DNA of 64,000 nt from Candidatus Evtepia faecavium. GTDB taxonomy: Bacteria > Bacillota > Clostridia > Oscillospirales > Oscillospiraceae. The notes below the pieces were generated by a model. It was not told where the DNA came from and did not search any database. It saw only the letters and a program-made list of their open reading frames with translations. A program made the translations under genes and the position numbers. The stretch spans positions 39,706 to 103,705 of the forward strand of contig DXDK01000046.1 of NCBI GenBank assembly GCA_019115545.1, in the 5' to 3' direction. Below, piece by piece: positions 1-64,000 of the stretch. The number at the start of each line of letters is the position of its first letter. Positions within the stretch are counted from its first letter, which is position 1.

Positions 1-531
1 GCTGAGAAGGTACCCGTGGGCGCAGTGGAGCTGGACGCCGTCAAAGCCCATGGCCTGGGCGGCCTGGGCGGCGTCCACGAAGTCGGCCCGGATCTTGTCC
101 ATGTCGGCGGGGGTGATCTCGGTGGTCTCCATCTCGTTGGGGGCCTTGAGCCCGCCGGAGGGGGCCAGGAGCTTGCCCCCGGCCACGTGCTTTTCCGGCA
201 TGAACACGTTCATGCCCGCGTGCATCAGCTGGAGGATCAGCTTGCCCCCGGCGGCGTGGACGGCGTCCAGCACTTCCTTCTGGCTGGCCCGCTGTTCCGG
301 GGTGGCAAAGCCCACCTGGATCCCGGTGGACCGGGCTTCCGGGGAGATGTAGCTGTAGGCGGTGATGATGGCGCCGGTGCCGGCGGCGGCAATTTCCCGG
401 TAGAGGTCCACCTGCTTGGCGTCGCAGGTGCCGTCCCGGTGGCCGAAGGGGTCCTGGGTGGCGGAGCGGATCACCCGGTTGGGCAGGGTGAGGGTGCCGA
501 TCTTGCCGGGGGTAAAGAGGGTAGAAGCCAT
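1..531 (-). CDS. NADH:flavin oxidoreductase, Old Yellow Enzyme family (N-terminal part; gene continues past left edge)
   Basis: Not in the ORF track because it runs off the window. Reverse-strand ATG at 531-529 follows AAAGGAGAG. Translation MASTLFTPGKIGTLTLPNRVIRSATQ...LQLMHAGMN...GFDGVQLHCAHGYLLS matches the OYE TIM-barrel N-half. Confidence 0.8.
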   Translation of the reverse strand, partial: MASTLFTPGKIGTLTLPNRVIRSATQDPFGHRDGTCDAKQVDLYREIAAAGTGAIITAYSYISPEARSTGIQVGFATPEQRASQKEVLDAVHAAGGKLILQLMHAGMNVFMPEKHVAGGKLLAPSGGLKAPNEMETTEITPADMDKIRADFVDAAQAAQAMGFDGVQLHCAHGYLLS

Positions 532-717
532 GGAAACTCTCCTTTTTCAATGTTTCACTGGCAGGGGGCGCGCCCCTGCAATCCATACCGCCCTATTATA
601 GCGAACCTGGGGGAAAAACACAAGAGGCAGGGGAAAAAGGCCGGGCCGTTGCCATTGACAGCCTCCCCAGGCGGGGTTTACAATGAAGAAACTTGACGAA
701 AGAGAGGGGAATGCGCG

Positions 718-1632
718 GTGCAGGAGAGAAAAACCCTGGGCCTGGCGGCGGTCACCGGGTCCTATGTGCTGTGGGGATTTCTGACCATTTTCTGGAGCCT
801 GCTGGCCCAGGTGAACTCGGTGTACATCCTGGCCCACCGGGTGATCTGGTCCCTGGTGTTCATGGGGCTCTACCTGGTGCTGGCCCGCCGGTGGGGGGAG
901 GTGAAGGGCGCCTTCCGCAGCCGGAAGACCATGCTCAACTGCCTGCTGTGCGGGGTGCTCATCACGGTGAACTGGGGGATGTACATCTACGCGGTGAACA
1001 GCGGCCACGTCCTCCAGGCCAGTCTGGGGTATTTCATCGAGCCGGTGGTGGTGGCCCTGGTGGGGGTGGTCGCCTTCCGGGAAAAGCCCACCCCGGCGGA
1101 GACCTTCACCTTCCTCTGCGCCGTGGGGGGTATTCTGTTCCTCACCCTGCGCACGGGGACCTTCCCCACCCTGGCCCTGCTGGTGGCGGTGCCCTTCGCC
1201 GTCTACGGGGGGTTTAAGAAGAACGTCCCCCTCACCGCCCAGACCTCCCTGTTCGTGGAGACGTTGTGGGTCACCCCCGTGGCCCTGGCCTTCTCCTTCT
1301 GGTGGCAGAGCGGCCACGGCGGGCTGGCGGGGGTGCTGGGGGGCGCCTCCTTCTGGCTCCTGCCCGCCTGCGGGGTGGTGACCTCGGTGCCCCTGCTCCT
1401 GTTCAATCGGGGGGTGAAGGAGATCCCCTATTACGTGGCGGGGATCCTCATGTACATCAACCCCACCCTGCAGTTCCTGGTGGGCCTGCTGTACTTCCAC
1501 GAGGCCCTGGACGTGAACCAGTTCATCGCCTTCTGCATCATCTGGGTGGGCCTTGCCGTCACCATGGCAGACCGCATCCGCCGCCTGCGCCAGGAGAAGC
1601 GGGACTTCCAGGCCTCCCTCCGGAAGGAGTGA
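718..1632 (+). CDS. rarD: EamA/DMT-family permease, RarD-like
   Basis: 304-aa ORF with a GTG start 7 nt after GAGAGGGGA. It has many hydrophobic segments and a RarD-like N-terminus (AAVTGSYVLWGFLTIFW). Confidence 0.8.
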   Translation: MQERKTLGLAAVTGSYVLWGFLTIFWSLLAQVNSVYILAHRVIWSLVFMGLYLVLARRWGEVKGAFRSRKTMLNCLLCGVLITVNWGMYIYAVNSGHVLQASLGYFIEPVVVALVGVVAFREKPTPAETFTFLCAVGGILFLTLRTGTFPTLALLVAVPFAVYGGFKKNVPLTAQTSLFVETLWVTPVALAFSFWWQSGHGGLAGVLGGASFWLLPACGVVTSVPLLLFNRGVKEIPYYVAGILMYINPTLQFLVGLLYFHEALDVNQFIAFCIIWVGLAVTMADRIRRLRQEKRDFQASLRKE

Positions 1633-1635
1633 GCC

Positions 1636-2316
1636 TTACAGCCGCACCGGCACGGCCTGGGCCAGGGTGAGGGAGTCCGGGGTCACGGTGCAGGCGTGGG
1701 CCAGCACCTGGACCCCCGCCTGGGCCGCCCCCCGGAGGGCCTGGCCAAAGGCGGGGTGGGTTCGGTCGTTGGGGGCGAAGAAGTCCGCCTGGGCCATCTG
1801 GATGACGAAGCACACCGCCGCCTCGTACCCCGATGCCAGGCAGCCCATGAGGCCGTGGAGGTGCTTCACCCCCCGCTGGGTGGGGGCGTCGGGGAAATAG
1901 ACGGCGCCGCCCTCCTCCAGGGTGACCCCTTTGACCTCCACAAACCCCTTTCGTTCCCCGGCTTCCCAGTAGAAGTCAAACCGGGAGTCCCCGAAGGCCT
2001 GCTCGGCCTTCAGCAGGGTGAGGCCGGGGACGAAGCCGCCCCCGGCGGCCCATTCATAGAAGACGCGGTTGGGCGCCTGGGCATCCATGTTGATGAGCCG
2101 GGCGCCCTTTTCCACGGCGATGAGGTCATAGGCCGTCTTCCGCTGGGGGTTGGTGCCGGGGGTGAGCCACACCCGGGCCCCGGGGAGGAGCAATTCCCGG
2201 CAGCGGCCGGTGTTTTTCACGTGGACGGACACCTCCCGCCCCTCCAGCAGCACCTGGGCCACGAAGCGGTTGGGCCGGGCGAGAAAGACGGCGGGGGTCA
2301 CGTTGGGATAGACCAT
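1636..2316 (-). CDS. sfsA: Sugar fermentation stimulation protein SfsA
   Basis: 226-aa ORF MVYPNVTPAVFLARPNRFVAQV...HVKNTGRCRELL...YFPDAPTQRGVKHL is a typical SfsA sequence. It converges on rarD with a 3-nt gap. Confidence 0.9.
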   Translation of the reverse strand: MVYPNVTPAVFLARPNRFVAQVLLEGREVSVHVKNTGRCRELLLPGARVWLTPGTNPQRKTAYDLIAVEKGARLINMDAQAPNRVFYEWAAGGGFVPGLTLLKAEQAFGDSRFDFYWEAGERKGFVEVKGVTLEEGGAVYFPDAPTQRGVKHLHGLMGCLASGYEAAVCFVIQMAQADFFAPNDRTHPAFGQALRGAAQAGVQVLAHACTVTPDSLTLAQAVPVRL

Positions 2317-2443
2317 GGGGGCACCTCCTGGGAGAAAACGCCCTGGAAAATCCGTCCAGGACGTGGTACACTGAGAAAAACATACGCAGCGAGGGCATGA
2401 TACAACACAGAGCCGGCCCTCGTCAAGATAGGAGGGTGACGGT

Positions 2444-3943
2444 ATGAAGGACTATCTCCTGGCCCTGGACCAGGGCACCACCAGTTCCCGGGCGATCCTC
2501 TTCACCTCCGCCGGGGAAGTGGTGGCCACGGGCCAGATCCCCTTCCGCCAGCACTACCCCCAGCCCGGCTGGGTGGAGCACGACCCCCTGGAACTGCTGG
2601 ACAGCCAACTCCAGGCGGCGGCCCAGTGCGTGGCGGCCAGCGGCGTGGCCCCGGGGGACATTGCCGCCCTGGGCCTGGCCAACCAGCGGGAGACCGCCCT
2701 GCTGTGGGAGAAGGCCACCGGCCAGCCGGTGGGCCGCGCCATCGTCTGGCAGTGCCGGCGGACGGCGGCCTTCTGCACCCAGCTCCAGGAGGAGGGGTAC
2801 ACCGAGGCCATCCGGGCCCGGACGGGGCTGCTGCCCGACGCCTACTTCTCCGGCACCAAGTACCGCTGGCTGCTGGACCACATCCCCGGGGCCCGGCGGC
2901 GGGCCGAGCGGGGGGAGCTGCTGTGCGGCACCGTAGACAGCTGGCTGCTCTGGAACCTCACCGGGGGAACGGTCCACGCCTCGGACTACTCCAACTGCTG
3001 CCGCACCCTGCTCTTTGACATCCACCGCCTGGGGTGGGACGAGACCCTCTGCCAGCTGTTGGACGTTCCCCAGATCCTCCTCCCCCGGCCGGTGGAGAAC
3101 AGCGGGGACCTGGGGGTGGTGGCCCCGGGGGTGCCCCATCTGGAGGCCCTGGCCGGCCTGCCCATCCGGGGCATGGCGGGGGACCAGCAGGCCGCTCTCT
3201 TCGGCCAGGGGTGTTTCGCCCCGGGGCAGCTGAAGAACACCTACGGCACTGGCTGCTTCACCCTGATGAACACCGGGACCGCGCCGGTGACTTCCCAAAA
3301 CGGCCTGCTCACCTGCGTAGGCTGGGGCCTGGGAGGCGAGACCACCTACGTGCTGGAGGGGAGCGTGTTCAACGCCGGCTCCTCCATCCAGTGGCTGCGG
3401 GACGAGCTGGGGCTCATCGAGAAGGCCAGCGACTGCGATGTGCTGGCCGAGCAGGTGCCGGACAACGGAGGGGTCTACCTGGTCTCCGCCTTCACCGGTC
3501 TGGGGGCGCCCTATTGGGACATGTACGCCCGGGGGGCGGTGGTGGGCCTCACCCGGGGCACCACCCGGGCCCATCTCTGCCGGGCCACCCTGGAGGGCAT
3601 CGCCTACCAGACCGCCGACCTCATCGCTGCCATGGAGCGGGACGCGGGGCAGAAGATCCCCGCCCTTCGGGCCGACGGCGGGGCCAGCGTCAGTGACTTT
3701 TTGATGCAGTTCCAGGCCGATCTCCTGGGGGTCCCCGTGGAGCGGCCGGCGGTGGTGGAGACCACCGCCTGGGGGGCTGCCTGCCTGGCAGGCCTGGGAG
3801 CGGGGCTGTGGTCCTCTCCCCAGGAGATCCCCCGGGCCGGCGGGGGGAAGATCTATACCCCGAAAACCGACCGCAGCCGGGCCTATGCCCAATGGAAACG
3901 GGCCCTGGAACGGGCCAAAGCCTGGGAGGAGGCAGAACCATGA
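2444..3943 (+). CDS. glpK: Glycerol kinase
   Basis: 499-aa ORF MKDYLLALDQGTTSSRAILF...NTYGTGCF...ADGGAS carries FGGY kinase/GlpK signatures. SD GGAGGGTG lies upstream. Confidence 0.97.
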   Translation: MKDYLLALDQGTTSSRAILFTSAGEVVATGQIPFRQHYPQPGWVEHDPLELLDSQLQAAAQCVAASGVAPGDIAALGLANQRETALLWEKATGQPVGRAIVWQCRRTAAFCTQLQEEGYTEAIRARTGLLPDAYFSGTKYRWLLDHIPGARRRAERGELLCGTVDSWLLWNLTGGTVHASDYSNCCRTLLFDIHRLGWDETLCQLLDVPQILLPRPVENSGDLGVVAPGVPHLEALAGLPIRGMAGDQQAALFGQGCFAPGQLKNTYGTGCFTLMNTGTAPVTSQNGLLTCVGWGLGGETTYVLEGSVFNAGSSIQWLRDELGLIEKASDCDVLAEQVPDNGGVYLVSAFTGLGAPYWDMYARGAVVGLTRGTTRAHLCRATLEGIAYQTADLIAAMERDAGQKIPALRADGGASVSDFLMQFQADLLGVPVERPAVVETTAWGAACLAGLGAGLWSSPQEIPRAGGGKIYTPKTDRSRAYAQWKRALERAKAWEEAEP

Positions 3944-5172
3944 CCGCCTTGGAACGCTTTTTGCGCTATGTAAGTTATGACACCCAGTCCTCGGAGACTT
4001 CCCAGGACACCCCCTCCACCCCCAAGCAGCGCCTGCTGGGGGCGGAACTGGCCCGGGAGCTCCAGGCCCTGGGCCTGGAGGGGGCCCACCTGGCGGAGAA
4101 CGGGGCGGTGTACGCCTGGCTCCCCGCCTCCCCGGGGAAGGAGGGGGTCCCGGTGCTGGCCCTCCTGGCCCACCTGGACACCGCCCCCCGGGTGCCCAGC
4201 GAACACGTCCGGGCCCGGGTGGTCCGCTACCAGGGCGGGGACCTGGTGCTCAACCAGGAGCAGGGCATCGCCATGTCCCCGGCGGACTTCCCCGACCTGG
4301 CCGATCAGGTGGGGCGGGAGCTGGTGGTCACCGACGGCACCACCCTCCTGGGGGCCGACGACAAGGCCGGGGTGGCGGAGATCCTCACCGCCCTGGAGAC
4401 CCTCCTCGCCCACCCGGAGCTCCCCCACGGCCGGGTGGCGGTGTGCATCACCCCCGACGAGGAGGTGGGCCGGGGGGCCGGCTATGTGGACCTGGACAAG
4501 CTGGGGGCCGCCTTCGGCTACACCGTGGACGGCGGCCCCTTGGGGGAGCTGGAGTATGAGAACTTCAACGCCGCCGAGGCGGAGGTCCTCTTCCACGGGG
4601 TGAACATCCACCCGGGGGAGGGGAAGAACAAGCTCCGCAACGCCAGCCTCATGGCCGCCCAGTTCATCGCCATGGTCCCCCCGGCGGAGTCCCCCGCCCA
4701 CACCGAGGGGTACGAGGGCTTCTACCACCTGTGCACCATGGAGGGGGACGAGAGCCTGGCCCGGCTCCAGTGGCTCATCCGGGACCACGACTGGGACAGC
4801 TTCCAGCGGCGCAAGCGCACCCTGGAGGGGATCGCCTTCTACCTGGAGACCCGGTACGGCCTGGGCACGGTGGAGGTGAAGCTCACCGACTCCTATTACA
4901 ATATGCGGGAGAAGGTCCTCCCCCACCCCCAGCTGCTGGACTGGGCCCGGGAAGCCTTCCGCCGGGCAGGGGTGGAACCCAGGGACGTCCCCATCCGGGG
5001 GGGCACCGACGGGGCCCAGCTGAGCTGGCGGGGCCTGCCTTGCCCCAACCTCTCCACCGGGGGGTATCACTTCCACGGGGTTTATGAGTATATCCCCGTC
5101 CAGTCCCTGGAGACCATGGCGCAGGTTTTGGTGCACCTGGTCACCGGGGCGGCCCAGGGGGGAAATTTTTGA
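3940..5172 (+). CDS. pepT: Peptidase T (tripeptide aminopeptidase, M20B)
   Basis: The in-frame ATG at 3940 overlaps the glpK stop (ATGA). MTALERFLRYVSYDTQS...AHLDTAP...GADDKAGVAEI...TPDEEVG...GGTDG is the PepT pattern. The track ORF start at 3808 is an upstream extension. Confidence 0.92.
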   Translation: MTALERFLRYVSYDTQSSETSQDTPSTPKQRLLGAELARELQALGLEGAHLAENGAVYAWLPASPGKEGVPVLALLAHLDTAPRVPSEHVRARVVRYQGGDLVLNQEQGIAMSPADFPDLADQVGRELVVTDGTTLLGADDKAGVAEILTALETLLAHPELPHGRVAVCITPDEEVGRGAGYVDLDKLGAAFGYTVDGGPLGELEYENFNAAEAEVLFHGVNIHPGEGKNKLRNASLMAAQFIAMVPPAESPAHTEGYEGFYHLCTMEGDESLARLQWLIRDHDWDSFQRRKRTLEGIAFYLETRYGLGTVEVKLTDSYYNMREKVLPHPQLLDWAREAFRRAGVEPRDVPIRGGTDGAQLSWRGLPCPNLSTGGYHFHGVYEYIPVQSLETMAQVLVHLVTGAAQGGNF

Positions 5173-5191
5173 AAAAATCGAAAAATTCCTG

Positions 5192-5220
5192 TTGACAAAC
5201 GGGGGAGAGTTCGATATACT
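5192..5220 (+). promoter_or_regulatory. Sigma-70/SigA-type promoter of the tRNA cluster
   Basis: TTGACA (5192-5197), 17-nt spacer, TATACT (5215-5220), about 30 nt upstream of tRNA-Met. Confidence 0.6.
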
Positions 5221-5249
5221 AAATATCGCTCGTTACGGCGGGCGAACAC

Positions 5250-5326
5250 GGCGGCATAGCTCAGTTGGCTAGAGCATTCGGTTCATACCCGAAGTGTCAC
5301 TGGTTCAAATCCAGTTGCCGCTACCA
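5250..5326 (+). tRNA. tRNA-Met (anticodon CAT), elongator type
   Basis: Manual cloverleaf: acceptor GGCGGCA/TGCCGCT, anticodon stem TTCGG/CCGAA, loop TTCATAC, T-loop TTCAAAT, encoded CCA. A lysidine-modified tRNA-Ile2 cannot be excluded from sequence alone. Confidence 0.85.
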
Positions 5327-5361
5327 TGGTTTTGGGAGGGCAACCTCCCGGAACCACTTCC

Positions 5362-5436
5362 GGCCCGTTGGTCAAGTGGTTAAGACACCGCCCTTTCACG
5401 GCGGTAACATGGGTTCGAGTCCCGTACGGGTCACCA
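5362..5436 (+). tRNA. tRNA-Glu (anticodon TTC)
   Basis: GGCCCGTTGGTCAAGTGGTTAAGACACCGCCCTTTCACGGCGG...TTCGAGTCCCGTACGGGTCACCA is near-identical to canonical Firmicute tRNA-Glu. CCA is encoded. Confidence 0.93.
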
Positions 5437-5439
5437 TAT

Positions 5440-5515
5440 GGAGGCATAGCTCAGCTGGTAGAGCGCTCGCCTCACACGCGAGAGGTCACAGATTCGAGTT
5501 CTGTTGTCTCCACCA
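5440..5515 (+). tRNA. tRNA-Val (anticodon CAC)
   Basis: Acceptor GGAGGCA/TGTCTCC, anticodon stem CTCGC/GCGAG, loop CTCACAC, T-loop TTCGAGT, encoded CCA. Confidence 0.9.
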
Positions 5516-5553
5516 TAAGAAAAAGACGCACCGTTGGGTGCGTCTTTTTCTTA
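5516..5553. terminator. Intrinsic terminator after the tRNA cluster
   Basis: Perfect hairpin TAAGAAAAAGACGCACC-GTTG-GGTGCGTCTTTTTCTTA. A and T runs on both sides make it bidirectional in form. Confidence 0.8.
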
Positions 5554-5680
5554 TGGCGGGCCAACAGAATACTTTACTTGCTTCCAGGCGAATGAATCGC
5601 CCGGAAGCCAAGGGTTTGGGCAGAAACGGGCGAGCCCTGTCCCGGATGGGCGGAGAATGGGGGTTTTTTGGATGGGGTTC

Positions 5681-5709
5681 TTGCCAAACCTTTGGGGATT
5701 TGCTATACT
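5681..5709 (+). promoter_or_regulatory. Putative promoter of degV
   Basis: TTGCCA (5681-5686), 17 nt, TATACT (5704-5709). It leaves a leader of about 100 nt rich in GC hairpins. Confidence 0.5.
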
Positions 5710-5817
5710 GCACGTAAACGGGCGCCCGGACCCTTGGGGCGGGCGCGTGCCATGAGACCGTTGCGGCCGGCGGGGACCATCCCCGCCCGGCGGAGAGAAT
5801 AGAGGAGGAACCCTTCC

Positions 5818-6693
5818 ATGAACAGAAACTATCGCATCATCACAGACGCCACCGCGGACATGACCCCGGAGATGCTGATCGGCCTGCCGGAGGTGGACAT
5901 CATCCCCATGGACATCACCCTGGGGGAGGACGCCTACACCTACGGCCCCGGGGGGAACATCACCGTGGAGGAGTTCTACGCCGCCCAGCGGGGGGGCAAG
6001 TTCGCCACCACCTCCCAGATCAACCCCACCGTCTATCTGGAGCACTTCGAGGCCTGCCTGCAGCGGGGGGAGGACGTCCTCTACCTCTGCTTCACCTCCG
6101 GCCTGTCCGGCACCTATCAGGCGGCTGTGATCTGCGCCGAGGAGCTCCAGGGCAAGTACCCCGAGGGGCGGGTGGTGTGCATCGACACCCTCTGCGCCTC
6201 CGTGGGGGAGGGCTTCCTGGTGCGGGAGGCCCTGCGCAAGCAGAAGGAGGGCCTCACCCTGGACGAGATGGTCCAGTGGGTCAACGACCACCGGCAGAAG
6301 GTGTGCCACTGGTTCACCGTGGACACCTTTGAGCACCTGAAGCACGGCGGCCGGGTCTCCGGCGCCGCGGCCATGATGGGCACCCTGCTGCAGATCAAGC
6401 CCATGCTCCACGTGTCCATGGACGGCAAGCTGGAGGTGGCGGAGAAGCCCCGGGGGGCCAAGCGGGCCCTGGCCGCCCAGATGGCCCGGATGAAGAAGGG
6501 CTGGACCCCCGAAGAGGGCAAGCTCATCGTGGTGGGCCACGGGGACTGCCTGGACCGGGCGGAGGAGCTGGCCGCCCAGGTGAAGGCCGTCTATCCGGAC
6601 ACCGAGATCTACCCCGTGCCCATCGGCCCCATCATCGGCTCCCACACCGGGCCGGGGATGCTGGCCCTCATCTTCTGGGGCACCGAGCGGTAA
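5818..6693 (+). CDS. DegV family fatty-acid-binding protein
   Basis: 291-aa ORF MNRNYRIITDATADMTPE...TTSQINP...CIDTLCASVGEG...GSHTGPGMLAL is typical of the DegV family. SD GAGGAGG lies upstream. Confidence 0.92.
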   Translation: MNRNYRIITDATADMTPEMLIGLPEVDIIPMDITLGEDAYTYGPGGNITVEEFYAAQRGGKFATTSQINPTVYLEHFEACLQRGEDVLYLCFTSGLSGTYQAAVICAEELQGKYPEGRVVCIDTLCASVGEGFLVREALRKQKEGLTLDEMVQWVNDHRQKVCHWFTVDTFEHLKHGGRVSGAAAMMGTLLQIKPMLHVSMDGKLEVAEKPRGAKRALAAQMARMKKGWTPEEGKLIVVGHGDCLDRAEELAAQVKAVYPDTEIYPVPIGPIIGSHTGPGMLALIFWGTER

Positions 6694-6718
6694 GGGAAGC
6701 GGGCTTTGCAACTTTCCC

Positions 6719-6746
6719 TTGACAGGGCCGAAATCCATGATAGAAT
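6719..6746 (+). promoter_or_regulatory. Promoter of the alaS T-box leader
   Basis: TTGACA (6719-6724), 16 nt, TAGAAT (6741-6746). Confidence 0.6.
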
Positions 6747-6749
6747 AAA

Positions 6750-6997
6750 AAGCGACATTGCAGCATGGCGATGAGGAAGCCCATGTGTCGGGCCGCCCAA
6801 GCGAGAGGGGAAACGGTGCAAGCCCCTTGGCAAACGTCCGGCACAAAGCCACTTCCAGAGCCGCCCGGGAGGACCGGGCCGGGCCATTCCCGTTACCGAA
6901 TGACTGAGACGCAGAGGCTTTTGCCCTCTGTAATCAGGGTGGTACCGCGCCGTGAATCCACGCCGCCCCTGAAGCCGTTCAGGGGCGGCGTTTTTCT
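6750..6997 (+). promoter_or_regulatory. T-box riboswitch leader (Ala-specific by context)
   Basis: AGAGG/GGTGCAAGCC Stem I elements are present. The conserved T-box AATCAGGGTGGTACCGCG lies at 6932-6949. A terminator ACGCCGCCCCTGAA-GCCG-TTCAGGGGCGGCGTTTTTCT lies at 6960-6996, directly upstream of alaS. The candidate specifier is GCC followed by A at 6848-6851. Confidence 0.88.
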
Positions 6998-7050
6998 ATG
7001 GGTGTGAGAAACTTGCAGAGAAATTCATTTTCATCGGAGGTATGTTTACC

Positions 7051-9729
7051 ATGCATAAGTATTACGGTTTGAACCAGCTGCGGGAGATGTTCCTCTCCTT
7101 CTTCGAGTCCAAGGGCCATCTCCGCCTGCCCAGCTTCCCCCTGGTGCCGGAGAACGACCCCTCCCTGCTCCTCATCAACGCCGGCATGTCCCCCATGAAG
7201 CCCTGGTTCAAGGGGGAGGAGGAGCCCCCCCGCCGCCGGGTGTGCACCTGCCAGAAGTGCATCCGCACCGGGGACATTGAGAACATCGGCCACACCGCTC
7301 GCCATGGCACCTATTTTGAGATGCTGGGCAACTTCTCCTTCGGGGACTATTTCAAGAAGGAGGCCATCGCCTGGGCCTGGGAGTTCCTCACCAGCCCCCA
7401 GTGGGTGGGCCTGGAGGCCGACCGGCTCTACCCCTCGGTCTTTGAAGGCAACGAGACCACCCCTGCCGACGACGAGGCCTTCCGCATCTGGAACGAGGAG
7501 ATCGGCATCCCCGCCGAGCGGATCTACAAGTTCGGCAAGGAGGACAACTTCTGGGAGCACGGCTCCGGCCCCTGCGGACCCTGCTCCGAGATCTACTACG
7601 ACCGGGGCCCCGAGTGGGGCTGCGGCAAGCCTACCTGCACCGTGGGCTGCGACTGTGACCGGTACATCGAGGTGTGGAACATCGTCTTCTCCCAGTTTGA
7701 CAACGACGGGGAAGGGCATTACACCGAGCTGGTCCAGAAGAACATCGACACCGGCATGGGCCTGGAGCGCCTGGCGGTAGTGTGCCAGGACGTGGCCTCC
7801 CTCTTTGACGTGGACACCGTGATGAACATCACCAACAAGGTCTCTGAGATCACCGGCGCCCACTACGGCGACAGCCAGGCCAGCGACGTGTCCCTGCGGA
7901 TCATCACCGACCACATCCGCTCGGCCACCTTCATGATCTGCGACGGGGTGCTCCCCTCCAACGAGGGCCGGGGTTACGTCCTGCGGCGGCTGCTCCGCCG
8001 GGCGGCCCGCCACGGCAAGCTCCTGGGGGTCAACGAGCCCTTCCTCTACCAGATCATCGACACCGTCATCCACGAGAACGAGGGCGAGTACAAGGACCTG
8101 CGGGAGAAGCAGGACTACATCACCAAGGTCATCCGCACCGAGGAGGAGAACTTTGCCAAAACCATCGACAGCGGGCTGAAGATTTTCGCCGAGTTCCTGG
8201 CCGCCCACAAGGCCCAGGGGGAGACCCAGTTCTCCGGCAGCGACGCCTTCAAGCTCTACGACACCTACGGCTTCCCCGTGGACCTCACCGAGGAGATGGT
8301 CCAGGACGAGGGCATGACCCTGGACCGGGCCGGCTTCGAGGCCGAGATGGAGGCCCAGCGCGTCCGGGCCCGGAAGGCCCGGGAGGCCCTGGGGGACCTG
8401 GGCTGGTCCGGCGTGGAGTTTGGCAAGGAGGTGCCTGCCACCGTCTTTGACGGCTATGCCCAGACCACCCTCACCGGGGCCCGGGTGCTGGCCATTGTGG
8501 CCGAGGACACGCTGGTGGATGAAATCATCCCCGGGGTGGAGGCCATTGTGGTCCTGGACCGCACCCCCTTCTACGCGGAGATGGGCGGCCAGGTGGCCGA
8601 CCACGGCACCCTGGCCAAGAGCGGCCCGGAGGGTGGCCTGTTCCAGGTGACCGACGTGCAGAAGAACAAGGGCGGCAAATACATGCACTACGGCAAGCTC
8701 ACCCAGGGGAGCCTGAAGGTGGGCGACGTGGTCACCGCCGCGGTGGACCCGGTGCGCCGGGCGGCGGTCATGCGGGCCCACTCCGCCACCCACCTGCTGG
8801 ACAAGGCCCTGCGCACCGTGCTGGGGGACCACGTCCACCAGGCCGGCTCCCTGGTGGAGCCCGACCGGCTGCGCTTTGACTTCACCCACTTCTCCGCCAT
8901 GACCCCCGAGGAGCTGGCGGAGGTCAGCCGCATCGTCAACGAGGCGGTGCTGGAGGGGTATCCCATCGAGACCAAGGTCATGCCCATCGAGGAGGCCAAG
9001 AAGACCGGGGCCATCGCCCTGTTCGGCGAGAAGTACGGCGACAGCGTCCGGGTGGTGGACATGGGCGAGGGGTACTCCGTGGAGTTCTGCGGCGGCACCC
9101 ACCTGGACAACACCGCCAAGGTGGGGGTGTTCCACATCAGCAGCGAGTTCTCCGTGGCCTCCGGGGTGCGCCGCATCGAGGCCACCACCGGCAAGGTCTC
9201 TCTGGACGTGATGAACCGCAACCAGGCCATGCTCTTCGAGGCCGCCGAGATCATGAAGACCAAGCCCGGGGAGCTCCGGGAAAAGGCCAAGGGCATGATG
9301 GCAGAGCTCAAGCAGCTCCACCAGACCATCGAGAAGTTCGAGGCCGAGGCCTCCATGGGGGAGGCCCGGCAGTTCCTCACCGCCGCCAAGGAGGTGGGGG
9401 GCCTGAAGGTCCTCACCGCCCAGCGCCCCGGCCTGGACGGGAACGCCCTGCGGCAGATGGGGGACTTCCTCCGGGACAAGGCCCCCAACGTGGTGGCCGT
9501 GCTGGCCTCCACCAACGAGGACAAGATCACCTTCCTGGCCGTCTGCGGCAAGCAGGCCGTGGCCCAGGGCATCAAGGCCGGCGACCTGGTGAAGAGCGTC
9601 TGCGCCATCTGCGGCGGCAAGGGGGGCGGCAAGCCCGACTCCGCTATGGGCGGCGGCAAGGATATGCTGAAGCTGGACGACGCCCTGGCCTCTGTGGACG
9701 ACTTCGTGTCCGTGAAGCTGGGCCTGTGA
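7051..9729 (+). CDS. alaS: Alanine--tRNA ligase
   Basis: MHKYYGLNQLREMFLSFFESKGHLRLPSF...FEMLGNFSFGDYFK...HSATHLL...CGGTH is full-length AlaRS with a C-terminal DHHA1 domain. The ATG at 7051 sits 10 nt after GGAGG. The track start at 7042 is only 1 nt after the SD. Confidence 0.96.
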   Translation: MHKYYGLNQLREMFLSFFESKGHLRLPSFPLVPENDPSLLLINAGMSPMKPWFKGEEEPPRRRVCTCQKCIRTGDIENIGHTARHGTYFEMLGNFSFGDYFKKEAIAWAWEFLTSPQWVGLEADRLYPSVFEGNETTPADDEAFRIWNEEIGIPAERIYKFGKEDNFWEHGSGPCGPCSEIYYDRGPEWGCGKPTCTVGCDCDRYIEVWNIVFSQFDNDGEGHYTELVQKNIDTGMGLERLAVVCQDVASLFDVDTVMNITNKVSEITGAHYGDSQASDVSLRIITDHIRSATFMICDGVLPSNEGRGYVLRRLLRRAARHGKLLGVNEPFLYQIIDTVIHENEGEYKDLREKQDYITKVIRTEEENFAKTIDSGLKIFAEFLAAHKAQGETQFSGSDAFKLYDTYGFPVDLTEEMVQDEGMTLDRAGFEAEMEAQRVRARKAREALGDLGWSGVEFGKEVPATVFDGYAQTTLTGARVLAIVAEDTLVDEIIPGVEAIVVLDRTPFYAEMGGQVADHGTLAKSGPEGGLFQVTDVQKNKGGKYMHYGKLTQGSLKVGDVVTAAVDPVRRAAVMRAHSATHLLDKALRTVLGDHVHQAGSLVEPDRLRFDFTHFSAMTPEELAEVSRIVNEAVLEGYPIETKVMPIEEAKKTGAIALFGEKYGDSVRVVDMGEGYSVEFCGGTHLDNTAKVGVFHISSEFSVASGVRRIEATTGKVSLDVMNRNQAMLFEAAEIMKTKPGELREKAKGMMAELKQLHQTIEKFEAEASMGEARQFLTAAKEVGGLKVLTAQRPGLDGNALRQMGDFLRDKAPNVVAVLASTNEDKITFLAVCGKQAVAQGIKAGDLVKSVCAICGGKGGGKPDSAMGGGKDMLKLDDALASVDDFVSVKLGL

Positions 9730-9741
9730 GGAGGGCGCGCC

Positions 9742-10074
9742 ATGCTGCTTGATTTTTCCAAGATCCCCGTGGAGCCCGTCCCCCACATGCGGGGCGGGGC
9801 GGGGACCGTCCTGCTCCAGAAATCGGTCCAGGGGCCGGTGAAGGTGCTGCGGGGGGTGCTGCCCCCCGGGGCCTCCATCGGGATGCATCCCCACCAGGGC
9901 AACAGCGAGGTGATCTATCTCCTCTCCGGCACGGGGAAGGTCCTCTGTGACGGGGCGGAGGAGCCCGTGGGCCCCGGCTCCTGCCACTACTGCCCCCAGG
10001 GCCACAGCCACAGCCTGGTGAACACCGGCCCCCTGCCCCTGGAGTTCTTCGCCGTGGTGCCGGAGAGCCCCTGA
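9742..10074 (+). CDS. Cupin domain protein
   Basis: 110-aa ORF with the cupin metal motif GMHPHQGNSEVIYLLSG...CPQGHSHSLVN. Confidence 0.75.
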   Translation: MLLDFSKIPVEPVPHMRGGAGTVLLQKSVQGPVKVLRGVLPPGASIGMHPHQGNSEVIYLLSGTGKVLCDGAEEPVGPGSCHYCPQGHSHSLVNTGPLPLEFFAVVPESP

Positions 10075-10119
10075 CCCATCGATCCCACAACCAAACCATG
10101 GACAGAAAGGAGCGTACCC

Positions 10120-10458
10120 ATGAGCGACTGTTTATTCTGCAAGATCGCGGGGGGAGAGATCCCCTCCAAGAAGGTCTATGAGGACGACCAGGTCTATGCC
10201 TTCTACGACATCGACCCCCAGGCCCCTACCCACTTCCTGGTGATCCCCAAGGCCCACATCACCTCCTGCGGGGAGATCACCCCGGAGAACTCCGCCGTGG
10301 TGGCCCACTGCTTTGAGGTCATCAGCAAGGTGACGAAAGAGCTGGGCATCTCAGAGTTCCGTGTGGTCTCCAACTGCGGCGCCTCCGCCGGACAGAGCGT
10401 CTTTCACCTGCACTTCCACGTGCTGGCCGGCCGGGACATGACCTGGCCTCCGGGCTGA
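10120..10458 (+). CDS. HIT family (histidine triad) nucleotide hydrolase
   Basis: MSDCLFCKIAGGEIPSKKVYEDD...THFLVIPK...HLHFHVLAG is the classical HIT motif HxHxHxx. Confidence 0.93.
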   Translation: MSDCLFCKIAGGEIPSKKVYEDDQVYAFYDIDPQAPTHFLVIPKAHITSCGEITPENSAVVAHCFEVISKVTKELGISEFRVVSNCGASAGQSVFHLHFHVLAGRDMTWPPG

Positions 10459-10477
10459 GCCCCCTTTTCTGAAAGCA

Positions 10478-10527
10478 ACCCATCCCCCGCGGCAGAGGCG
10501 TCTGCCGCGGGGGATGGGTTTTTGTTT
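10478..10527. terminator. Bidirectional intrinsic terminator (HIT gene / fic)
   Basis: 20-bp stem AACCCATCCCCCGCGGCAGA-GGCG-TCTGCCGCGGGGGATGGGTT followed by TTTGTTTG. It lies between the convergent genes ending at 10458 and 10531. Confidence 0.8.
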
Positions 10528-10530
10528 GCA

Positions 10531-11160
10531 TTATGATTCTGTTTGCGCGGGAAGGGGAACAAGGCAAGCGTCCAGAATAGGGTGCAGGACGGCGCTGTCA
10601 AAGACAGAGGCAGCCATAGCGGAGAGGAATTCCTCGGTGGGAACGGCGGACCACTGCACCAGGTAACCGTTTTCCAGGAAGAGCAGACGCATAAACTCCC
10701 GGGTGGCCCGGCCGTTCCCCTCCCGGAAAGGATGGATGTAGTTGAGCTCGGCAAAGTAGTAGGCGCTTCTGGCAAGAAAATCCTTTCGAGAGAGGTTGTG
10801 CAGATACCCCTCCTGCCGAAGCTGGTTCAGGAGGGTTTTCAGCTTTCCAGGAATCTCGCGGTGGGTCAGGAAACGGGTGGAACCCTTCCAGATGTCCTCC
10901 CGGCGGAAATGCCCGGCGAAGGGGTAAAGATCTCCCAGCAGGTATCGGTGGATCCGGCAGAGATGGTTGGCGGTGAAGCGGCCTTGGATTGGGTGCTGCA
11001 GAAGGCTGTTCTGCCGGAGCAAAGAGAGATCGGCCTCTAAAGCGCGCAATGCTTCGCCGTCCCGCAGGCCGAAGCGGTTCCTGAGGACATTGGTACCGCG
11101 GTAGCAGTACAGAGAATCCGTAAAGGAATAGACGTCATACCGCCCGAACCCGTCAGTCAT
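10531..11160 (-). CDS. fic: Fic/Fido domain protein (AMPylase-type toxin, class I)
   Basis: It carries the complete Fic motif HPFREGNGRATR (HxFx[D/E]GNGRxxR). The likely start MTDGFGRYDVYSF at 11160 overlaps the upstream small ORF by 8 nt. The track start at 11184 is an extension. Confidence 0.88.
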   Translation of the reverse strand: MTDGFGRYDVYSFTDSLYCYRGTNVLRNRFGLRDGEALRALEADLSLLRQNSLLQHPIQGRFTANHLCRIHRYLLGDLYPFAGHFRREDIWKGSTRFLTHREIPGKLKTLLNQLRQEGYLHNLSRKDFLARSAYYFAELNYIHPFREGNGRATREFMRLLFLENGYLVQWSAVPTEEFLSAMAASVFDSAVLHPILDACLVPLPAQTES

Positions 11161-11338
11161 GGGCGGACTCCCGGCCCAGGCCATGGGCGGCCAGCAGGGA
11201 AGTCACAGCCTCCTGCACAGAGATGGCGCCGCAAGACATCTGCTCACACAGACGCATCGCCTCCTGACTGGGGAAAAGCTGCTCAATGACTTGGGTGGAC
11301 AGAGCGTATGCCAACGGGGATTCCGGCGTTTGCGGCAT
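11153..11338 (-). CDS. Putative Fic antitoxin (VbhA/YhfG-like)
   Basis: 61-aa ORF MPQTPESPLAYALSTQVIEQLF... contains TQVIEQ, close to the inhibitory [S/T]xxxE[G/N] motif. The ATG at 11338 sits 8 nt after GGAGGG. The ORF overlaps the fic start. Confidence 0.6.
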   Translation of the reverse strand: MPQTPESPLAYALSTQVIEQLFPSQEAMRLCEQMSCGAISVQEAVTSLLAAHGLGRESAHD

Positions 11339-11383
11339 AGCGGTACCCTCCTTCCTGGATAGGATTGCTTTCTCAATGAACCA

Positions 11384-11412
11384 AGTATACCGGATTTTTG
11401 AAGAAAACACAA
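11384..11412 (-). promoter_or_regulatory. Putative promoter of the antitoxin-fic operon
   Basis: Reverse strand reads TTGTGT, 17 nt, TATACT (plus-strand 11407-11412 and 11384-11389). Confidence 0.4.
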
Positions 11413-11498
11413 GGGGAGAGCTGGGGGGGAAGCAGTGCCAGCGAAACCCGGGGATGGGACGAATTTTTCTTGCCTTTCCCCCCCAAACAGCGTATCAT

Positions 11499-11561
11499 AA
11501 AACCGAACCTGCCGCCGGGCAGGTTCGGTTTTCCAAAAGAATCGCACCGTTTGGTGCGATT
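11499..11561. terminator. Two tandem terminator-like hairpins with no adjacent gene end
   Basis: AAAACCGAACCTGCC-GCCG-GGCAGGTTCGGTTTT at 11499-11532 and AATCGCACC-GTTT-GGTGCGATT at 11540-11561. Confidence 0.5.
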
Positions 11562-11609
11562 TCCCGGATAAAAAGCCACCGCTTGGTAACATTTTCATCG
11601 GTGATACGT

Positions 11610-11813
11610 ATGTATTTTCGACGGATTGAAGACCTGCGAACAGACAGCGATAAAACCCAAAAAGATGTGGCGGACTACCTGAACATGCACCTGACGGTCT
11701 ACCGCCGCTACGAAAAGGGCGAGCGGGAGATCCCCGTGTGGGCCCTGATCAAACTGGCCCGGCTGTACGGCACCACCACCGACTACATCCTGGGCCTGTC
11801 GGACCAGCGATGA
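11610..11813 (+). CDS. XRE-family helix-turn-helix protein (67 aa)
   Basis: MYFRRIEDLRTDSDKTQKDVADYLNMHLTVYRRYEKGEREIPVWALIKLARLYGTTTDYILGLSDQR is a Cro/C1-type HTH. Its stop overlaps the comEC start (ATGA). A GTG at 11601 is an alternative start. Confidence 0.8.
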   Translation: MYFRRIEDLRTDSDKTQKDVADYLNMHLTVYRRYEKGEREIPVWALIKLARLYGTTTDYILGLSDQR

Positions 11814-14062
11814 CCCTCCTGTGGGTCACCGGCGGGGTGGTGGGGGCTGCCCTGCTGGGGGTGTATCTGCCCTGGACGGCCTGGGTGCTGCCGGTGGGCT
11901 TGGCGGCCTTCGGCCTGGGGCTGGCCCTGTGCCTGGGGAAGAAATGGCCCCCGGCCCGCCGGATCCTCCTGGGGGCGGGGATCGCCCTGCTGTGGCTCAC
12001 CGGCTACGGCGCCATCGTCCAGGCCCCGGCGGAGGCGCTGGCCTACCGCACCGTGGAGATGGAGGCCGTGGTCACCCAGTGGCCCGAGGAGACCGACTAC
12101 GGCGCCCGGGTCCAGATCAAGGGGGGAGAAGTGGGGGAGCGCAAGGTCAACGCCCTGTTCTACGGGGAGGAGGACCTGCTCACCCTCCGTCCCGGGGACC
12201 GGATCGCCACCATCGCCTACTGCACCCCCGCCAACCGGATCGCCGGGGAGGAGAGCCTCTACTACGCCGGCCAGGGGATCCTTCTGCAGATGGAGGGCCA
12301 CGGGGAGATCACCTTTATCCGGCAGGAGGGCCTCTCCCTCCGGTATGGCCTGACCATCCTGGCGGGGAAGGTGATGGACCAGATCGACCAGCTCTACCCG
12401 GAGCGGGAGGCCGGCTTCCTCCGGGCCCTGCTCATGGGGGACAAGACGGGGCTGGAGGACGTGGACCAGAACCACTTCAACCGGGTGGGCCTGGGCCATG
12501 TGGTGGTGATCTCCGGCTTCCACGTGAGCGTCCTGGTGGGCTTTCTCACCCTTTTCCTGGACCCCAAACGGAAGGGCCATGTGGCGGCCATTTTCCTGGT
12601 GTTGCTGGCCTTCTGCCTGATGACCGGCAGCGACCCGGGCACCGTGCGGGCCGCCGTCCTCTGCGCCCTGGCCATGACGGCCCCGCTGCTGGGGCGGTCC
12701 TATGACTCCCTCACGGGGCTGTGCGCCGCCCTGCTCCTGCTGCTGGCGGTGAACCCCTATGCCGTGGCCAACGCGGGGCTGCAGTTCTCCTTCCTCTCCA
12801 CCCTGGGGATTTTGACCTTCGGCCAGCGGTGGAACAAGGCCTGGCTGGCCGGGGTGCCCAAGAAGGGGAAGCGCTGGGCCGCCCCCTGGATCGGCTGCGC
12901 CGCCATCAGCCTCTCGGCCATGGTGTTCACCGTGCCCCTGTCGGGGCTGTATTTCGGGCGCTTCTCCCTCATCGCGCCCCTGGCAAACCTCTGCACCGAG
13001 TGGGCGGTGATTTTGGCCTTTGTGGGGGGCGCGGTGTCGGTGCTGGCGGGGGCGGTGTTCCTGCCCCTGGGCCAGGCCCTGGCCGCCCTGGTGGCCTTGC
13101 CGGTGGACTATTTCTACTGGTTCTCCCAGCAGGCCAGCGCTTTGGGGCTGGCCTCGGTGGATTTGGACCGCGGATACTACGCCCTGTGGTCCCTCTTCGC
13201 CTATGGGATCCTGATCCTCTGCCTGGCCTGGCCGGGGAAGGGGAAGCGGCCCATCCTGCCGGTGTGCGCCTGCGCCGTCACCCTGTGCCTGTCGGCCCTG
13301 CTGACCACCAAGACCGTCCAGCGCCACGACCTCACCTTCACCCTGCTGGACGTGGGCCAGGGGCAGTGCGCCGTGGTGACCTCGGGGAACGCCCGGGCCA
13401 TGGTGGACTGCGGCGGCACCCGGGACCCGGGGGACAACGGCGCCACCTACCTGCAGTCCATCGGCTCCAGCCGGCTGGACCTGCTGGTCCTCACCCACTT
13501 CCACGAGGACCACGCCGGGGGCGTGCTGGAGCTGATGGACCGGGTGAAGGTGGGGGCCATCGCCGCCCCGGACGTGGACCGGGACAGTGCCCTCCGCCAG
13601 GCCATCGAGGCCCGGGCGGCGGAGGAAGGGGTCCCCATCCACTACATCACGGAAAATACCCTGGTGAGCCTGGGCCGGGCCCAGCTCACCCTCTATTCCC
13701 CGGTGGAAGGGGGCGGGGACAGCAACGAGCAGTGCCTGTCCGTCCTGTGCGCCGCCAACGGGTGGGAGGCCCTCCTCACCGGGGACATGCCCCTGGAGGG
13801 GGAGGCCCGCCTGGCCGCCCGGGAGGACCTGCCCCAGGTGGAGGTCCTGGTGGCCGGGCACCACGGGTCCAAATACGCCACCGGGGAGGTCCTCCTGGAG
13901 GAGACCGACCCGGAGGTGGTGGCCATCTCTGTGGGGTACAATTCCTACGGCCACCCCGCGCCGGAGATGCTGGCCCGGGTCCGGGCCCAGGGGGCGGAAC
14001 TCTATCGCACCGATTACCACGGGGGCATCACCTTCACGGCCCCCGACGGGGAGGGATCCTAA
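11810..14062 (+). CDS. comEC: DNA internalization competence protein ComEC/Rec2
   Basis: 750 aa starting MTLLWVTGGVVGAALLG. It has a polytopic competence domain and a C-terminal MBL domain (LLDVGQGQC...LTHFHEDHAGG...VAGHHGS). holA follows, as in other Firmicutes. Confidence 0.9.
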   Translation: MTLLWVTGGVVGAALLGVYLPWTAWVLPVGLAAFGLGLALCLGKKWPPARRILLGAGIALLWLTGYGAIVQAPAEALAYRTVEMEAVVTQWPEETDYGARVQIKGGEVGERKVNALFYGEEDLLTLRPGDRIATIAYCTPANRIAGEESLYYAGQGILLQMEGHGEITFIRQEGLSLRYGLTILAGKVMDQIDQLYPEREAGFLRALLMGDKTGLEDVDQNHFNRVGLGHVVVISGFHVSVLVGFLTLFLDPKRKGHVAAIFLVLLAFCLMTGSDPGTVRAAVLCALAMTAPLLGRSYDSLTGLCAALLLLLAVNPYAVANAGLQFSFLSTLGILTFGQRWNKAWLAGVPKKGKRWAAPWIGCAAISLSAMVFTVPLSGLYFGRFSLIAPLANLCTEWAVILAFVGGAVSVLAGAVFLPLGQALAALVALPVDYFYWFSQQASALGLASVDLDRGYYALWSLFAYGILILCLAWPGKGKRPILPVCACAVTLCLSALLTTKTVQRHDLTFTLLDVGQGQCAVVTSGNARAMVDCGGTRDPGDNGATYLQSIGSSRLDLLVLTHFHEDHAGGVLELMDRVKVGAIAAPDVDRDSALRQAIEARAAEEGVPIHYITENTLVSLGRAQLTLYSPVEGGGDSNEQCLSVLCAANGWEALLTGDMPLEGEARLAAREDLPQVEVLVAGHHGSKYATGEVLLEETDPEVVAISVGYNSYGHPAPEMLARVRAQGAELYRTDYHGGITFTAPDGEGS

Positions 14063-14067
14063 CGATC

Positions 14068-15138
14068 ATGGCCAAACGCAGCGAGAAAAGCGCCAAGACC
14101 GCCGGCCAGGCGGCCTATCGAAAACTGAAACAGGACCTCCGCCAGGGGACCCTGGGGCCCCTGTATGTCTTTCACGGGGAAGAGGCCTACCTCCGGGACC
14201 ACTACCTGGAGCAGATGAAGGCCAAGCTCATCCCCGGGGGGATGGAGAGCTTCAACTACCACCGCCTGCCGGGAAAGACCCTCACCGCCCAGCGCCTGGG
14301 GGAGACGGTGGACGCCCTGCCCATGATGAGCCAGCGCACCCTCCTGGTGGTCACGGACTATGACCTCTTCAAGGCCCCGGAGGGGGAGCGGAAGGCGGTC
14401 ACCCAGATCCTGGAGGACCTGCCGGACTACTGCTGCCTGGTCTTCGTCTACGACACCCTGGAGTACAAGCGGGACGCCCGGATGAAGAAGCTGGCGGGGG
14501 TGATTCAGGAGAAGGGCCAGGAGGTCCCCTTCCTCCGCCAGGGGACGGGGGATCTGGTGGACTGGATCGGCCGCCGCTTCCGGGCCCTGGGCCACGACAT
14601 TGACACGGCGGACGCCCAGTACCTCATCTTCCTCTGCGGGGACCTGATGCACGGCCTCATCGGGGAGATTGAGAAGATCGGCGCCTATGCCCAGGGCCGC
14701 CGGGTCACCCGGGAGGACATCGACGCCGTGGCCATCCCCGTCATCGAGGCGGTGGTCTTTCAGATGACCGACGCCCTCTCCCGGGGGCAGATGGACAAGG
14801 CCTTCGCCGTGCTCAACGACCTGCTCCGCCTTCAGCAGGCCCCCATCATGATCCTGGCGGTGCTGGGGAAGCACTTCCGTCAGCTCTACACCGCCCGGGT
14901 GGCCCTGGAGACGGGAAAGGGGAGCCGGTGGCTCATGGACCTGTGGGGGATGCGCTCGGCCTATCCGGCGGACAAGCTCCTGGAGGGGGCCCGGCGCCAC
15001 GACCTGGCCTGGTGCAAGGGGGCCATGCGCCGCTGCGCCGAGACCGACCTGGCCATGAAGTCCGTGGCCGGGGCCGAGGGGAAGGACCTGCTGGTCTCCC
15101 TGGTGACCCAGCTGGCGGCGGGAGGCCGGCTATGCTGA
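14068..15138 (+). CDS. holA: DNA polymerase III delta subunit
   Basis: 356 aa: MAKRSEKSAK...LYVFHGEEAYLRDHYLEQMK...LLVVTDYDLF. The sequence is HolA-like and sits in the conserved position after comEC. Confidence 0.85.
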   Translation: MAKRSEKSAKTAGQAAYRKLKQDLRQGTLGPLYVFHGEEAYLRDHYLEQMKAKLIPGGMESFNYHRLPGKTLTAQRLGETVDALPMMSQRTLLVVTDYDLFKAPEGERKAVTQILEDLPDYCCLVFVYDTLEYKRDARMKKLAGVIQEKGQEVPFLRQGTGDLVDWIGRRFRALGHDIDTADAQYLIFLCGDLMHGLIGEIEKIGAYAQGRRVTREDIDAVAIPVIEAVVFQMTDALSRGQMDKAFAVLNDLLRLQQAPIMILAVLGKHFRQLYTARVALETGKGSRWLMDLWGMRSAYPADKLLEGARRHDLAWCKGAMRRCAETDLAMKSVAGAEGKDLLVSLVTQLAAGGRLC

Positions 15139-15722
15139 GGATCCGGGAGGCCATCGTGGTGGAGGGCCGCTATGACAAGAACACCCTGGCCCAGGTGGTG
15201 GACACGGTGATCCTGGAGACCTCCGGCTTTGCCATCTTCCGGGACGAGGAGACGTTAAGCCTGCTCCGGCGGATCGGGGAAAAGCGGGGGCTCATCCTCC
15301 TCACCGACAGCGACGGGGCGGGTTTCCTCATCCGGAACTACCTCAAGGGGGCCCTGCCAGCGGACCAGGTGAAGCACGCCTACATCCCCGACCGGTACGG
15401 CAAGGAGCGCCGGAAGCGCCGCCCCGGCAAGGAGGGCAAGCTGGGGGTGGAGGGGATGCCCCCCGCCGTCCTGGAGGCTGCCCTCCGCCGGGCGGGGGCC
15501 ACGGTGCTGGGGGAGGACGCCCCGCCCCCGGCGGGCACCCCCCTCACCAAGGCCGACCTCTACGCCTGCGGCCTGTCCGGGGGGGAGGGCAGCCGGGCCA
15601 AGCGGCAGAAACTGCTGCAGCGGCTGGACCTGCCCGCCCATCTCTCCCCCAACGCCATGCTGCCCATCCTCTCCGCCCTCTATGACCGGGAGACCCTTTT
15701 GGCGGAGATGGAAAGGCTGTGA
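15132..15722 (+). CDS. Toprim domain protein (DUF4093 / RNase M5-like)
   Basis: [19 protein letters not shown]...[21 protein letters not shown]...[11 protein letters not shown]. The ATG at 15132 follows GGAGG and overlaps the holA end by 7 nt. Confidence 0.8.
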
Positions 15723-15774
15723 CACAGGTCACACAGATTTGCAAAAAAGACACAAAATCCAGGGGAAACCGGGG

Positions 15775-15803
15775 TTTACAAGCCCCCAGGTGTGGTGTAC
15801 AAT
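15775..15803 (+). promoter_or_regulatory. Putative promoter of the rubrerythrin gene
   Basis: TTTACA, 17 nt, TACAAT. The inverted repeat ACAA-N5-TTGT (15799-15811) overlaps the -10. Confidence 0.5.
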
Positions 15804-15891
15804 AATCTTGTCCCCGGAAGGGTTTCCGGGGCACGGTATCCGTCATTTTACGCTCCGCTCCAGGAGCCGATTCAATAGGAGGTATTTCACT

Positions 15892-16437
15892 ATGAGCAAG
15901 TATGTTTGCAGCGTCTGCGGTTACGTCCACGAAGGGGATCAGCCCCCCAAGGAATGTCCCCAGTGCCACGCCCCCGGCAGCAAGTTCGTGGAGCAGGGCC
16001 CCGAGATGAGCTGGGCCGCCGAGCACGTGGTGGGCGTGGCCCAGGGCGCCCCTGAGGATATCATGGCCGACCTGCGGGCCAACTTCACCGGCGAGTGCAC
16101 CGAAGTGGGCATGTACCTGGCCATGGCCCGTGTGGCCCATCGGGAGGGCTATCCCGAGATCGGCCTGTACTGGGAAAAGGCCGCCTGGGAGGAGGCCGAG
16201 CACGCCGCCAAATTCGCCGAGCTGCTGGGCGAGGTGGTCACCGACTCCACCAAGAAGAACCTGGAGATGCGCGTAGAGGCCGAGAACGGCGCCACCGCCG
16301 GCAAGACCGACCTGGCCAAGCGCGCCAAGGCCCTGAACCTGGACGCCATCCACGACACCGTCCACGAGATGGCCCGCGACGAAGCCCGCCACGGCAAGGC
16401 CCTGAAGGGTCTGCTGGACCGTTACTTCGGCAAGTAA
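15892..16437 (+). CDS. Reverse rubrerythrin (N-terminal rubredoxin-like CxxC pairs plus ferritin-like diiron domain)
   Basis: [32 protein letters not shown] followed by ExxH diiron motifs (EECTEVGMY..., [18 protein letters not shown]). SD AGGAGG lies upstream. Confidence 0.9.
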
Positions 16438-16452
16438 TCCCAAAGGATTTTG

Positions 16453-16487
16453 ACGCCCCCGGCCTTACGGCCGGGGGCGCGTTTGTG
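16453..16487 (+). terminator. Intrinsic terminator after the rubrerythrin gene
   Basis: CGCCCCCGGCC-TTAC-GGCCGGGGGCG followed by CGTTTGTGT. Confidence 0.65.
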
Positions 16488-16550
16488 TCGAAAAAGTGGC
16501 AGAGCCGCTTTTCGAGAAGAGCGGCATGGCGGAAGGATCTCGTTTTCCGG

Positions 16551-16579
16551 TTGACAAACCCCGCAGCCCCGGATATAAT
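16551..16579 (+). promoter_or_regulatory. Consensus SigA-type promoter
   Basis: TTGACA, 17 nt, TATAAT (perfect hexamers), 65 nt upstream of the 16645 ORF. Confidence 0.65.
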
Positions 16580-16644
16580 GAAGCTAGCTTCACAATGAAG
16601 GGACAAAACACCCAGCGCAAGGGCACCTGCCCGGGAGGAACACC

Positions 16645-17328
16645 ATGGAGGAAAACAAGATTATCCGCCCTGTATACGACGAGCGGGACGAGAGCATCGG
16701 CCTGCTGGCCAAGGGCGCGGCCTGGAACGTGGTCCTGGGGGCGGCCCAGGCGGCGGCCATGGTGTGCGCCGTGCAGGGGAACCCCGCCTGGCGGGTCTGC
16801 CTGGGGATGGTGCTTCTGGGGATCGGGGCCAACCTGGTGGCCCGGTTCGGGGAGTATCGGGAGGGCCGCTGGCTGGCGGCGGGCCTGGCCTCCGGCGGGG
16901 CGGGGATCGCCCTGCTCCTCTGGTTCGTCTTCCTCCCCGGGGCGGCCTATCCCGGGGGGAACTGGCTGGCCCTGGTGGTGGGGGTGGTGCTGCCCTTCCT
17001 CCTCCAGAAGGGGGCGGCCCTGGTCTTCGTGCTGGCGGTGCTGCTCTTCTTCTGGATCAAGGGAAAGGCGGGGCACATGGACGAGGAAACGTGGGATGCC
17101 TGGTTCCGGGGCCTGCCCAACGGGGCCTATGGGGGCCTCTTCCTGGGGCTGTATGCCCTCCCGCTGGCCCTGCTGTCGGCGGTGGGGTATCTCCTCTGGG
17201 CCTGGCTGGGGCTGGCGGCCCCCGCCCTGCTGGCAGGGCTCACCTTTCTCTTCGGCCTGCTGGGGGCTCTGCGGAAGCTGGACGCCCACAAAGGGGAGCT
17301 CTGGGAGAAACTGCGGAACATCTGCTGA
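16645..17328 (+). CDS. Hypothetical integral membrane protein
   Basis: 227-aa ORF after GGGAGG, with several long hydrophobic Gly/Ala/Leu-rich segments. I recognise no family. Confidence 0.6.
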   Translation: MEENKIIRPVYDERDESIGLLAKGAAWNVVLGAAQAAAMVCAVQGNPAWRVCLGMVLLGIGANLVARFGEYREGRWLAAGLASGGAGIALLLWFVFLPGAAYPGGNWLALVVGVVLPFLLQKGAALVFVLAVLLFFWIKGKAGHMDEETWDAWFRGLPNGAYGGLFLGLYALPLALLSAVGYLLWAWLGLAAPALLAGLTFLFGLLGALRKLDAHKGELWEKLRNIC

Positions 17329-17339
17329 GACAGGAAACC

Positions 17340-17378
17340 ACGCCCGCCCTGGGGGGACCCGGGGCGGGCGTGTTCGTG
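17340..17378. terminator. GC-rich hairpin between convergent genes
   Basis: ACGCCCGCCC...GGGCGGGCGT is a 10-bp stem with weak T tracts. It lies between the gene ends at 17328 and 17398. Confidence 0.45.
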
Positions 17379-17397
17379 TCTGGATGGGGGAGTGCCC

Positions 17398-18222
17398 TCA
17401 GCGGTCCTTTTCGTCAAAGGCGGCCAGCAGGTCCAGGGCCAGGGAGCCGTCCCCCTCCCAGGTGTAGGGGATGGCGACGGGATCGCCATCGGGGGGGTGG
17501 CAGACCAGGAAGCCCTCCTCCACGGCATAGGTCCCCTGGTAGTCTTCCTGGGGGGTGGAGATGGCAAAGCCGTCCGGGGCGGAGAAGGTCACCTGGTAGG
17601 CGTTGGCGCCGATATAGCAGCTCCAGGACAGGCCGTTCACGGCGGCCTGGACCTGGGCAGCGGCCGCGGGGCTGGCGGGGGTGTGGAGGGCCAGCATCCG
17701 GTCATACCCCGTGGGGTCGGCGGCCTGGGCCACCGCCTCCTCCCCCGGGCAGAGGATGAGGTCGTCGGTGGAGAGGGTGAGCTGGTCCATCTCCGGGATC
17801 CGCTGGTTGGCCAGGGTGATGACCTGCCCCTCCTCCAGGGCGGAGCGGGGGATGAGGAAGGTCTCCGCCACCGCCAGGGGGGCGCCTACGTAGACGTCCT
17901 TCAAATAGCTGCTGTAGTAGTAACTGGCCATGAAGTCACACTGGCCGGGGTAGTGGGCGGCGGGGAAGCTCCCCGCCCCGTGGATGGTGAGGGCGGTGGA
18001 ACGGCTGTCCACCGAGAGGGTCCGGTCCGGGGTGAAGACGGTGTAGCAGAGGTAGACCATCAGCAGGTCCCCGCCAGCGGGGTCCTGGTAGGCGGTGTCC
18101 ACATACAGGCCGTCCACGTGGATATAGTCGGTTTCCGTGCCAATGACCACGTCCTGTCCGCAGGCGCAGAGGGCCGCGGCCGCCAGGGCAGTCAGGAGGG
18201 AGAGAACGAGCCGTTTCATCAT
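17398..18222 (-). CDS. Hypothetical lipoprotein
   Basis: Start MMKRLVLSLLTALAAAALCACGQD has a signal peptide plus a lipobox-like LCAC. The ATG pair at 18222/18219 follows GGGGGGTG. The track start at 18279 is an extension. Confidence 0.65.
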   Translation of the reverse strand: MMKRLVLSLLTALAAAALCACGQDVVIGTETDYIHVDGLYVDTAYQDPAGGDLLMVYLCYTVFTPDRTLSVDSRSTALTIHGAGSFPAAHYPGQCDFMASYYYSSYLKDVYVGAPLAVAETFLIPRSALEEGQVITLANQRIPEMDQLTLSTDDLILCPGEEAVAQAADPTGYDRMLALHTPASPAAAAQVQAAVNGLSWSCYIGANAYQVTFSAPDGFAISTPQEDYQGTYAVEEGFLVCHPPDGDPVAIPYTWEGDGSLALDLLAAFDEKDR

Positions 18223-18355
18223 AACACCCCCCGTCGGTTCTTGGTATGGTTCTTCTACAACCAGTATACCATAGAGCAACCGCGGGTGCCACCGGTTTGG
18301 CCCATTCTTTTGCCGTTTTTTGTAAAATTTTCGGGGAAATGGCGGAAAGTGCGCA

Positions 18356-18384
18356 TTGACAAATGGAAGGGGATTCGATATAGT
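18356..18384 (+). promoter_or_regulatory. Putative promoter of the 18445 ORF
   Basis: TTGACA, 17 nt, TATAGT. Confidence 0.55.
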
Positions 18385-18444
18385 ATCCGGGAAGTTTCCA
18401 GGGAGACTTCCCTATGAGAATGTAGAGAAAAGGAGAAATGATCC

Positions 18445-18879
18445 ATGCAGACAAACGCACCTGGCCGGGGCAAGCTGAAGGTCACCGGCATCATCTATAT
18501 CATCTACGGAGTTCTGGGCCTGCTGGGCTCCCTGATCCTGCTGGGAGGCGGCGGCCTGCTGGCCGCCAGCGGCAACAGCGCGGGGGCAGTTCTGGGCGTC
18601 GTCGCGGGGACCCTGGGGGTCATCAACACCATCAGCGCGGTGTTCTACCTGATCCTGGGCATCCTGGGCGTGCGCAACTGCGACAAGCCGGAGAAGTGCG
18701 GCGGCTGCTTCGTCCTGGGGGTCATCGTGCTGATCTTCGTGCTCATCGGCCTGGTGATCAACGTGATGTCCGCCGGCCCGGTGGGGGCCCTCACCAGCGT
18801 GGTGGGCCTGCTACTGTCCATCTTCTACCTGATGGGCGCCAAGGAGAACCGGGACGCCTGGAAGAGCACCCACCAGTAA
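18445..18879 (+). CDS. Hypothetical small membrane protein (about 4 TM)
   Basis: 144-aa ORF after AAAAGGAGAA, with Gly/Leu/Val-rich hydrophobic helices and the central loop CDKPEKCGGC. Confidence 0.6.
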   Translation: MQTNAPGRGKLKVTGIIYIIYGVLGLLGSLILLGGGGLLAASGNSAGAVLGVVAGTLGVINTISAVFYLILGILGVRNCDKPEKCGGCFVLGVIVLIFVLIGLVINVMSAGPVGALTSVVGLLLSIFYLMGAKENRDAWKSTHQ

Positions 18880-18897
18880 TCCCCACAACCACAACAC

Positions 18898-18939
18898 AGA
18901 AAAGCCACCGCGCACCCGAAGGTGCGCGGTGGCATTTTT
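18898..18939. terminator. Bidirectional intrinsic terminator
   Basis: GCCACCGCGCACC-CGAA-GGTGCGCGGTGGC with a flanking A run and ATTTTTG. It lies between the convergent gene ends at 18879 and 18954. Confidence 0.8.
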
Positions 18940-18953
18940 GTCCATGGGGAAGC

Positions 18954-19208
18954 TCAGCGGCCGCAGCCGCAGGCCGGGGCCGGCCGGGGGGCGGGACGTG
19001 AGCGGGCGGCCTCCGTGGGGGCCCAGCCCGGGGCGTGGCGGGCGCACAGCTGGATACAGGACCCGCAGCCGGCGCACCAGAGGGGCTCCACGAAGCTGTG
19101 GCCGTCGGGCAGGCGGCGGATGGCCTTCATGGTGCAGGCCTCGATGCATTCGCCGCAGCCGATGCAGCGGGTGGGGTCGATGAGGGCACGGCCGGTGGTA
19201 AAGTTCAT
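18954..19208 (-). CDS. 2x[4Fe-4S] ferredoxin-like protein
   Basis: 84 aa from the ATG at 19208 (SD GGAGAGGAG). It has two CxxCxxCxxxC motifs (CIGCGECIEAC, CAGCGSCIQLC). The C-terminal tail is rich in Pro, Arg and Ala. Confidence 0.65.
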   Translation of the reverse strand: MNFTTGRALIDPTRCIGCGECIEACTMKAIRRLPDGHSFVEPLWCAGCGSCIQLCARHAPGWAPTEAARSRPAPRPAPACGCGR

Positions 19209-19317
19209 GGGGATCGCTCCTCTCCTGCCCGGGACGGGCGCGGGACGTGTTGCTCTTTTCGTCACTGTAACACGTTTTGCCCGCCGGCGCAATCCCTGTC
19301 CCCAAATTTTTCTCCCC

Positions 19318-20766
19318 TTATTCCCCCTGCAGCAGGCCACGGAAGGTGTCGATAAGGTCCAGCAGACCGTCCCGGCTCACCAGCAGGCGGCTCTCCCCGT
19401 TGAGGGTGACCAGGCAGCTGCTGCTGTCATACTGGGAGAAGGTGAGGGTGACGGTGGGGAAGGCCTCCTTGTCCTGGTGGAAGGTAAAGGCGATCTCCTC
19501 CGTGCCCGGGGCGGCGCCGGCGTCGCTGCCGGAGACCTCCAGGTCGGCCAGGGTGTCCAGGGCGTCGGTGATCTCCACCGTCTCCCCCTCCAGCTGGTAG
19601 ACGTAGGTCTCGGTGGTGCTGCCGTCCTCGTCGGTCTCCTCCTGGACCTCCTTGTCCAGGGTATAGGTGGCCCCGTCCAGGGTGATGTCCACCCCGGTGA
19701 CATCCTCCCAGTCCAGCAGGATCACGTCCTGGGGCAGCAGGTCGCTGCCCTTGGCGGCCAGGAGGGCGTCGGCCACCGAGCCGTCGATCCGGTAGACCAT
19801 GGAGGAGCCGGCCAGGCGGGCGTAGCAGGTGTCGCCGTCGTAGTCCCCCAGCTCCAGGGTGAAGGTGGCGGGGGTCTCCTGGGTCTCATAGACGGGGTCC
19901 CCGTTCTCGTCGGTCTCGTTGGTCTCCACCTGGGTGCTCTCGGTGTACTGAACGGTGACGGTGGCGGCGGGGACATCCAGGCCGTAGGTGCCCAGGGTGT
20001 CCTCGGTGGCCTGATAGTCCACGCAGGCGTTCCAGGTCAGGCCCGTGACGGTGTCCACCAGGCTCTGGGTGAGGGAGCTGTCCAGGGCGGTGAGGCTCCC
20101 CTCCTGATCCCAGAACCAGGTGTACTGGTCGCTGTAGGCCAGGCCGCCCTCCTCCTGGTAGTCGATGGAAAGGGTGCCGCCGCTGGTCTCAATGGAGAGG
20201 TTGGTGAGGTCCGTCATGGAGGGGATGGTCTCCTCCTCCACCAGGTCATACAGCCCCAGGGCGAAGTCGTCCAGCAGGGTGGAATCCACTAGGTAGACGG
20301 TGCCGTCCCCCAGGGAGAGGTACCGCTGGCCCCCCAGGGAGGTCTCGTCCCCGAAGGTCAGGGTGTGGGTTTCCTCCCCGGCGGTGACGGAGACGGTGCA
20401 CACCCCCTCCTCCAGGCCGTAGGAGGCCAGGTCCTCGGGGTCCTGGATGGTCTTGGCGGCCTCCACCTCCGAGAGGGCCTGAACCATGGCGTCGGGGTAG
20501 GCGGCGTCCAGGGGGAAGGCCTCGTCGGGATAGCTCCAGTTGCTCTCCCCGTCCTTCTGCAGGGTGACGGTGCTGCCGTCGTAGGTCCAGGAGAGGTCGG
20601 TGACCTGGTCGGGGTCCAGGGAGAAGATAACAAAGGTGGTGTCCTCCGCCGTCTCCTCCGAGGGGGCCAGCCGGGTGGCCAGCAGGGCGGCGGCGGTGAG
20701 GGCGATGAGGCATAGAAGCAACAGGAGCAGCTTTCTGCCGCGGGTCATGTCGGTCAATGCTTTCAT
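19318..20766 (-). CDS. DUF4340-like protein (partner of GldG-type ABC systems)
   Basis: 482 aa with an N-terminal TM anchor (LLLLLLCLIALTAAALL) and an acidic, Thr-rich beta-type ectodomain. The ATGA overlap with the upstream GldG-like gene matches the usual DUF4340 position. Confidence 0.7.
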   Translation of the reverse strand: MKALTDMTRGRKLLLLLLCLIALTAAALLATRLAPSEETAEDTTFVIFSLDPDQVTDLSWTYDGSTVTLQKDGESNWSYPDEAFPLDAAYPDAMVQALSEVEAAKTIQDPEDLASYGLEEGVCTVSVTAGEETHTLTFGDETSLGGQRYLSLGDGTVYLVDSTLLDDFALGLYDLVEEETIPSMTDLTNLSIETSGGTLSIDYQEEGGLAYSDQYTWFWDQEGSLTALDSSLTQSLVDTVTGLTWNACVDYQATEDTLGTYGLDVPAATVTVQYTESTQVETNETDENGDPVYETQETPATFTLELGDYDGDTCYARLAGSSMVYRIDGSVADALLAAKGSDLLPQDVILLDWEDVTGVDITLDGATYTLDKEVQEETDEDGSTTETYVYQLEGETVEITDALDTLADLEVSGSDAGAAPGTEEIAFTFHQDKEAFPTVTLTFSQYDSSSCLVTLNGESRLLVSRDGLLDLIDTFRGLLQGE

Positions 20767-22244
20767 TGGCGTTTCCTCCGGATCCAGATGCGCAGGCCGA
20801 AGAACAGATAGCCTGCGGGTACCACCGCCACCACCAGCAGGATGAGCAGGGAGGCGGTGGAGGCGGGCACAGTGAGGTACTGGGTGGTGATCTCCTTGGC
20901 GTGGATGGAGACCCCCTCCTCCCCCTGGCAGGTCCAGCCCACGCAGTTGAGGAAGAAGTCCTCGTTGGCCCCGGAGACCTGCTGGTTGTACTGGTCATCC
21001 ACCAGGGAGGTGGAGCCGATCCAGAGGACGTGGCTCTCCGTCCCGTCCTCCTGCTTCTCCGTGGCCAGGGCGGCCAGGGAGAAGGGCCCCGCCAGGTCCC
21101 CCTCCTCCTTGGAATAGGTCTCCATGCTATACCCCGCCAGCTTGGAATAGGCCTGGTCGGAGGTGGTCAGCAGGGACTCCACCGTGAGCCCCTCCCGGGG
21201 GCTGTCGGTGACGGTGATCCCCTGGGCCAGGGAGAGGAGGATGTAGTATCCCCCGTCGATGAGGGGCTCCGTGATGGCGTGGCTGTCCAGGTCAGGCAGG
21301 AGGTAGAAGGGGGCCCCCAGGGCATAGTGGCCGCTGTCCCCCTCCAGGACGATGCCGTCGTTGGCGGCCATGCCGTAGTCGGCCAGCAGGGCCTCCAGGT
21401 TGGGGCGCTCCTGGCCCTCCTGGGCGGGGTCGGTGAGGACGATGAGGTCCCCGCCCTGGTCCAGATAGGCCTGGATGGCCTCCGCCTCCTCCTGGGAGAG
21501 GTCGCTCTCAGGCCCGTTGAGGAGCAGGCAGTCGGCGTCCTCGGGGACGCTCTCCTGGGTGAGCAGGGAGAGGCTCTCCACCTCCACGTTCTGCCCCTCC
21601 ACCGCCGACTGGAAGGTGGAGGTCAGGTCGGCCTCCCCGTGGCCGGTGAGGGTGTACAGCTTGGGCAGGTCCTCCCGGGTGACGTAGTCGATGGCCGAGG
21701 TGAGGGCGCTCTCCCCGGAGAAGCTGGTGTTATAGGAGGTGTAGTCGTCGCTGTAGGTGTACTCGTAGAGGTCGTCGTAGCTCACATAGGTGTCCCGGTC
21801 GCCGGAGACCACGATGAGGCTGTTGTTGTACACCGTGCCGGAGACGTACTCCTGGAGCAGTTCCGGGGACACGTCGGGGTCCACCTTTTCCAGGGTGACC
21901 CGGTCGCTGCCGGCGGCGTACCGGTCCAGAAGGGTGCCCAGGGTTTCGTCCTCCTGGCCGCTCTGGACCACCCAGTAGAGGGTGATGTCCTCCTCCAGGC
22001 CGCCTAGGATGTCCTCGGTCTCCTGGGAGAGGGTGTACATCGACCCGGCGGTGGTGTCCACCTGGGTGAGGGTGGCGGGCAGGGCGGTGACCAGGAGGTT
22101 GGCCACCACGGCGATGAGCACCACGATGGCTGCCGCCGCCACGCTGTATCCCCCCACCCGGAAGGCCCGGGTGGTGAGGGAGGCCTTGATCCCCGCCCAG
22201 GTGGGGCGGCCCCACTGGGGTTTCTTCCACGGGAGCTTTCTCAT
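20763..22244 (-). CDS. GldG-like ABC transport auxiliary component
   Basis: N- and C-terminal TM anchors flank a large ectodomain (YTLSQETEDILGGLEEDITLYW...). The ATG at 22244 sits 9 nt after GGAGG and overlaps the permease stop (ATGA). The track start at 22253 is a GTG. Confidence 0.8.
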   Translation of the reverse strand: MRKLPWKKPQWGRPTWAGIKASLTTRAFRVGGYSVAAAAIVVLIAVVANLLVTALPATLTQVDTTAGSMYTLSQETEDILGGLEEDITLYWVVQSGQEDETLGTLLDRYAAGSDRVTLEKVDPDVSPELLQEYVSGTVYNNSLIVVSGDRDTYVSYDDLYEYTYSDDYTSYNTSFSGESALTSAIDYVTREDLPKLYTLTGHGEADLTSTFQSAVEGQNVEVESLSLLTQESVPEDADCLLLNGPESDLSQEEAEAIQAYLDQGGDLIVLTDPAQEGQERPNLEALLADYGMAANDGIVLEGDSGHYALGAPFYLLPDLDSHAITEPLIDGGYYILLSLAQGITVTDSPREGLTVESLLTTSDQAYSKLAGYSMETYSKEEGDLAGPFSLAALATEKQEDGTESHVLWIGSTSLVDDQYNQQVSGANEDFFLNCVGWTCQGEEGVSIHAKEITTQYLTVPASTASLLILLVVAVVPAGYLFFGLRIWIRRKRQ

Positions 22245-23107
22245 GCGCTCCACCTCCGTTTCTCCAGGGACTGGACGGTGAGGAAGAGGAAGACCAGGAT
22301 CACCGTCCCGAAATAGACCAGGGTGGTCACGTCAAAAATGCCCTCGGCGAAGTCGTAAAACCGGTCGAAGAGGGACAGTTTCTCCACCAGGGTGGGGAAG
22401 AGGCCGGCGAAGCTGTCTCCCCCCAGGACATAGCCCAGGAGGAGGGCGATCTCCAGCACGGCGATGAGGGCCACGGACACCGGGGTGTTCTGGGTCATCA
22501 GGCGGAAGATCAGCCCCACCAGCAGGACCACCGCCGTGAAGGCGGCGAAGGAGGCCAGGGCGGAGGTGGAGAAGTACCCCGTGAGGTCCGGCAGGAAGTA
22601 GCACACCAGCAGGACCACGAAGCACAGCCCGGCGGCCACCCCCTGGCTCTCGGTGAGGGAGGAGAGGAAGAGCCCCACCGACAGCAGGGCCGCCCCCAGG
22701 AAGAGGAACCCCACCGCCGTGCTGAACACCGCCGGCAGATAGATGCTCCCGAAGGCGGAGAGCAGAATGGGGTAGAGGCACAGGATCCCCACCGGGAGGA
22801 GGAAGACCACCAGCATGGCCAGGTACTTCCCCAGCGTCACCCCCGTCATGGACAGGGGGAGGGAGTAGAGGAGCTGGTCGGTCTTCTGGCGCTTTTCCTG
22901 GGCGATGGCCCCCATGGTGAGCACGGGGACCACGATGAGGAAGAGGAAGGCCAGGTTGGTGAGGACGTACTCATAGTTGGCCGAGCCGGCGTTGAGGCAG
23001 ATCACCATGGTGTAGATCCCCCCGAAGAGGAGGAGAAAGGCCCCGAAGACATAGCCGGTGAGGCCGGTGAAGTACCCCGCCAGCTCGTGGCGGAAGACGG
23101 CTTTCAT
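22241..23107 (-). CDS. ABC-2 family permease (GldF-like)
   Basis: 288-aa polytopic protein MKAVFRHELAGYFTGLTGYVF..., with an ATGA overlap to the ATPase gene. Confidence 0.85.
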   Translation of the reverse strand: MKAVFRHELAGYFTGLTGYVFGAFLLLFGGIYTMVICLNAGSANYEYVLTNLAFLFLIVVPVLTMGAIAQEKRQKTDQLLYSLPLSMTGVTLGKYLAMLVVFLLPVGILCLYPILLSAFGSIYLPAVFSTAVGFLFLGAALLSVGLFLSSLTESQGVAAGLCFVVLLVCYFLPDLTGYFSTSALASFAAFTAVVLLVGLIFRLMTQNTPVSVALIAVLEIALLLGYVLGGDSFAGLFPTLVEKLSLFDRFYDFAEGIFDVTTLVYFGTVILVFLFLTVQSLEKRRWSA

Positions 23108-24093
23108 GAGAGATTCACCTCCTCTTCGTGGGGCGCCTGGTCGGGGGGATCTGCCTGGTCGGCGTCCTGGGTGAGTTCCAGGAAGATGTCCTCCAGGCTG
23201 GTGCGGGCGGCCTCCAGCCGGAGCAGGGCCCGGCCGGCTCCGCTAAAGGCGAAGAAAATGGCCCGGCAAAGGGCCTCGGCCTCCCCGTCGGTCTCCAGGT
23301 GGACGGTGCAGGCGTCCCCGTCCCGGGGCTGGATGTCCAGGTTTGTGATGCCCTCCAGGGGGGCGAGGATGCGGCAGATCTCCTCCGAGCCGGCCTCGGC
23401 GGTGAGCTGGATGGCCGCCCCGCCGGCAAAGCGGCGCTCCAGGTTCTCCGGGGTGTCCCAGGCCACCAGGCGGCCGTGGGAGAGGATGAGCACGTTCTGG
23501 CACACCGCCTGGACCTCCGGCAGGATGTGGCTGGAGAGGATGACGGTGTGGTCCCGCCCCAGGTCCCGGATGAGGGAGCGGATCTCGATGATCTGCTTGG
23601 GGTCCAGGCCCACGGTGGGCTCATCCAGGATGACCACCTCCGGCTCCCCCAGCAGGGCCTGGGCGATGCCCACCCGCTGCTGGTAGCCTTTGGAGAGGTT
23701 CTTGATGAGCCGGTGGGCCACCTCGGCGGTGCCGGTGACCTCCATGGCCCGGCGGAGCTGGCGGTCCAGGTCCTCCGGGGCCACCCCCTTGGCCCGGGCC
23801 ACGAAGGTGAGGTATTCCCGGGGGGTGCGGTCGGGGTAGACGGGGGGCCGCTCCGGCAGGTAGCCCAGCAGCCGCTTGGCCCGGCCGGCCTCCTCGAAGA
23901 TGTCGTGCCCCCCAACGGTGACGGTGCCTGACGAGGCCGCCAGGCACCCGGTCATGATGTTCATGGTGGTGGACTTCCCCGCCCCGTTGGGGCCCAGCAG
24001 GCCATAGATCTGCCCCTTCTCGATGTGGAAGGACAGGTCAGAGACCGCGGTGTGGGGGCCATACCGTTTGGTGAGATGGCTGACTGTGATCAT
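23104..24093 (-). CDS. ABC transporter ATP-binding protein (GldA-like)
   Basis: Walker A GPNGAGKST, signature LSKGYQQR, Walker B VVILDEP. A C-terminal extension is present. SD AAAGGAGG lies upstream. Confidence 0.93.
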   Translation of the reverse strand: MITVSHLTKRYGPHTAVSDLSFHIEKGQIYGLLGPNGAGKSTTMNIMTGCLAASSGTVTVGGHDIFEEAGRAKRLLGYLPERPPVYPDRTPREYLTFVARAKGVAPEDLDRQLRRAMEVTGTAEVAHRLIKNLSKGYQQRVGIAQALLGEPEVVILDEPTVGLDPKQIIEIRSLIRDLGRDHTVILSSHILPEVQAVCQNVLILSHGRLVAWDTPENLERRFAGGAAIQLTAEAGSEEICRILAPLEGITNLDIQPRDGDACTVHLETDGEAEALCRAIFFAFSGAGRALLRLEAARTSLEDIFLELTQDADQADPPDQAPHEEEVNLS

Positions 24094-24297
24094 AGGTTCG
24101 GTGCCTCCTTTGGTCCTCTACCCTACCGGAGCAACCTTAAGCCAGCTTTAAAATCCCCGTGAACAAGGTGTAAACACTGGCCCCCGGGGCAGGGGGTGCC
24201 GGTTGCTTTTTCCCGGCAAAGTTGGTACAATAGCTTCGTATGCCTTTGGAATACGGACCCAGCGGGGCACGGCCCCGCGGCAAAGGATGTGACTGGA

Positions 24298-26952
24298 ATG
24301 AAACTGCTGGTGATCGACGGCAACTCCATCGTCAACCGGGCCTATTTTGGGATGCGTCCCCTGACCAACCAGGAGGGCTTTCCCACCCACGCCATCTACG
24401 GCTTTCTGAACATTCTCCGGCGGATGGAGAAGGAGCTGGACCCCGACGGGGTGTGCGTCACCTTCGACCGGAAGGAGCCCACCTTCCGCCACCTGGCCTA
24501 TGCCGGGTACAAGGCCCAGCGGAAGGGCATGCCCGAGGAGCTGGCGGTGCAGCTGCCGGTGCTGAAAGAGGTGCTGGACGCCATGAACATCCCCCGCTAT
24601 GAGCTGGCGGGGTGGGAGGCCGACGACCTCATCGGCACCATCACCCGCCTCGGCGAGCAGGCCGGCTGGGACTGCCGGGTGGCCACCGGGGACCGGGACG
24701 CCCTCCAGCTGGTGAGCGGGCAGACCTACGTGGAGCTGGTCACCACCCGCATGGGCCAGACCACCACCCAGGAGATGGACCCGGCGGCCTTCCGGGCGAC
24801 CTATGGCCTGGAGCCGGAGCGGATGGTGGACCTGAAGGCCCTCATGGGGGACACCTCCGACAACATCCCCGGGGTGCCCGGGGTGGGGGAGAAGACCGCC
24901 CTGGCCCTCCTCCACGAGAACGGCACCCTCCAGGCGGTCTACGACCACCTGGACCAGGAGACCCTGGAGGCCCGGCCGGTGGTGAAGAGGCGCCTGACGG
25001 AGGGGCGGGAGAGCGCCTTCCTCTCCTATGACCTGGTGACCATCCGCCGGGACGCCCCCCTGGACTTCTCCCCGGAGGACGCCCTGCGCAAGCCCGCCAA
25101 CGCCGCCCTGCTGCTGGAGCTCTTCCGGAAGCTGGACTTCCAGCGGATGATCGTCCAGATGGGCCTGGAGGCCCCCGACGGGGCCGCCCCGGCGGAGGAG
25201 ACCTGCCCCGCCCCCCAAATCGTGGAGTGGGTGGACAGCGACCAGCGGGCCCAGGCCCTGCTGGAGCAGTGGCAGGGGCAGACGGTGGGGGTGCTGGCCC
25301 TGCCGGACCTGACCACCCTGGCGGTGAGCTGGGGGGAGAAGGGGGACCAGGTGGCCCTGTTCCGGGAGACCGCCCTGCCGGGGTACCGGGACTTCCTCAA
25401 TGGCCTGCTGGGGGCGGGGATCCCCAAGGTGGGCTACCACATGAAGGACGTGATGCGCCAGGCCTTGGCCCGGGGGCTGCAGGCGGAGGGGTTCGTCTTT
25501 GACGGGGCCATCGCCGCCTATCTCCTGGCGCCCACCGACGGCAGCTATGACCCCGACAAGGTGGGGGCCAAGTACTTTGCCGTGGCCCTGCCCCCGGTGA
25601 AAGACTACCTGGGCGCCAAGGCCTGGCAGGGGGAGGAGAGCGCCCAGAAGGCCGGCCAGGCTCTGGCCGCCCACGCCTGCCTGCTGCCCGCCCTGTACCG
25701 CGCCCTGCCCCCCAAGCTCACGGAGCTGGGCCTGGCCCAGGTGTATGAGCAGGTGGAGCTCCCCCTCTGCCCCGTGCTGGCGGAGATGGAGGAGGCCGGC
25801 GTCCTGGTGGACCAGGACGCCCTGGCCCGCTTCGGCCAGACCCTGAAGACCGGCATCGACGTGCTCCAGGAGGAGATCTGGGCCATGGCGGGGAAGAAGT
25901 TCAACCTCAACTCCACCCAGCAGCTGGGGAAGGTCCTCTTCGAGCGCTTGGGCCTGCCCCCGGTGAAAAAGACCAAGACGGGGTACTCCACCAGTGCCGA
26001 GGTGCTGGAGAAGCTCCGGGACAAGCACCCCATCATCCAGCGGATCCTGGACTACCGGCAGCTGACCAAGCTCAACTCCACCTATGTGGAGGGGCTGGCC
26101 AAGGTCATCGCCCCCGACGGGCGGATCCACACCAGCTTCCAGAACACCGTCACCGCCACCGGGCGGCTGTCCTCCACGGAGCCTAACCTCCAGAACATCC
26201 CCGTGCGCACCGAGCTGGGGGCCCAGATGCGCACCATGTTCATCGCCCGGCCCGGCTGGGTGCTGGTGGACGCCGACTATTCCCAGATCGAGCTGCGGCT
26301 GCTGGCCCACATGGCGGGGGACGAGAAGATGATCGCCGCCTTCCGCTCCGGCCAGGACATCCACGCCCAGACCGCCAGCCAGGTCTTCGGCCTGCCCCCG
26401 GAGGAGGTCACCGGGGAGCTGCGCCGCCGGGCCAAGGCGGTGAACTTCGGCATCGTCTACGGCATCTCCGACTTCTCCCTGGCCCAGGACATCGGGGTGA
26501 GCCGCCAGGAGGCCGCCGACTATATGAACAAGTACCTGAACACCTTCTCCGGCGTCCGGGATTACATGGAACACGTCAAGGAACAGGCCCGGGCCGACGG
26601 GTACGTGGCCACCCTCATGGGCCGCCGCCGGTGGCTGCCGGAGCTGAAGTCCTCCAACTACAACCTCCGGGCCTTCGGGGAGCGGGTGGCCCTGAACATG
26701 CCCATCCAGGGCACCGCAGCCGACGTGATGAAGCTGGCCATGATCCGGGTGGCCCGGCGGCTGAAGGAGGAGGGGCTGCAGGCCCAGCTCATCCTCCAGG
26801 TCCACGACGAACTCATCGTGGAGTGCCCCCAGGAGGAGACCGACCGGGTGAAAACCCTCCTCACCCAGGAGATGGAGGGGGCGGGGGCCTTCTCCGTCCC
26901 CCTGGTGGCGGAGGCCGGGGCCGGCCGCAGCTGGGCCGAGGCCAAGGGCTGA
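24298..26952 (+). CDS. polA: DNA polymerase I
   Basis: MKLLVIDGNSIVNRAYFG is the 5'-3' exonuclease N-terminus. Polymerase motifs DYSQIELR, RRRAKAVNFGIVYG and QVHDEL are present. The track start at 24196 is an upstream extension. Confidence 0.96.
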   Translation: MKLLVIDGNSIVNRAYFGMRPLTNQEGFPTHAIYGFLNILRRMEKELDPDGVCVTFDRKEPTFRHLAYAGYKAQRKGMPEELAVQLPVLKEVLDAMNIPRYELAGWEADDLIGTITRLGEQAGWDCRVATGDRDALQLVSGQTYVELVTTRMGQTTTQEMDPAAFRATYGLEPERMVDLKALMGDTSDNIPGVPGVGEKTALALLHENGTLQAVYDHLDQETLEARPVVKRRLTEGRESAFLSYDLVTIRRDAPLDFSPEDALRKPANAALLLELFRKLDFQRMIVQMGLEAPDGAAPAEETCPAPQIVEWVDSDQRAQALLEQWQGQTVGVLALPDLTTLAVSWGEKGDQVALFRETALPGYRDFLNGLLGAGIPKVGYHMKDVMRQALARGLQAEGFVFDGAIAAYLLAPTDGSYDPDKVGAKYFAVALPPVKDYLGAKAWQGEESAQKAGQALAAHACLLPALYRALPPKLTELGLAQVYEQVELPLCPVLAEMEEAGVLVDQDALARFGQTLKTGIDVLQEEIWAMAGKKFNLNSTQQLGKVLFERLGLPPVKKTKTGYSTSAEVLEKLRDKHPIIQRILDYRQLTKLNSTYVEGLAKVIAPDGRIHTSFQNTVTATGRLSSTEPNLQNIPVRTELGAQMRTMFIARPGWVLVDADYSQIELRLLAHMAGDEKMIAAFRSGQDIHAQTASQVFGLPPEEVTGELRRRAKAVNFGIVYGISDFSLAQDIGVSRQEAADYMNKYLNTFSGVRDYMEHVKEQARADGYVATLMGRRRWLPELKSSNYNLRAFGERVALNMPIQGTAADVMKLAMIRVARRLKEEGLQAQLILQVHDELIVECPQEETDRVKTLLTQEMEGAGAFSVPLVAEAGAGRSWAEAKG

Positions 26953-26970
26953 GGAAAGGAGAGGTGCGCA

Positions 26971-27417
26971 ATGGACTGTAAACTGGTGCCCATGGACCGC
27001 TCCCACCTGGCGGGGGTGGCGGCCCTGGAGCGGCTGTGCTTCGCCGTCCCGTGGACCGAGGCCATGCTGGCCGAGGAGCTCTATAACCCCGCCGCCTCCT
27101 TCATCGTGGCCGAGGGGCCGGAGGGCCAGGTGCTGGGCTACGCCGGCCTGCACGTGGTGCTGGACGAGGGGTACATCGACAACGTGGCCGTCCGTCCCGA
27201 CTGCCGCCGCCAGGGGATCGGGGACCGGCTGCTGGACACCTTCTGCCGCTTCGGCCAGGCCCACCTGGCCTTCCTCTCCCTGGAGGTGCGGCCCTCCAAC
27301 GCCGCCGCCGTGGCCCTGTATGCAAAGCACGGCTTCCAGGAAGAGGGCCGGCGGAAGGACTACTACACCGAACCCAAGGAGGACGCCCTGATCCTCACCC
27401 GGAGGTTCCAGCCATGA
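26971..27417 (+). CDS. rimI: Ribosomal-protein-alanine N-acetyltransferase (GNAT)
   Basis: 148 aa with ...IDNVAVRPDCRRQGIGDRLL...LEVRPSNAAAVALYAKHGF. The sequence is RimI-like and sits near tsaD. Confidence 0.8.
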   Translation: MDCKLVPMDRSHLAGVAALERLCFAVPWTEAMLAEELYNPAASFIVAEGPEGQVLGYAGLHVVLDEGYIDNVAVRPDCRRQGIGDRLLDTFCRFGQAHLAFLSLEVRPSNAAAVALYAKHGFQEEGRRKDYYTEPKEDALILTRRFQP

Positions 27418-28055
27418 GGCTCCGGGCATTGACCCTAGGGGAGCTGGAAACCCTCCACCGCACCCGGATGGGCCAGGACTTCCCCCCGGAGGAGCTCAAG
27501 CCCTTTGCCGCCATGCAGACCCTCTATGAGGCCGGGGCCTACCACCCCATGGGGGCCTGGGAGGGGGAGGACATGGTGGGCTACGCCCTGCTGTGGGAGA
27601 GCCCCGGGACGGGGTACCTCCTTCTGGACTACCTGGGGGTGGAGGCCTCCCGCCGCAACGCCGGCCTGGGGGGCGAGATCCTCCGCCTGCTCCAGGGGGC
27701 CTTCCGGGACCGGAAGGGGATTCTGGTGGAGTCCGAGGCCCCGGAGGGGGACGACCGGGATGCCCTGCGGCAGCGGCGGATGGGATTTTACCGCCGCAAC
27801 GGCTTTGCCTTCCTGCCCTATACCTGCGTCCTCTTCGGGGTGCACTACGCCGTGGCCCTGTGCCCCCCGGCCGAGGGGGGAGGGGAGGCGGCCGTCATGG
27901 AGGCCCACCGGCAAGTCTACCGGGCCCAGCTGGCCCCCTGGGCCTATGAGAAGTTCGTGGAGATCCCCCGGGACCCCCAGCGCGCCGCCGCCCCGGCAGA
28001 GTCCTGGGCGGGGCAGACCAACCTCCCCGGCTTGGGGGAGAGGGAGAAAGGATGA
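27414..28055 (+). CDS. GNAT family N-acetyltransferase
   Basis: 213 aa with LDYLGVEASRRNAGLGGEIL...FYRRNGF. It has an ATGA overlap with rimI. Confidence 0.7.
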   Translation: MRLRALTLGELETLHRTRMGQDFPPEELKPFAAMQTLYEAGAYHPMGAWEGEDMVGYALLWESPGTGYLLLDYLGVEASRRNAGLGGEILRLLQGAFRDRKGILVESEAPEGDDRDALRQRRMGFYRRNGFAFLPYTCVLFGVHYAVALCPPAEGGGEAAVMEAHRQVYRAQLAPWAYEKFVEIPRDPQRAAAPAESWAGQTNLPGLGEREKG

Positions 28056-28061
28056 TGGAGC

Positions 28062-29081
28062 ATGCTGATCTTAGCCGTGGAATCCTCCTGTGACGAGACC
28101 GCCGTGGCCCTGGTGCGGGACGGCCGCACCGTTCTGGCCGACTGCATCGCCTCCTCGGTGGAGATGCACAAGCTCTACGGCGGGGTGGTGCCGGAGATCG
28201 CCTCCCGGAAACACATCGAGGTCATCGCCCAGCTGGCCGACCAGGCCCTGGCACAGGCGGGAGTGTCCCGGCGGGACATCGACGCCGTGGCGGTGACCTA
28301 TGCCCCCGGCCTCATCGGGGCGGTGCTGGTGGGGGTGAGCTTTGCCAAGGCGGTGGCCTGTGCCCTGGGGGTCCCCCTGATCCCCGTCCACCACGTCCGG
28401 GGGCACATCGCCGCCAACTACATCGCCCACCCGGAGCTGGAGCCCCCCTTCGTCTGCCTGTGCGTCTCCGGGGGGACCTCCCTCATCGTGGACGTGCGGG
28501 GCTACACCGACATGGCCATCCTGGGGGGCACCCGGGACGACGCGGCAGGGGAGTGCTTTGACAAGATCGCCCGGGTGATGGGCCTGGGCTACCCCGGCGG
28601 GGCGCCCCTGGACCGGGCCGCCCAGGGGGGGAACGACCAGGCCTTCCCCCTGCCCCGGGTCCACATCGAGGACGCCCCCCTGGACATGTCCTTCTCCGGG
28701 CTGAAGACCGCCATGCTCAACCTCATCCACAAGGCCCAGCAGAAGGGGGAGGCCCTTCCGGTGGCCGACCTGGCCGCCTCCTTCTCCGCCGCGGTGAGCG
28801 ACGAGCTGGTCCCCCGGACCATGGCCGCCGCCCGGCAGACGGGCTACGGCAAAGTGGCGGTGGTGGGGGGCGTGGCCGCCAACTCCCGGATCCGCCGGGA
28901 CCTGGAGGCGGCCTGCCGGCAGGCCGGCTGCACCCTCTACCTGCCCCCCCTGAAGCTCTGCGGGGACAACGGCAGCATGATCGGCAGCCAGGGGTACTAC
29001 GAGTACCTGGCAGGCACCCGGGCGGGGGAGGACCTCAACGGCTACGCCAACCGGGACATCTCCCTGCCCTACGGCGGGTGA
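28062..29081 (+). CDS. tsaD: tRNA N6-adenosine threonylcarbamoyltransferase
   Basis: MLILAVESSCDETAVALV...VHHVRGHI...SGGTSL...GVAANSRIR is the TsaD/Kae1 pattern. Confidence 0.95.
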   Translation: MLILAVESSCDETAVALVRDGRTVLADCIASSVEMHKLYGGVVPEIASRKHIEVIAQLADQALAQAGVSRRDIDAVAVTYAPGLIGAVLVGVSFAKAVACALGVPLIPVHHVRGHIAANYIAHPELEPPFVCLCVSGGTSLIVDVRGYTDMAILGGTRDDAAGECFDKIARVMGLGYPGGAPLDRAAQGGNDQAFPLPRVHIEDAPLDMSFSGLKTAMLNLIHKAQQKGEALPVADLAASFSAAVSDELVPRTMAAARQTGYGKVAVVGGVAANSRIRRDLEAACRQAGCTLYLPPLKLCGDNGSMIGSQGYYEYLAGTRAGEDLNGYANRDISLPYGG

Positions 29082-29233
29082 GGAGGACCTTTTCCACCGG
29101 ATGTGGAAAAGGTAGTGGAAAGTGTGTATAACTGTTTGTAGAACTTTGTCGAAGGAAATGCCGTCCACGGTGGAAAGACACCTTGCAGGACAAGAACTGG
29201 CGGGAGATATACAAACGGTATAGAAAAAATCCC

Positions 29234-29262
29234 TTGACGGACTGCCCCGGCCATGGTACAAT
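29234..29262 (+). promoter_or_regulatory. Putative promoter of tRNA-Thr
   Basis: TTGACG, 17 nt (ending TGG), TACAAT, about 45 nt upstream of the tRNA. Confidence 0.55.
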
Positions 29263-29309
29263 ATGAAACACGTGTTTGCCCCGGCGGCTGGGTTTTTGCC
29301 GGCGGGCGT

Positions 29310-29385
29310 GCTGGAATAGCTCAGTCGGTAGAGCAGCTGATTCGTAATCAGCAGGTCGTCAGTTCAAGTCTGATTTCCAGCTCCA
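29310..29385 (+). tRNA. tRNA-Thr (anticodon CGT)
   Basis: Acceptor GCTGGAA/TTCCAGC, anticodon stem GCTGA/TCAGC, loop TTCGTAA, T-loop TTCAAGT, encoded CCA. Confidence 0.92.
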
Positions 29386-29392
29386 CACGGGG

Positions 29393-29424
29393 AAAAAAGC
29401 AGCTGCGGGGCAGCTGCTTTTTTT
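29393..29424 (+). terminator. Intrinsic terminator after tRNA-Thr
   Basis: AAAAAAGCAGCTG-CGGGG-CAGCTGCTTTTTTT. Confidence 0.8.
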
Positions 29425-29449
29425 CTTGGAAAATCTCGTGTTTTGGGGC

Positions 29450-29477
29450 TTGACAGGGGCGGAAACTGTGGTAAAAT
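29450..29477 (+). promoter_or_regulatory. Putative promoter of psuK-psuG
   Basis: TTGACA, 16 nt (ending TGTGG), TAAAAT. Confidence 0.55.
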
Positions 29478-29522
29478 AAGCGAGCATTTAGAACATAAAC
29501 TTTTGTTTACGGAGGTGAGGGC

Positions 29523-30617
29523 GTGACCCAGCGGGAACAGCAGATCTTGGAGTGGATCCGCCAGGACCCCATGATCTCCCAGGAGGACCTGGCCCAGCGG
29601 GCGGGGATCACCCGCTCCTCGGTGGGGGTGCATATCTCCAACCTGATGAAGAAGGGCTGCATCCTGGGGAAGGGATACATCCTCCCCGACAGCGGCTATG
29701 TGGCCGTGGCCGGGGCGGTGAACGTGGACATCGGCGGCCAGTCCGCCGGCCCCCTGGTGGGGCGGGACTCCAACCCCGGCACCGTCACCGTGAGCATGGG
29801 GGGCGTGGGGCGGAACATCTCCCACAACCTGCGGCTGCTGGGGGTGAAGGTCTCGCTCCTCACCGCCCTGGGGGAGGACCCCCACGCCGGCCAGGTGGCC
29901 GACTCCTGCGAGCGGCTGGGCATCGACCTGAGCCGGGCCCTCCACGTCCCCGGGGGGACCACCTCCACCTATCTCTTCCTCAGCGACGAGACGGGGGACA
30001 TGGCCCTGGCGGTGTCCGACATGGGCATCTACGACGCCCTCACCCCGGAGTATTTCAGCCAGCACCTGGCCTTCCTCAACGGGGCGGCCCTGGTGGTGGC
30101 CGACGCCAACCTCTCCCCGGAGGCCCTGGCCTATCTGGCCCACCACTGCACCGCCCCCCTGCTGGTGGACCCGGTGTCCACGGTGAAGGCGGAGAAGGTC
30201 CGGCCCATCCTGGGCAAGCTCCACACCCTCAAGCCCAACCGGCTGGAGGCGGAGCTGCTCTCCGGGGTGGCCATCACCGACCGGGCCTCCGCCCGCCAGG
30301 CGGCCCAGCGGCTGCTGGCCACGGGGCTGCAGCGGGTGTTCATCTCCCTGGGGGAGGACGGGGTCTTCGCCGCCGACCACACCGAAGACGTTTGCTTCCC
30401 CTGCTGCCCGGCCCAGGTGCGCAGCGCCACCGGCGCGGGGGACGCCTTTGCCGCCGCCCTGGCCTGGGCCTTTCTGGAGGGGAAGTCCCTGGCCGACAGT
30501 GCCCGGGCGGCCAACGCCGCCGCGTCCATCGCGGTGGAAGGAGAAAAAACCATCAATCCCGCCCTGTCCGCCGACGCGGTCCAGCGGCGCATGGAAGAAC
30601 AGGAGGAGCAGATATGA
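29523..30617 (+). CDS. psuK: PfkB-family kinase with N-terminal winged-helix domain (pseudouridine kinase-like)
   Basis: GTG start after GGAGGTGAGG. The N-terminus MTQREQQILEWIRQDPMISQEDLAQRAGITRSSVGVHISNLMKKG is a wHTH. The rest is a ribokinase fold (...TGAGDAF...). It is coupled to psuG. Confidence 0.82.
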   Translation: MTQREQQILEWIRQDPMISQEDLAQRAGITRSSVGVHISNLMKKGCILGKGYILPDSGYVAVAGAVNVDIGGQSAGPLVGRDSNPGTVTVSMGGVGRNISHNLRLLGVKVSLLTALGEDPHAGQVADSCERLGIDLSRALHVPGGTTSTYLFLSDETGDMALAVSDMGIYDALTPEYFSQHLAFLNGAALVVADANLSPEALAYLAHHCTAPLLVDPVSTVKAEKVRPILGKLHTLKPNRLEAELLSGVAITDRASARQAAQRLLATGLQRVFISLGEDGVFAADHTEDVCFPCCPAQVRSATGAGDAFAAALAWAFLEGKSLADSARAANAAASIAVEGEKTINPALSADAVQRRMEEQEEQI

Positions 30618-31531
30618 GCATTCCCTATCTTGACGTCAAGCCCGAGGTGGCCCAGGCCATCGCCCAGGGCAAGCCTGTGGTGGCCCTGGAGTCCACCATC
30701 ATCTCCCACGGCATGCCCTATCCCCAGAACGTGGAGACCGCTCTGAAGGTGGAGGAGATCATCCGGGCCAACGGGGCCATTCCCGCCACCATCGCCATCC
30801 TGGGCGGCCGCCTGAAGGCCGGCCTCACCCCGGAGGAGATCGAATACCTGGGCAAGCAGGGGCAGAAGGTCACCAAGGCCTCCCGCCGGGACCTGTCCGT
30901 CCTGGTGGCCCAGGGGGCCGACGGGGCCACTACCGTGGCCACCACCATGATGATCGCCCACATGGCGGGGATCAAGCTCTTCGCCACCGGGGGCATCGGC
31001 GGGGTCCACCGGGGAGCGGAGACCACCATGGACATCTCCGCCGACCTGGAGGAGCTGGGCCAGACCGACGTGATGGTGGTCTGTGCCGGGGCCAAGGCCA
31101 TCCTGGATCTGAAACTCACCCTGGAGTACCTGGAGACCAAGGGGGTCCCCGTCCTGGGGTACCAGACCGAGGAGCTCCCCGCCTTCTACACCCGCACCTC
31201 CGGCCTGAAGGTGGACTACCGGGTGGACAGCCCCGAGATGCTGGCCAAGGTGCTGAAAACCCAGCACGACCTGGGCCTCCACGGGGGCATCCTGGTGACC
31301 AACCCCATCCCCGAGGCCTACTCCATGGACGCCCAGGCCATCAACGCCGTCATCGACCAGGCCATCGCCGAGGCGGAGGCCAAGGGCATCCACGGCAAGG
31401 AGACCACCCCCTTCCTCCTGGCCAAGGTCAAGGAGATCACCGGAGGGGACAGCCTGGAGGCCAACATCCAGCTGGTCTTCAACAACGCCAAGCTGGCCGC
31501 CCAGACCGCCGCGGCCTATGCCAAGCTGTAA
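30614..31531 (+). CDS. psuG: Pseudouridine-5'-phosphate glycosidase
   Basis: MSIPYLDVKPEVAQAIAQGKPVVALESTIISHGMPYPQN...ATGGIGGVHRG... is the PsuG/IndA family. It has an ATGA overlap with psuK. Confidence 0.95.
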   Translation: MSIPYLDVKPEVAQAIAQGKPVVALESTIISHGMPYPQNVETALKVEEIIRANGAIPATIAILGGRLKAGLTPEEIEYLGKQGQKVTKASRRDLSVLVAQGADGATTVATTMMIAHMAGIKLFATGGIGGVHRGAETTMDISADLEELGQTDVMVVCAGAKAILDLKLTLEYLETKGVPVLGYQTEELPAFYTRTSGLKVDYRVDSPEMLAKVLKTQHDLGLHGGILVTNPIPEAYSMDAQAINAVIDQAIAEAEAKGIHGKETTPFLLAKVKEITGGDSLEANIQLVFNNAKLAAQTAAAYAKL

Positions 31532-31556
31532 GCCCTGCCGTTCCGAAGTAACCGCA

Positions 31557-31604
31557 AAACGCCCCCGCCGGGAAGCCAGCGCTTCCCGGTGGGGGCGTTC
31601 TTTT
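31557..31604. terminator. Bidirectional intrinsic terminator (psuG / lysR)
   Basis: 18-bp stem ACGCCCCCGCCGGGAAGC-CAGC-GCTTCCCGGTGGGGGCGT followed by TCTTTT. Confidence 0.85.
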
Positions 31605-31609
31605 CGGGG

Positions 31610-32509
31610 TCATTCCCCCTCCTGGGTGTTGTTCTGGGGGGTGGAGCGGCGGATGGAGAAGTCGAAGAACCGGTCCACGTTGGCCAGGGGATGGGGCGGC
31701 TTCCGGCGGACGATGTAGAAGTTGCTGGCCGAGACGGGGCTGGTGAGGGCCAGGCGCTTCACGTCCGGCCGGTGGACCGGCGGGGTGTCCAGCAAAACGG
31801 AGATGCCAAACCCCTGGGCCACCAGCTCCAGGATGAAGTCGGCGTCCTCCACCTGGTAGGCGATGTGCCACCGGTCCCGCACCGGGGCGAAGAGGCGGTC
31901 CACCGGGTCCCGCTGGCCGCTGAGCCAGGAGTAGGTCACATGGGGGTAGGGGAGGGTCTCCTCCAGGGTGACGGCCTCCTTTTCCGCCAGGGGATGGTCC
32001 AGGGGGACGGCCACCACCATGGACCGGCGCAGGACAGGGGCGTACTCCAGCTGGGGGTCGCTGAAGATCTTGGAGCAGAAGCCGATGTCCGCCTTTCCCT
32101 CGGTGACCGCCTGGCACACCTGGCTGGACATGCCGGTGGAGAACTCAAAGTCACAGCCGGGGTTGTCCTCCTTGAACTGCCGGCACAGCCGGGTCACCGT
32201 GGGGGCCACCAGGAGGGGGATGGTCTGCACCCGGATGGTGCCCACCCCCTCCTTCAGCATCTGGAAGTTGCGCAGGCAGCTGTCCGCCAGGGCGACGATC
32301 TGCCGGGCCTGGGGGAGCAGGGCCTTCCCGAACCGGCCCAGGGCGATGCCCCGGCCGCTCTTTTGAAAGAGGGTGACCCCCAGCTCCTTTTCCAGGGAGG
32401 CGATGGCGTGGCTCAGGCCGGACTGGGAGATGTTCAGCCGCTGGGCCGCCCGGCTGTAGTGCATCTCCTGGGAGAGGACCAGGAAGTAGCGCAGATGATC
32501 GATGTTCAA
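31610..32509 (-). CDS. LysR-family transcriptional regulator
   Basis: 299 aa: MNIDHLRYFLVLSQEMHYSRAAQRLNISQSGLSHAIASLEKELG (HTH) plus a substrate-binding domain. TTG start after GGGAGGTG. It is divergent from the aminotransferase gene. Confidence 0.92.
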   Translation of the reverse strand: MNIDHLRYFLVLSQEMHYSRAAQRLNISQSGLSHAIASLEKELGVTLFQKSGRGIALGRFGKALLPQARQIVALADSCLRNFQMLKEGVGTIRVQTIPLLVAPTVTRLCRQFKEDNPGCDFEFSTGMSSQVCQAVTEGKADIGFCSKIFSDPQLEYAPVLRRSMVVAVPLDHPLAEKEAVTLEETLPYPHVTYSWLSGQRDPVDRLFAPVRDRWHIAYQVEDADFILELVAQGFGISVLLDTPPVHRPDVKRLALTSPVSASNFYIVRRKPPHPLANVDRFFDFSIRRSTPQNNTQEGE

Positions 32510-32548
32510 AGGTTCACCTCCCTTTTTGGAAACAGTATACCATGACTG

Positions 32549-32613
32549 ATGCGAAAAAGGAATAGGTTCATGGGGTTCTGTGGGTTGATTTCCCGAAAAA
32601 GCCGCGGTTCAAT
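32549..32613 (+). promoter_or_regulatory. Operator box plus weak promoter A (aminotransferase)
   Basis: ATGCGAAAAAGGAATAGGTTCATGGGGTTCTGTGGG, then TTGATT, 17 nt, TTCAAT. Related copies occur at 34041 and 34957. Confidence 0.55.
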
Positions 32614-32669
32614 ACAGTTAAAGCATCCGCCGCCCGGCCCGGGCGGCCTGGAAAAGGAGGAGACCCCCT

Positions 32670-33986
32670 GTGAAGCGATACGTCACGGAGAAATCCAAGG
32701 CGCTGTTCCAGCGCACCACCCCCTACCTGGTGGACGGGGTGGGCAGTTCCTTCCACCGCAGCCGGTACCGGGAATACCCCGTGGCCATGACCCACGGGAA
32801 GGGCTCCAAGCTGTATGACGTGGACGGCAACGAGTACATCGACTATGTCCTGGGCTTCGGCCCTATGATCTTGGGCTACTGCCCCCCGGCGGTGGACCGG
32901 GCGGTGGCGGAGCAGCTGCGGAAGGGCACCCACTTCTCCGCCCCCACCCAGGACCTCCAGCGGCTGGCCCAGCGGCTGACGGAGCTCATCCCCGCCGCGG
33001 AGCAGGTGATGTTCCAGAACTCCGGCACGGAGGTGGTGATGTGCGCCCTCCGCCTGGCCCGGGCCTACACGGGGAAATACAAGGTGGTGAAGTTCGAGGG
33101 CCAGTACCACGGCTGGTCCGACGAGGAGAAGGTGAGCATCGACGCTGCCTCTGTGGAGGAGCTGGGCCCCCGGGAGCGCCCCAACAAGATCCTCCACACC
33201 AAGGGCCAGCGGCTGTCCTCGGCGGACGACCTCATCGTCCTGCCCTGGAACGACCTGGAGGCCCTGGAGCGCACCCTCACAGAGCAGGAGGGGGAGATCG
33301 CCGCGGTGCTCATGGAGCCCTGCATGTGCGACTCCGGCCCCATCCTCCCCCTGCCGGGGTATCTGGAGGGGGTGCGGAAGAGCACCCGCCGCCACGGGGT
33401 GGTGCTGATCTTTGACGAGGTGATCACCGGCTTCCGCCTGTCCCTGGGGGGCGCCCAGGCTTATTACGGGGTGACCCCGGATCTGGCCACCTTTGCCAAG
33501 GCCATCGCCGGGGGGTATCCCTTCGGGGCCGTGGTGGGGAAGCGGGAGATTATGTCCTGCGGGGTCCCCGCCTCGGGGACCTTCAACGGCAACCCCGTGG
33601 GGGTGGCCGCCGCCCTGGCCACCCTGGAGGAGCTCTCCCAGCCCGGGGTGTACCAGCGCTTTGACCGCCTGGGCCAGCTGCTGGAGGAGGGCTTCCGGGC
33701 CCTGGGGGAGAAGTACCACCGCAAGCTCTACCTGCGCCACATGGGGAGCATCTTCGTGCTGTACTTCGGCTACACCGAGGACGTGGCGGACTTCCGGGAC
33801 TGGCTGGGCCACGCCGACGTGGCGGCCTACGAGCGCTTCGTCGCCGGGTGCGAGGACTACGGCGTCCGCTTCACCGACCTGCGGGGCCGGGAGTACCTCT
33901 CCACCGCCCACACCGAGGAGGACATCCGCCGCACCCTGGCGGTGGCCGACCAGGTCCTGGGGGAGATGGCGCAGGAGGGCGTGTGA
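32670..33986 (+). CDS. Class-III PLP aminotransferase (glutamate-1-semialdehyde aminomutase-like)
   Basis: 438 aa with a GTG start after AAGGAGGAG. It has ...FQNSGTEVVMCALRLARAYTGK...LIFDEVITGFRL...DLATFAKAIAGGYP, with the PLP lysine in its usual context. Confidence 0.88.
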   Translation: MKRYVTEKSKALFQRTTPYLVDGVGSSFHRSRYREYPVAMTHGKGSKLYDVDGNEYIDYVLGFGPMILGYCPPAVDRAVAEQLRKGTHFSAPTQDLQRLAQRLTELIPAAEQVMFQNSGTEVVMCALRLARAYTGKYKVVKFEGQYHGWSDEEKVSIDAASVEELGPRERPNKILHTKGQRLSSADDLIVLPWNDLEALERTLTEQEGEIAAVLMEPCMCDSGPILPLPGYLEGVRKSTRRHGVVLIFDEVITGFRLSLGGAQAYYGVTPDLATFAKAIAGGYPFGAVVGKREIMSCGVPASGTFNGNPVGVAAALATLEELSQPGVYQRFDRLGQLLEEGFRALGEKYHRKLYLRHMGSIFVLYFGYTEDVADFRDWLGHADVAAYERFVAGCEDYGVRFTDLRGREYLSTAHTEEDIRRTLAVADQVLGEMAQEGV

Positions 33987-34040
33987 CCCGGCGCCAGCGG
34001 GGAACACCGAACAGATATTGTGAGACAAACCCCGGAAACC

Positions 34041-34105
34041 ATGCGGAAAAGGAATGGAACCATGGGGTTCTGTGCCTTGATTTTTCCCAGGGGATGGGGT
34101 TCAAT
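34041..34105 (+). promoter_or_regulatory. Operator box plus weak promoter B (MBL hydrolase)
   Basis: ATGCGGAAAAGGAATGGAACCATGGGGTTCTGTGCC, then TTGATT, 17 nt, TTCAAT. 29 of 36 upstream positions match box A. Confidence 0.55.
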
Positions 34106-34149
34106 GGAAGGGAAACCGGGCCCAGGCCCGCAGGAAGGAGAACCATGCA

Positions 34150-34926
34150 ATGGGTATGAAGATACATGTGCTGTACCTGGGGAAGATGGAGTTTCCCCGT
34201 TTCCGGCTGGTGGAGTGCCAGAACGAGGAGACCATGGTGGTCTCCCCGGCGGTGGCCATCCTCATCCAGCACCCCACCTTGGGGAACATCCTCTATGACA
34301 CCGGCAACAGCGAGGACTTCCTCCAGGTCTACACCAAGGAGATGCTCCACGACTACCCCATCACGGAGAACATCACCATTGTGGAGGCCCTGGCCAAAGC
34401 GGGCCTCACCCCGGAGGACATCGACCAGATCATCCTCTCCCACCTCCACTTCGACCACGCCGGGGGCCTGAAGCACTTCGTGGGCACCAAGGCCATCCGG
34501 CACGTGCTGGTGTCCGAGGCCGACCTGAAGCAGGCCTGGTGGGCGGTCACCACCGGCAACGGCGGGGCTTACATCCGGGAGCTCTTCGACGTGGAGGGGA
34601 TCCAGTTTGACACCATCTCCGACACCACCTGGCTGGCGGAGGACCTGGGCCTCTTCATCCAGGCCTCCCACACCCCCGGGGTCATCGGGATGATTTTGAA
34701 GACCGAGCACAACGGAACCATTCTCACCACCAGCGACGCCATCTACACCGCCGACAGCTACGAGAAGGCCCTGCCCCCCGGCGGCACCATCAACAAGACC
34801 ACCGACGAGTTCTTCGACAACCTCAAGCGTATCCAGGCCATGCAGGAGGGCTATAACGCCACCCTCCTCTTCGGCCACGACATCGACCAGATCCTCTCCT
34901 GGGTGGACCGGGGGGCCATCGACTGA
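34150..34926 (+). CDS. Metallo-beta-lactamase fold hydrolase (AiiA-like lactonase family)
   Basis: 258 aa with the zinc motif SHLHFDHAGG, plus a downstream HTPG and a late H/D. SD GGAAGGAG lies 9 nt upstream. Confidence 0.82.
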   Translation: MGMKIHVLYLGKMEFPRFRLVECQNEETMVVSPAVAILIQHPTLGNILYDTGNSEDFLQVYTKEMLHDYPITENITIVEALAKAGLTPEDIDQIILSHLHFDHAGGLKHFVGTKAIRHVLVSEADLKQAWWAVTTGNGGAYIRELFDVEGIQFDTISDTTWLAEDLGLFIQASHTPGVIGMILKTEHNGTILTTSDAIYTADSYEKALPPGGTINKTTDEFFDNLKRIQAMQEGYNATLLFGHDIDQILSWVDRGAID

Positions 34927-34956
34927 GCCCCGCCGGGCGAAAGGAGCCGTCAAAAG

Positions 34957-35026
34957 GCCGAAAAGGAACGAAACTCCATGGAGATTTTGAGAGGGAATTG
35001 ACAAAACCGAAAAAGTAGGGGACAAT
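34957..35026 (+). promoter_or_regulatory. Operator box plus weak promoter C (GRE genes)
   Basis: GCCGAAAAGGAACGAAACTCCATGGAGATTTTGAGAGGGAA, then TTGACA, 17 nt, GACAAT. It shares the CGnAAAAGGAA and CCATGG cores and the CAATGGAAG after the -10 with box B. Confidence 0.45.
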
Positions 35027-35057
35027 GGAAGCAGTCCCAAAAGAAAGGAGCATCGCT

Positions 35058-37316
35058 ATGACCACACCCACCGCTGGCGCCGCGTTAGGCAACCAGCTCC
35101 GCGCGGGCACCGTTGCCAAGGTCGGCAGCACGAAACGCATCCAGGAGCTCAACGGAATGCTCCACTCCAACCGGCCCAACGTGGACATCACCCGGGCCCG
35201 GGCCTATACCAAGGTCTACAAGGCCACCGAGGGGATGCCCAGCCTCATGCGCCGGTACAAGGCCTCCGCCGAGGTCTACCGCACCCTCACCGACAACGTC
35301 TACGACTACGAACAGCTGGTGGGCTGGCCCACCAAGCGCATCCGGGGGGCCAACTTCGCCATCGAGCTCCACGCCCACTGGCTGGCCGAGGACCTGCCCA
35401 ACCTCCGGGACCGGACCTACGACCCCTTTGAGATCACCGATGAGGACTACAAGGAACTGGAGGAGGAACTGCTCCCCTACTGGAAGGACAAGACCATGGC
35501 CGTCCAGTGGGGCCACTACGTGAGCAAGGAGGAGTGGAACCGGGGGCAGTTCGGCGGCGTGTCCGACGTGTCCAACTACCTCTGCGCCAACGGCTCCCAC
35601 TTCATCCCCGCCTGGACCGACGTGATCCAGCACGGCTTTGTGAAGTACTATGAGAAGGCCAAGGCCCTCCTGGCCGCCCTGGACCCCAACGACCCGGAAT
35701 CCATCGACAAGCGCATCTTCTACAACGGCATTATCGAGGTGCTGGAGGCCATCCGGGACTGGGGGGAGCGCCTGTCCGCCGCCTGCGCCCGCAAGGCCCA
35801 GCAGGAGAAAGACCCCGTCCGGAAGAAAGAGCTGGAGGACATGGCCGCCATGATGCAGCGGGTGCCCTGGGGCCCCGCCACCTCCTTCCACGACGCCTGC
35901 GAGACCGCCTGGGCGGTGTGCTTCTTCCTCTTCGTGGAGGGGGCCGGGCCCTCCATCACCTGGGGGCGGTTTGACCAGTACATGTATCCCTACTATAAGG
36001 CCGACATCGAAAAGGGCATCCTCACCCCGGAAAAGGCCATGGAGCTCATCGAGGAGCTCTATGTCCGGGTGACCTCCAACGTGTGGTTCCAGTCCACCCA
36101 GATGGCCTACATCTTCGGCGGGTACTACCGCTACCCCCACCTGGACGTGGGCGGCCTGGACGAGAACGGCAAGGACGCCTCCAACGAGCTGTCCTACCTC
36201 TGCCTGCGGGCCATGCGGTACGCCAAGACCACCTCCCCGGCGGTGAGCCTGCTGCTCCATCAGAAGACGCCGGATTCCCTCCTATACGAGGCCTGCGAAC
36301 TGGCCGCCGAGGGCATGGGCCACCCTTCCTTTTTCAACTGCGAGGGGCTGTATTCCATGCTGGAGCACCGGGCCAGCGGGCCGGAGGCCTATTCCAACTA
36401 CACCCGGAAGGACATTCTGAAGTTCGGCTCCCCCATCGGCTGCGTGGAGCCCGGGGCGGAGGGGCTGCAGTACGGCCACACCGATTCCGGCATCATCAAC
36501 GTGGCCGGGGCCGCCCTCATGGCGGTGACCAACGGGGTCATGCCCAGGGAGTCGGACAATATGTTCGCCGGCAAGCTCCTCACCTTCGAGAGCGGCGACC
36601 CGGCCAGCTTTGCAACCTTTGACCAGTTCTACGCCGCGGTGAAGGCCCAGATCAAGTACGCCATCGAGGAGGCCCACGCCAACCTCCTGGTGTGCGAGAA
36701 GCTCCTGGCCGAGCAGTTCAACCTGCCCACCTTCACCGTCCTGCTGGAGGGCGCCCTGGAAAAGGCCAAGGACGCCACCGCCGGCGGGGCCAAGGTCAAC
36801 GTGGGCCCCACCATGAACATGTGCGGCTTTGGCACCATGGTGGACTCGGTGGCCGCCATCAAGAAGGTGGTCTACCAGGACCACGCCGCCACCCTGCCCC
36901 AGGTCCGGGACGCCTGCATGGAAAACTTCCGGGGATACGAGGACCTGCGGGTGAAGCTCCAGGCCGCCCCCAAGTACGGCAACGACGACGACTTCGCCGA
37001 CGATATTGCCGCCGACCTGTGGGAGTGGTTCGCCCAGTGCACCATGCGCCTGAAGATGTACCGGGGCCACTACTGCGACGCGGCGGTGCAGATGGTCCAG
37101 TCCAACGTGGGCTACGGCGCCATGACCGGGGCCACCCCCAACGGCCGCCTGGCGGGGATGCCCCTGTCGGACACCATGTCCGCCACCCAGCAGGCCGACA
37201 CCCACGGCCCCACCGCCGCCGCCCGGAGCTATGGCAAGCTGGACTTCCCGGTGTACACCAACGGCACCCTGCTGAATATGTGGATCAGCCAGTCGGAGCT
37301 CATGGAAAAGCAGTGA
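35058..37316 (+). CDS. Glycyl radical enzyme, catalytic body lacking the Gly-radical domain (PFL2/dehydratase-type)
   Basis: 752 aa from the ATG 8 nt after AAAGGAG. The N-terminus is GRE-like (ITRARAYTKVYKATEGMPSLMRRYKA). The Cys loop is SPIGCVEPG. It ends ...NGTLLNMWISQSELMEKQ-TGA, just before the point where homologs carry the radical domain. Confidence 0.85.
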   Translation: MTTPTAGAALGNQLRAGTVAKVGSTKRIQELNGMLHSNRPNVDITRARAYTKVYKATEGMPSLMRRYKASAEVYRTLTDNVYDYEQLVGWPTKRIRGANFAIELHAHWLAEDLPNLRDRTYDPFEITDEDYKELEEELLPYWKDKTMAVQWGHYVSKEEWNRGQFGGVSDVSNYLCANGSHFIPAWTDVIQHGFVKYYEKAKALLAALDPNDPESIDKRIFYNGIIEVLEAIRDWGERLSAACARKAQQEKDPVRKKELEDMAAMMQRVPWGPATSFHDACETAWAVCFFLFVEGAGPSITWGRFDQYMYPYYKADIEKGILTPEKAMELIEELYVRVTSNVWFQSTQMAYIFGGYYRYPHLDVGGLDENGKDASNELSYLCLRAMRYAKTTSPAVSLLLHQKTPDSLLYEACELAAEGMGHPSFFNCEGLYSMLEHRASGPEAYSNYTRKDILKFGSPIGCVEPGAEGLQYGHTDSGIINVAGAALMAVTNGVMPRESDNMFAGKLLTFESGDPASFATFDQFYAAVKAQIKYAIEEAHANLLVCEKLLAEQFNLPTFTVLLEGALEKAKDATAGGAKVNVGPTMNMCGFGTMVDSVAAIKKVVYQDHAATLPQVRDACMENFRGYEDLRVKLQAAPKYGNDDDFADDIAADLWEWFAQCTMRLKMYRGHYCDAAVQMVQSNVGYGAMTGATPNGRLAGMPLSDTMSATQQADTHGPTAAARSYGKLDFPVYTNGTLLNMWISQSELMEKQ

Positions 37317-37355
37317 GTTCCCCCTTGGGAAACCGAAACGGAAAGGAGAATCCCT

Positions 37356-37652
37356 ATGACCACCATCCGTGACGTGCCTCTGAACTGCCCCGAGGCCACC
37401 TATGTGGAGCCCGCCTACAAAGAGGCCGGCATGCGCAACTTCACCAACCTGGTGCGCACCATGCTCAATGACTACGGCGTGTACCACGTGCAGTTCAACA
37501 CCATCAACAAGGAGACCCTCATCGACGCCAAGGCCCACCCGGAGAACTACCCCACCCTGATGGTCCGGGTGGCCGGCTACAGCGTCTACTGGACGGACAT
37601 CGCCGAGCGGGTTCAGGACGACATCATCAGCCGGACGGAGCACACATTTTAA
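37356..37652 (+). CDS. Stand-alone glycyl radical domain protein (98 aa)
   Basis: ...YHVQFNTINKETLIDAKAHPENYPTLMVRVAGYSVYWTDIAERVQDDIISRTEHTF carries the RVAGYS fingerprint. Its own SD AAAGGAG sits 7 nt before the ATG. It is in the same frame as the preceding ORF (39-nt gap). Confidence 0.85.
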   Translation: MTTIRDVPLNCPEATYVEPAYKEAGMRNFTNLVRTMLNDYGVYHVQFNTINKETLIDAKAHPENYPTLMVRVAGYSVYWTDIAERVQDDIISRTEHTF

Positions 37653-37821
37653 TCCCCATGGGGACCCACTGCGCTGGGCTCCCCATGGGAAGGGGAAGCA
37701 GCCCGACCCGCGCCTGGCGGGGCCAGGCACTCTCGGGCTGAGAAGTGTTTTTTCCGGGGCGCATGTCCCCGGAAAAAACGGATTGCATTTGGATTCCGCC
37801 GGCTGCGGCCGGCGGAATTCC
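37653..37821 (+). other. Hairpin-rich intercistronic spacer between the radical-domain gene and the activase
   Basis: Four stems: 37653-37690 (TCCCCATGGGGA...TCCCCATGGGA), 37712-37727, 37746-37780 (12-bp TTTTTTCCGGGG/CCCCGGAAAAAA) and 37791-37821 (TTCCGCCGGC/GCCGGCGGAA). Confidence 0.6.
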
Positions 37822-37855
37822 AGCATCCGGCGATGGAAGAAGGGAGACGAGGTCC

Positions 37856-38812
37856 GTGGAGGAAAAAACAGCCATCATTTTTGACATTGGGCGGTTCCGG
37901 AACACCGACGGGCCGGGGATCCGGACCATCATCTTCTTCAAGGGCTGCCCCCTGCGCTGCCGGTGGTGCAGCAACCCCTTCGGGCTGGAGCTCCACCCCC
38001 AGCTGGCGGTGAACCCCGCCAAGTGCACCGGCTGCGGCAAGTGCGTGGAGGTCTGTCCCCACGGGGTGAACGCCATCACCCCCGGGGAAAAGGTCCGGGT
38101 GGACTTCGCCGCCTGCCAGACCTGCGGCACCTGCACGGCGGCCTGTCCCGGCGGGGCCCGGGCCATCTCCGGCCGGGCCTACACCGCCCGGCAGCTCTAC
38201 CAGGAGGCGGCCAAGGACGCCGCCTTCTACCGCAAGGGCGGAGGTGGGGTCACCCTCTCTGGGGGGGAGGTCCTCCTCCAATACGAGGTGGCGGCGGAGA
38301 CCCTCCGGCTGTGCCGGACCAACTACCTCAACACCTGCATCGAGACCTCCGCCTACGCCCCCTGGGACCACCTCTGGCAGGTGGCCCAGTACTGCCACAC
38401 GGTGTTTGTGGACCTGAAGCACATGGACAACACCCAGCACCAGGCCATGACCGGGGTGGGCAATGGGGTCATCCTGGACAACATCAGCCGCCTCTGCCGG
38501 GAGCTCCCTCGCCGGGGGGGCAAGGTAATCGTCCGGATGCCCCTCATCCCCGGGTACAACGACGACGACGAGGCGGTGGCCGCCGGGGCCCGCTTCGTGG
38601 CGGAGCTGGACGGGGCGCCGGAGCTCAACCTTCTGCCCTACCACAACCTGGGGGAGAGCAAGTACGAGATGATCGGGGCGGCATACACCCTCCCCGGCCT
38701 GGAGAGCCGGAAGCGGCGGGACCCCCGCCTGCTGGCCATCCAGGCCCTCTGCCAGCAGCTGGCCCCCCGCAATCGGGTGAGCCTGGGGGGCGACGCCATT
38801 GATCTGGGGTGA
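37856..38812 (+). CDS. Glycyl-radical enzyme activating protein (radical SAM)
   Basis: VEEKTAIIFDIGRFRNTDGPGIRTIIFFKGCPLRCRWCSNP carries the CxxxCxxC motif. Two ferredoxin-like Cys clusters follow (CTGCGKCVEVCP, CQTCGTCTAACP). The GTG start at 37856 after AGGGAG is inferred. The track start at 37745 lies inside a hairpin. Confidence 0.85.
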   Translation: MEEKTAIIFDIGRFRNTDGPGIRTIIFFKGCPLRCRWCSNPFGLELHPQLAVNPAKCTGCGKCVEVCPHGVNAITPGEKVRVDFAACQTCGTCTAACPGGARAISGRAYTARQLYQEAAKDAAFYRKGGGGVTLSGGEVLLQYEVAAETLRLCRTNYLNTCIETSAYAPWDHLWQVAQYCHTVFVDLKHMDNTQHQAMTGVGNGVILDNISRLCRELPRRGGKVIVRMPLIPGYNDDDEAVAAGARFVAELDGAPELNLLPYHNLGESKYEMIGAAYTLPGLESRKRRDPRLLAIQALCQQLAPRNRVSLGGDAIDLG

Positions 38813-38837
38813 GCCCGCCCCGCTGTGAGATTGTCCC

Positions 38838-38872
38838 AAACCCCTCCGTGGATTTCCCACGGAGGGGTTTTT
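38838..38872 (+). terminator. Intrinsic terminator of the GRE operon
   Basis: AAACCCCTCCGTGG-ATTTC-CCACGGAGGGGTTTTT. Confidence 0.85.
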
Positions 38873-38885
38873 ATGCAAAAAAAGC

Positions 38886-38932
38886 TTGACAAGAGGAAAC
38901 AAATGACTATAATGTACTTATACAAAAAGTAC
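38886..38932 (+). promoter_or_regulatory. Promoter plus palindromic operator of the GntR-ABC operon
   Basis: TTGACA, 16 nt, TATAAT (38908-38913), immediately followed by GTACTT-N7-AAGTAC (38914-38932). Confidence 0.6.
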
Positions 38933-38956
38933 AATCAATAACAAAGGAGGCGGGCC

Positions 38957-39337
38957 GTGGAGATCATCATCAGCAGCAACACCAGCAAACCCATCTATGA
39001 GCAGATCACCTCCCAGATCAAGGGGATGATCATGAGCGGGGAACTGCGAACGGGGGATCCCATTCCCTCCATGCGGGCCCTGGCCAAGTCCATCCACGTC
39101 AGCGTCATCACCGTGCAGAAGGCTTACGAGGACCTGCAGCGGGATGGATTCATCGAGACCACGGTGGGGCGGGGAAGTTTCGTCTCCGCCCGAAACAAGG
39201 ATTTCTATCAGGAAGAGCGGCAGCGGCAGGCGGAGGAACATCTCCAGCAGGCCGCCGACATCGGCCGGACCAGCGGCATCCCGGTGGAGAAGCTGGTGGA
39301 GCTGCTGCGTATGTTTTATGAGGAGGGAGATCTATGA
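38957..39337 (+). CDS. GntR-family regulator, YtrA subfamily
   Basis: 126 aa with a GTG start after AAAGGAGG. It has KPIYEQITSQIKGMIMSGELRTGDPIPSMRALAKSIHVSVITVQKAYEDLQRDGFI and a short C-terminal helical tail. Confidence 0.9.
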   Translation: MEIIISSNTSKPIYEQITSQIKGMIMSGELRTGDPIPSMRALAKSIHVSVITVQKAYEDLQRDGFIETTVGRGSFVSARNKDFYQEERQRQAEEHLQQAADIGRTSGIPVEKLVELLRMFYEEGDL

Positions 39338-40197
39338 GCGGCAATGCTCTGGCAGTCCAAGGCCTGACCAAACGATACAAGGACTTTGTCCTGGACAACG
39401 TCTCCTTTGTCGTACCCCGGGGAGCTATCGTGGGCCTGGTGGGAGAGAACGGCGCGGGGAAGAGCACCACCCTCCACGCCATCCTGGGGCTGATCCACCG
39501 GGACGGCGGTTCTGTGGAGCTGCTGGGCCGGGAGGACACGGCGGTAGACGAGGCCTTCCGGAACCAGATTGGGGTGGTTTTTGACGGCAGCAGCTACCCG
39601 GAGACCCTTACCCCCCGAAAGCTGAACCGGGTGTTCCAGTCTCTGTACCAGGGGTGGGACGAGGCCGGCTACTTTGCCCTGCTGGAGCAGCTGTCCCTGC
39701 CGGCGGACAAGAAGATCAAGGCCTTTTCCAAGGGGATGAAGATGAAGCTCTCCCTGGCGGTGGCCTTCTCCCACGGGGCCAAGCTGCTGGTGCTGGACGA
39801 GGCCACCAGTGGCCTGGATCCGGTGGTCCGGGACGATATCCTGGACCTCTGCCTGGGCTTTGTCCAGGAGGAGGACCGGGCCATCCTGGTCTCCTCCCAC
39901 ATCACCAGCGACCTGGAAAAGGTGGCCGACTACATCGTCTTCCTCCACAAGGGACGGGTGGTGTTCTGCAAGCCCAAGGATGAGCTGCGCTATCACTACG
40001 GCATTCTCCGGTGCGGGGCAGCTCAGTTTGAGGCCATTGACAAAGGAGAGGTTTTGGCCTGGCGCCGGCAGGACTACCAGTGGGAGGTCCTGGTGGCCGA
40101 CCGGGCCGCGGCCCAGCGGAAGTATCCCAAGGCGGTGGTGGACCCGGCCACCATTGACGAGATCATGCTGCTCTATGTAAAGGGGGAGAGACCATGA
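39334..40197 (+). CDS. ABC transporter ATP-binding protein
   Basis: Walker A GENGAGKST, signature FSKGMKMK, Walker B LLVLDEATSGLD. It has an ATGA overlap with the GntR gene. Confidence 0.92.
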   Translation: MSGNALAVQGLTKRYKDFVLDNVSFVVPRGAIVGLVGENGAGKSTTLHAILGLIHRDGGSVELLGREDTAVDEAFRNQIGVVFDGSSYPETLTPRKLNRVFQSLYQGWDEAGYFALLEQLSLPADKKIKAFSKGMKMKLSLAVAFSHGAKLLVLDEATSGLDPVVRDDILDLCLGFVQEEDRAILVSSHITSDLEKVADYIVFLHKGRVVFCKPKDELRYHYGILRCGAAQFEAIDKGEVLAWRRQDYQWEVLVADRAAAQRKYPKAVVDPATIDEIMLLYVKGERP

Positions 40198-40805
40198 AAG
40201 GCTTGCTTTTGAAAGACTTCTACCTGTGCTGTTCGGTGCTGTACCTGATGGTGCCGGTGGTGGCCATCCTGGGGGTTGCCCTGTCCCTGCTGGTCTCCAC
40301 CTGGGTGCTGGTGGTGCTGTCTACGGTGATGTTTGGGATGATCGCCGTATCCACCATCAACATGGACAGGGTTTCCGGCTGGCAAAAGGTGTCTGCCGTG
40401 CTGCCCCTGTCCCGGGCCCGGGTGGTGGACAGCAAGTATACCCTCTACCTCCTCCTCAGCGGGGCGGGGTTCCTGCTGGGCTTGGTGGTGGGCGGCGCGG
40501 TCTCCGGCATCCAGGGCGCCTTCGACTGGGCCACCATGGGGATCTACCTCGCCATCGGCGTGGACATGGCCCTTATGGCGGGGAGCTTCACCATCCCCCT
40601 CAGCTTCCTGCTGGGGGAGGAGAAGAATGTGCTGGCGGTGATCCTGGCTTATCCCATTGCGGCGGCGGCCTTCGTGGGGATCGTAGTGCCCCTGGGCGGG
40701 ACTGCCCTGGCCTGTGCCCTGGCGGCGGCGGTGGGGGCGGTGTGTTACCTCCTCTCCTGGATGCTGGCCCGGAAGGGCCTTGCCGCCCGAGAAGTAACCG
40801 GTTGA
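40194..40805 (+). CDS. ABC-2 type membrane protein
   Basis: 203-aa polytopic protein MKGLLLKDFYLCCSVLYLMV..., overlapping the ATPase gene by 4 nt. Confidence 0.75.
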   Translation: MKGLLLKDFYLCCSVLYLMVPVVAILGVALSLLVSTWVLVVLSTVMFGMIAVSTINMDRVSGWQKVSAVLPLSRARVVDSKYTLYLLLSGAGFLLGLVVGGAVSGIQGAFDWATMGIYLAIGVDMALMAGSFTIPLSFLLGEEKNVLAVILAYPIAAAAFVGIVVPLGGTALACALAAAVGAVCYLLSWMLARKGLAAREVTG

Positions 40806-40839
40806 CAGTGAGAGCAAGAGGCGCTACTATATATAGTAG
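40802..40839 (+). promoter_or_regulatory. Promoter plus 16-bp perfect palindrome (TetR operator candidate)
   Basis: TTGACA (40802-40807), 17 nt, TACTAT. CTACTATATATAGTAG at 40824-40839 covers the -10. Confidence 0.6.
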
Positions 40840-40910
40840 TACCCAACCCATTCCTGTGCCGCCGGCGGGTTCGGTCCGCCGGCGGCCCTTTGCTGTCAGG
40901 AGGCCCCGCT

Positions 40911-41513
40911 ATGACAGAACGGACCAAACCCGAGGACCTGCGGGTCCAGCGCTCCCGGGCGCTGCTGCTCCAGGCCCTCGTCTCCCTGCTCAACGAGAAA
41001 CCCTTTGACGAGATCCGGGTGACGGATCTCTGCGCCCGGGCGGGGGTCCATCGCTCCACCTTTTACGCCCACTTTACGGACAAGCTCCACCTGCTCACCT
41101 ACGGCATCCGGGAGCTGATGGACATCCTCATCGAGGCGCCCTCCCAGGAGCCGGGGCATTTCCAGCACGCAATGTACCGGGTGTTCAAGTACTTCAAGCT
41201 CCACCAGCAGGAGTACACCCTCCTTTTCCTCAACCCCCAGAACGCCGCGGCCAAGGACCTCTTCCTGAAGGAGTTCAGCCGCTGCCTGGAGCAGACCCTC
41301 CGGCAGCACCACCCCCAAGGAGGCGGGGAGGACCTCCGGGCCCGGAGCCTGTTCTTTACCGGGGGGCTGTTCATGGTGATGGCCTGGTGGCTGGAGCACG
41401 GCGCCCAGCCCGCCCCCCGGGAGATGGCCCGGCGGTTTGCCGGGATGGTCTCCCCGGGGTTCACCCTGCTGCCCCGGTCTTTGCCGGACGCCTGGGGCGG
41501 CTCGGCCGGGTGA
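40911..41513 (+). CDS. TetR/AcrR-family transcriptional regulator
   Basis: MTERTKPEDLRVQRSRALLLQALVSLLNEKPFDEIRVTDLCARAGVHRSTFYAHF. The ATG sits 7 nt after GGAGG. The track start at 40890 is an extension. Confidence 0.9.
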   Translation: MTERTKPEDLRVQRSRALLLQALVSLLNEKPFDEIRVTDLCARAGVHRSTFYAHFTDKLHLLTYGIRELMDILIEAPSQEPGHFQHAMYRVFKYFKLHQQEYTLLFLNPQNAAAKDLFLKEFSRCLEQTLRQHHPQGGGEDLRARSLFFTGGLFMVMAWWLEHGAQPAPREMARRFAGMVSPGFTLLPRSLPDAWGGSAG

Positions 41514-41548
41514 GGGGACAACCTGCGAGAGAAACGGAGGCACAAAAG

Positions 41549-42502
41549 ATGAAAACGATTTCCTGCGTACTGGGCCCGCTGCCGGTGGACCGGATGGGCA
41601 CCACCCTGGCCCATGAGCACATCTGCTGCGGGGACTGGTCCATGCGGGCCAACTTCGGCCCCCGGTTCTGCCCCGAGGAGAACCTGCTGGCCCGGGCGGT
41701 GGAACAGGTGAACCGGGCCAAGGCCGCCGGGGTGGCCACCATCGTGGACGGCACCGCCATCAACCTGGGGCGGGACATCCACCTGCTCCGCCAGGTCTCC
41801 CGGCTCACCGGGGTGAACCTGGTGGCCTCCAGCGGGTTTTACGACCAGGACGAGCCCTGGCTGGCGGGGCAGGTGGAGGGCTTCCTCTTCGACCTGCTGG
41901 ACCACGAGTGCAAGCACGGCATCGCCGGCACCGACTCCCGCCCGGGGCTCATGAAGTGCGCCGTGGGGACCCACGGCCTCACCCCCACCCGGGAGAAGAT
42001 CCTGCGCCTCACCGCACGGGTGGCGGTGGAGAACGACCTGCCCGTCTTCTGCCACCACGAGGTGAGCACCCGCTTAGGGCCCCAGATCCTGGACCTGCTC
42101 TGCGGGGAGGGGCTGGCCCCCCAGCGGATCATCCTGGGCCACGCCGGGGACAGTGAGGATTTGGATTACATCCTCTCCCTCCTGGACCGGGGCTGCTGGA
42201 TCGGCCAGGACCGCTGGCCCTACGACGGCCGGTTCAACACCGTGGCCAGCCGGGTGGAGACCATGGTCCAGCTGCGGCAACGGGGCCTGCTGGACCGGGT
42301 GCTCCTCTCCCACGACCTGTGCGTCTATCTGGGGTTCTGGGAGTCCATGGAGGCCTCCTTCGCCCGGGAGACCTTGTACGAGGGGGCCGACTTCACCTAC
42401 CTCTTCCGGACGGTCTTCCCCAAACTCCAGGCGGCCGGCTTCCCCCAGGAGGAGCTGGACCGGCTGATGACGGAGAACCCCCGGAACTTTTTTGCCGGGT
42501 AA
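41549..42502 (+). CDS. Phosphotriesterase-family (PTE/PHP, amidohydrolase superfamily) protein
   Basis: 317 aa from the ATG after ACGGAGG. MKTISCVLGPLPVDRMGTTLAHEHICC carries the HxH metal motif, with later ...VFCHH... and ...LLSHDL... The track ORF start at 41387 is an extension. Confidence 0.85.
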   Translation: MKTISCVLGPLPVDRMGTTLAHEHICCGDWSMRANFGPRFCPEENLLARAVEQVNRAKAAGVATIVDGTAINLGRDIHLLRQVSRLTGVNLVASSGFYDQDEPWLAGQVEGFLFDLLDHECKHGIAGTDSRPGLMKCAVGTHGLTPTREKILRLTARVAVENDLPVFCHHEVSTRLGPQILDLLCGEGLAPQRIILGHAGDSEDLDYILSLLDRGCWIGQDRWPYDGRFNTVASRVETMVQLRQRGLLDRVLLSHDLCVYLGFWESMEASFARETLYEGADFTYLFRTVFPKLQAAGFPQEELDRLMTENPRNFFAG

Positions 42503-42518
42503 TGCACTGCAATCGAAC

Positions 42519-42558
42519 GCACCGGCCTCTTCCCAAAGGGAGAGGCCGGTGCTTCTTT
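42519..42558. terminator. Bidirectional intrinsic terminator
   Basis: GCACCGGCCTCT(T)CCC-AAA-GGGAGAGGCCGGTGC followed by TTCTTTG. It lies between the convergent gene ends at 42502 and 42581. Confidence 0.8.
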
Positions 42559-42580
42559 GCGTTCTCTGTGCAAGGAAAGG

Positions 42581-43621
42581 TTAAAGGTCCCATTGCGCCA
42601 CGAGTTCTTCCAATTCCGAACCTGCAAAGAGAAAGGCGTATTCTTCCTTGCTTGCCAGCTCATCGAGCAATGTGTTTACCAGCCTGCCGGAAAGCCACGT
42701 GGCGTCGCTGCCATCTGCATGGCGATACAAGGGGCAATCCTGCGGATCCCACGCTTTTTTCATGGCAGGCAGCATTTTTTGCAGGATGGACAGGCTTCTG
42801 TCCTTGTCCTTTTTCGCCAGGGCAAGCTGCAAATGGGCATTGTAGCGCATCCACTCTGGAAAATAAAACCGACGGGCAAGGGTTTCATAGGCATCTGCGA
42901 AAAAGGCTGCGTCATCCTCCCGTTTCTCCTGCAATGCGATTTCCAGCAGATGGATGAAAGCCGTTTGTACCTCGGTTATGCCTTTGATGGTGCGGTGCTC
43001 CCAGAGCTTTTCCGCATCCTGATACCGTTCCTGCCGCTGATAGAGGATCGCCAGTTGTTCTTCTCTGTCTATCGTAGAGAAGGGCAATGTATGGATCAGT
43101 TCCTCTGCCTTTGAAAAATCGCCGCGATTTCGCGCATAGGAGATCAGCATACTGGTTGCGGTATCTCTTATCTCCGGACTGTCGCTTGTGGCCAAACGCT
43201 GGTAAAAGGGTTCATATCTCTCTTGGTATTGCGCAGGGGCAGATACATTGTAAAGGGTCAGCGCCCCCTCTAAATACAGAATGGCGGAATAGAGCAATCG
43301 TTCGCAGGTGGGATATTCCTGTATTTTGTGGATGGCTTTTTGGAACGCGGCATCGTAGCCCTGCTCCTGCACCGTCTCATCCAGGCCGTCCACAAACTGT
43401 ACAATCTCCCGATCGGTCAGATCGTCATGGAAGGACAGCAGCGTGTTCAAATCGGTTTTCAACAGACGTGCCAAGGCGGGCAAAAGGGTAATGTCGGGAT
43501 AAGTGGTGCCTTTCTCCCATTTGTTCACCGCCGGCGTGGACACCCCCAAAAACTCTGCGACTTGCTCTTGCGTCAAGGACAACGCTTTCCGCTTTTCCCG
43601 GATGATCTCGTTGATTTTCAT
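42581..43621 (-). CDS. XRE-family HTH regulator with C-terminal helical-repeat (TPR-like) domain
   Basis: 346 aa from the ATG at 43621 (SD GGGAGG). MKINEIIREKRKALSLTQEQVAEFLGVSTPAVNKWEKGTTYPDITLLPALARLL precedes an alpha-repeat region of about 280 aa. GC is markedly lower than in the neighbours. The track start at 44065 is an extension. Confidence 0.8.
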   Translation of the reverse strand: MKINEIIREKRKALSLTQEQVAEFLGVSTPAVNKWEKGTTYPDITLLPALARLLKTDLNTLLSFHDDLTDREIVQFVDGLDETVQEQGYDAAFQKAIHKIQEYPTCERLLYSAILYLEGALTLYNVSAPAQYQERYEPFYQRLATSDSPEIRDTATSMLISYARNRGDFSKAEELIHTLPFSTIDREEQLAILYQRQERYQDAEKLWEHRTIKGITEVQTAFIHLLEIALQEKREDDAAFFADAYETLARRFYFPEWMRYNAHLQLALAKKDKDRSLSILQKMLPAMKKAWDPQDCPLYRHADGSDATWLSGRLVNTLLDELASKEEYAFLFAGSELEELVAQWDL

Positions 43622-43925
43622 AGCGAACCTCCCTTGCTTTTGTACCCATATGATAGCAGAGCAAGGTGGGAGGGACAATAGAGCCGTCGTTAAATGGGGG
43701 AGTGCAAAAATGAACCAAGGGTTAAAAAGGAAACCGTAAGCAGCTGGCCCAAGTTCCTGCGCGTTGCTTTTTGCCGGGGGGAAACCAAGGGCCGGCCATG
43801 CCCCCAGGGGCCCGTCCGGCCCGCCCCTGAGGGCACGCAGCCGGGGAGGGAAAGCGCCCAAAAGCCCCGGGAAAAGGGGCGGGGCTTTTGGAGAAAATTT
43901 TCCCGGCGGGAGGGCGAAAAAATGG

Positions 43926-43954
43926 TTGACAGAGGGTGGAATCTGTAGTAGTAT
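43926..43954 (+). promoter_or_regulatory. Promoter of the S10 ribosomal protein operon
   Basis: TTGACA, 17 nt, TAGTAT, preceded by an A-rich stretch (GAAAAAATGG). Confidence 0.6.
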
Positions 43955-43960
43955 ATATGA

Positions 43961-44230
43961 GCGCCTGAATGGGCGCAGTCTGCGATGAGGCGGGAGATTG
44001 CGGTGCAAACCGGTAACTTCCGCGGAGTATGTCCGTGAATCGGGCGGCTGGAGAATCTGCTGCATGGCGTATATCGCCGTGACAGGAGGGGCGAAGCCGG
44101 CGAAGTATGCCGGTTTTCTTCATGCTCAAGGAGTGATACGCACGGTTAAGTGTATCGGATTCTCCACCGTACGAAGCGTGGCAGAGACACAATGACACTT
44201 CGTATGTTTTTTTAGGAGGAACACAGCAAC
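43961..44230 (+). promoter_or_regulatory. Long structured leader of the S10 operon with attenuator-like hairpin
   Basis: The untranslated leader is about 270 nt. Hairpins lie at 43961-43976 and 44093-44120. ACGAAG...CTTCGT (44171-44203) is followed by T7 (44207-44213), just before the SD AGGAGG. Confidence 0.5.
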
Positions 44231-44542
44231 ATGGCACAGAACGAAATGATTCGGATCCGCCTGAAGGCCTATGACCATCAGCTGATCGACCAGAGCGCAG
44301 AGAAGATCGTGGAGACCGCCAAGAGAACCGGCGCCACCGTCTCCGGCCCCATCCCCCTGCCCACCAAGAAGGAGGTCGTCACCATCCTTCGCGCCGTCCA
44401 CAAGTACAAGGACAGCCGGGAGCAGTTCGAGCGCCGCACCCACAAGCGCCTGATCGACATCAACAACCCCAGCCCCAAGACCGTGGAGGCGCTGATGAGC
44501 CTGGATCTGCCCGCCGGTGTGGAGATCGAGATCAAGCTCTGA
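44231..44542 (+). CDS. rpsJ: 30S ribosomal protein S10
   Basis: [35 protein letters not shown]... is a conserved uS10. Confidence 0.98.
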
Positions 44543-44694
44543 TCCCCCCTTTTGGCATCCACCGGCACCTATTTAACTATGTGTACCCGCTGCCTGTCGC
44601 CCTATCGTGAGACAGGCGGGTCATGTTGACAAACCAATGACAGCCCAATGGTCACGTTTGCCAACCAATAACCTGAATAAGGAGGAAAACCAAT

Positions 44695-45420
44695 ATGGAA
44701 AAGGCCATCATCGGCAGAAAGATCGGCATGTCCCAGATCTTTGACGAAGCCGGTAAGGTCATCCCGGTCACTGTCATCGAGGCAGGCCCCTGCGTCGTGG
44801 TGCAGAAGAAGACCGAGGAGAAGGACGGCTACAACGCCGTGCAGCTGGGCTTCCAGGACGTTCCCGAACGGAAGCTCACCAAGCCCGAGCAGGGCCACCT
44901 GAAGAAAGCAGAAGTCCCCATGAAGAAGGTCCTCAAGGAGTTCAAGCTGGATAAGGCAGCTGAGATGAACGTGGGCGACGAGATCAAGGCCGACACCTTT
45001 GCCAAGGGCGATCACATCGACGTGACCGGCATCAGCAAGGGCAAGGGCTTCCAGGGCGTGGTCAAGCGTTGGAACGCTGGCCGTGGCCGGATGACCCACG
45101 GCGGCGGCCCCGTCCACCGTCATGCCGGTTCCATGGGCTCCGGTACCGATCCTTCCCGCATCTTCAAGGGCAAGATCGGCGCTGGCCACATGGGCGCTGA
45201 GCAGGTCACCGTCCAGAACCTGGACGTGGTGAGCGTAGACCCCGAGTTCAACCTCATCGCGGTCTGCGGCGCCGTGCCCGGCCCCAAGGGCGGCATCGTC
45301 TACCTGAAGTCCACCGTGAAGACCCTCCGGGAGAAGAAGGGCGAAGCCGGCACCAGCGTCAACCCGCAGAAGGCCTCTGCCCGCGCCAACCCCCAGAAGG
45401 CGTCCGCCAGAAACCGGTAA
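44695..45420 (+). CDS. rplC: 50S ribosomal protein L3
   Basis: [33 protein letters not shown]... is uL3. It is 241 aa with a C-terminal extension of about 30 aa containing a tandem NPQKASAR. Confidence 0.97.
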
Positions 45421-45439
45421 GGAAAGGAGAGTTTGAGAA

Positions 45440-46060
45440 ATGCCTAAAGCTACTGTTTATAACATGGCCGGCCAGCAGGTCGGCGAGGTGGAACTCTCCG
45501 AGGGCGTGTTCGGCGTAGAGCCCAACGAGCCCGCCGTCCATGCCGTCGTGGTGAACCACCTGGCAAACTGCCGCCAGGGCACCCAGAGCGCCCTGACCCG
45601 CGCCGAGGTTTCCGGCGGCGGCAAGAAGCCCTGGAGACAGAAAGGTACCGGCCACGCCCGTCAGGGCAGCACCCGTGCGCCCCAGTGGACCCACGGCGGT
45701 ATCGTCTTCGCCCCCAAGCCCAGAGACTACAGCTACCGCGTCAACCGCAAGCTGAAGCGGCTGGCCCTGAAGTCCGCCCTGTCCGCCAAGGCTGCCAGCG
45801 GCGACCTGCTGGTGGTCGACAACCTGGCTCTGGACGAGATCAAGACCAAGAGCATCCAGGCCTTCCTGGATGCCGTGAGCGCCGGCAAGACCATCTTTGT
45901 CACCCCCGAGGTCAACGAGAACGTGTACAAGTCCGCACGGAACATCCCCGGTGTCTCCACCACCACCGCCAAGATCCTCAGCGTCTACGACATCGTCAAC
46001 GCCGAGAAGCTGGTCGTTGACCAGAAGGCGCTGGCCATCATCGAGGAGGTGTTCGCATGA
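45440..46060 (+). CDS. rplD: 50S ribosomal protein L4
   Basis: ...[25 protein letters not shown]... is uL4. Confidence 0.97.
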
Positions 46061-46353
46061 AGACAGCATACGACATCATCAGACGCCCTGTGATCACCGA
46101 ACAGTCCATGGCGGATACCGAGAACAAGAAGTATGTCTTCGAGGTGGCCAAGGACGCCACCAAGATTGAGATCGCCAAGGCCGTGGAAGAGGTCTTCGGC
46201 GTAAAGGTCATCAAGGTCAACACCCTGCGGGTGACCGGCAAGCTCAAGCGCACCGGCCGTTATCCCGCCGGCCGCCGGCCCAGCTGGAAGAAGGCTGTGG
46301 TCACCCTGTCCGACGATTCCAAGTCCATCGAGTTCTTCGAAGGAATGGCATAA
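46057..46353 (+). CDS. rplW: 50S ribosomal protein L23
   Basis: [18 protein letters not shown]...KYVFEV is uL23, with an ATGA overlap to rplD. Confidence 0.96.
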
Positions 46354-46368
46354 GGAGGTTAATGCACT

Positions 46369-47205
46369 ATGGCTATTAAGAGCTACAAGCCCACAACGCC
46401 TTCCCGCCGCAACATGACGGTCTCCGCGTTTGAGGGCATCGATAAGAAGGCCAAGCCGGAGCGTAGCCTGACTGAAACTCTGAAGAAGAACGCAGGACGC
46501 AACAGCTACGGCCGCATCACCGTCCGCCACCGCGGCGGCGGCAACAAGCGCAAGTACCGCATCATCGACTTCAAGCGGGACAAGATGGATATGCCTGCCA
46601 CCGTCCTCCGCCTGGAGTACGACCCCAACCGCAGCGCCAACATCGCCCTGGTCCAGTACGAGGACGGCGAGAAGCGCTACATCCTGGCCCCCGTTGGCCT
46701 GAAGGCCGGCGACCAGGTCATCTCCTCCGCCCAGGCCGACATCAAGCCCGGCAACTGCCTGCCCCTGGCAAACATCCCCACCGGCACCGTCATCCACAAC
46801 ATCGAGCTCTATCCCGGCAAGGGGGCCCAGCTGGTCCGCTCCGCCGGCACCTCCGCCCAGCTGATGGCCAAGGAAGGTGACCAGGCTCAGATCCGGATGC
46901 CCTCCGGTGAGGTGCGCATCGTCCGCCTCAACTGCAAGGCCTCCATCGGCCAGGTGGGCAACATCGACCATGAGAACATTTCCATCGGCAAGGCCGGTCG
47001 GAAGCGTCACATGGGCTGGAGACCCACCGTCCGCGGCTCCGTCATGAACCCCAATGACCACCCCCACGGCGGCGGCGAGGGCAAGTCCCCCGTGGGCCGT
47101 CCCGGGCCTGTTACCCCCTGGGGCAAGCCGGCCATGGGCTACAAGACGCGCAAGAAGAACCACCGCACTGACAAGTTCATTGTCAAGCGCCGCAACGCGA
47201 AGTAA
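46369..47205 (+). CDS. rplB: 50S ribosomal protein L2
   Basis: [14 protein letters not shown]...[18 protein letters not shown]...HPHGGGEGK is uL2. Confidence 0.98.
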
Positions 47206-47219
47206 GGAGGAGGCAGACT

Positions 47220-47492
47220 ATGAGCAGAAGCATCAAGAAAGGCCCGTTTTGCGCTCCCGAGCTTCTCAAGCGGGTTAAGGAAATGAACGAGTCCGGCGAC
47301 AAGAAGGTGCTCAAGACCTGGAGCAGAGCCTCCACCATCTTCCCCGCCTTCGTCGGCCACACCATCGCCGTCCACGATGGCCGCAAGCACGTGCCCGTCT
47401 ATATCACCGAGGATATGGTGGGCCACAAGCTGGGTGAGTTTGCCCCCACCCGCACCTTCCGCGGCCACGCCGGCAGCAAGACTGGTAAGTAA
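47220..47492 (+). CDS. rpsS: 30S ribosomal protein S19
   Basis: [19 protein letters not shown]...[23 protein letters not shown] is uS19. Confidence 0.98.
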
Positions 47493-47507
47493 GGAGGAGA
47501 GACAACG

Positions 47508-47843
47508 ATGGTAGCAAAAGCGCATGCAAGATATCTGCGGATCTCTCCCCGCAAGGTGAAGATCGTCGCGGACCTGATCCGCGGGAAGAGCCTGACCCAG
47601 GCCACCGGCATCCTGCTGACCACCCCCAAGGCAGCTTCCGAGCCCCTTCTGAAGCTGCTCAACAGCGCGGCGGCCAACGCAGAGAACAACCACAAGATGG
47701 ACCCCGAGAAGCTCTATGTCTCCGAGGTCTTTGCGACCCCCGGCCCCATCATCAAGCGCATCATGCCCCGCGCCCAGGGCCGTGCCTATCGCATCAATAA
47801 GAGAACCTCTCACGTCACCATCGCCGTGGCGGAGAAGGAATAA
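47508..47843 (+). CDS. rplV: 50S ribosomal protein L22
   Basis: AHARYLRISPRKVKIVADLIRGK...RAQGRAYRINKRTSHVTI is uL22. Confidence 0.97.
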   Translation: MVAKAHARYLRISPRKVKIVADLIRGKSLTQATGILLTTPKAASEPLLKLLNSAAANAENNHKMDPEKLYVSEVFATPGPIIKRIMPRAQGRAYRINKRTSHVTIAVAEKE

Positions 47844-47858
47844 GGGAGGAGGCAGATT

Positions 47859-48692
47859 ATGGGACAGAAAGTAAATCCCCACGGCCTGCGCGTGGGCGTC
47901 ATTAAGGACTGGGATTCCCGCTGGTATGCCCGCAACGAAAAAGTGGGCGATCTGGTCGTTGAAGACTACAACCTGCGGAAGTATCTGAAGAAGACCCTGT
48001 ACTCCGCCGGCATCCCCAAGATCGAGATCGAGCGTGACAACGCCAAGATCAAGATCTATCTCCACTGCGCCCGCCCCGGCGTGGTCATCGGCAAGGGCGG
48101 CACCGAGATCGAGCGGCTGCGCCTGGAGCTGGAGAAGAAGCTGGGCAAGCCCGTTGCCCTGAACATCGTGGAGGTCAAGACCCCCGACACCGACGCCCAG
48201 CTGGTGGCCGAGAACATCGCCCAGCAGCTGGAGAAGCGGATCTCCTTCCGCCGGGCCATGAAGAACAGCATGGGCCGCGCCATGCGGATGGGCGCCCGCG
48301 GCATCAAGGTCATGTGCTCCGGCCGCCTGGGCGGGGCTGAGATCGCCCGCAGCGAGTGCTATCACGACGGCACCATCCCCCTGCAGACCATCCGTGCCGA
48401 CATCGACTACGGCTTTGCTGAGGCTGCCACCACCTACGGCCGCATCGGCATCAAGGTTTGGATCTACAAGGGCGAGGTCCTCAGCCAGACCCTCCGCACC
48501 ACCCCCCGCACCCTGGACACCAAGAACTTCAAGGAGCGCTCCGACCGTCCTCGCCGCCGCGACGGCAGAGGCGGCTACAACCGCGACCGCAAGCCCGGCT
48601 ATGGCAACCGTCCGCAGGGTGGTTACAACAACAACCGTGGTCCCCGGCCTGCTGCCGGCGGATCTGCTCCCAAGGAAGGAGGCAAAGCCTAA
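47859..48692 (+). CDS. rpsC: 30S ribosomal protein S3
   Basis: [24 protein letters not shown]... is uS3. It is 277 aa with a C-terminal tail of about 58 aa rich in Arg, Gly and Asn. Confidence 0.97.
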
Positions 48693-49135
48693 TGCTGCTG
48701 CCCAAGAGAGTCAAATACCGCCGCGTGCACCGTGGCCGCCTGAAGGGCAAGGCTACCCGCGGCAACACCGTGACTTACGGTGATTTCGGGCTTCAGGCCC
48801 TGGAGCCCGCCTGGATCACCAGCAACCAGATCGAGGCCGCCCGTGTGGCCATGACCCGTTACACCAAGCGTGGCGGTAAGGTCTGGATCAAGATTTTCCC
48901 CGACAAGCCCATCACCGAGAAGCCCGCCGAGACCCGCATGGGTTCCGGTAAGGGTTCCCCCGAGTACTGGGTGGCCGTGGTCAAGCCCGGCCGTGTGATG
49001 TTCGAGATCGCCGGCGTCTCCGAGGAGGTCGCCCGCGAGGCCCTGCGTCTGGCCAGCCACAAGCTGCCCATCAAGACGAAGATCGTGGCCAAGGAAGAAA
49101 CGGCCCCTGAGAGCGAGAATGGTGGTGAAGCATGA
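48692..49135 (+). CDS. rplP: 50S ribosomal protein L16
   Basis: [25 protein letters not shown]... is uL16. The ATG overlaps the rpsC stop (TAATG). The track ORF at 48458 is an upstream extension. Confidence 0.97.
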
Positions 49136-49332
49136 TGAAGGCAAACGAGGTACGCAAGCTGTCTTCCGCTGACCTGGAAAAGAAGCTGACCGAGCTGAAG
49201 AAGGACCTCTTCCAGCTCCGTCTCCAGCATGCCACCAATCAGCTGGAAAACCCTGTCCGCATCACCGAAGTGAAGCGCGACATTGCCAGAGTCAAGACCA
49301 TCATCCGTGAGCAGCAGCTCGCTGGCCAGTAA
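49132..49332 (+). CDS. rpmC: 50S ribosomal protein L29
   Basis: [32 protein letters not shown] is uL29, overlapping the rplP stop. Confidence 0.95.
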
Positions 49333-49346
49333 GGAGGAACGGAATC

Positions 49347-49610
49347 ATGCCTGAAAACAGAACTTCTTCCCGTAAGACCAGAGTCGGCCTGGTGGTTTCG
49401 GATAAGATGGACAAGACCGTGGTGGTGGCCATTGCCGACCGTGTGGCCCACCCCCTGTACAAGAAGATCGTCAAGCGGACTTACAAGCTGAAGGCCCATG
49501 ACGAGAACAACACCTGCGGCGTCGGGGACAGAGTGAAGGTCATGGAGACCCGCCCCCTGTCCAAGGATAAGAGATGGCGCGTGGTGGAGATCATCGAAAA
49601 GGCGAAGTAA
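49347..49610 (+). CDS. rpsQ: 30S ribosomal protein S17
   Basis: ...[21 protein letters not shown]...[19 protein letters not shown] is uS17. Confidence 0.97.
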
Positions 49611-49623
49611 GGAGGTGCCGTAA

Positions 49624-49992
49624 ATGATCCAGCAGGAAACCTATCTGAAGGTGGCGGACAATACCGGCGCCAAGGAAATCAAGACCATCCGCGTGCTGGG
49701 CGGCTCTTCCCGCAAGTACGCGAACATCGGCGACGTGGTGGTGGCTTCCGTGCGGAAGGCTGCCCCCGGCGGCACCGTGAAGAAGGGCGACGTCGTCCGC
49801 GCCGTGGTGGTTCGCTCCGCCAGAGGCGTGCGTCGGGCCGACGGCAGCTACGTCCGCTTCGACGAGAACGCGGCCGTTCTGATCAAGGACGACAAGAACC
49901 CCAGAGGCACCCGTATCTTTGGGCCCGTGGCCCGTGAGCTGCGCGACAAGGATTACATGAAGATCCTGTCCCTGGCTCCCGAAGTACTGTAA
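49624..49992 (+). CDS. rplN: 50S ribosomal protein L14
   Basis: [27 protein letters not shown]... is uL14. Confidence 0.98.
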
Positions 49993-50006
49993 GGGAGGGG
50001 ACTCAG

Positions 50007-50324
50007 ATGATGAACAAAATGAGCATTAAGAAGGACGACACCGTGGTGGTCATCACCGGCAAGGACAAGGGCCAGCGCGGGAAAGTCCTGAAGGTTATCC
50101 CCAAGGAGGGGAAGGTGGTGGTGGAGAAGATCAACATGGTCTCCCGCCACACCCGCCCCCGGAAGCAGGGGGAAGAGGGCGGCATCATCCAGAAGGAAGC
50201 CCCCCTGTACGCCTGCAAGGTGATGCGCGTCTGCCCCAAGTGCGACAAGCCCACCCGCGCCGCCAGCAAGATTGTGGACGGCAAGAAGGTCCGCGTCTGC
50301 AAGCACTGCGGTGCTGAAATCTGA
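50007..50324 (+). CDS. rplX: 50S ribosomal protein L24 (with C-terminal CxxC...CxxC)
   Basis: KKDDTVVVITGKDKGQRGKVLKV is the KOW motif. The C-terminal part contains CPKC-x18-CKHC. Confidence 0.95.
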   Translation: MMNKMSIKKDDTVVVITGKDKGQRGKVLKVIPKEGKVVVEKINMVSRHTRPRKQGEEGGIIQKEAPLYACKVMRVCPKCDKPTRAASKIVDGKKVRVCKHCGAEI

Positions 50325-50342
50325 GAGAGGAGGAGTTAAATC

Positions 50343-50891
50343 ATGTCTGAAATGCCGAACCTGAAAGCAAAGTACAGAGAAGAAGTGGCTCCTGCTCTCA
50401 TGCAGAAGTTCCACTACAAGAGCGTCATGCAGATCCCCCGCATCGACAAGGTCGTGGTGAACGTGGGTTGCGGCGAGGCCCGGGACAATGCCAAGATGCT
50501 GGACGCTGTGGTCCGTGACCTGGGCGTGATCACTGGCCAGAAGGCCATCGTGACCCGCGCCAAGAAGTCCGTGGCCAACTTCAAGGTCCGTGAAGGCATG
50601 CCCATCGGCGCCAAGGTCACCCTGCGTCAGGATAAGATGTGGGAGTTCCTGGACCGCCTGTTCAACGTGGCCCTGCCCCGTGTCCGCGACTTCCGCGGCA
50701 TCAACCCCAACTCCTTTGACGGCCGCGGCAACTATGCCCTGGGCGTGAAAGAGCAGCTGATCTTCCCCGAAATCGAGTACGATCAGATCGACAAGATCCG
50801 TGGCATGGACATCGTCATCTGCACCACCGCGGAAACCGACGAAGAGGCAAGAGAGCTGCTGACCCAGATCGGCGCTCCCTTCGGCAAGTAA
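50343..50891 (+). CDS. rplE: 50S ribosomal protein L5
   Basis: ...[24 protein letters not shown]...RGMDIVI is uL5. Confidence 0.97.
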
Positions 50892-50909
50892 TTAGGAGGA
50901 GAACGAGCA

Positions 50910-51095
50910 ATGGCGAAATTATCCATGAAGCTCAAGCAGAAGGCTGAGCCCAAGTTTTCCACCCGCCGTTACAACCGGTGCAAGATCTGCGGCCGTCCCC
51001 ACGCCTACCTGCGTGACTACGGCATCTGCCGGATCTGCTTCCGGGAGCTGGCTCACAAGGGCCAGATCCCCGGCGTGCGGAAGGCTTCCTGGTAA
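50910..51095 (+). CDS. rpsN: 30S ribosomal protein S14 type Z (zinc-binding form)
   Basis: 61 aa: ...[41 protein letters not shown]. Confidence 0.96.
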
Positions 51096-51271
51096 GTTGT
51101 ATGGTATAGCCTGACCGGATGCCCCAACCGTCCGGTCGGCTTTCCCATAGTTTTGTCCCCGCGCCTGCGGGGGCCTGTCCCCAGCCAGCGGCAATAGGTC
51201 GGTTCCGGCGAGACCCGATACCTTGCCGCCGATACAGGCCCTGCCTGTAATCTTATAGGAGGTATTACCCT

Positions 51272-51673
51272 ATGCACATTACCGATCCCATTGCGGATAT
51301 GCTCACCCGTATCCGCAACGCGAACAACGCCAAGCATGACACCGTCGACATCCCCGCTTCCAACATGAAGAAGGCCATTGCCCAGATCCTGCTGGACGAG
51401 GGCTACATCAAGGCTTTCCAGCTGGTGGACGACGGCACCCAGGGTGTGATCCACGTGACCCTGAAGTACAACAACCCCGGCAAGGAGAAGGTCATCTCCG
51501 GCCTGCGCCGCGTGTCCAAGCCCGGCCTGCGGGTGTATGCCGGCGCCGATGAGCTGCCCCGCGTCCTCCGCGGCCTGGGTGTTGCCATCGTGTCCACTTC
51601 CAAGGGCATCATGACCGACAAGGCTGCCCGTGCGGCCCACGTCGGCGGCGAAGTCCTGGCATTCGTCTGGTAA
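51272..51673 (+). CDS. rpsH: 30S ribosomal protein S8
   Basis: [22 protein letters not shown]... is uS8. SD AGGAGG lies upstream. Confidence 0.98.
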
Positions 51674-51688
51674 GGAGGAGAGATAACT

Positions 51689-52234
51689 ATGTCGAGAATC
51701 GGTAGAGCGCCCATCTCTCTCCCCAGCAATGTGGAAGTGACTCTGGGCGAAGGCAATCTGGTCACCGTCAAGGGCCCCAAGGGCACCCTGACCCAGAAGC
51801 TCAGCGAAAAGATGACCCTGACCCAGGAGGGGAACGTCATCCACGTGACCCGCCCCAACGATGAAAAGGAAAACCGTGCCCTTCATGGCCTGACCCGCAC
51901 CCTGCTCAACAACATGGTGGTGGGCGTGACCGAGGGTTACAAGAAGGAGCTGGACGTCAACGGCGTCGGCTACCGTGTGGCCAAGGAAGGCAAGAAGCTG
52001 ACCATGAACATCGGCTACTCCCACCCTGTGGTGATGGAGGAGACCGACGGCATCACCATCGAGGTCCCCAGCCCCAACAAGATCATCATCAGCGGCACCG
52101 ACAAGCAGAAGGTCGGCCAGTTCGCCGCCGAGGTGAGAGGGAAGCGGCCCCCGGAACCCTACAAGGGCAAGGGCATCAAGTATACTGACGAGGTCATCCG
52201 CCGCAAGGAAGGCAAGACCGGCGTGAAGAAGTAA
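51689..52234 (+). CDS. rplF: 50S ribosomal protein L6
   Basis: [32 protein letters not shown] is uL6. Confidence 0.97.
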
Positions 52235-52251
52235 GAAAGAGGTGTGCCTAA

Positions 52252-52611
52252 ATGATTAAGAGACCCAATACCAACGCTCAGCGTCAGAAGCGTCATACCC
52301 GCGTTCGTGGGAAAGTCTCCGGCACATCCGAGAGACCCCGTCTGAACGTGTTCCGCAGCGGGACCAACATCTACGCCCAGATCATCGACGATGTGAAGGG
52401 CACCACCCTGGTCTCCGCTTCCTCCCTGGAAAAGGGATTTGAGGGCCGCGGCAACAACTGCGAAGCCGCCGCCAAGGTGGGCGAAGCCATCGGCCAGCGG
52501 GCCAAGGACAAGGGCATCGACACCGTGGTCTTCGACCGCGGCGGCTACCTGTACCACGGCCGGGTGAAGGCCCTGGCAGAGGGCGCCCGCAAGGCCGGCC
52601 TGGAATTTTAA
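52252..52611 (+). CDS. rplR: 50S ribosomal protein L18
   Basis: ...[23 protein letters not shown]...[20 protein letters not shown] is uL18. Confidence 0.97.
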
Positions 52612-52629
52612 AGGGAGGAGGAAACGAAA

Positions 52630-53130
52630 ATGCCTAGATTTGAAAGAGAACCCAGCGAGTATGTGGAAAAAGTCGTTTCCCTGAACCGTGTCTCCAAGAC
52701 CGTCAAGGGCGGCCGCGTGATGAAATTCTCCGCGCTGGTCGTCGTGGGCGACGAAAAGGGCAAGGTCGGCTTCGGCCTGGGCAAGGCTGCCGAGGTCCCC
52801 GAGGCCATCCGCAAGGGTCTGGAAGCCGCCAAGAAGAACATGTTTACCATCACCCTCTCCGGCACCACCATTCCCCATGAGGTGATCGGCGAGTTCGGCG
52901 CCGGCCGCGTGCTGATGAAGCCCGCTGCCCCCGGTACCGGCGTTATCGCTGGCGGCCCCGTCCGTGCTGTGCTGGAGGCTGCCGGTATCAAAGATATTCG
53001 TACCAAGTGCCTGCGCTCCAACAACCCCCAGAACGTGGTCTCCGCCACCATGGAGGGCCTGAAGTCCCTGCGTGGTCCTGAGGCTGTGGCCCGGATCCGG
53101 GGCAAGAGCGTGGAAGAGATCGTGGGCTAA
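52630..53130 (+). CDS. rpsE: 30S ribosomal protein S5
   Basis: ...[27 protein letters not shown]...[13 protein letters not shown] is uS5. Confidence 0.97.
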
Positions 53131-53145
53131 GGAGGTCTTTGAACA

Positions 53146-53328
53146 ATGGCGAAACTGAACATTAAGCTCGTCAAGAGCCTCAATGGCCGGATTGCAAAGC
53201 ATAAGGCCACCGCGGAAGCCCTCGGCCTGCGCAAGATCGGCGACACCACCGTGCAGCCCGACAATGCTGCCACCCGGGGCAAGATCGCCCACATCGGTTA
53301 CCTGATCCAGGTCACCGAGGAACAGTAA
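53146..53328 (+). CDS. rpmD: 50S ribosomal protein L30
   Basis: [34 protein letters not shown] is uL30. Confidence 0.95.
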
Positions 53329-53341
53329 GGAGGTGCGCGAC

Positions 53342-53782
53342 ATGAAACTGCATGAACTTTCTCCCGTGCCCGGCTCCAACCAGAAGGCCTATCGCAAGGG
53401 CCGCGGCAACGGTTCCGGCAACGGCAAGACGGCCGGCCGCGGCCAGAAGGGCCAGTGGGCCCGTTCCGGCGGCGGGGTCCGGGTTGGTTTCGAAGGCGGC
53501 CAGATGCCTCTGGCCCGCCGGGTCCCCAAGAGAGGTTTCAACAACATCTTTGCCAAGCCCCTGGAGGCCGTGAACGTCTCCGCCCTGGAGAAGTTTGAGG
53601 ACGGGGCCGTGGTCAACGCCTGCGACCTGCTGGAGAAGGGCATCCTCTCCCAGTGCAAGTACGGGGTGAAGATCCTGGGCGAAGGCACCCTCTCCAAGAA
53701 GCTGACTGTGCGGGCCAATGCCTTCTCCGCCTCTGCGAAGGCCAAAATTGAAGAGGCAGGCGGGAAGGCTGAGGTGGTCTGA
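53342..53782 (+). CDS. rplO: 50S ribosomal protein L15
   Basis: [34 protein letters not shown] is uL15. The ATG sits 8 nt after AAGGAGG. The track start at 53333 is a GTG inside the SD. Confidence 0.95.
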
Positions 53783-55122
53783 TGTTTAAGACCATCCGCA
53801 ACGCGTGGAAGCTGCCGGAGCTGCGCCGCAAGCTCCTGTTCGTCATCTTCGCGCTGCTGATCTTCCGCGTCGGCGCGGCGATCCCGGTGCCGTACATCAA
53901 CACCGAGTATCTCCAAGATTATATCGCGGCAAACTCCGGGACGATCTTCGGCCTGCTCAACACGTTGAGTGGTTCGGCTCTGTCCCAGGCGACGCTGTTC
54001 GCTCTGTCCATCCAGCCCTATATCAACGCCTCCATCATCATCCAGCTGCTGACCATCGCTATCCCGGCCCTGGAGCGGCTGGCCAAGGACGGCGGCGAAG
54101 AGGGCAAGAAGAAGATCCAGTCCATCACCCGGTACACCACCCTGGCCATCGGCCTGCTGCAGGGCTTTGGGTACTACACCCTGATCCGCAGCTACGGCCT
54201 GCTGACCAACGAGGGTATCTGGGCTGCCATCGTGGTTGTTGTCTCCTTCACCGCCGGTGCGGTCTTCCTCATGTGGTTGGGAGAACAGATCACCGAGTTC
54301 GGCGTGGGCAACGGTATCTCGATCATCCTGTTTACCGGTATCGTCTCCCGCGTGCCCAGCATGATCAGCACCCTGGTCTCTGGCGTGCGCAACTGGAGCG
54401 CCAACCTGGACACCTCCGGCTGGACGGAGTCTCAGCTGGCCAGCACCCCCATCATGAACCCCGGCATTGCCGTGCTCCTGGTGGTGGGCATGCTGCTGCT
54501 CATCGTCTTTATCGTATTCATCACCAACTCTGAGCGTCGTGTGCCTGTTCAGTACGCCAAGCGCGTGGTGGGCCGGAAGATGTACGGTGGTCAGTCCACC
54601 CACATCCCCATCAAGGTCAACCTCAGCGGCGTGCTGCCCATCATCTTCGCCCAGTCCATCGCCATGATCCCCGCCACCATTGGCATGTTTGTGCCCTCCT
54701 CCCAGCAGGACGGCACGGCGTGGAACACCTTCCTTTCGGTGTTCAACTCCACCAGTGTCCTGTACGCGGTGATCTACTTCCTGCTGATCATCATGTTCAG
54801 CTACTTCTACGCTACCATCCAGTTCAACCCCGTGGAGGTAGCCAACAACCTGAAGAAGAACGGCGGCTTCATTCCCGGGTTCCGGCCCGGCCGGCCCACG
54901 GCGGAGTTCCTGGCCAAGGTCCTCTCCCGCCTGACCTTCTTCGGCGCCATTTACCTGGGTATTGTCGCCATCCTGCCTATCATCGCGGAAAACATTTCCG
55001 GCATCGTGAACATCTCCATCGGTGGTACTTCCGTCATCATCGTGGTGGGCGTCGCCCTGGAGACCGTGAAGATGATCGAGGCGCAGATGCTCATGCGGCA
55101 CTACAAGGGCTTCCTGGAATGA
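53782..55122 (+). CDS. secY: Preprotein translocase subunit SecY
   Basis: 446-aa polytopic protein ...[27 protein letters not shown]...[15 protein letters not shown]. It overlaps the rplO stop (TGATG). Confidence 0.98.
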
Positions 55123-55135
55123 GAGGTATGAGAGT

Positions 55136-55768
55136 ATGAAACTGATCCTTTTGGGCCCTCCGGGCGCCGGAAAAGGCACCCAGGCTGAGATCCTGTGCAA
55201 GAAACTGAACATTCCCACCATCTCCACCGGCAACATCCTCCGGGCTGCCGTGAAAAACGGCACCCCGGTGGGTCTGAAGGCCAAGGAGTATATGGACGCT
55301 GGCAAGCTGGTTCCCGATGAAGTCATCATCGGCGTGATCTCCGAGCGCCTGGCCGAGGCAGACTGCCAGAACGGCTTCATCCTCGACGGGGTGCCCCGCA
55401 CCATTCCCCAGGCGGAAGCCCTGGAGAAGGCGGGCATCTCCTTCGACGCCGTGGTCTCCATCGAGATCTCCGACGAGGAGATCGTGGAGCGTATGGCAGG
55501 CCGCCGGGTGTGCGCCGCCTGCGGTGCCCCCTACCACGTGAAGAACATGCCCCCCAAAGTGGAGGGCGTGTGCGACGCCTGCGGCGGCAAGCTGGAGGCC
55601 CGGGCCGACGACAAGCCTGAGGTGGTCCGTGACAGACTCTCCGTCTATCACAAGGAGACCGCCCCGCTGAAGGATTTCTACGCAGCGAGAAACCTGCTGA
55701 AAACCGTAGACAATCAGCCCACCGTGGCTGAGACGACGACTGCGATTCTCAACGCACTGGGGCTTTAA
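55136..55768 (+). CDS. adk: Adenylate kinase
   Basis: [17 protein letters not shown]... with a zinc lid CAACG...CDACGG. Confidence 0.98.
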
Positions 55769-55771
55769 GTC

Positions 55772-56551
55772 ATGATTTCCTTAAAGTCACCCAGAGATAT
55801 TGAGGGGATGCGCCGCGCGGGACAAATTACTGCGGCGGCCCGTGCGCTGGCGGGCAAAATGGTACGTCCCGGCGTAACCACTCTGGAGATAGATACTGCA
55901 GTTCGCAAATTCATCGAAGGGCAGGGGGCCATCCCCTCGTTCCTGCACTTCCCGGGCCCGCCCGGGGTGCAGGATTTCCCGGGGGCCGCCTGCATTTCGG
56001 TGAACGACGAGGTCATCCACGGGATCCCCAGCAACCAGGTCCTGAAGGAAGGCGACATCGTCAGTGTGGATGTGGGCGCCTATATCGGCGGCTTTCACGG
56101 TGACTGCGCGGCCACATTTCCCTGCGGAAAGGTCAGCGACGAGGCGGCAAAGCTCATTGCCGTCACGGAGCAGTCCTTCTGGGAGGGGATGAAGTTCGCC
56201 CGCTTCGGTTACCGGGTGTCTGACATTTCCCACGCCGTGCAGAAGTACGTGGAAGAAAACGGCTTCTCGGTGGTGCGGGACTATGTGGGCCACGGCGTGG
56301 GCGCCAACCTCCACGAAGCTCCGGAAGTTCCCAACTATGGCAAACCCGGCCACGGCCCCCGGCTTGCTCCCGGGATGACCCTGGCAGTGGAGCCCATGGT
56401 GAACCAAGGAGACTGGCGGATCAAGGTGATGCGGGACGGCTGGACCGTTCGGACCGCCGACGGATCCCTCTCCGCCCACTACGAGAACTCAATCCTCATT
56501 ACCAAGGGTGAGCCGGAAATCCTCACCCAGGTGGGGGACCTGCGCGTATGA
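55772..56551 (+). CDS. map: Type I methionine aminopeptidase
   Basis: ...DIVSVDVGAYIGGFHGD...VGHGVG...LAVEPM...HYENSI is the MetAP1 metal-ligand pattern. Confidence 0.97.
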   Translation: MISLKSPRDIEGMRRAGQITAAARALAGKMVRPGVTTLEIDTAVRKFIEGQGAIPSFLHFPGPPGVQDFPGAACISVNDEVIHGIPSNQVLKEGDIVSVDVGAYIGGFHGDCAATFPCGKVSDEAAKLIAVTEQSFWEGMKFARFGYRVSDISHAVQKYVEENGFSVVRDYVGHGVGANLHEAPEVPNYGKPGHGPRLAPGMTLAVEPMVNQGDWRIKVMRDGWTVRTADGSLSAHYENSILITKGEPEILTQVGDLRV

Positions 56552-56832
56552 CGTTTCTGCGAGGAGACGTGGTACGGTCCGCTGCCGGCCACGACAGGGG
56601 AGACCTTTTCCTGATACTCCGGGAGGAGGGGGACTTTGTGTGGCTGGTGGACGGGAAACGCAGAAAACTTGAGACTCCTAAGAAAAAACGGCGAAAGCAC
56701 GTTGTTTCCGCGGGGGTCTGGACGCACCCGGTCGCCGGCCGTCTGCAAAACGGCGAGCCGGTGCTGGACAGTGAGATCAGAAGGGCGCTGGCCGCCTTTC
56801 GGAATCGATTCAGCGAGACGAAGGAGGAATGA
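56548..56832 (+). CDS. Small KOW-like domain protein of unknown function
   Basis: 94 aa: MTFLRGDVVRSAAGHDRGDLFLILREEGDFVWLVDGKRRKLETPKKKRRKH... It has an ATGA overlap with map and lies between map and infA. Confidence 0.7.
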   Translation: MTFLRGDVVRSAAGHDRGDLFLILREEGDFVWLVDGKRRKLETPKKKRRKHVVSAGVWTHPVAGRLQNGEPVLDSEIRRALAAFRNRFSETKEE

Positions 56833-56835
56833 CGC

Positions 56836-57063
56836 TTGGCAAAAAGCGACATGATCGAGCTGGAAGGGACCGTGGTAGAAGCCCTGCCCAACACGACGTT
56901 CCGGGTTGACATCGGCAACGACCACGTGATTCTGGCTCACATTTCCGGAAAGCTCAGGATGAACTTCATCCGTATCCTGCCGGGTGACAAGGTAACCGTC
57001 CAGATCTCCCCGTATGATCTGACGCGTGGTCGGATCACCTGGCGAAGCAAATCCACCAAGTAA
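56836..57063 (+). CDS. infA: Translation initiation factor IF-1
   Basis: (TTG)[69 protein letters not shown]. The TTG start sits 8 nt after AAGGAGG. Confidence 0.96.
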
Positions 57064-57092
57064 AGCAACAGGCTTACAGGAGGTAGAAAGTC

Positions 57093-57206
57093 ATGAAAGT
57101 AAGACCGTCCGTCAAGCCCATGTGCGAAAAGTGCAAGATCATCAAGCGCAAGGGCAAAGTTATGGTCATTTGCGAGAACCCCAAGCATAAGCAGAGACAA
57201 GGTTAA
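57093..57206 (+). CDS. rpmJ: 50S ribosomal protein L36
   Basis: Not in the ORF track (37 aa). The ATG follows [44 protein letters not shown] is the zinc-binding CxxC...C...H form. Confidence 0.95.
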
Positions 57207-57227
57207 AGAAGGAGGCGCGGAAGAAGT

Positions 57228-57596
57228 ATGGCAAGAATTTCCGGCGTTGACCTGCCGAAGAATAAGAGAATTGAGATTGCCCTCACCTATATCTATGGGA
57301 TCGGCCGCACCAGCGCCAACAAGATCCTGGAAGCCACGGGCATCAACCCCGACACCCGTGTGAAGGACCTCACCGAGCAGGACGAGGCTGCCCTGCGCGA
57401 GGTCATTGGCCGCGATTACATTGTGGAAGGCGACCTGCGCCGCAACGTGGCCATGGACGTCAAGCGCCTGACCGAGATCGGCTGCTACCGCGGCCTGCGC
57501 CACCGCAAGGGCCTGCCCGTGCGTGGCCAGCGGTCCAAGACCAACGCGCGCACCCGGAAGGGTCCCAAGCGCACGGTTGCCAATAAGAAGAAGTAA
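57228..57596 (+). CDS. rpsM: 30S ribosomal protein S13
   Basis: [26 protein letters not shown] is uS13. Confidence 0.98.
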
Positions 57597-57613
57597 GGGA
57601 GGGAAGAATCGCT

Positions 57614-58012
57614 ATGGCTAACCCCAAGAAGAAGGTCGTCAGAAGACGCCGTGAACGCAAGAACATTGAGAAGGGCGCGGTCCATATCCGCTCTTCCTTC
57701 AACAACACCATGGTCACTGTGACTGACACCAACGGCAACGCCCTGTCCTGGGCCTCCGCCGGCGGGCTGGGTTTCCGCGGCTCCAGAAAGTCCACCCCCT
57801 ACGCCGCCCAGACCGCTGCTGAGACCGCTGCCAAGGCCGCCATCGAGGCCTGCGGGCTCAAGAGCGTCGAGGTGTTCGTGAAGGGGCCCGGCTCCGGCCG
57901 TGAGGCCGCCATCCGCGCCCTGCAGGCCGTGGGTCTGGAAGTCACCATGATCAAGGACGTGACTCCCATTCCTCACAACGGATGCCGTCCCCCCAAGAGA
58001 CGCCGCGTCTGA
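57614..58012 (+). CDS. rpsK: 30S ribosomal protein S11
   Basis: ...[30 protein letters not shown]...[18 protein letters not shown] is uS11. Confidence 0.98.
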
Positions 58013-58036
58013 TCGAAGGAAAGGAGAACAGCAACT

Positions 58037-58639
58037 ATGGCAAAAAACACACAGCCGATCGCCAAGCGCTGCAAGGCGCTGGGCATTTCTCCTACCGTTA
58101 TGGGCTACAGCAAGAAGGAGACCAACCGTAACCCCGGCGGTCAGATGAGAAAAAAGAAGAGCGAGTATGCGATGCAGCTGGCCGAAAAGCAGAAGGTCAA
58201 GTTTGTCTACGGCATCCTGGAGAAGCAGTTCCGCTCCTACTACGAGAAGGCTTCCCGGATGCCCGGCAAGACCGGTGAAAACCTGCTGGTCCTGGTGGAG
58301 CGCCGCCTGGACAACGTGGTCTATCGCCTGGGCTTCGCCATGACCCGCCGGGAGGCCCGGCAGCTGGTCAACCACGGCCACTTTACCGTCAACGGCAAGA
58401 AGGTGAACATCCCCTCCTTCCTGGTCAAGCCCGGCGACGTGGTGGAAGTGGCGGAGAAGAGCCGCGCTTCCGTGAAGTTCAAGAGACTCACCGGCGAGGA
58501 CGCCATCATGGTCACCCTGCCCCAGTGGCTGGAGCGGGAGAAGAACACCCTCAAGGGTACCGTGACCAAGATGCCCGCCCGGGAGGACATCGATATGCCC
58601 ATTGAGGAGCACCTCATCGTCGAGTTGTACTCCAAGTAA
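58037..58639 (+). CDS. rpsD: 30S ribosomal protein S4
   Basis: ...[22 protein letters not shown]...[26 protein letters not shown] is uS4. Confidence 0.97.
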
Positions 58640-58716
58640 TACGCTACCCTCGGCAGGAAAACGGAATGACGATACGGCGGGCAGCCCGCCCGCCGACGCA
58701 AGAAGGAGGGTAACAA

Positions 58717-59664
58717 ATGGTAGAAATCGAAAAGCCGCGCATCGAATGCATCGAGAAGCCGGGAGACAATTCCTACGGAAAGTGCATCGTCGAGCCTTTG
58801 GAGCGCGGCTATGGCACCACGTTAGGCAACTCTCTTCGCCGGATTCTGCTGTCCTCTCTGCCCGGAACTGCAGTCACCAGCATCAAGATTGCAGGGGTAC
58901 AACATGAGTTCAGCTCGATCCCCGGTGTGAAAGAGGACGTGACTGAGATCGTCCTGAACGTCAAGGGCATCATCGCCAAGCTGTACAGCGAGGGCACCAA
59001 GACCGTGTACATCGAAGCCTCCGGCGAGGGGGTGGTCACGGCCGGTGACATCAAGGCCGACAGCGAGGTGGAGATCCTCAACCCCGAGCACCCCATTGCA
59101 ACCCTGGGTCCGGAGGCCGTGCTGAACATGGAACTGACCCTCTCTCACGGGAGAGGTTATGTGCCTGCGGAGCGCAACAAGACCCCCCAGACCGTGATCG
59201 GCGTCATCCCGGTGGACTCGGTCTACACACCGGTGAAAAAGGTCAACTACACCGTGGAGAACACCCGCGTGAAGGATTTGACCGACTTTGACAAGCTGAC
59301 CCTGGAGGTCTGGACCGACGGGACCATTGCCGCCCGGGACGCGGTGTCCCTGGGCGCCCGCATCCTCTGCGACCACTTTATGCTCTTTACAGATCTCAGC
59401 GAGACCATGGGCAACAAGTCCACGGTGGTGGAGAAATCTCCCGACATCCGCGACAAGGTGCTGGAGATGACCATCGAGGAGCTGGATCTGTCGGTCAGAA
59501 GCTTCAACTGCCTCAAGCGCGCCAACATCAACACCGTGGAGGACCTGATCTCCAAGACGGAGGACGAGATGATGAAGGTGCGCAACCTGGGCCGGAAGTC
59601 TCTGGAAGAAGTTATCAACAAACTGGCCATGATGGGACTGTCCCTGGCCAGCGAAGACAATTGA
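58717..59664 (+). CDS. rpoA: DNA-directed RNA polymerase alpha subunit
   Basis: ...[30 protein letters not shown]...[17 protein letters not shown] is RpoA with NTD and CTD. Confidence 0.98.
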
Positions 59665-59715
59665 CCCGAGGTTCGGCCCGGCCGAACCATCAATACCGAA
59701 GGGAGTGGAACCAAC

Positions 59716-60057
59716 ATGTCCGGTAATCGCAAGCTTGGCAAGCGGACCGACCAGCGGAAGGCTATGCTCCGCGCTATGGTGACCTATCTGCTGGAGCACG
59801 GCCAGATCAAGACCACCCTGGCCCGCGCCAAGGAGGTGGCTCCTCTGGCAGAGAAGATGATCACCCTGTCTAAGAGAAACGACCTGCCTGCCTACCGTCA
59901 GGCTCTGGCCTTCATCACCAAGGAGGACGTGGCCCACAAGCTGTTCACCGAGATGAACCAGAAGTACATGAGCCGTGACGGCGGCTATACCCGGATCGTG
60001 CGCATGGGCCCCCGCCGGGGCGATGCGGCCGAGATGGCCATCATCCAGCTGGTGTAA
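59716..60057 (+). CDS. rplQ: 50S ribosomal protein L17
   Basis: [40 protein letters not shown] is bL17. Confidence 0.97.
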
Positions 60058-60079
60058 TCCAGGCGTTTGGAACAGTGAC

Positions 60080-60113
60080 AAAAGCCCCGCTGCCGCAGTG
60101 CAGCGGGGCTTTT
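60080..60113 (+). terminator. Intrinsic terminator of the alpha operon
   Basis: AAAAGCCCCGCTG-CCGCAGTG-CAGCGGGGCTTTT. Confidence 0.85.
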
Positions 60114-60211
60114 GCGCGTGGAAGGGACGGAGTGCTCCGGTTGCGTCCCGGGGGAATTTATGGTACAATGCCCAAAGAGTAATTTTGTGAAAGGAAGGGT
60201 GAAATCCCGCC

Positions 60212-60805
60212 ATGAACATCCTGTTTGTCAACGCCTGCATCCGGGGGGAGGCCTCCCGCACCCTGGGCCTGTGCCGGGCCGCTCTGGAGGAGATCCGGGC
60301 CAAGTATCCCCAGGGAGAGATCACTGAGCTCTGCCTGGACCAGGAGGAGCTCCTGCCCCTCCACAGCGACACCCTGGCCCAGCGCAACCAGCTGGAGCAC
60401 CAGGGGGACTTTTCCAACCCCATGTTCCGCTACGCCCGCCAGTTTGCCCAGGCCGACCTGATCCTCATCGGCGCCCCCTATTGGGAGTACCAGTTCCCCG
60501 CCCTGCTGCGGTGCTACATTGAGCACATCTCCGTCAACGGCCTCACCTTCGCCTACGGGGAGGACGGCCGCCCCCACGGCCTGTGCAAGGGGGAGCGGAT
60601 CTTCTACATCACCACCGCCGGCGGCCCCATTCTGGACCGCAACTGCGGCTTTGACTACCTGAAGACCCTGTTTTCCAACATGATGAGCTTTTCCAAGATC
60701 GACTACGCGGCCGCAGAGTGCACCGACGTCATCGGCTACCCGGTGGAGGAGGAGCTGCGGAAGACCGAGGCCCGCCTGCGGGAGCAGATCCGGGCCTGGG
60801 ACTAA
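60212..60805 (+). CDS. Flavodoxin-like fold NAD(P)H-dependent oxidoreductase (AzoR/ACP phosphodiesterase-like)
   Basis: 197 aa: MNILFVNACIRGEASRTL...ADLILIGAPYWEYQFPALLRCYIEHI... Confidence 0.75.
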   Translation: MNILFVNACIRGEASRTLGLCRAALEEIRAKYPQGEITELCLDQEELLPLHSDTLAQRNQLEHQGDFSNPMFRYARQFAQADLILIGAPYWEYQFPALLRCYIEHISVNGLTFAYGEDGRPHGLCKGERIFYITTAGGPILDRNCGFDYLKTLFSNMMSFSKIDYAAAECTDVIGYPVEEELRKTEARLREQIRAWD

Positions 60806-60838
60806 AACCCATCCTGACAGGGGAGAGGAGGACCCGCC

Positions 60839-61450
60839 ATGGACACCCCCATCATCACCATCGGCCGGGAGTACGGCGCCGGCGGCCACACCGTGGCCCG
60901 GATCATCGCCCAGCGCCTGGGCATTCCCGCCTATGACAAGGAGATCATCAAGCTCACCGCCGAGGAGAGCGGCCTGAACGAGGCGGTCCTCCAGAGCACC
61001 GAGGAGAGCGACGGCCTGCGGAAGCTCATCAGCTGGTTTCTGCCCAGCGGGGCGGTGTCCACCTATGACCAGGCCATTTTGGCCCAGGCCCAGGTGATCC
61101 GCAACATCGCCGCCCAGGGCCCCTGCGTCATCGTGGGCCGGGGGGCGGATTACATCCTCCGGGACCTGCCCAACGTGGTGAACGTCTTCCTCTACGCCAA
61201 CCGGGAGGACAAGCTCCGCTACGCCATGGACACCTATGGGGACAGCCCGGAGCAGGCCGCCCGCCGGGTGCGCCAGTCCGACGCCGCCCGGGAGTCCTAT
61301 TACCACTACCTCACCAAGAAAAAGTGGGGGGATCTGAAGAACTACCACCTCAGCCTGAACACCAGCCCCGTAGGCAAGGCAGCCTGCGCGGAGCTCATCC
61401 TCCAGTACGCCCAGCGGGCGGCGGAGGGGGAGCGGAAGGCCTTGCCCTAA
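60839..61450 (+). CDS. Cytidylate kinase-like family protein
   Basis: MDTPIITIGREYGAGGHTVARIIAQRLGIPAYDKEII...VIVGRGADYIL is a P-loop variant typical of this family. Confidence 0.8.
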   Translation: MDTPIITIGREYGAGGHTVARIIAQRLGIPAYDKEIIKLTAEESGLNEAVLQSTEESDGLRKLISWFLPSGAVSTYDQAILAQAQVIRNIAAQGPCVIVGRGADYILRDLPNVVNVFLYANREDKLRYAMDTYGDSPEQAARRVRQSDAARESYYHYLTKKKWGDLKNYHLSLNTSPVGKAACAELILQYAQRAAEGERKALP

Positions 61451-61458
61451 CAAAAAGC

Positions 61459-61498
61459 ACAGCCACAGCGCCGGGACAGGCGCTGTGGCTGTCTTTTC
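61459..61498 (+). terminator. Intrinsic terminator
   Basis: 14-bp stem ACAGCCACAGCGCC-GGGACA-GGCGCTGTGGCTGT followed by CTTTTCC. Confidence 0.8.
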
Positions 61499-61540
61499 CT
61501 CTGAAAAAGGAAGGGGAACAAAAAAAGCCCGGGGAAAGCG

Positions 61541-61569
61541 TTGACTTTCCTCCCGGCAAATGGTAGAAT
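61541..61569 (+). promoter_or_regulatory. Promoter upstream of rpoB
   Basis: TTGACT, 17 nt ending TGG (extended -10), TAGAAT. The leader to rpoB is about 165 nt. Confidence 0.6.
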
Positions 61570-61737
61570 AGCTTGATATTATCTGCAGAGCGAAAGGGGA
61601 TTCCCTCCCACTCTGGAGACAGTATAGCAGAAAATCGTGAAAAAGACAACAGGGAATTTAAAGTTTTTTCCACGCCCCCGCGTGATCGCAAGCAATCAGG
61701 AGAGACACCTTTTCAACGAAAGGACTGGTCAAGAGCA

Positions 61738-64000
61738 ATGGTAAAGGATGTATACTTCGGAAAGACCCTTCGCAAAAGCTTTGCCCGCCATGAAGAAGTG
61801 CTGGAGATGCCCAACCTTCTGGAGATCCAGAAGAAGTCCTACCAGTGGTTCCTGGACACCGGCCTCCGGGAGGTCTTCCGGGATGTGGCCGCCATCGGCG
61901 ACTACGCCGGCAACCTGGAGCTGTCCTTCATCGACTTCACCATGGACGAGCAGCCCAAGTACTCCGTGGAGGAGTGCAAAGCCCGGGACGCCACCTACGC
62001 CGCCCCGCTGAAGGTCAAGGTCCGCCTGCGCAACAAGGAGACCGAGGAGATCAAGGAGCAGGAGATCTTCATGGGGGACTTCCCCCTGATGACCAAGGGG
62101 GGCACCTTCGTCATCAATGGCGCCGAGCGGGTCATCGTCTCCCAGATCGTCCGCTCCCCCGGCGTGTACTACGCCCGCAACGCCGACAAGGCGGACAACA
62201 TCACTTACGCCGTCACGGTGATCCCCTACCGGGGAGCCTGGCTGGAGTATGAGACCGACCTGTCGGACATCTGCAACGTCCGCATCGACAAGAACCGGAA
62301 ACTCCCCGTCACCTGCCTCATCCGGGCGGTGGGCCCCCAGACCGACGCGGAGATCTTAGAGCTCTTCGGCGAGGAGCCCCTGCTGGTGAGCACCCTGGAG
62401 AAGGACACCTGCAAGACCCGGGAGGAGTCCCTGCTGGAGATCTACCGCAAGCTCCGTCCCGGCGAGCCCCCCACCCTGGACTCCGCCGAGACCCTCATCA
62501 ACGGCCTGTTCTTCGACCCCCGCCGCTATGACCTGTCCGCGGTGGGCCGGTATAAGTTCAACAAGAAGCTCTCCCTGTGGCCCCGGCTGTCCGGCCAGAA
62601 GCTGGCCGCCCCGGTGGCCGACCCCCGCACCGGCGAGATCCTGGCCGAGGCCGGCCAGACCCTCACCCGGGCCCAGGCCCAGGAGCTGGAGAACCACGGC
62701 GTGGCCGAGGCCCTGGTGGACGTGGACGGCCAGATCGTCAAGCTCTTCTCCAACCGGATGGTGGAGATGAACGGCTTCGTCCCCTTCGACCCCGAGGAGT
62801 GCGGCATCACCGAGAAGGTCCGCTTTGAGGTCCTCTGCGAGATCTTGGACCAGTGCGGGGAGGACGAGGACGCCCTCCGGGAGGCCGTGGCCGAGCGCAA
62901 GGATGACCTGGTGCCCAAGCACATCATCGTGGACGACATCATGGCCTCCATCAACTACCTCTGCTCCCTCTCCCACGGGGTGGGCAGCTCTGACGACATC
63001 GACCACCTGGGCAACCGCCGCCTGCGCTGCGTGGGCGAGCTGCTCCAGAACCAGTTCCGCATCGGCTTTTCCCGCATGGAGCGGGTCATCCGGGAGCGGA
63101 TGACCATCCAGGACCTGGACATCGTCACCCCCCAGTCCCTGATCAACATCCGGCCGGTGACCGCTGCCATCAAGGAGTTCTTCGGCTCCTCCCCTCTGTC
63201 CCAGTTCATGGACCAGACCAACCCCCTGGCGGAGCTGACCCACAAGCGGCGTATGTCCGCCCTGGGCCCCGGCGGCCTGTCCCGGGACCGGGCCTCCTTC
63301 GACGTCCGTGACGTCCACTACAGCCACTACGGCCGGATGTGCCCCATCGAGACCCCCGAAGGTCCCAACATCGGCCTGATCTCCTACCTGGCCACCTACG
63401 CCCGGATCAACCGCTACGGCTTCATCGAGGCCCCCTACCGGAAGGTGGACAAGGCCACGGGCTTCGTCACCGACGAGGTGGAGTACATGACCGCCGACAT
63501 CGAGGACGAGTTCATCATCGGCCAGGCCACCGAGCCCCTGGACGAGAACGGCTGCCTGGCCAACCCCCGTATCACCTGCCGCCACCGCAACGAGATCATC
63601 GAAGTGGACCGGGAGAAGGTGGACTACATCGACGTCTCCCCCAAGATGATGGTCTCCATCGCCACGGCCATGATCCCCTTCCTGGAGAACGACGACGCCA
63701 ACCGGGCCCTCATGGGCGCTAACATGCAGCGCCAGGCCGTGCCGCTGCTCACCACCCAGGCCCCCATCGTGGCCACGGGCATGGAGCACAAGAACTGCAT
63801 CGACTCCGAGATCGCCGTCCTGGCCGAGGGGGACGGGGAGGTCACCCGGGTCTCCGCCACCAGCATCACCGTGCGCTATGACGACGGCCAGGTGGTGGAC
63901 TATCCCCTCATCAAGTTCCTCCGCTCCAACCACGGCACCTGCATCAACCAGAAGCCCATCGTCTCCCTGCGGGATCGGGTGAAGAAGGGGGACGTCATCG
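61738..64000 (+). CDS. rpoB: DNA-directed RNA polymerase beta subunit (5' part; continues past right edge)
   Basis: Not in the ORF track (no stop within the window). [47 protein letters not shown]...[26 protein letters not shown]... is a conserved RpoB N-terminus. The frame stays open to 64000. Confidence 0.95.

Follow-up and report, generated by a model that had tools for sequence, protein, structure and literature searches.

The 64 kb window of Candidatus Evtepia faecavium, a gut bacterium, contains a member of the oxygen-sensitive glycyl radical enzymes (GREs) which is encoded in two genes, with a 752 aa catalytic piece ending ahead of the glycyl radical domain, and this domain being located on a separate 98 aa gene (the window being the whole stretch of DNA analysed). 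About 55 other genome loci share the split design, and the enzyme matches no characterised GRE. Our preferred reading, held with moderate confidence, is that the locus specifies a two-polypeptide GRE and its activase under control of a LysR-family regulator, and that this GRE functions as a dehydratase-type eliminase producing an aldehyde or ketone.

The GRE catalytic (large) subunit (35058–37316, forward strand) contains a full-length PF02901 domain (513 bits), and a domain search found no match to PF01228 in this ORF, with PF02901 the only domain detected. PF01228 is the sole domain of the small subunit (37356–37652, forward strand), a stand-alone glycyl radical domain with the motif RVAGYS and its own ribosome binding site (RBS, GGAAAGGAG). 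An earlier note on this DNA had described a single-gene GRE, which does not hold since the 763 aa ORF has no glycyl radical domain, although its listed genes and motifs, like the duplicated promoter box, were all found in the sequence. The large piece stops at a TGA codon (37314–37316), and the stop codon, a 39 nt spacer and the RBS lie between the two ORFs, with the split point at position 710 of 786 of the TIGR01774 model. Homologs of the large piece (752–755 aa) also contain PF02901 only. The AlphaFold model of the small subunit (pLDDT 83) matches both YfiD and the radical domains at the C-termini of solved GREs, and among family models the small piece scored best against the C-terminal parts of eliminases (HpsG, 87 bits). 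A review of the GRE family from 2026 makes no mention of a split design.

In each of the 55 family pairs examined, a stop codon separates the two pieces; the pairs share 41–95% identity, are found in Bacillota, Coriobacteriia, delta-proteobacterial lineages and Desulfuromusa, and vary in the reading frames of the two ORFs. All hits at ≤32% identity were fused GREs, and the split family was monophyletic in 100/100 neighbour-joining bootstraps when compared with 46 fused representatives. The two ORFs share a frame in the window and are only one TGA and 12 codons apart, as would be expected after a sequencing or assembly error, or if an ordinary fused GRE had recently turned into a pseudogene. 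However, the stop recurs in 55 independent assemblies spanning many phyla, and about half of these show a different frame relation, so that read-through cannot be general. Furthermore, a separate Shine-Dalgarno sequence precedes 53 of the 55 small ORFs, conservation is stronger in the small piece than in the large one in 54/55 pairs, and approximately 30 family-specific residues are present at the split junction. Together, the assemblies, frame changes, RBS and junction residues effectively refute such an artifact, which we consider extremely improbable.

It is also very unlikely that the small ORF serves another full-length GRE as a spare part of the GrcA/YfiD type, next to a large ORF that is decaying or non-radical. 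The small protein does resemble stand-alone radical domains (GrcA3 73 bits, GrcA2 63.5 bits) and matches the structure of YfiD (TM 0.81 normalised by target length), but the scores with all GrcA models were under their cut-offs and lower than that with the HpsG C-terminus. In the 55 pairs the small gene always directly follows the large gene and precedes the activase, and the large piece retains an invariant Cys loop and pocket across 41–95% divergence, which, like the monophyly of the split family, argues against a spare part. The best 120 homologs of the small piece were all stand-alone proteins of 77–159 aa, and linkage across the whole family is limited to the large piece, small piece and activase.

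The LysR-family regulator (31610–32509, reverse strand, HTH_1 and LysR_substrate domains) is divergent from the operon, as reported previously, and a LysR homolog adjoins the GRE locus in 16 related loci. Two 65 nt promoter/operator boxes (32549–32613 and 34041–34105, both forward strand) are located upstream of an aminotransferase and a hydrolase gene, respectively, and form a direct repeat with 74% identity, which bears out the earlier suggestion of a related box ahead of each gene. The 14 nt core of the box, CATGGGGTTCTGTG, occurs twice in the 64 kb, both times within the boxes (0.04 expected by chance), and the box is kept in other Evtepia species, upstream of the first gene past LysR, with TTGATT-N17-TTCAAT contained in the copy ahead of the aminotransferase. 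A σ70-like promoter (TTGACA-17-GACAAT, 10/12 matches; 34998–35026, forward strand) precedes the GRE gene, which probably starts at the ATG at 35058 although the ORF opens at 35025 (763 aa), as this ATG is preceded by the RBS GAAAGGAG and the resulting 752 aa match the length of the closest homologs. The spacer between the small subunit and activase genes (37653–37855, forward strand) is highly structured, with four hairpins (minimum free energy −119 kcal/mol, z = −5.4 versus shuffled sequences), and includes a terminator-like hairpin at 37746–37780. The radical-SAM activating enzyme (37856–38812, forward strand, Radical_SAM and two Fer4 motifs) scored 304 bits with TIGR02494, exceeding the cut-off of 174. 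Its start is most likely the GTG at 37856 (318 aa) rather than the longest-ORF start at 37745; the GTG is preceded by an AAGGGAG RBS, and the Evtepia gabavorous ortholog is also 318 aa in length.

The large subunit has the Cys loop GCVE (residues 472–475 in the 763 aa ORF numbering) and lacks the Cys-Cys pair of pyruvate formate-lyase, both as noted earlier. It is approximately 31–35% identical to CutC-type proteins, with no closer characterised GRE, and its best curated models (CutC, HpsG, HypD and others) all scored far under their cut-offs. The C-x-E loop, the low model scores and the replacement of the CutC substrate residues thus agree with the previous assignment as an eliminase-type GRE differing from every characterised enzyme. 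As the structural model of the large subunit was unusable (pLDDT 39.6), the roles of individual residues were taken from sequence alignment to CutC and from published equivalences, in which CutC Asp216 corresponds to HypD His160 and IslA Gln193. Position 216 of CutC aligns with His192 in the split GRE, and a His at this site represents the C-O-cleaving pattern. Contact-site residues N184, H192, F364 and Y370 resemble N158, H166, F334 and F340 of a propanediol-dehydratase-like representative, although the propanediol-dehydratase-type contacts are only partly shared, with P309, T486 and I490 differing. The closest solved structure is CutC, followed by the 1,2-propanediol dehydratase 9rco. The active-site columns are nearly invariant across the split family, with Arg369 being family-specific. 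These residues therefore point to a dehydratase-type, C-O-cleaving 1,2-elimination as the most likely chemistry.

An amino-alcohol substrate, with the GRE acting as a CutC-like C-N lyase that eliminates ammonia or an amine, would be in line with CutC being the nearest homolog that has been characterised (E 1e-132 to 1e-118), and with the aminotransferase and PucR regulators of amino compounds in some of the loci. Such an activity is nevertheless unlikely, since the amine-binding Asp216 is replaced by His192, with its C-O-cleaving signature, CutC Tyr208, Thr334, Phe395 and Tyr506 are replaced by Asn, Pro, Tyr and Ile, and the score with TIGR04394 was 478 bits versus a cut-off of 1050.

Neighbouring genes in the family suggest that the product of the proposed dehydratase would be an aldehyde, as the GRE in different clades is accompanied by CoA-acylating aldehyde dehydrogenase (ALDH), Fe- and Zn-dependent alcohol dehydrogenases (Fe-ADH, Zn-ADH), tungsten-type aldehyde:ferredoxin oxidoreductase (AOR), phosphotransacylase (Ptb) with a butyrate-type kinase (Buk), or a three-subunit Mo enzyme of the aldehyde-oxidase/xanthine-dehydrogenase family. 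The absence of the usual eliminase partners, as stated in the earlier note, is correct for the whole window, where tblastn searches gave no hit for shell proteins, CoA-acylating ALDH, Fe-ADH, Zn-ADH, AOR, Ptb or Buk, and no transporter or aldehyde dehydrogenase was present; it is however a property of the Evtepia lineage, with ALDH, ADH and others carried by other clades. Family loci also contain organic-anion-type MFS transporters and TRAP DctP binding proteins, and the substrate may thus be anionic. Neighbourhoods vary widely by clade, with combinations such as enoate reductase/DUF3237/flavodoxin/DUF1097, CoA-transferase III/crotonase and Mo-hydroxylase/PucR/NCS1, and therefore the substrate may differ between clades, or be nitrogen-containing.

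The metallo-beta-lactamase-fold hydrolase (MBL, 34150–34926, forward strand, Lactamase_B domain) is lactonase-like, with the motifs HLHFDH (as HLHFDHAGG), SHTPG, SDAIY and FGHD. Its best NCBIfam models were 4-pyridoxolactonase, AhlS, AiiA and AttM (86–99 bits, all under cut-offs), and the closest solved structures were the lactonases GcL and AiiA. In 15 Evtepia-clade loci the MBL gene directly precedes that of the GRE. The E. ramulus/C. magnum clade has a second MBL resembling lactonases next to the GRE, and loci L073 and L074 have an α/β-hydrolase there, but the GRE neighbourhoods of C. viride, Vagococcus, Collinsella and delta-proteobacterial members do not include a lactonase-like MBL. The class-III (HemL-like) PLP aminotransferase (AT, 32670–33986, forward strand, Aminotran_3, 227 bits) contains the PLP-Lys motif FAKAIAGGYP, which, like the HLHFDHAGG motif, had been recognised before. 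It best matched HemL/GntE-type models (GntE 372 bits, HemL 352–371 bits, all under curated cut-offs), with GSA aminomutases as closest solved structures. Linkage of the AT to the GRE was limited to this window, E. gabavorous and L012, and most other Evtepia loci have a LysR-MBL-GRE arrangement. The AT is a recent, lineage-specific add-on and not the conserved GRE partner previously supposed. The AT might catalyse a step ahead of the GRE, or have no functional tie to this enzyme.

These linkages bear on the earlier proposal of an obligatory three-enzyme pathway for one amine-bearing or cyclic ester/amide substrate, with AT and MBL as defining partners, the MBL opening a ring or deacylating, the GRE eliminating and the AT transaminating. 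We regard this pathway as possible but doubtful. The three genes are adjacent and co-oriented, a copy of the LysR-associated box precedes both AT and MBL, E. gabavorous has an identical gene order, hydrolases next to the GRE recur in three clades, and the 42% clade, with its PucR regulators, NCS1/NCS2 permeases and Mo-hydroxylase, gives a hint of chemistry on nitrogen heterocycles or amides. Conversely, the AT is linked to the GRE in only 3 of the approximately 14 Evtepia-clade genomes in which the LysR-MBL region was resolved and nowhere else in the family, and AT homologs (72% identical) normally reside in PucR/amino-acid permease/aminotransferase/SDR operons without a GRE. Most non-Evtepia members are also without the MBL, yet their GRE active site is nearly invariant. 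Since there is no conserved linkage of the AT, and that of the MBL is confined to the Evtepia clade, the pathway is weakened with regard to the AT and only partly upheld for the MBL.

In the dehydratase mechanism that we propose, the large subunit carries the barrel and the Cys-x-Glu loop, and the activase would place the radical on Gly74 of the small subunit (RVAGYS). The small subunit is predicted to dock into the large subunit, with the radical passing to Cys473 as in fused GREs. The thiyl radical would then take a hydrogen from the carbinol carbon, Glu475 would deprotonate the hydroxyl, and His192, at the site of HypD His160 and propanediol-dehydratase-like His166, would assist loss of the neighbouring hydroxyl, with an aldehyde or ketone as the product. 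The MBL encoded upstream in the Evtepia clade probably frees the substrate from a lactone or ester, and in this species and two others, where the AT was inserted behind a duplicated promoter box, the AT probably acts on the carbonyl product, turning the aldehyde into an amine, a role taken by aldehyde/alcohol dehydrogenases in other clades. As a weakly supported guess, the substrate could be a carboxylate-bearing vicinal diol, a lactone-derived hydroxy-acid such as 3,4-dihydroxybutyrate or 4,5-dihydroxypentanoate, which would be formed from the corresponding hydroxy-lactone and converted to succinate or glutarate semialdehyde. If true, the semialdehyde would feed a GABA/5-aminovalerate-type fermentation.

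Among known systems, CutC (PDB 5FAU, 5A0U) shares the PFL-like barrel at the E-values given above (CutC-type representatives 31% identical), the GCVE loop and the conserved Cys489, Glu491, Thr502 and Phe389, but differs at the trimethylammonium-binding Asp216 and in model score, and is a single polypeptide usually encoded in a microcompartment locus, whereas the split GRE locus is without shell genes. B12-independent diol dehydratases (1,2-propanediol dehydratase, 5I2G/9RCO; glycerol dehydratase, 1R8W) have in common the C-x-E loop, the His at the beta-1 site which assists hydroxyl loss, Asn/His/Phe/aromatic residues at four pocket sites, and the ALDH, ADH, phosphotransacylase and kinase neighbours of other split-family clades. 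However, the dehydratase-like representatives tested are ~30–31% identical, have His, His and Phe in place of Pro309, Thr486 and Ile490, and the TIGR01774 cut-off was not reached, with the split-GRE radical domain on a separate protein. The MBL shares HLHFDH, the further His/Asp/His metal ligands and D-x-x-Y with AHL/gamma-lactone lactonases (AiiA, AttM, GcL, 4-pyridoxolactonase), its best family and structure matches, but remains far below their cut-offs (325–475 bits) and is part of a GRE operon without quorum-sensing context. The AT has the class-III fold and PLP lysine of HemL and the HemL-like omega-transaminases (GntE), with E 1e-80 to 1e-88 to solved HemL, but is below all cut-offs and has no tetrapyrrole genes nearby. 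GrcA/YfiD is likewise a small stand-alone glycyl radical domain, similar in fold (YfiD NMR structure), which acts in trans with a large body; it rescues oxygen-cleaved, normally full-length pyruvate formate-lyase and is encoded elsewhere in the genome, with spare-part proteins known for formate lyases only (2026 review). In contrast, the split large subunit always lacks a radical domain of its own, and its small partner is always the next gene and derives in sequence from eliminase C-termini, with the GrcA, GrcA2 and GrcA3 cut-offs unmet. Finally, HPAD (gamma), BSS (beta/gamma) and MASS (delta) also consist of more than one polypeptide, but the additional small subunits in these enzymes serve as Fe-S or rubredoxin-like accessories, with the glycyl radical on the large subunit, according to the review, whereas the small subunit of the split GRE is itself the radical domain.

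The locus is headed by a LysR-type regulator (31610–32509, − strand) with an N-terminal HTH_1 and a LysR substrate-binding domain, divergent from an operon on the + strand. The operon encodes a class-III aminotransferase (32670–33986, with the PLP lysine within FAKAIAGGYP), a metallo-β-lactamase-fold (MBL) hydrolase (34150–34926, with an HLHFDHAGG motif), a pyruvate formate-lyase (PFL)-like ORF (35025–37316, with the Cys loop GCVE), a 98-aa ORF with a Gly_radical domain (37356–37652, RVAGYS) and a radical-SAM activase (TIGR02494; longest ORF 37745–38812, most likely starting at the GTG at 37856). The genes and motifs that the earlier note had described are all in the window, with corrections: the glycyl radical enzyme (GRE) that it took as one gene has its PFL-like and Gly_radical domains on separate ORFs. 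The large gene likely starts at the ATG at 35058, 3′ of a TTGACA-17-GACAAT promoter-like site, so that the protein has 752 aa, in line with its closest homologs. The regulator has the features of the LysR type, with a conserved box in the divergent intergenic region, and the activase adjoins the GRE genes, exceeds the TIGR02494 cut-off (304 versus 174 bits) and contains a CPLRCRWC cluster motif. Database names for the proteins of the locus were generic only.

Upstream of the locus are pseudouridine kinase and glycosidase genes, while downstream there is a perfect σ70 consensus (TTGACA-16-TATAAT, 38886–38913) ahead of genes for an ABC ATPase (39334–40197), an ABC-2 permease (40194–40805), a TetR regulator (40890–41513) and a phosphotriesterase-family protein (about 41555–42502), a family that has lactonases among its members. 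This block (38886–42502) is not found at the corresponding position in E. gabavorous, and a phosphotriesterase gene is likewise found close to the GRE genes of L016, one of the homologous loci compared. The S10 ribosomal operon follows from 44231 on; the locus is just upstream of it in the window and immediately upstream in other Evtepia genomes, a position that is conserved yet unusual for a LysR-controlled catabolic operon. Long antisense ORFs are spurious in this genome (65% GC), as exemplified by the longest ORF of the area (24148–27429, − strand, 1093 aa), which has no Pfam match and overlaps the DNA polymerase I ORF on the opposite strand (24196–26952, +).

All GRE features that were tested from sequence were found in the locus, except for a radical motif on the same polypeptide. 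The large ORF matches PF02901 over model positions 3–647 of 647 (513 bits), which predicts a complete PFL-like barrel domain, but it stops short of the RVxG[FWY]-type motif, which is present as RVAGYS on the separate 98-aa protein. A TGA stop codon, 39 nt and a ribosome binding site (GGAAAGGAG) separate the two ORFs, and on the curated full-length model TIGR01774 the large piece covers positions 3–710 and the small piece positions 710–785.

This arrangement is widely conserved: in a scan that took one genome per species and gave 67 loci, a stop codon stood between the large and small pieces in all 55 pairs (large piece 41–95% identical to the query), the frame relation varied, and 53 of the 55 small ORFs had a Shine-Dalgarno sequence of their own. 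The spacers mostly measured tens of nt, with a range up to about 130 nt and one of about 900 nt (L046), and the small piece was more conserved than the large piece in 54/55 pairs. Hosts of the split family include Evtepia species, Clostridium viride, Vagococcus acidifermentans, Collinsella ihumii, Atopobiaceae, Anaerovoracaceae, Syntrophobacteraceae, Paradesulfitobacterium, Desulfuromusa, Eubacterium ramulus and Clostridium magnum. Hits of ≤32% identity in the scan were all ordinary fused GREs. Among 1.84 billion cluster representatives, the first relative beyond the Evtepia cluster was a 754-aa protein (42% identity) with an identical end point, and the nearest fused GREs were ≤37% identical to the large piece. 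The split family was monophyletic against 46 fused representatives in 100/100 neighbour-joining bootstraps, which points to a single, old split event.

At the junction, the split family has about 30 extra residues compared with the short linker of fused relatives, consisting of a tail on the large piece and, at the N-terminus of the small piece, an extension of roughly 25 residues in which Y-K-x-x-G is conserved. The best 120 homologs of the small protein were all stand-alone proteins of 77–159 aa, and its AlphaFold model (pLDDT 83) fits both the C-terminal radical domains of solved GREs and the spare-part protein YfiD, the latter with a TM score of 0.81 (normalised by YfiD length) and an rmsd of 2.0 Å. 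A pseudogene, an assembly error or read-through as source of the split can be excluded for practical purposes, given the conserved stop codons in varying frames, the separate Shine-Dalgarno sequences, the conservation and monophyly of the family, the stand-alone homologs and the fit of the model.

Some loci depart from the simple pair. A second, diverged copy of the large piece adjoins the first in L019, L022, L029 and L037, with its own small-piece gene in L019, L029 and L037 and none detected alongside in L022. The large and small genes of L046 are separated by a lactonase-like MBL gene (L046:4184–5065). In L045, an ordinary fused GRE of 821 aa with its own activase (L045:723–4121) is divergent beside a split pair with a second activase, so that both architectures are kept side by side in one organism.

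The catalytic Cys473 lies on the Cys loop GCVE (472–475, numbered on the 763-aa ORF) and is invariant across the split family, as is the C-x-E motif formed by C473-V-E475. This motif is the criterion for 1,2-eliminases given in a June 2026 review of the GRE superfamily, and is kept by isomerase-type GREs as well. The interpretation in the earlier note was partly supported, including its reading of this loop as eliminase-type. That note named no substrate for the enzyme. In our comparison with characterised GREs, the distinguishing pocket residues of CutC, HypD and IslA were not shared and no curated equivalog cut-off was reached by the large piece. The best score was for CutC (TIGR04394, 478 bits versus 1050), and lower scores were obtained for HpsG (427 versus 1000), the B12-independent dehydratase model TIGR01774 (406 versus 678, partly owing to the missing C-terminus), HpfG (363 versus 1000) and HypD (343 versus 1100). 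The closest solved structures by sequence were, in order, CutC, 1,2-propanediol dehydratase (9rco) and glycerol dehydratase; 9RCO had been considered as a relative with a known new function, which was rejected as it is a propanediol dehydratase.

We mapped the CutC pocket onto the large subunit via a HMMER alignment, and checked this with an independent MAFFT alignment, in which a CutC-type representative has the known pocket residues at the expected numbering plus 2. The catalytic CutC Cys489 and Glu491 correspond to Cys473 and Glu475, and Phe389 and Thr502 to Phe364 and Thr486, but the choline pocket residues Asp216, Tyr208, Phe395 and Tyr506 are replaced by His192, Asn184, Tyr370 and Ile490, and Thr334 by Pro309. 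The substitutions relative to HypD are Asp278 to Pro309, Ser334 to Phe364 and Tyr450 to Ile490, and the sulfonate anchor of HpsG, HpfG and IslA (two Arg and a Gln) is absent, with IslA Arg189 and Gln193 replaced by Ala188 and His192. CutC Asp216 is equivalent to HypD His160 and IslA Gln193 in published structural comparisons, and the corresponding His of glycerol dehydratase protonates the leaving hydroxyl (June 2026 review). The large subunit has a His at the leaving-group site, which corresponds to the β-1 site His of the B12-independent glycerol and propanediol dehydratases, although the score for their model stays below the cut-off. Against a propanediol-dehydratase-like representative, four of seven pocket sites match, and the three that differ have smaller residues in the large subunit.

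By its sequence the enzyme is therefore eliminase-like, yet not predicted to be CutC, HypD, IslA/HpsG or a curated diol dehydratase, and we read it as a putative C–O-cleaving, dehydratase-type eliminase with a pocket somewhat larger than that of propanediol dehydratase. This reading draws on alignment, since the structure model of the large subunit, built on 17 sequences of ≥91% identity, failed (pLDDT 39.6) and was discarded. The mapped pocket columns are nearly invariant throughout the split family, which speaks for one common substrate or for closely related ones. Arg369 was considered as an anion anchor but is not relied on, since its orientation could not be fixed.

All ORFs around 57 family loci were clustered, and the only family-wide neighbours were the large piece (57 loci), the small piece (51) and the activase (48). 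Linkage to the aminotransferase and MBL genes, which the earlier note had set as a check, does not extend family-wide: LysR (16 loci) and the lactonase-like MBL (15 loci) occur in the Evtepia clade alone, and the aminotransferase is in the GRE locus only in the window, E. gabavorous and L012. The aminotransferase–MBL–GRE partnership is hence weaker than it first appeared. The earlier note was right that the usual eliminase partners are missing, as no aldehyde/alcohol dehydrogenase, phosphotransacylase or butyrate-type kinase homologs were found anywhere in the 64-kb window, and no microcompartment shell genes in the window or in 70 homologous loci (L001–L070), with the probe sequences used.

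Elsewhere in the family the neighbours differ by clade. The 61% clade has a CoA-acylating aldehyde dehydrogenase, Zn-ADH, phosphate butyryltransferase, MFS transporter and σ54 activator, while Coriobacteriia and others have Ptb, a butyrate-type kinase, an SSF symporter, a nitroreductase, Fe-ADH, an OYE-type enoate reductase, DUF3237, a flavodoxin-like protein and DUF1097. The δ-proteobacterial, Desulfuromusa, Paradesulfitobacterium and metagenome members have an aldehyde:ferredoxin oxidoreductase, a family III CoA-transferase, crotonase or MaoC, acyl-CoA dehydrogenase, thiolase, an IclR regulator and MFS or TRAP transporters. A carnitine-type reading of the CoA-transferase III, crotonase and acyl-CoA dehydrogenase neighbours was rejected, as the trimethylammonium-binding Asp is missing. 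The E. ramulus/C. magnum clade has a second lactonase-like MBL, a further MBL, Zn-ADH, a 3-hydroxyacyl-CoA-dehydrogenase-like enzyme, NCS1/NCS2 permeases, PucR regulators and a three-subunit Mo enzyme of the aldehyde-oxidase/xanthine-dehydrogenase family. In four loci of this clade (L048, L049, L057 and L066) the split GRE is clustered with the Mo hydroxylase, PucR, NCS1/NCS2 and two MBL-fold hydrolases, which looks like an N-heterocycle or aldehyde-oxidation pathway. A vitamin-B6 reading, prompted by weak 4-pyridoxolactonase and FHMPC dehydrogenase matches and the NCS1 permease, was rejected as too weak, with scores far below the cut-offs. Two further loci (L073 and L074) encode an α/β-hydrolase and a SnoaL-like protein between the small subunit and the activase. 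Two themes recur, an aldehyde-handling enzyme, recruited in at least five different forms, and a hydrolase, recruited in three, and the organic-anion-type transporters (TRAP DctP, MFS) point to a carboxylate-bearing substrate.

The aminotransferase is HemL-like, but misses both the equivalog scores (TIGR00713, 352 versus 527 bits; PRK00062, 371 versus 398) and the tetrapyrrole context of HemL, with no hem genes among the neighbouring genes examined. In L012 it belongs to a whole PucR/MFS transporter/aminotransferase/SDR module (about 4000–9113) between LysR and the MBL gene, and 72%-identical homologs in other Clostridia are located in a compact PucR/amino-acid permease/aminotransferase/SDR operon without a GRE (L079/L080:3949–9075), which is suggestive of a catabolic unit that is mobile and acts on an amino compound. 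The restricted distribution, the module in L012 and elsewhere, and a duplicated promoter box indicate that the aminotransferase entered the locus recently, between LysR and the MBL gene. The MBL protein contains the HxHxDH dinuclear metal-site motifs of AiiA/AttM/AhlS and 4-pyridoxolactonase but scored only 86–99 bits against the cut-offs of these lactonases (325–475), which indicates membership of the lactonase-like branch only. The two clusters of lactonase-like MBL ORFs (C4 and C22) are similar at motif level only, and are thus independent recruitments rather than orthologs.

The related promoter boxes reported in the earlier note proved to be a 65-nt repeat, with one copy 5′ of the aminotransferase gene and one 5′ of the MBL gene (74% identical), and its 14-nt core occurs in the 64-kb window only at these two sites. 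The box contains a TTGATT-N17-TTCAAT promoter-like pair, and alignment of upstream regions showed that other Evtepia species keep it ahead of whichever gene comes first after LysR; this alignment was needed, as an exact-pattern search of the related loci gave no match. The 200-nt spacer between the small gene and the activase (37653–37855) can form four consecutive hairpins (MFE −119 kcal/mol, z = −5.4 versus shuffles), one of which is a U6...A6-clamped stem (37746–37780), and these may lower the level of activase or stabilise the mRNA upstream.

We propose that the activase would generate the radical at Gly74 within the small protein, which would then dock in the large subunit and pass the radical to Cys473. 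Abstraction of a carbinol hydrogen from the substrate, with Glu475 and His192 promoting loss of the neighbouring hydroxyl, would yield an aldehyde. The MBL hydrolase may open a lactone or ester to supply the substrate, and in the window lineage the HemL-like transaminase may turn the aldehyde into an amine; glutamate-1-semialdehyde, the natural substrate of HemL, is an ω-oxo-carboxylate. Succinate and glutarate semialdehyde are central intermediates of GABA fermentation (E. gabavorous) and 5-aminovalerate fermentation (C. viride), respectively. As the most specific candidate substrate we name 3,4-dihydroxybutyrate or 4,5-dihydroxypentanoate, from which succinate or glutarate semialdehyde would form, a guess that we regard as rather improbable. 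E. gabavorous is among the GABA-eating bacteria (PMC12134241), and a semialdehyde product feeding a GABA-type fermentation would account for an Evtepia operon that does without a dehydrogenase. It is conceivable, and we put it forward tentatively, that the family represents an obligate-heterodimer class of GRE, in which a radical-bearing domain of ~10 kDa is translated on its own, activated off-enzyme, docks and is exchangeable, and which carries out a new dehydration, of a lactone-derived hydroxy-acid to an ω-semialdehyde, in Evtepia feeding GABA-type fermentation. If so, the radical domain would in effect be a protein cofactor that is built in yet can be replaced.

For the conserved two-piece architecture of this uncharacterised eliminase clade we found no earlier description in the open-access literature searched: a full-text search found no description of a natively split or two-gene GRE, searches for Evtepia with glycyl radical and for GREs of the host species gave no relevant match, and the June 2026 review does not mention a natural split GRE. 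Access of the activase to the Gly buried in the folded GRE barrel is a standing problem, with the radical domain thought to swing out, and according to this review activation is also the main practical bottleneck in the study of new GREs. A separate 98-aa radical domain offers a direct experimental handle: with two separable proteins, one could study how the domain is activated, docks, transfers its radical and is replaced once damaged by oxygen, and other GREs might become easier to activate if given the same split design. The split family is also a well-delimited eliminase clade, and with its substrate gut metabolism would gain a new anaerobic reaction. Its cultivable hosts include E. gabavorous KLE1738, Clostridium viride DSM 6836, Vagococcus acidifermentans LMG 24798, Eubacterium ramulus, Collinsella ihumii and Clostridium magnum, and the interest of the locus lies in the two-piece architecture of a clade with such hosts, rather than in its aminotransferase–MBL–GRE partnership.

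In the June 2026 review, the extra subunits of multi-subunit GREs are only accessory Fe-S or rubredoxin subunits, and spare-part proteins are confined to formate lyases, an idea that the split family extends past that group. The small subunit would be GrcA/YfiD-like in its working but falls outside those families, scoring 47, 63.5 and 73 bits against the GrcA, GrcA2 and GrcA3 models (cut-offs 170, 145 and 158, respectively). It would also be an obligate partner instead of a repair part; GrcA serves a full-length GRE, whereas the partner of the small subunit has no radical domain of its own.

Follow-up and report, generated by a model that had tools for sequence, protein, structure and literature searches.

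A glycyl radical enzyme (GRE) encoded in two pieces, with the catalytic body and the radical glycine on separate open reading frames (ORFs), is found on the stretch of Candidatus Evtepia faecavium DNA analyzed here, which has a length of 64 kb and is referred to as the window. The locus comprises two separate ORFs that are under selection, a break point that is shared among relatives and has recurred, intact catalytic motifs, and a gene for a cognate activase. It very probably codes for an obligate two-subunit GRE of the 1,2-eliminase type, in which the small subunit (β) is predicted to be the sole radical domain for the large one (α). In every GRE characterized so far, to our knowledge, radical glycine and catalytic cysteine share a single chain; the position of the glycine on a separate ORF is the point of novelty within the GRE superfamily. 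No description of a natively split GRE was found in the openly searchable literature. The work of Ferlez et al. (2019), considered as a possible prior case, concerns a nonfunctional N-terminal duplication in GRM2 CutC.

Organization of the Locus

The following features of the cluster are relevant, with coordinates referring to the window.

31610..32509, minus strand: LysR-family regulator, divergent from the cluster and its likely regulator (Pfam HTH_1 and LysR_substrate)
32670..33986, plus strand: class-III (PLP) aminotransferase, first plus-strand gene of the cluster (PF00202, 4e-67)
34150..34926, plus strand: metallo-beta-lactamase-fold hydrolase, lactonase-like (PF00753, 3.5e-18)
35044..35050, plus strand: Shine-Dalgarno sequence of the body gene, AAAGGAG, 7 nt upstream of ATG 35058 (from the sequence)
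35058..37316, plus strand: GRE catalytic body (α), 752 amino acids (PF02901, TIGR01774)
36441..36449, plus strand: codons of Cys462-Val-Glu464 in the Cys loop GCVEP (alignment to C489/E491 of CutC)
37317..37355, plus strand: intercistronic spacer of 39 nt, equal to 13 codons and in frame (from the sequence)
37356..37652, plus strand: stand-alone glycyl radical subunit (β), 98 amino acids (PF01228, TIGR01774)
37356..37427, plus strand: clade-specific N-terminal extension of β, MTTIRDVPLNCPEATYVEPAYKEA, with the core PE[AS]TYxEPxYKEAG (alignments)
37566..37634, plus strand: glycyl radical fingerprint RVAGYSVYWTDIAERVQDDIISR (regex scan of the window; definition from PMC13450708)
37653..37855, plus strand: highly structured gap of 203 nt with four hairpins, including 37746-37780 (MFE -119 kcal/mol, z = -5.4)
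37856..38812, plus strand: GRE-activating radical-SAM enzyme, about 318 amino acids (TIGR02494, 1.2e-90)

The body ORF is open from 35025 or 35058 to 37316 and terminates in ...YTNGTLLNMWISQSELMEKQ-TGA, the stop codon being located at 37314-37316. Its start was assigned to 35058, because the AAAGGAG-7 nt-ATG arrangement at 35044-35060 matches that of the small ORF and the homologues have a length of 752-755 amino acids. In the spacer, the Shine-Dalgarno sequence AAAGGAG is found at 37342-37348, again 7 nt upstream of the start codon, ATG 37356. According to Pfam, the body is a PFL-like protein (PF02901, 2e-153) that matches PF01228 at profile positions 2-46 only and below threshold, while the small ORF covers positions 49-105 of the latter profile (1.7e-18). 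The NCBIfam model TIGR01774, which comprises 786 positions, is matched from 3 to 710 by the body and from 710 to 785 by the small ORF; from this complementary coverage it follows that the two pieces abut and that no part is missing. The last residue of the body lies 52 residues before the radical glycine, which is on the separate ORF; a glycyl radical domain on the same chain, by which membership in the GRE superfamily is judged, is not found. The layout agrees in all points with the initial annotation, in which a 752-amino acid PFL-like body with a Cys loop and a terminal TGA, a radical domain on the next ORF of 98 amino acids with its own AAAGGAG 7 nt before the ATG, and a distance of 13 codons in the same frame had been noticed.

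Among the neighboring genes, the activase has a TIGR02494 score of 303.7 bits against a cut-off of 174. Its ORF is open from 37745, and GTG 37856, preceded by AAGGGAG, is the likely start, judged from the sequence and from homologues of 318-323 amino acids. An activase gene is present in all related loci. For the aminotransferase, the top NCBIfam matches are GntE and GSA-aminomutase-like models, and the hydrolase is matched by lactonase models, all of them under cut-off; in the related locus L007, a homologue of the hydrolase is encoded directly 5' of the GRE, and a LysR gene is situated at the equivalent place, as judged by position and N-terminal sequence only. Gene neighborhoods vary among the loci. 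Genes for aldehyde processing, namely aldehyde dehydrogenase and AFOR, adjoin related loci, one set having been assigned by Pfam and the other from ORF sizes and N-terminal sequences. The 203-nt gap between the small-subunit and activase genes is probably an attenuator or a site of processing; L007 and L008 have hairpins of an analogous kind, and no Rfam family match was obtained within 31.5-39.5 kb.

The Catalytic Body

The Cys loop of the body reads SPIGCVEPG. Cys462 corresponds to Cys489 of CutC and is shared by all of 79 sequences in the alignment; Glu464 corresponds to Glu491 of CutC, and the GCVEP motif is invariant in all bodies of the split clade. This motif conforms to the Cys loop of 1,2-eliminases (GCxE, with the Glu two residues past the Cys), and Cys462 and Glu464 are predicted to be the thiyl-radical cysteine and the general base, respectively, of a 1,2-eliminase-type GRE. 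In total, approximately 180 positions of the body are invariant across 42-92% identity.

An AF2 model (pLDDT 85), for which an artificial α-β fusion with unpaired alignment rows was used as input, aligned in Foldseek with 5fau, 5i2g, and 1r8w at TM values of 0.82-0.88. The body thus has the fold of the CutC, propanediol dehydratase, and glycerol dehydratase structures, including the ten-stranded α/β barrel. In the fusion, residues 18-676 and 774-850 are modeled confidently; pLDDT is below 50 at 677-773, a region that takes in the junction together with the C-terminal ~75 residues of the body, and the model therefore gives no view of how the two pieces pack. Prediction from the single fusion sequence gave a pLDDT of 38.

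CutC is the top match of the body among both HMMs and PDB entries. An identity with this enzyme was rejected, since TIGR04394 is matched with 478.5 bits against a cut-off of 1050 and the choline-binding Asp216 of CutC is replaced by His181, which is found in all members of the split clade A described below. A His at this position resembles the situation in diol dehydratases. The cut-offs of all other equivalog models were likewise missed (among them HpsG, 427 versus 1000; HypD, 343 versus 1100). The body is therefore best described as a predicted 1,2-eliminase-type GRE other than CutC.

The Small Subunit

The C-terminal fingerprint of GREs is RVxG[FWY]x6-8[FL]x4Qx2[IV]x2R (PMC13450708). The small ORF displays it as RVAGYSVYWTDIAERVQDDIISR with one conservative deviation, namely Ile where the motif has Phe or Leu, and this is the sole glycyl-radical fingerprint that the regex scan detected within the 64-kb window. 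Close relatives have Leu at the deviant position, and strict matches are found in L007, in subclade A2, and in lineages B and C (see below). Gly74, encoded at 37575-37577, is the radical glycine of this ORF. The small subunit is devoid of a cluster-binding motif. Free-standing homologues of this ORF, about 91-103 amino acids in length, are numerous (353 were found).

Strong purifying selection acts on the small ORF, as shown by dN/dS of 0.04-0.06 at dS of 0.75-1.6, and the 24 codons of its N-terminal extension give 0.05-0.08. In alignments with fused relatives, an insertion of 17-24 residues is seen at the junction, which is specific to the split clade and corroborates the earlier remark that the 24-residue segment has no counterpart in canonical GREs. 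The total of extra residues at the junction is at most about 28. Wholly different extensions are present in the two subclades (A1, A2) and in lineages B and C.

Could the small ORF be a GrcA/YfiD-type spare part for a full-length GRE encoded elsewhere, with the body being a noncatalytic or decaying relic? The GrcA3, GrcA2, and GrcA models do match it (1.5e-20, 1.4e-17, and 2.1e-12, resp.), and it is the 64-kb window that was covered by the fingerprint scan. All three scores, however, are far under the curated cut-offs (TIGR04365, 47.4 versus 170 bits; NF008341, 63.5 versus 145 bits; NF038360, 73 versus 158 bits), and the C-termini of PFL2-type enzymes match the small ORF better than the GrcA models do. 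By its sequence, it belongs to the PFL2/dehydratase branch, outside the formate lyases. Further arguments come from the body, which retains the catalytic Cys and Glu together with the invariant positions mentioned above, is always encoded with the small ORF and the activase in the loci examined, and rebuilds with the small ORF exactly one TIGR01774 model; a decaying gene, moreover, would hardly have been kept intact in several genera. A spare-part function of the small ORF is consequently regarded as unlikely.

Conservation and Recurrence of the Split

Among 3820 homologues of the body, the best 120 all have a length of 752-755 amino acids and match PF02901 only, without a radical domain; the closest fused relatives reach no more than 37% identity. 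In each of the 13 distinct related loci (body identity 42-85%), the break falls at the same residue. These loci constitute clade A, with two subclades at 42% identity and bootstrap support of 100/100, and derive from independent assemblies, isolates, and metagenomes; the isolate Paradesulfitobacterium ferrireducens is included as well as Evtepia-like gut bacteria. The number of taxa is to be read as a minimum: a scan of a genome collection yielded at least four split-clade species, with Evtepia gabavorous not among the matches listed. A further candidate, P0247 (735 amino acids), has an unrelated C-terminal sequence, is probably a frameshift or fragment, and was excluded from the count. The split enzyme is common in human-gut metagenomes; one Evtepia gabavorous variant is represented on at least 1000 contigs. 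Annotation pipelines name the body "pyruvate formate lyase family protein" and the small ORF "hypothetical protein"; with the pieces labeled separately, length filters in family surveys would tend to drop both.

The body genes of the relatives end in TGA, TAA, or TAG. The spacers of clade A measure 9, 11, 12, 16, 23, 30, 31, 38, 39, 49, 53, and 76 nt, and that of L087 at least 59 nt, where the start of the small ORF may have been called too early. Nine of the 13 are thus within 9-39 nt; all three frames occur, and only four spacers are in frame. A GGAG-type Shine-Dalgarno sequence belonging to the small ORF was present in each of the eight spacers checked. Of the comparison suggested in the initial annotation, which concerned stop, Shine-Dalgarno sequence, and 13-codon spacer in orthologous loci, the stop (13/13) and the Shine-Dalgarno sequence (8/8 checked) proved to be conserved, while length and frame of the spacer vary.

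Two further lineages, B (L107/L108) and C (L109), are split in the same loop, at CutC residue 767-769. In both, the small gene lies three genes from the body gene, with ABC-transporter genes between them. Across 100 bootstraps, B and C were never joined to clade A or to one another, which indicates at least three independent fissions of GRE genes in the bootstrapped tree.

These data bear on whether the two ORFs end up in one chain. UGA is the leakiest stop codon, and in the window the ORFs are in frame and 13 sense codons apart; readthrough or recoding could thus yield a fused chain of ~96 kDa across VPPWETETERRIP, and the separate ORF would be an annotation artefact. Against this stand the TAA and TAG codons of relatives, the low share of in-frame spacers (4/13), and the +1 position of the small ORF in L007, which is 85% identical; since so few relatives are in frame, the in-frame relation seen here is a coincidence. 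In addition, the Shine-Dalgarno sequence is properly spaced from the ATG in every spacer checked, the spacer sequences are variable between conserved ORFs, and the two genes are separated by kilobases in lineages B and C. Comparative sequence data thus refute readthrough as a family-wide mechanism, and for the present locus it is very improbable.

Joining after translation, by split-intein-like trans-splicing or by a ligase, would be another route to a single chain. Products of other split barrel-enzyme genes are reported to be rejoined by split inteins in some cases. The extra residues at the junction, however, are too few for intein halves, which do not fit into ~28 residues, a Pfam intein match was not obtained, and extensions that are unlike each other among A1, A2, B, and C are a poor fit to a conserved splicing module, so that we give this route hardly any weight. 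The possibility of a normal single-chain GRE with a nonsense mutation confined to this strain, of a pseudogene, or of an error in sequencing, in favor of which the single in-frame stop could be quoted and nothing else, is refuted by the comparative data and has a negligible probability, as stop, Shine-Dalgarno sequence, and extension recur in relatives from independent sources, 17-24 residues are inserted at the junction, selection is strongly purifying, and the nearest fused proteins are so distant.

Summarizing, the split is old, conserved far beyond chance, and under selection. A genuine two-subunit GRE had been the option favored at the outset, and conservation and selection support it; an error or a recent nonsense mutation is rejected by the retention of the stop down to 42% body identity and by the dN/dS values.

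Proposed Mechanism

In the two-subunit enzyme, α would form the ten-stranded barrel with the Cys462/Glu464 loop and without a radical glycine. β, translated from its own ribosome-binding site, would contribute the final helix-strand unit as well as the glycyl radical domain, a helix-hairpin-helix with Gly74. The radical-SAM activase would abstract hydrogen from Gly74, and β would be seated in the α barrel with Gly74 facing Cys462. The radical would then be handed from Gly to Cys and on to the substrate, Glu464 acting as base, as in single-chain GREs of the 1,2-eliminase type. The two subunits would assemble noncovalently, and the N-terminal extension of β may serve as a docking element for α or for the activase.

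Oxygen cleaves GREs at the radical glycine. A damaged β could be replaced cheaply without synthesis of a new α, amounting to a built-in GrcA-like arrangement; whether repair economy is the advantage of the split is a matter of speculation. Activation requires the radical domain to swing out of the barrel (PMC13450708). The cut is located exactly at the loop ~52 residues ahead of the glycine, where the portion that leaves the barrel in this step has its base, and the substrate of the activase may be free or loosely tethered β. More tentatively, with chances that we rate as somewhat short of even, the radical domain could be viewed as an exchangeable cofactor that is radicalized off the enzyme, docks, and is swapped after O2 damage, the hinge loop having been cut by selection at least three times.

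How the buried glycine domain exits to the activase and returns is, according to a review, not understood (PMC13450708). A radical domain with a selected gene of its own makes the questions of domain movement and of spare parts directly testable, with β alone representing the "open" and α alone the "empty" state and with exchange or repair of β being measurable. That three lineages were cut at this one place indicates where the mechanical hinge is located and suggests a design rule for engineered GREs with the radical domain in trans. If the exchangeable-cofactor reading were true, the spare-part principle would extend beyond formate lyases, and a natural system would be at hand for isolation of the long-postulated open (flipped-out) GRE state.

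Comparison with Known Systems

GrcA/YfiD of E. coli and Y06I of phage T4 likewise consist of a small free-standing glycyl radical domain after a nonhomologous N-terminal segment. PFL-AE activates YfiD/GrcA, which takes the place, in trans, of the damaged radical domain of PFL (PMC13450708) and sets an example of a radical domain that docks in trans. This review of June 2026 confines the known spare-part proteins to formate lyases, which concurs with the premise of the initial annotation that free-standing radical domains occur only as spare parts for an intact PFL. GrcA backs a full-length PFL after oxygen cleavage, whereas here the body is devoid of a radical domain and the small protein would be the sole radical source; its gene, unlike that of GrcA, is in an operon with body and activase, and its partner is a body of the dehydratase/lyase type instead of a full-length formate lyase.

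With the single-chain PFL2/glycerol-dehydratase GREs (TIGR01774: CutC, glycerol and propanediol dehydratases, HypD, HpsG, IslA), the split enzyme has fold, GCxE loop, and fingerprint in common, and its activase is of the type of this family, with a ferredoxin-like insert. It differs from them by the distribution over two polypeptides and by the insertion at the junction. A precedent is NrdJa/NrdJb, the ribonucleotide reductase of class II from Pseudomonas aeruginosa, which belongs to the related ten-stranded barrel superfamily and is made naturally as two polypeptides (PMC4520616). It uses adenosylcobalamin and no glycyl radical.

Benzylsuccinate synthase (αβγ), 4-hydroxyphenylacetate decarboxylase (αγ), and methylalkylsuccinate synthase likewise combine a large catalytic subunit with one or more small subunits encoded nearby. 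In these multisubunit GREs, the small subunits are Fe-S or metal proteins without relationship to the radical domain, some of which modulate how this domain moves, and α retains the radical glycine (PMC13450708). In the enzyme described here, by contrast, it is the radical domain itself that constitutes the small subunit.

Organization of the locus

The glycyl radical enzyme (GRE) of the window is encoded in two pieces. The layout in the initial annotation (body ending at a TGA, 39-nt spacer with Shine-Dalgarno site, 98-aa ORF) was confirmed together with its coordinates:

35025/35058-37316, + strand: body ORF, with the C-terminus ...YTNGTLLNMWISQSELMEKQ, then TGA at 37314-37316
39-nt spacer, + strand: AAAGGAG at 37342-37348, 7 nt from the ATG at 37356
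37356-37652, + strand: small ORF, 98 aa

Translation of the body most likely starts at ATG 35058, because the same AAAGGAG-7 nt arrangement precedes that codon and homologues are 752-755 aa long. In Pfam, the body matched PF02901 (PFL-like; 2e-153) and positions 2-46 only of PF01228, of which positions 49-105 were found on the small ORF. The NCBIfam model TIGR01774 (PFL2/glycerol dehydratase family; 786 positions) was covered by the body at 3-710 and by the small ORF at 710-785. Judged by these profiles, the two ORFs fit together with no model part lost. Both motifs read earlier are present: the body carries the Cys loop SPIGCVEPG (Cys462, Glu464), and the small ORF provides the radical glycine, Gly74 (37575-37577), within RVAGYSVYWTDIAERVQDDIISR, the only glycyl-radical fingerprint in a scan of the 64-kb window. 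The GRE activase encoded downstream (TIGR02494, 304 bits vs a cut-off of 174) has its probable start at GTG 37856.

The 203-nt gap between the small-subunit and activase genes (37653-37855) contains four strong hairpins (MFE -119 kcal/mol; z = -5.4 vs shuffles), including a 14-bp stem, U6-CCGGGG/CCCCGG-A6, at 37746-37780; no Rfam family was matched in it. At the same place, hairpins also occur in the related loci L007 (T-run/CCGGGG, similar to that of the window) and L008 (terminator-like). The gap would probably be an attenuator or RNA-processing site holding activase expression under that of both GRE subunits.

Conservation of the split

Comparison with related loci argues that the split is genuine and conserved. 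The small-ORF search returned 353 proteins, the 120 listed being nearly all 91-103 aa long with identities down to ~66%, and the best 120 matches of the body, all 752-755 aa, contain PF02901 alone; among the latter are Evtepia gabavorous proteins, found on at least 1000 contigs. The gene order body, small ORF, activase occurs in every divergent context examined of clade A, the split-GRE relatives of the window. These contexts comprised L001-L006 (54-55% body identity), the four GTDB species L007-L010 (85, 84, 61, and 53%), one of them represented by the isolate Paradesulfitobacterium ferrireducens PLL0, and, from metagenomes, loci L087-L106, with P0243 as reference protein (42% identity to the window body). 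Orthologs with a continuous ORF, a prospect raised in the initial annotation, were not encountered, the small ORF being separate in all of these contexts. The GTDB loci at ≤35% identity (all ~60 parseable ones) encode ordinary fused GREs, and the closest fused proteins among 1.84 billion cluster representatives are 37% identical (P0245, 841 aa).

Three explanations of the break had been considered. A genuine two-subunit GRE is supported by retention of the split down to 42% body identity and by the dN/dS of the small ORF, which is 0.04-0.06 at dS 0.75-1.6 (window vs L007 vs L008) and 0.05-0.08 for its first 24 codons; by its substitution pattern, the small ORF, extension included, is translated and constrained. 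UGA readthrough, which the in-frame arrangement of the window would allow, is contradicted by 13 distinct junctions, which use TGA, TAA, or TAG as stop and show all three relative reading frames, with L007, 85% identical to the window, at +1. Spacers at 12 of these junctions measure 9, 11, 12, 16, 23, 30, 31, 38, 39, 49, 53, and 76 nt; that of L087 is at least 59 nt, its small-ORF start having possibly been called too early by the script. A GGAG-type site precedes the ATG in 8/8 spacers checked. A stop codon and, in the spacers checked, a ribosome-binding site are thus shared by orthologous loci, while the 13-codon in-frame spacer is not, and since relatives vary in stop, spacer length, and frame and have GGAG-type sites, the spacing in the window is, by this comparison, coincidental. 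A recent nonsense mutation or sequencing error is refuted by the same break across relatives and the low dN/dS.

A short hairpin, GUUCCC...GGGAAAC, which the terminator scan listed for the opposite strand, lies in the window spacer right after the body TGA (37317-37334); relatives' spacers, compared by sequence only, have nothing evident in common with it.

Junction and N-terminal extension

In alignments with fused relatives, the body terminates 2-4 residues past the strand NGTLLNMWIS-, and homology in the small ORF sets in at ...YKEAGMRNFTNLVRT, the helix preceding HVQFN. The N-terminal segment for which no counterpart in canonical GREs had been seen corresponds to a 17-24-residue insertion at the junction, found in no fused GRE aligned. 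Its conserved core in subclade A1 is PE[AS]TYxEPxYKEAG; the A2 extension differs (FDVKKVDIxxLFPDKxExxFKRQGI). In CutC numbering, checked on an 846-aa CutC with Y208, D216, F395, C489, E491, T502, and G821 in register, the cut is at residue 767-769, 52 residues ahead of Gly821.

In the AF2 model, the homologous part of the small subunit forms a helix, a short strand, a helix, the glycine-bearing beta-hairpin, and a helix; as modelled, the subunit is the helix-hairpin-helix radical domain (as in PMC13450708) plus a preceding helix-strand unit. With body and small ORF (35058-37649) joined in one artificial chain (105-row alignment), AF2 was confident except for residues 677-773 (pLDDT ~25), which are the last ~75 body residues and the N-terminal extension. 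This body segment is nonetheless well conserved across GREs; the low confidence could be an alignment artefact or mark a segment requiring partner context.

Recurrence in other lineages

Truncated bodies also occur elsewhere. P0264, a 723-aa protein with 33% identity to the window, stops at the strand where clade-A bodies end; the family to which it belongs comprises three proteins (723-731 aa), with fused 795-801-aa enzymes as nearest relatives at 47-48%. A second group comprises P0468, P0475, and P0487, each of 723 aa. Gene orders in the split lineages B and C are:

L107 (208-6750), lineage B: small ORF (87 aa), ABC permease, ABC ATPase, body, activase; small ORF upstream of the body
L109 (5001-12037), lineage C: body, two permeases, binding protein, small ORF (94 aa), activase

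In both, the small ORF matches Gly_radical and stands three genes off from the body, with ABC-transporter genes between, and the body stops in the same loop as clade-A bodies. In a neighbour-joining tree, a crude method (58 bodies, 711 columns, corrected identity distances, 100 bootstraps), A1+A2, B, and C each have a support of 100, groupings of A, B, and C with each other were recovered in 0/100 bootstraps, and B and C each sit among different fused enzymes. On the simplest reading, one structural site has been cut independently at least three times, a count taken from a distance tree with strong signal.

According to precomputed domain assignments, six fused 930-970-aa GREs related to lineage B (P0482, P0488, P0490, P0500, P0504, P0505) contain PF02036 (SCP2 sterol-binding) as an additional domain between PF02901 and PF01228; one is from an Asgard (Promethearchaeota) MAG.

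Enzyme class and gene neighbourhood

By fold and by best matches, the enzyme is closest to CutC, propanediol dehydratase, and glycerol dehydratase, and clade A retains the GCVE Cys/Glu and Thr475 (CutC T502), so that the enzyme is classed, from its residues, as a 1,2-eliminase-type GRE. Identity with CutC is ruled out by the change of CutC Asp216 to His181 throughout clade A and by NCBIfam scores far under the cut-off of all equivalog models.

The window cluster comprises a divergent LysR gene, a class-III aminotransferase, an MBL-fold lactonase-like hydrolase, body, small ORF, and activase. Pfam neighbours in related loci are MFS transporters, IclR or sigma-54 regulators, CoA-transferase, and aldehyde:ferredoxin oxidoreductase; in L009 and L010, an aldehyde dehydrogenase and enoyl-CoA hydratases appear to be encoded, as judged only by the size and N-terminus of the ORFs. 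These genes would fit an aldehyde product, without naming the substrate.

Downstream of the cluster, 40890-42502 encodes a TetR-family regulator and a phosphotriesterase-family protein; ORFs of similar size occur at the matching position in L007 (8616-10314; sizes and N-termini only), where the GntR/ABC pair found in between in the window (38957-40805) is missing. From 44200 to 60100, short + strand ORFs follow each other closely in a long series that resembles a ribosomal-protein operon, and the GRE cluster would therefore be in a core chromosomal context, not on an obvious mobile element.

Proposed mechanism

The analysis shows two selected ORFs that jointly encode one GRE, intact catalytic motifs, a cognate activase, and a conserved cut site that arose repeatedly. 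The GRE radical glycine is buried ~20 angstroms deep, and the radical domain has to flip out to the activase and back, in a way not understood; oxygen cuts the chain at this glycine (PMC13450708). YfiD/GrcA is activatable alone, which its disordered N-terminus favours, and docks into damaged PFL (PMC13450708). By a cut at the hinge, the radical domain would become a free subunit, which the activase could radicalise without opening the barrel and which would then dock beside Cys462. Upon oxygen damage, 98 residues instead of 850 would have to be replaced. The conserved extension would probably replace the binding energy of the lost covalent link, or touch the activase. Any selective advantage of the split is conjecture.

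Comparison with known systems

A full-text search of the openly accessible literature yielded no account of a GRE that is split in nature, though an earlier mention may exist; both proteins are already in databases under generic names. According to a June 2026 review (PMC13450708), all GREs keep these features in the catalytic subunit, and formate lyases are the only enzymes with known spare-part proteins, in agreement with the initial annotation. GrcA/YfiD is the closest functional analogue; however, it is a spare, whereas the small ORF is its partner's sole radical domain, scores below the cut-off of all 3 GrcA models, and belongs by sequence to the dehydratase branch. BSS, HPAD, and MASS have Fe-S or metal proteins as their known small subunits and keep the glycine on alpha (PMC13450708). 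Summarizing, chemistry and fold correspond to those of GREs, while the quaternary design is rated, from the predicted proteins, as new and recurrent; the finding reaches beyond the window to a recurrent two-piece GRE architecture.
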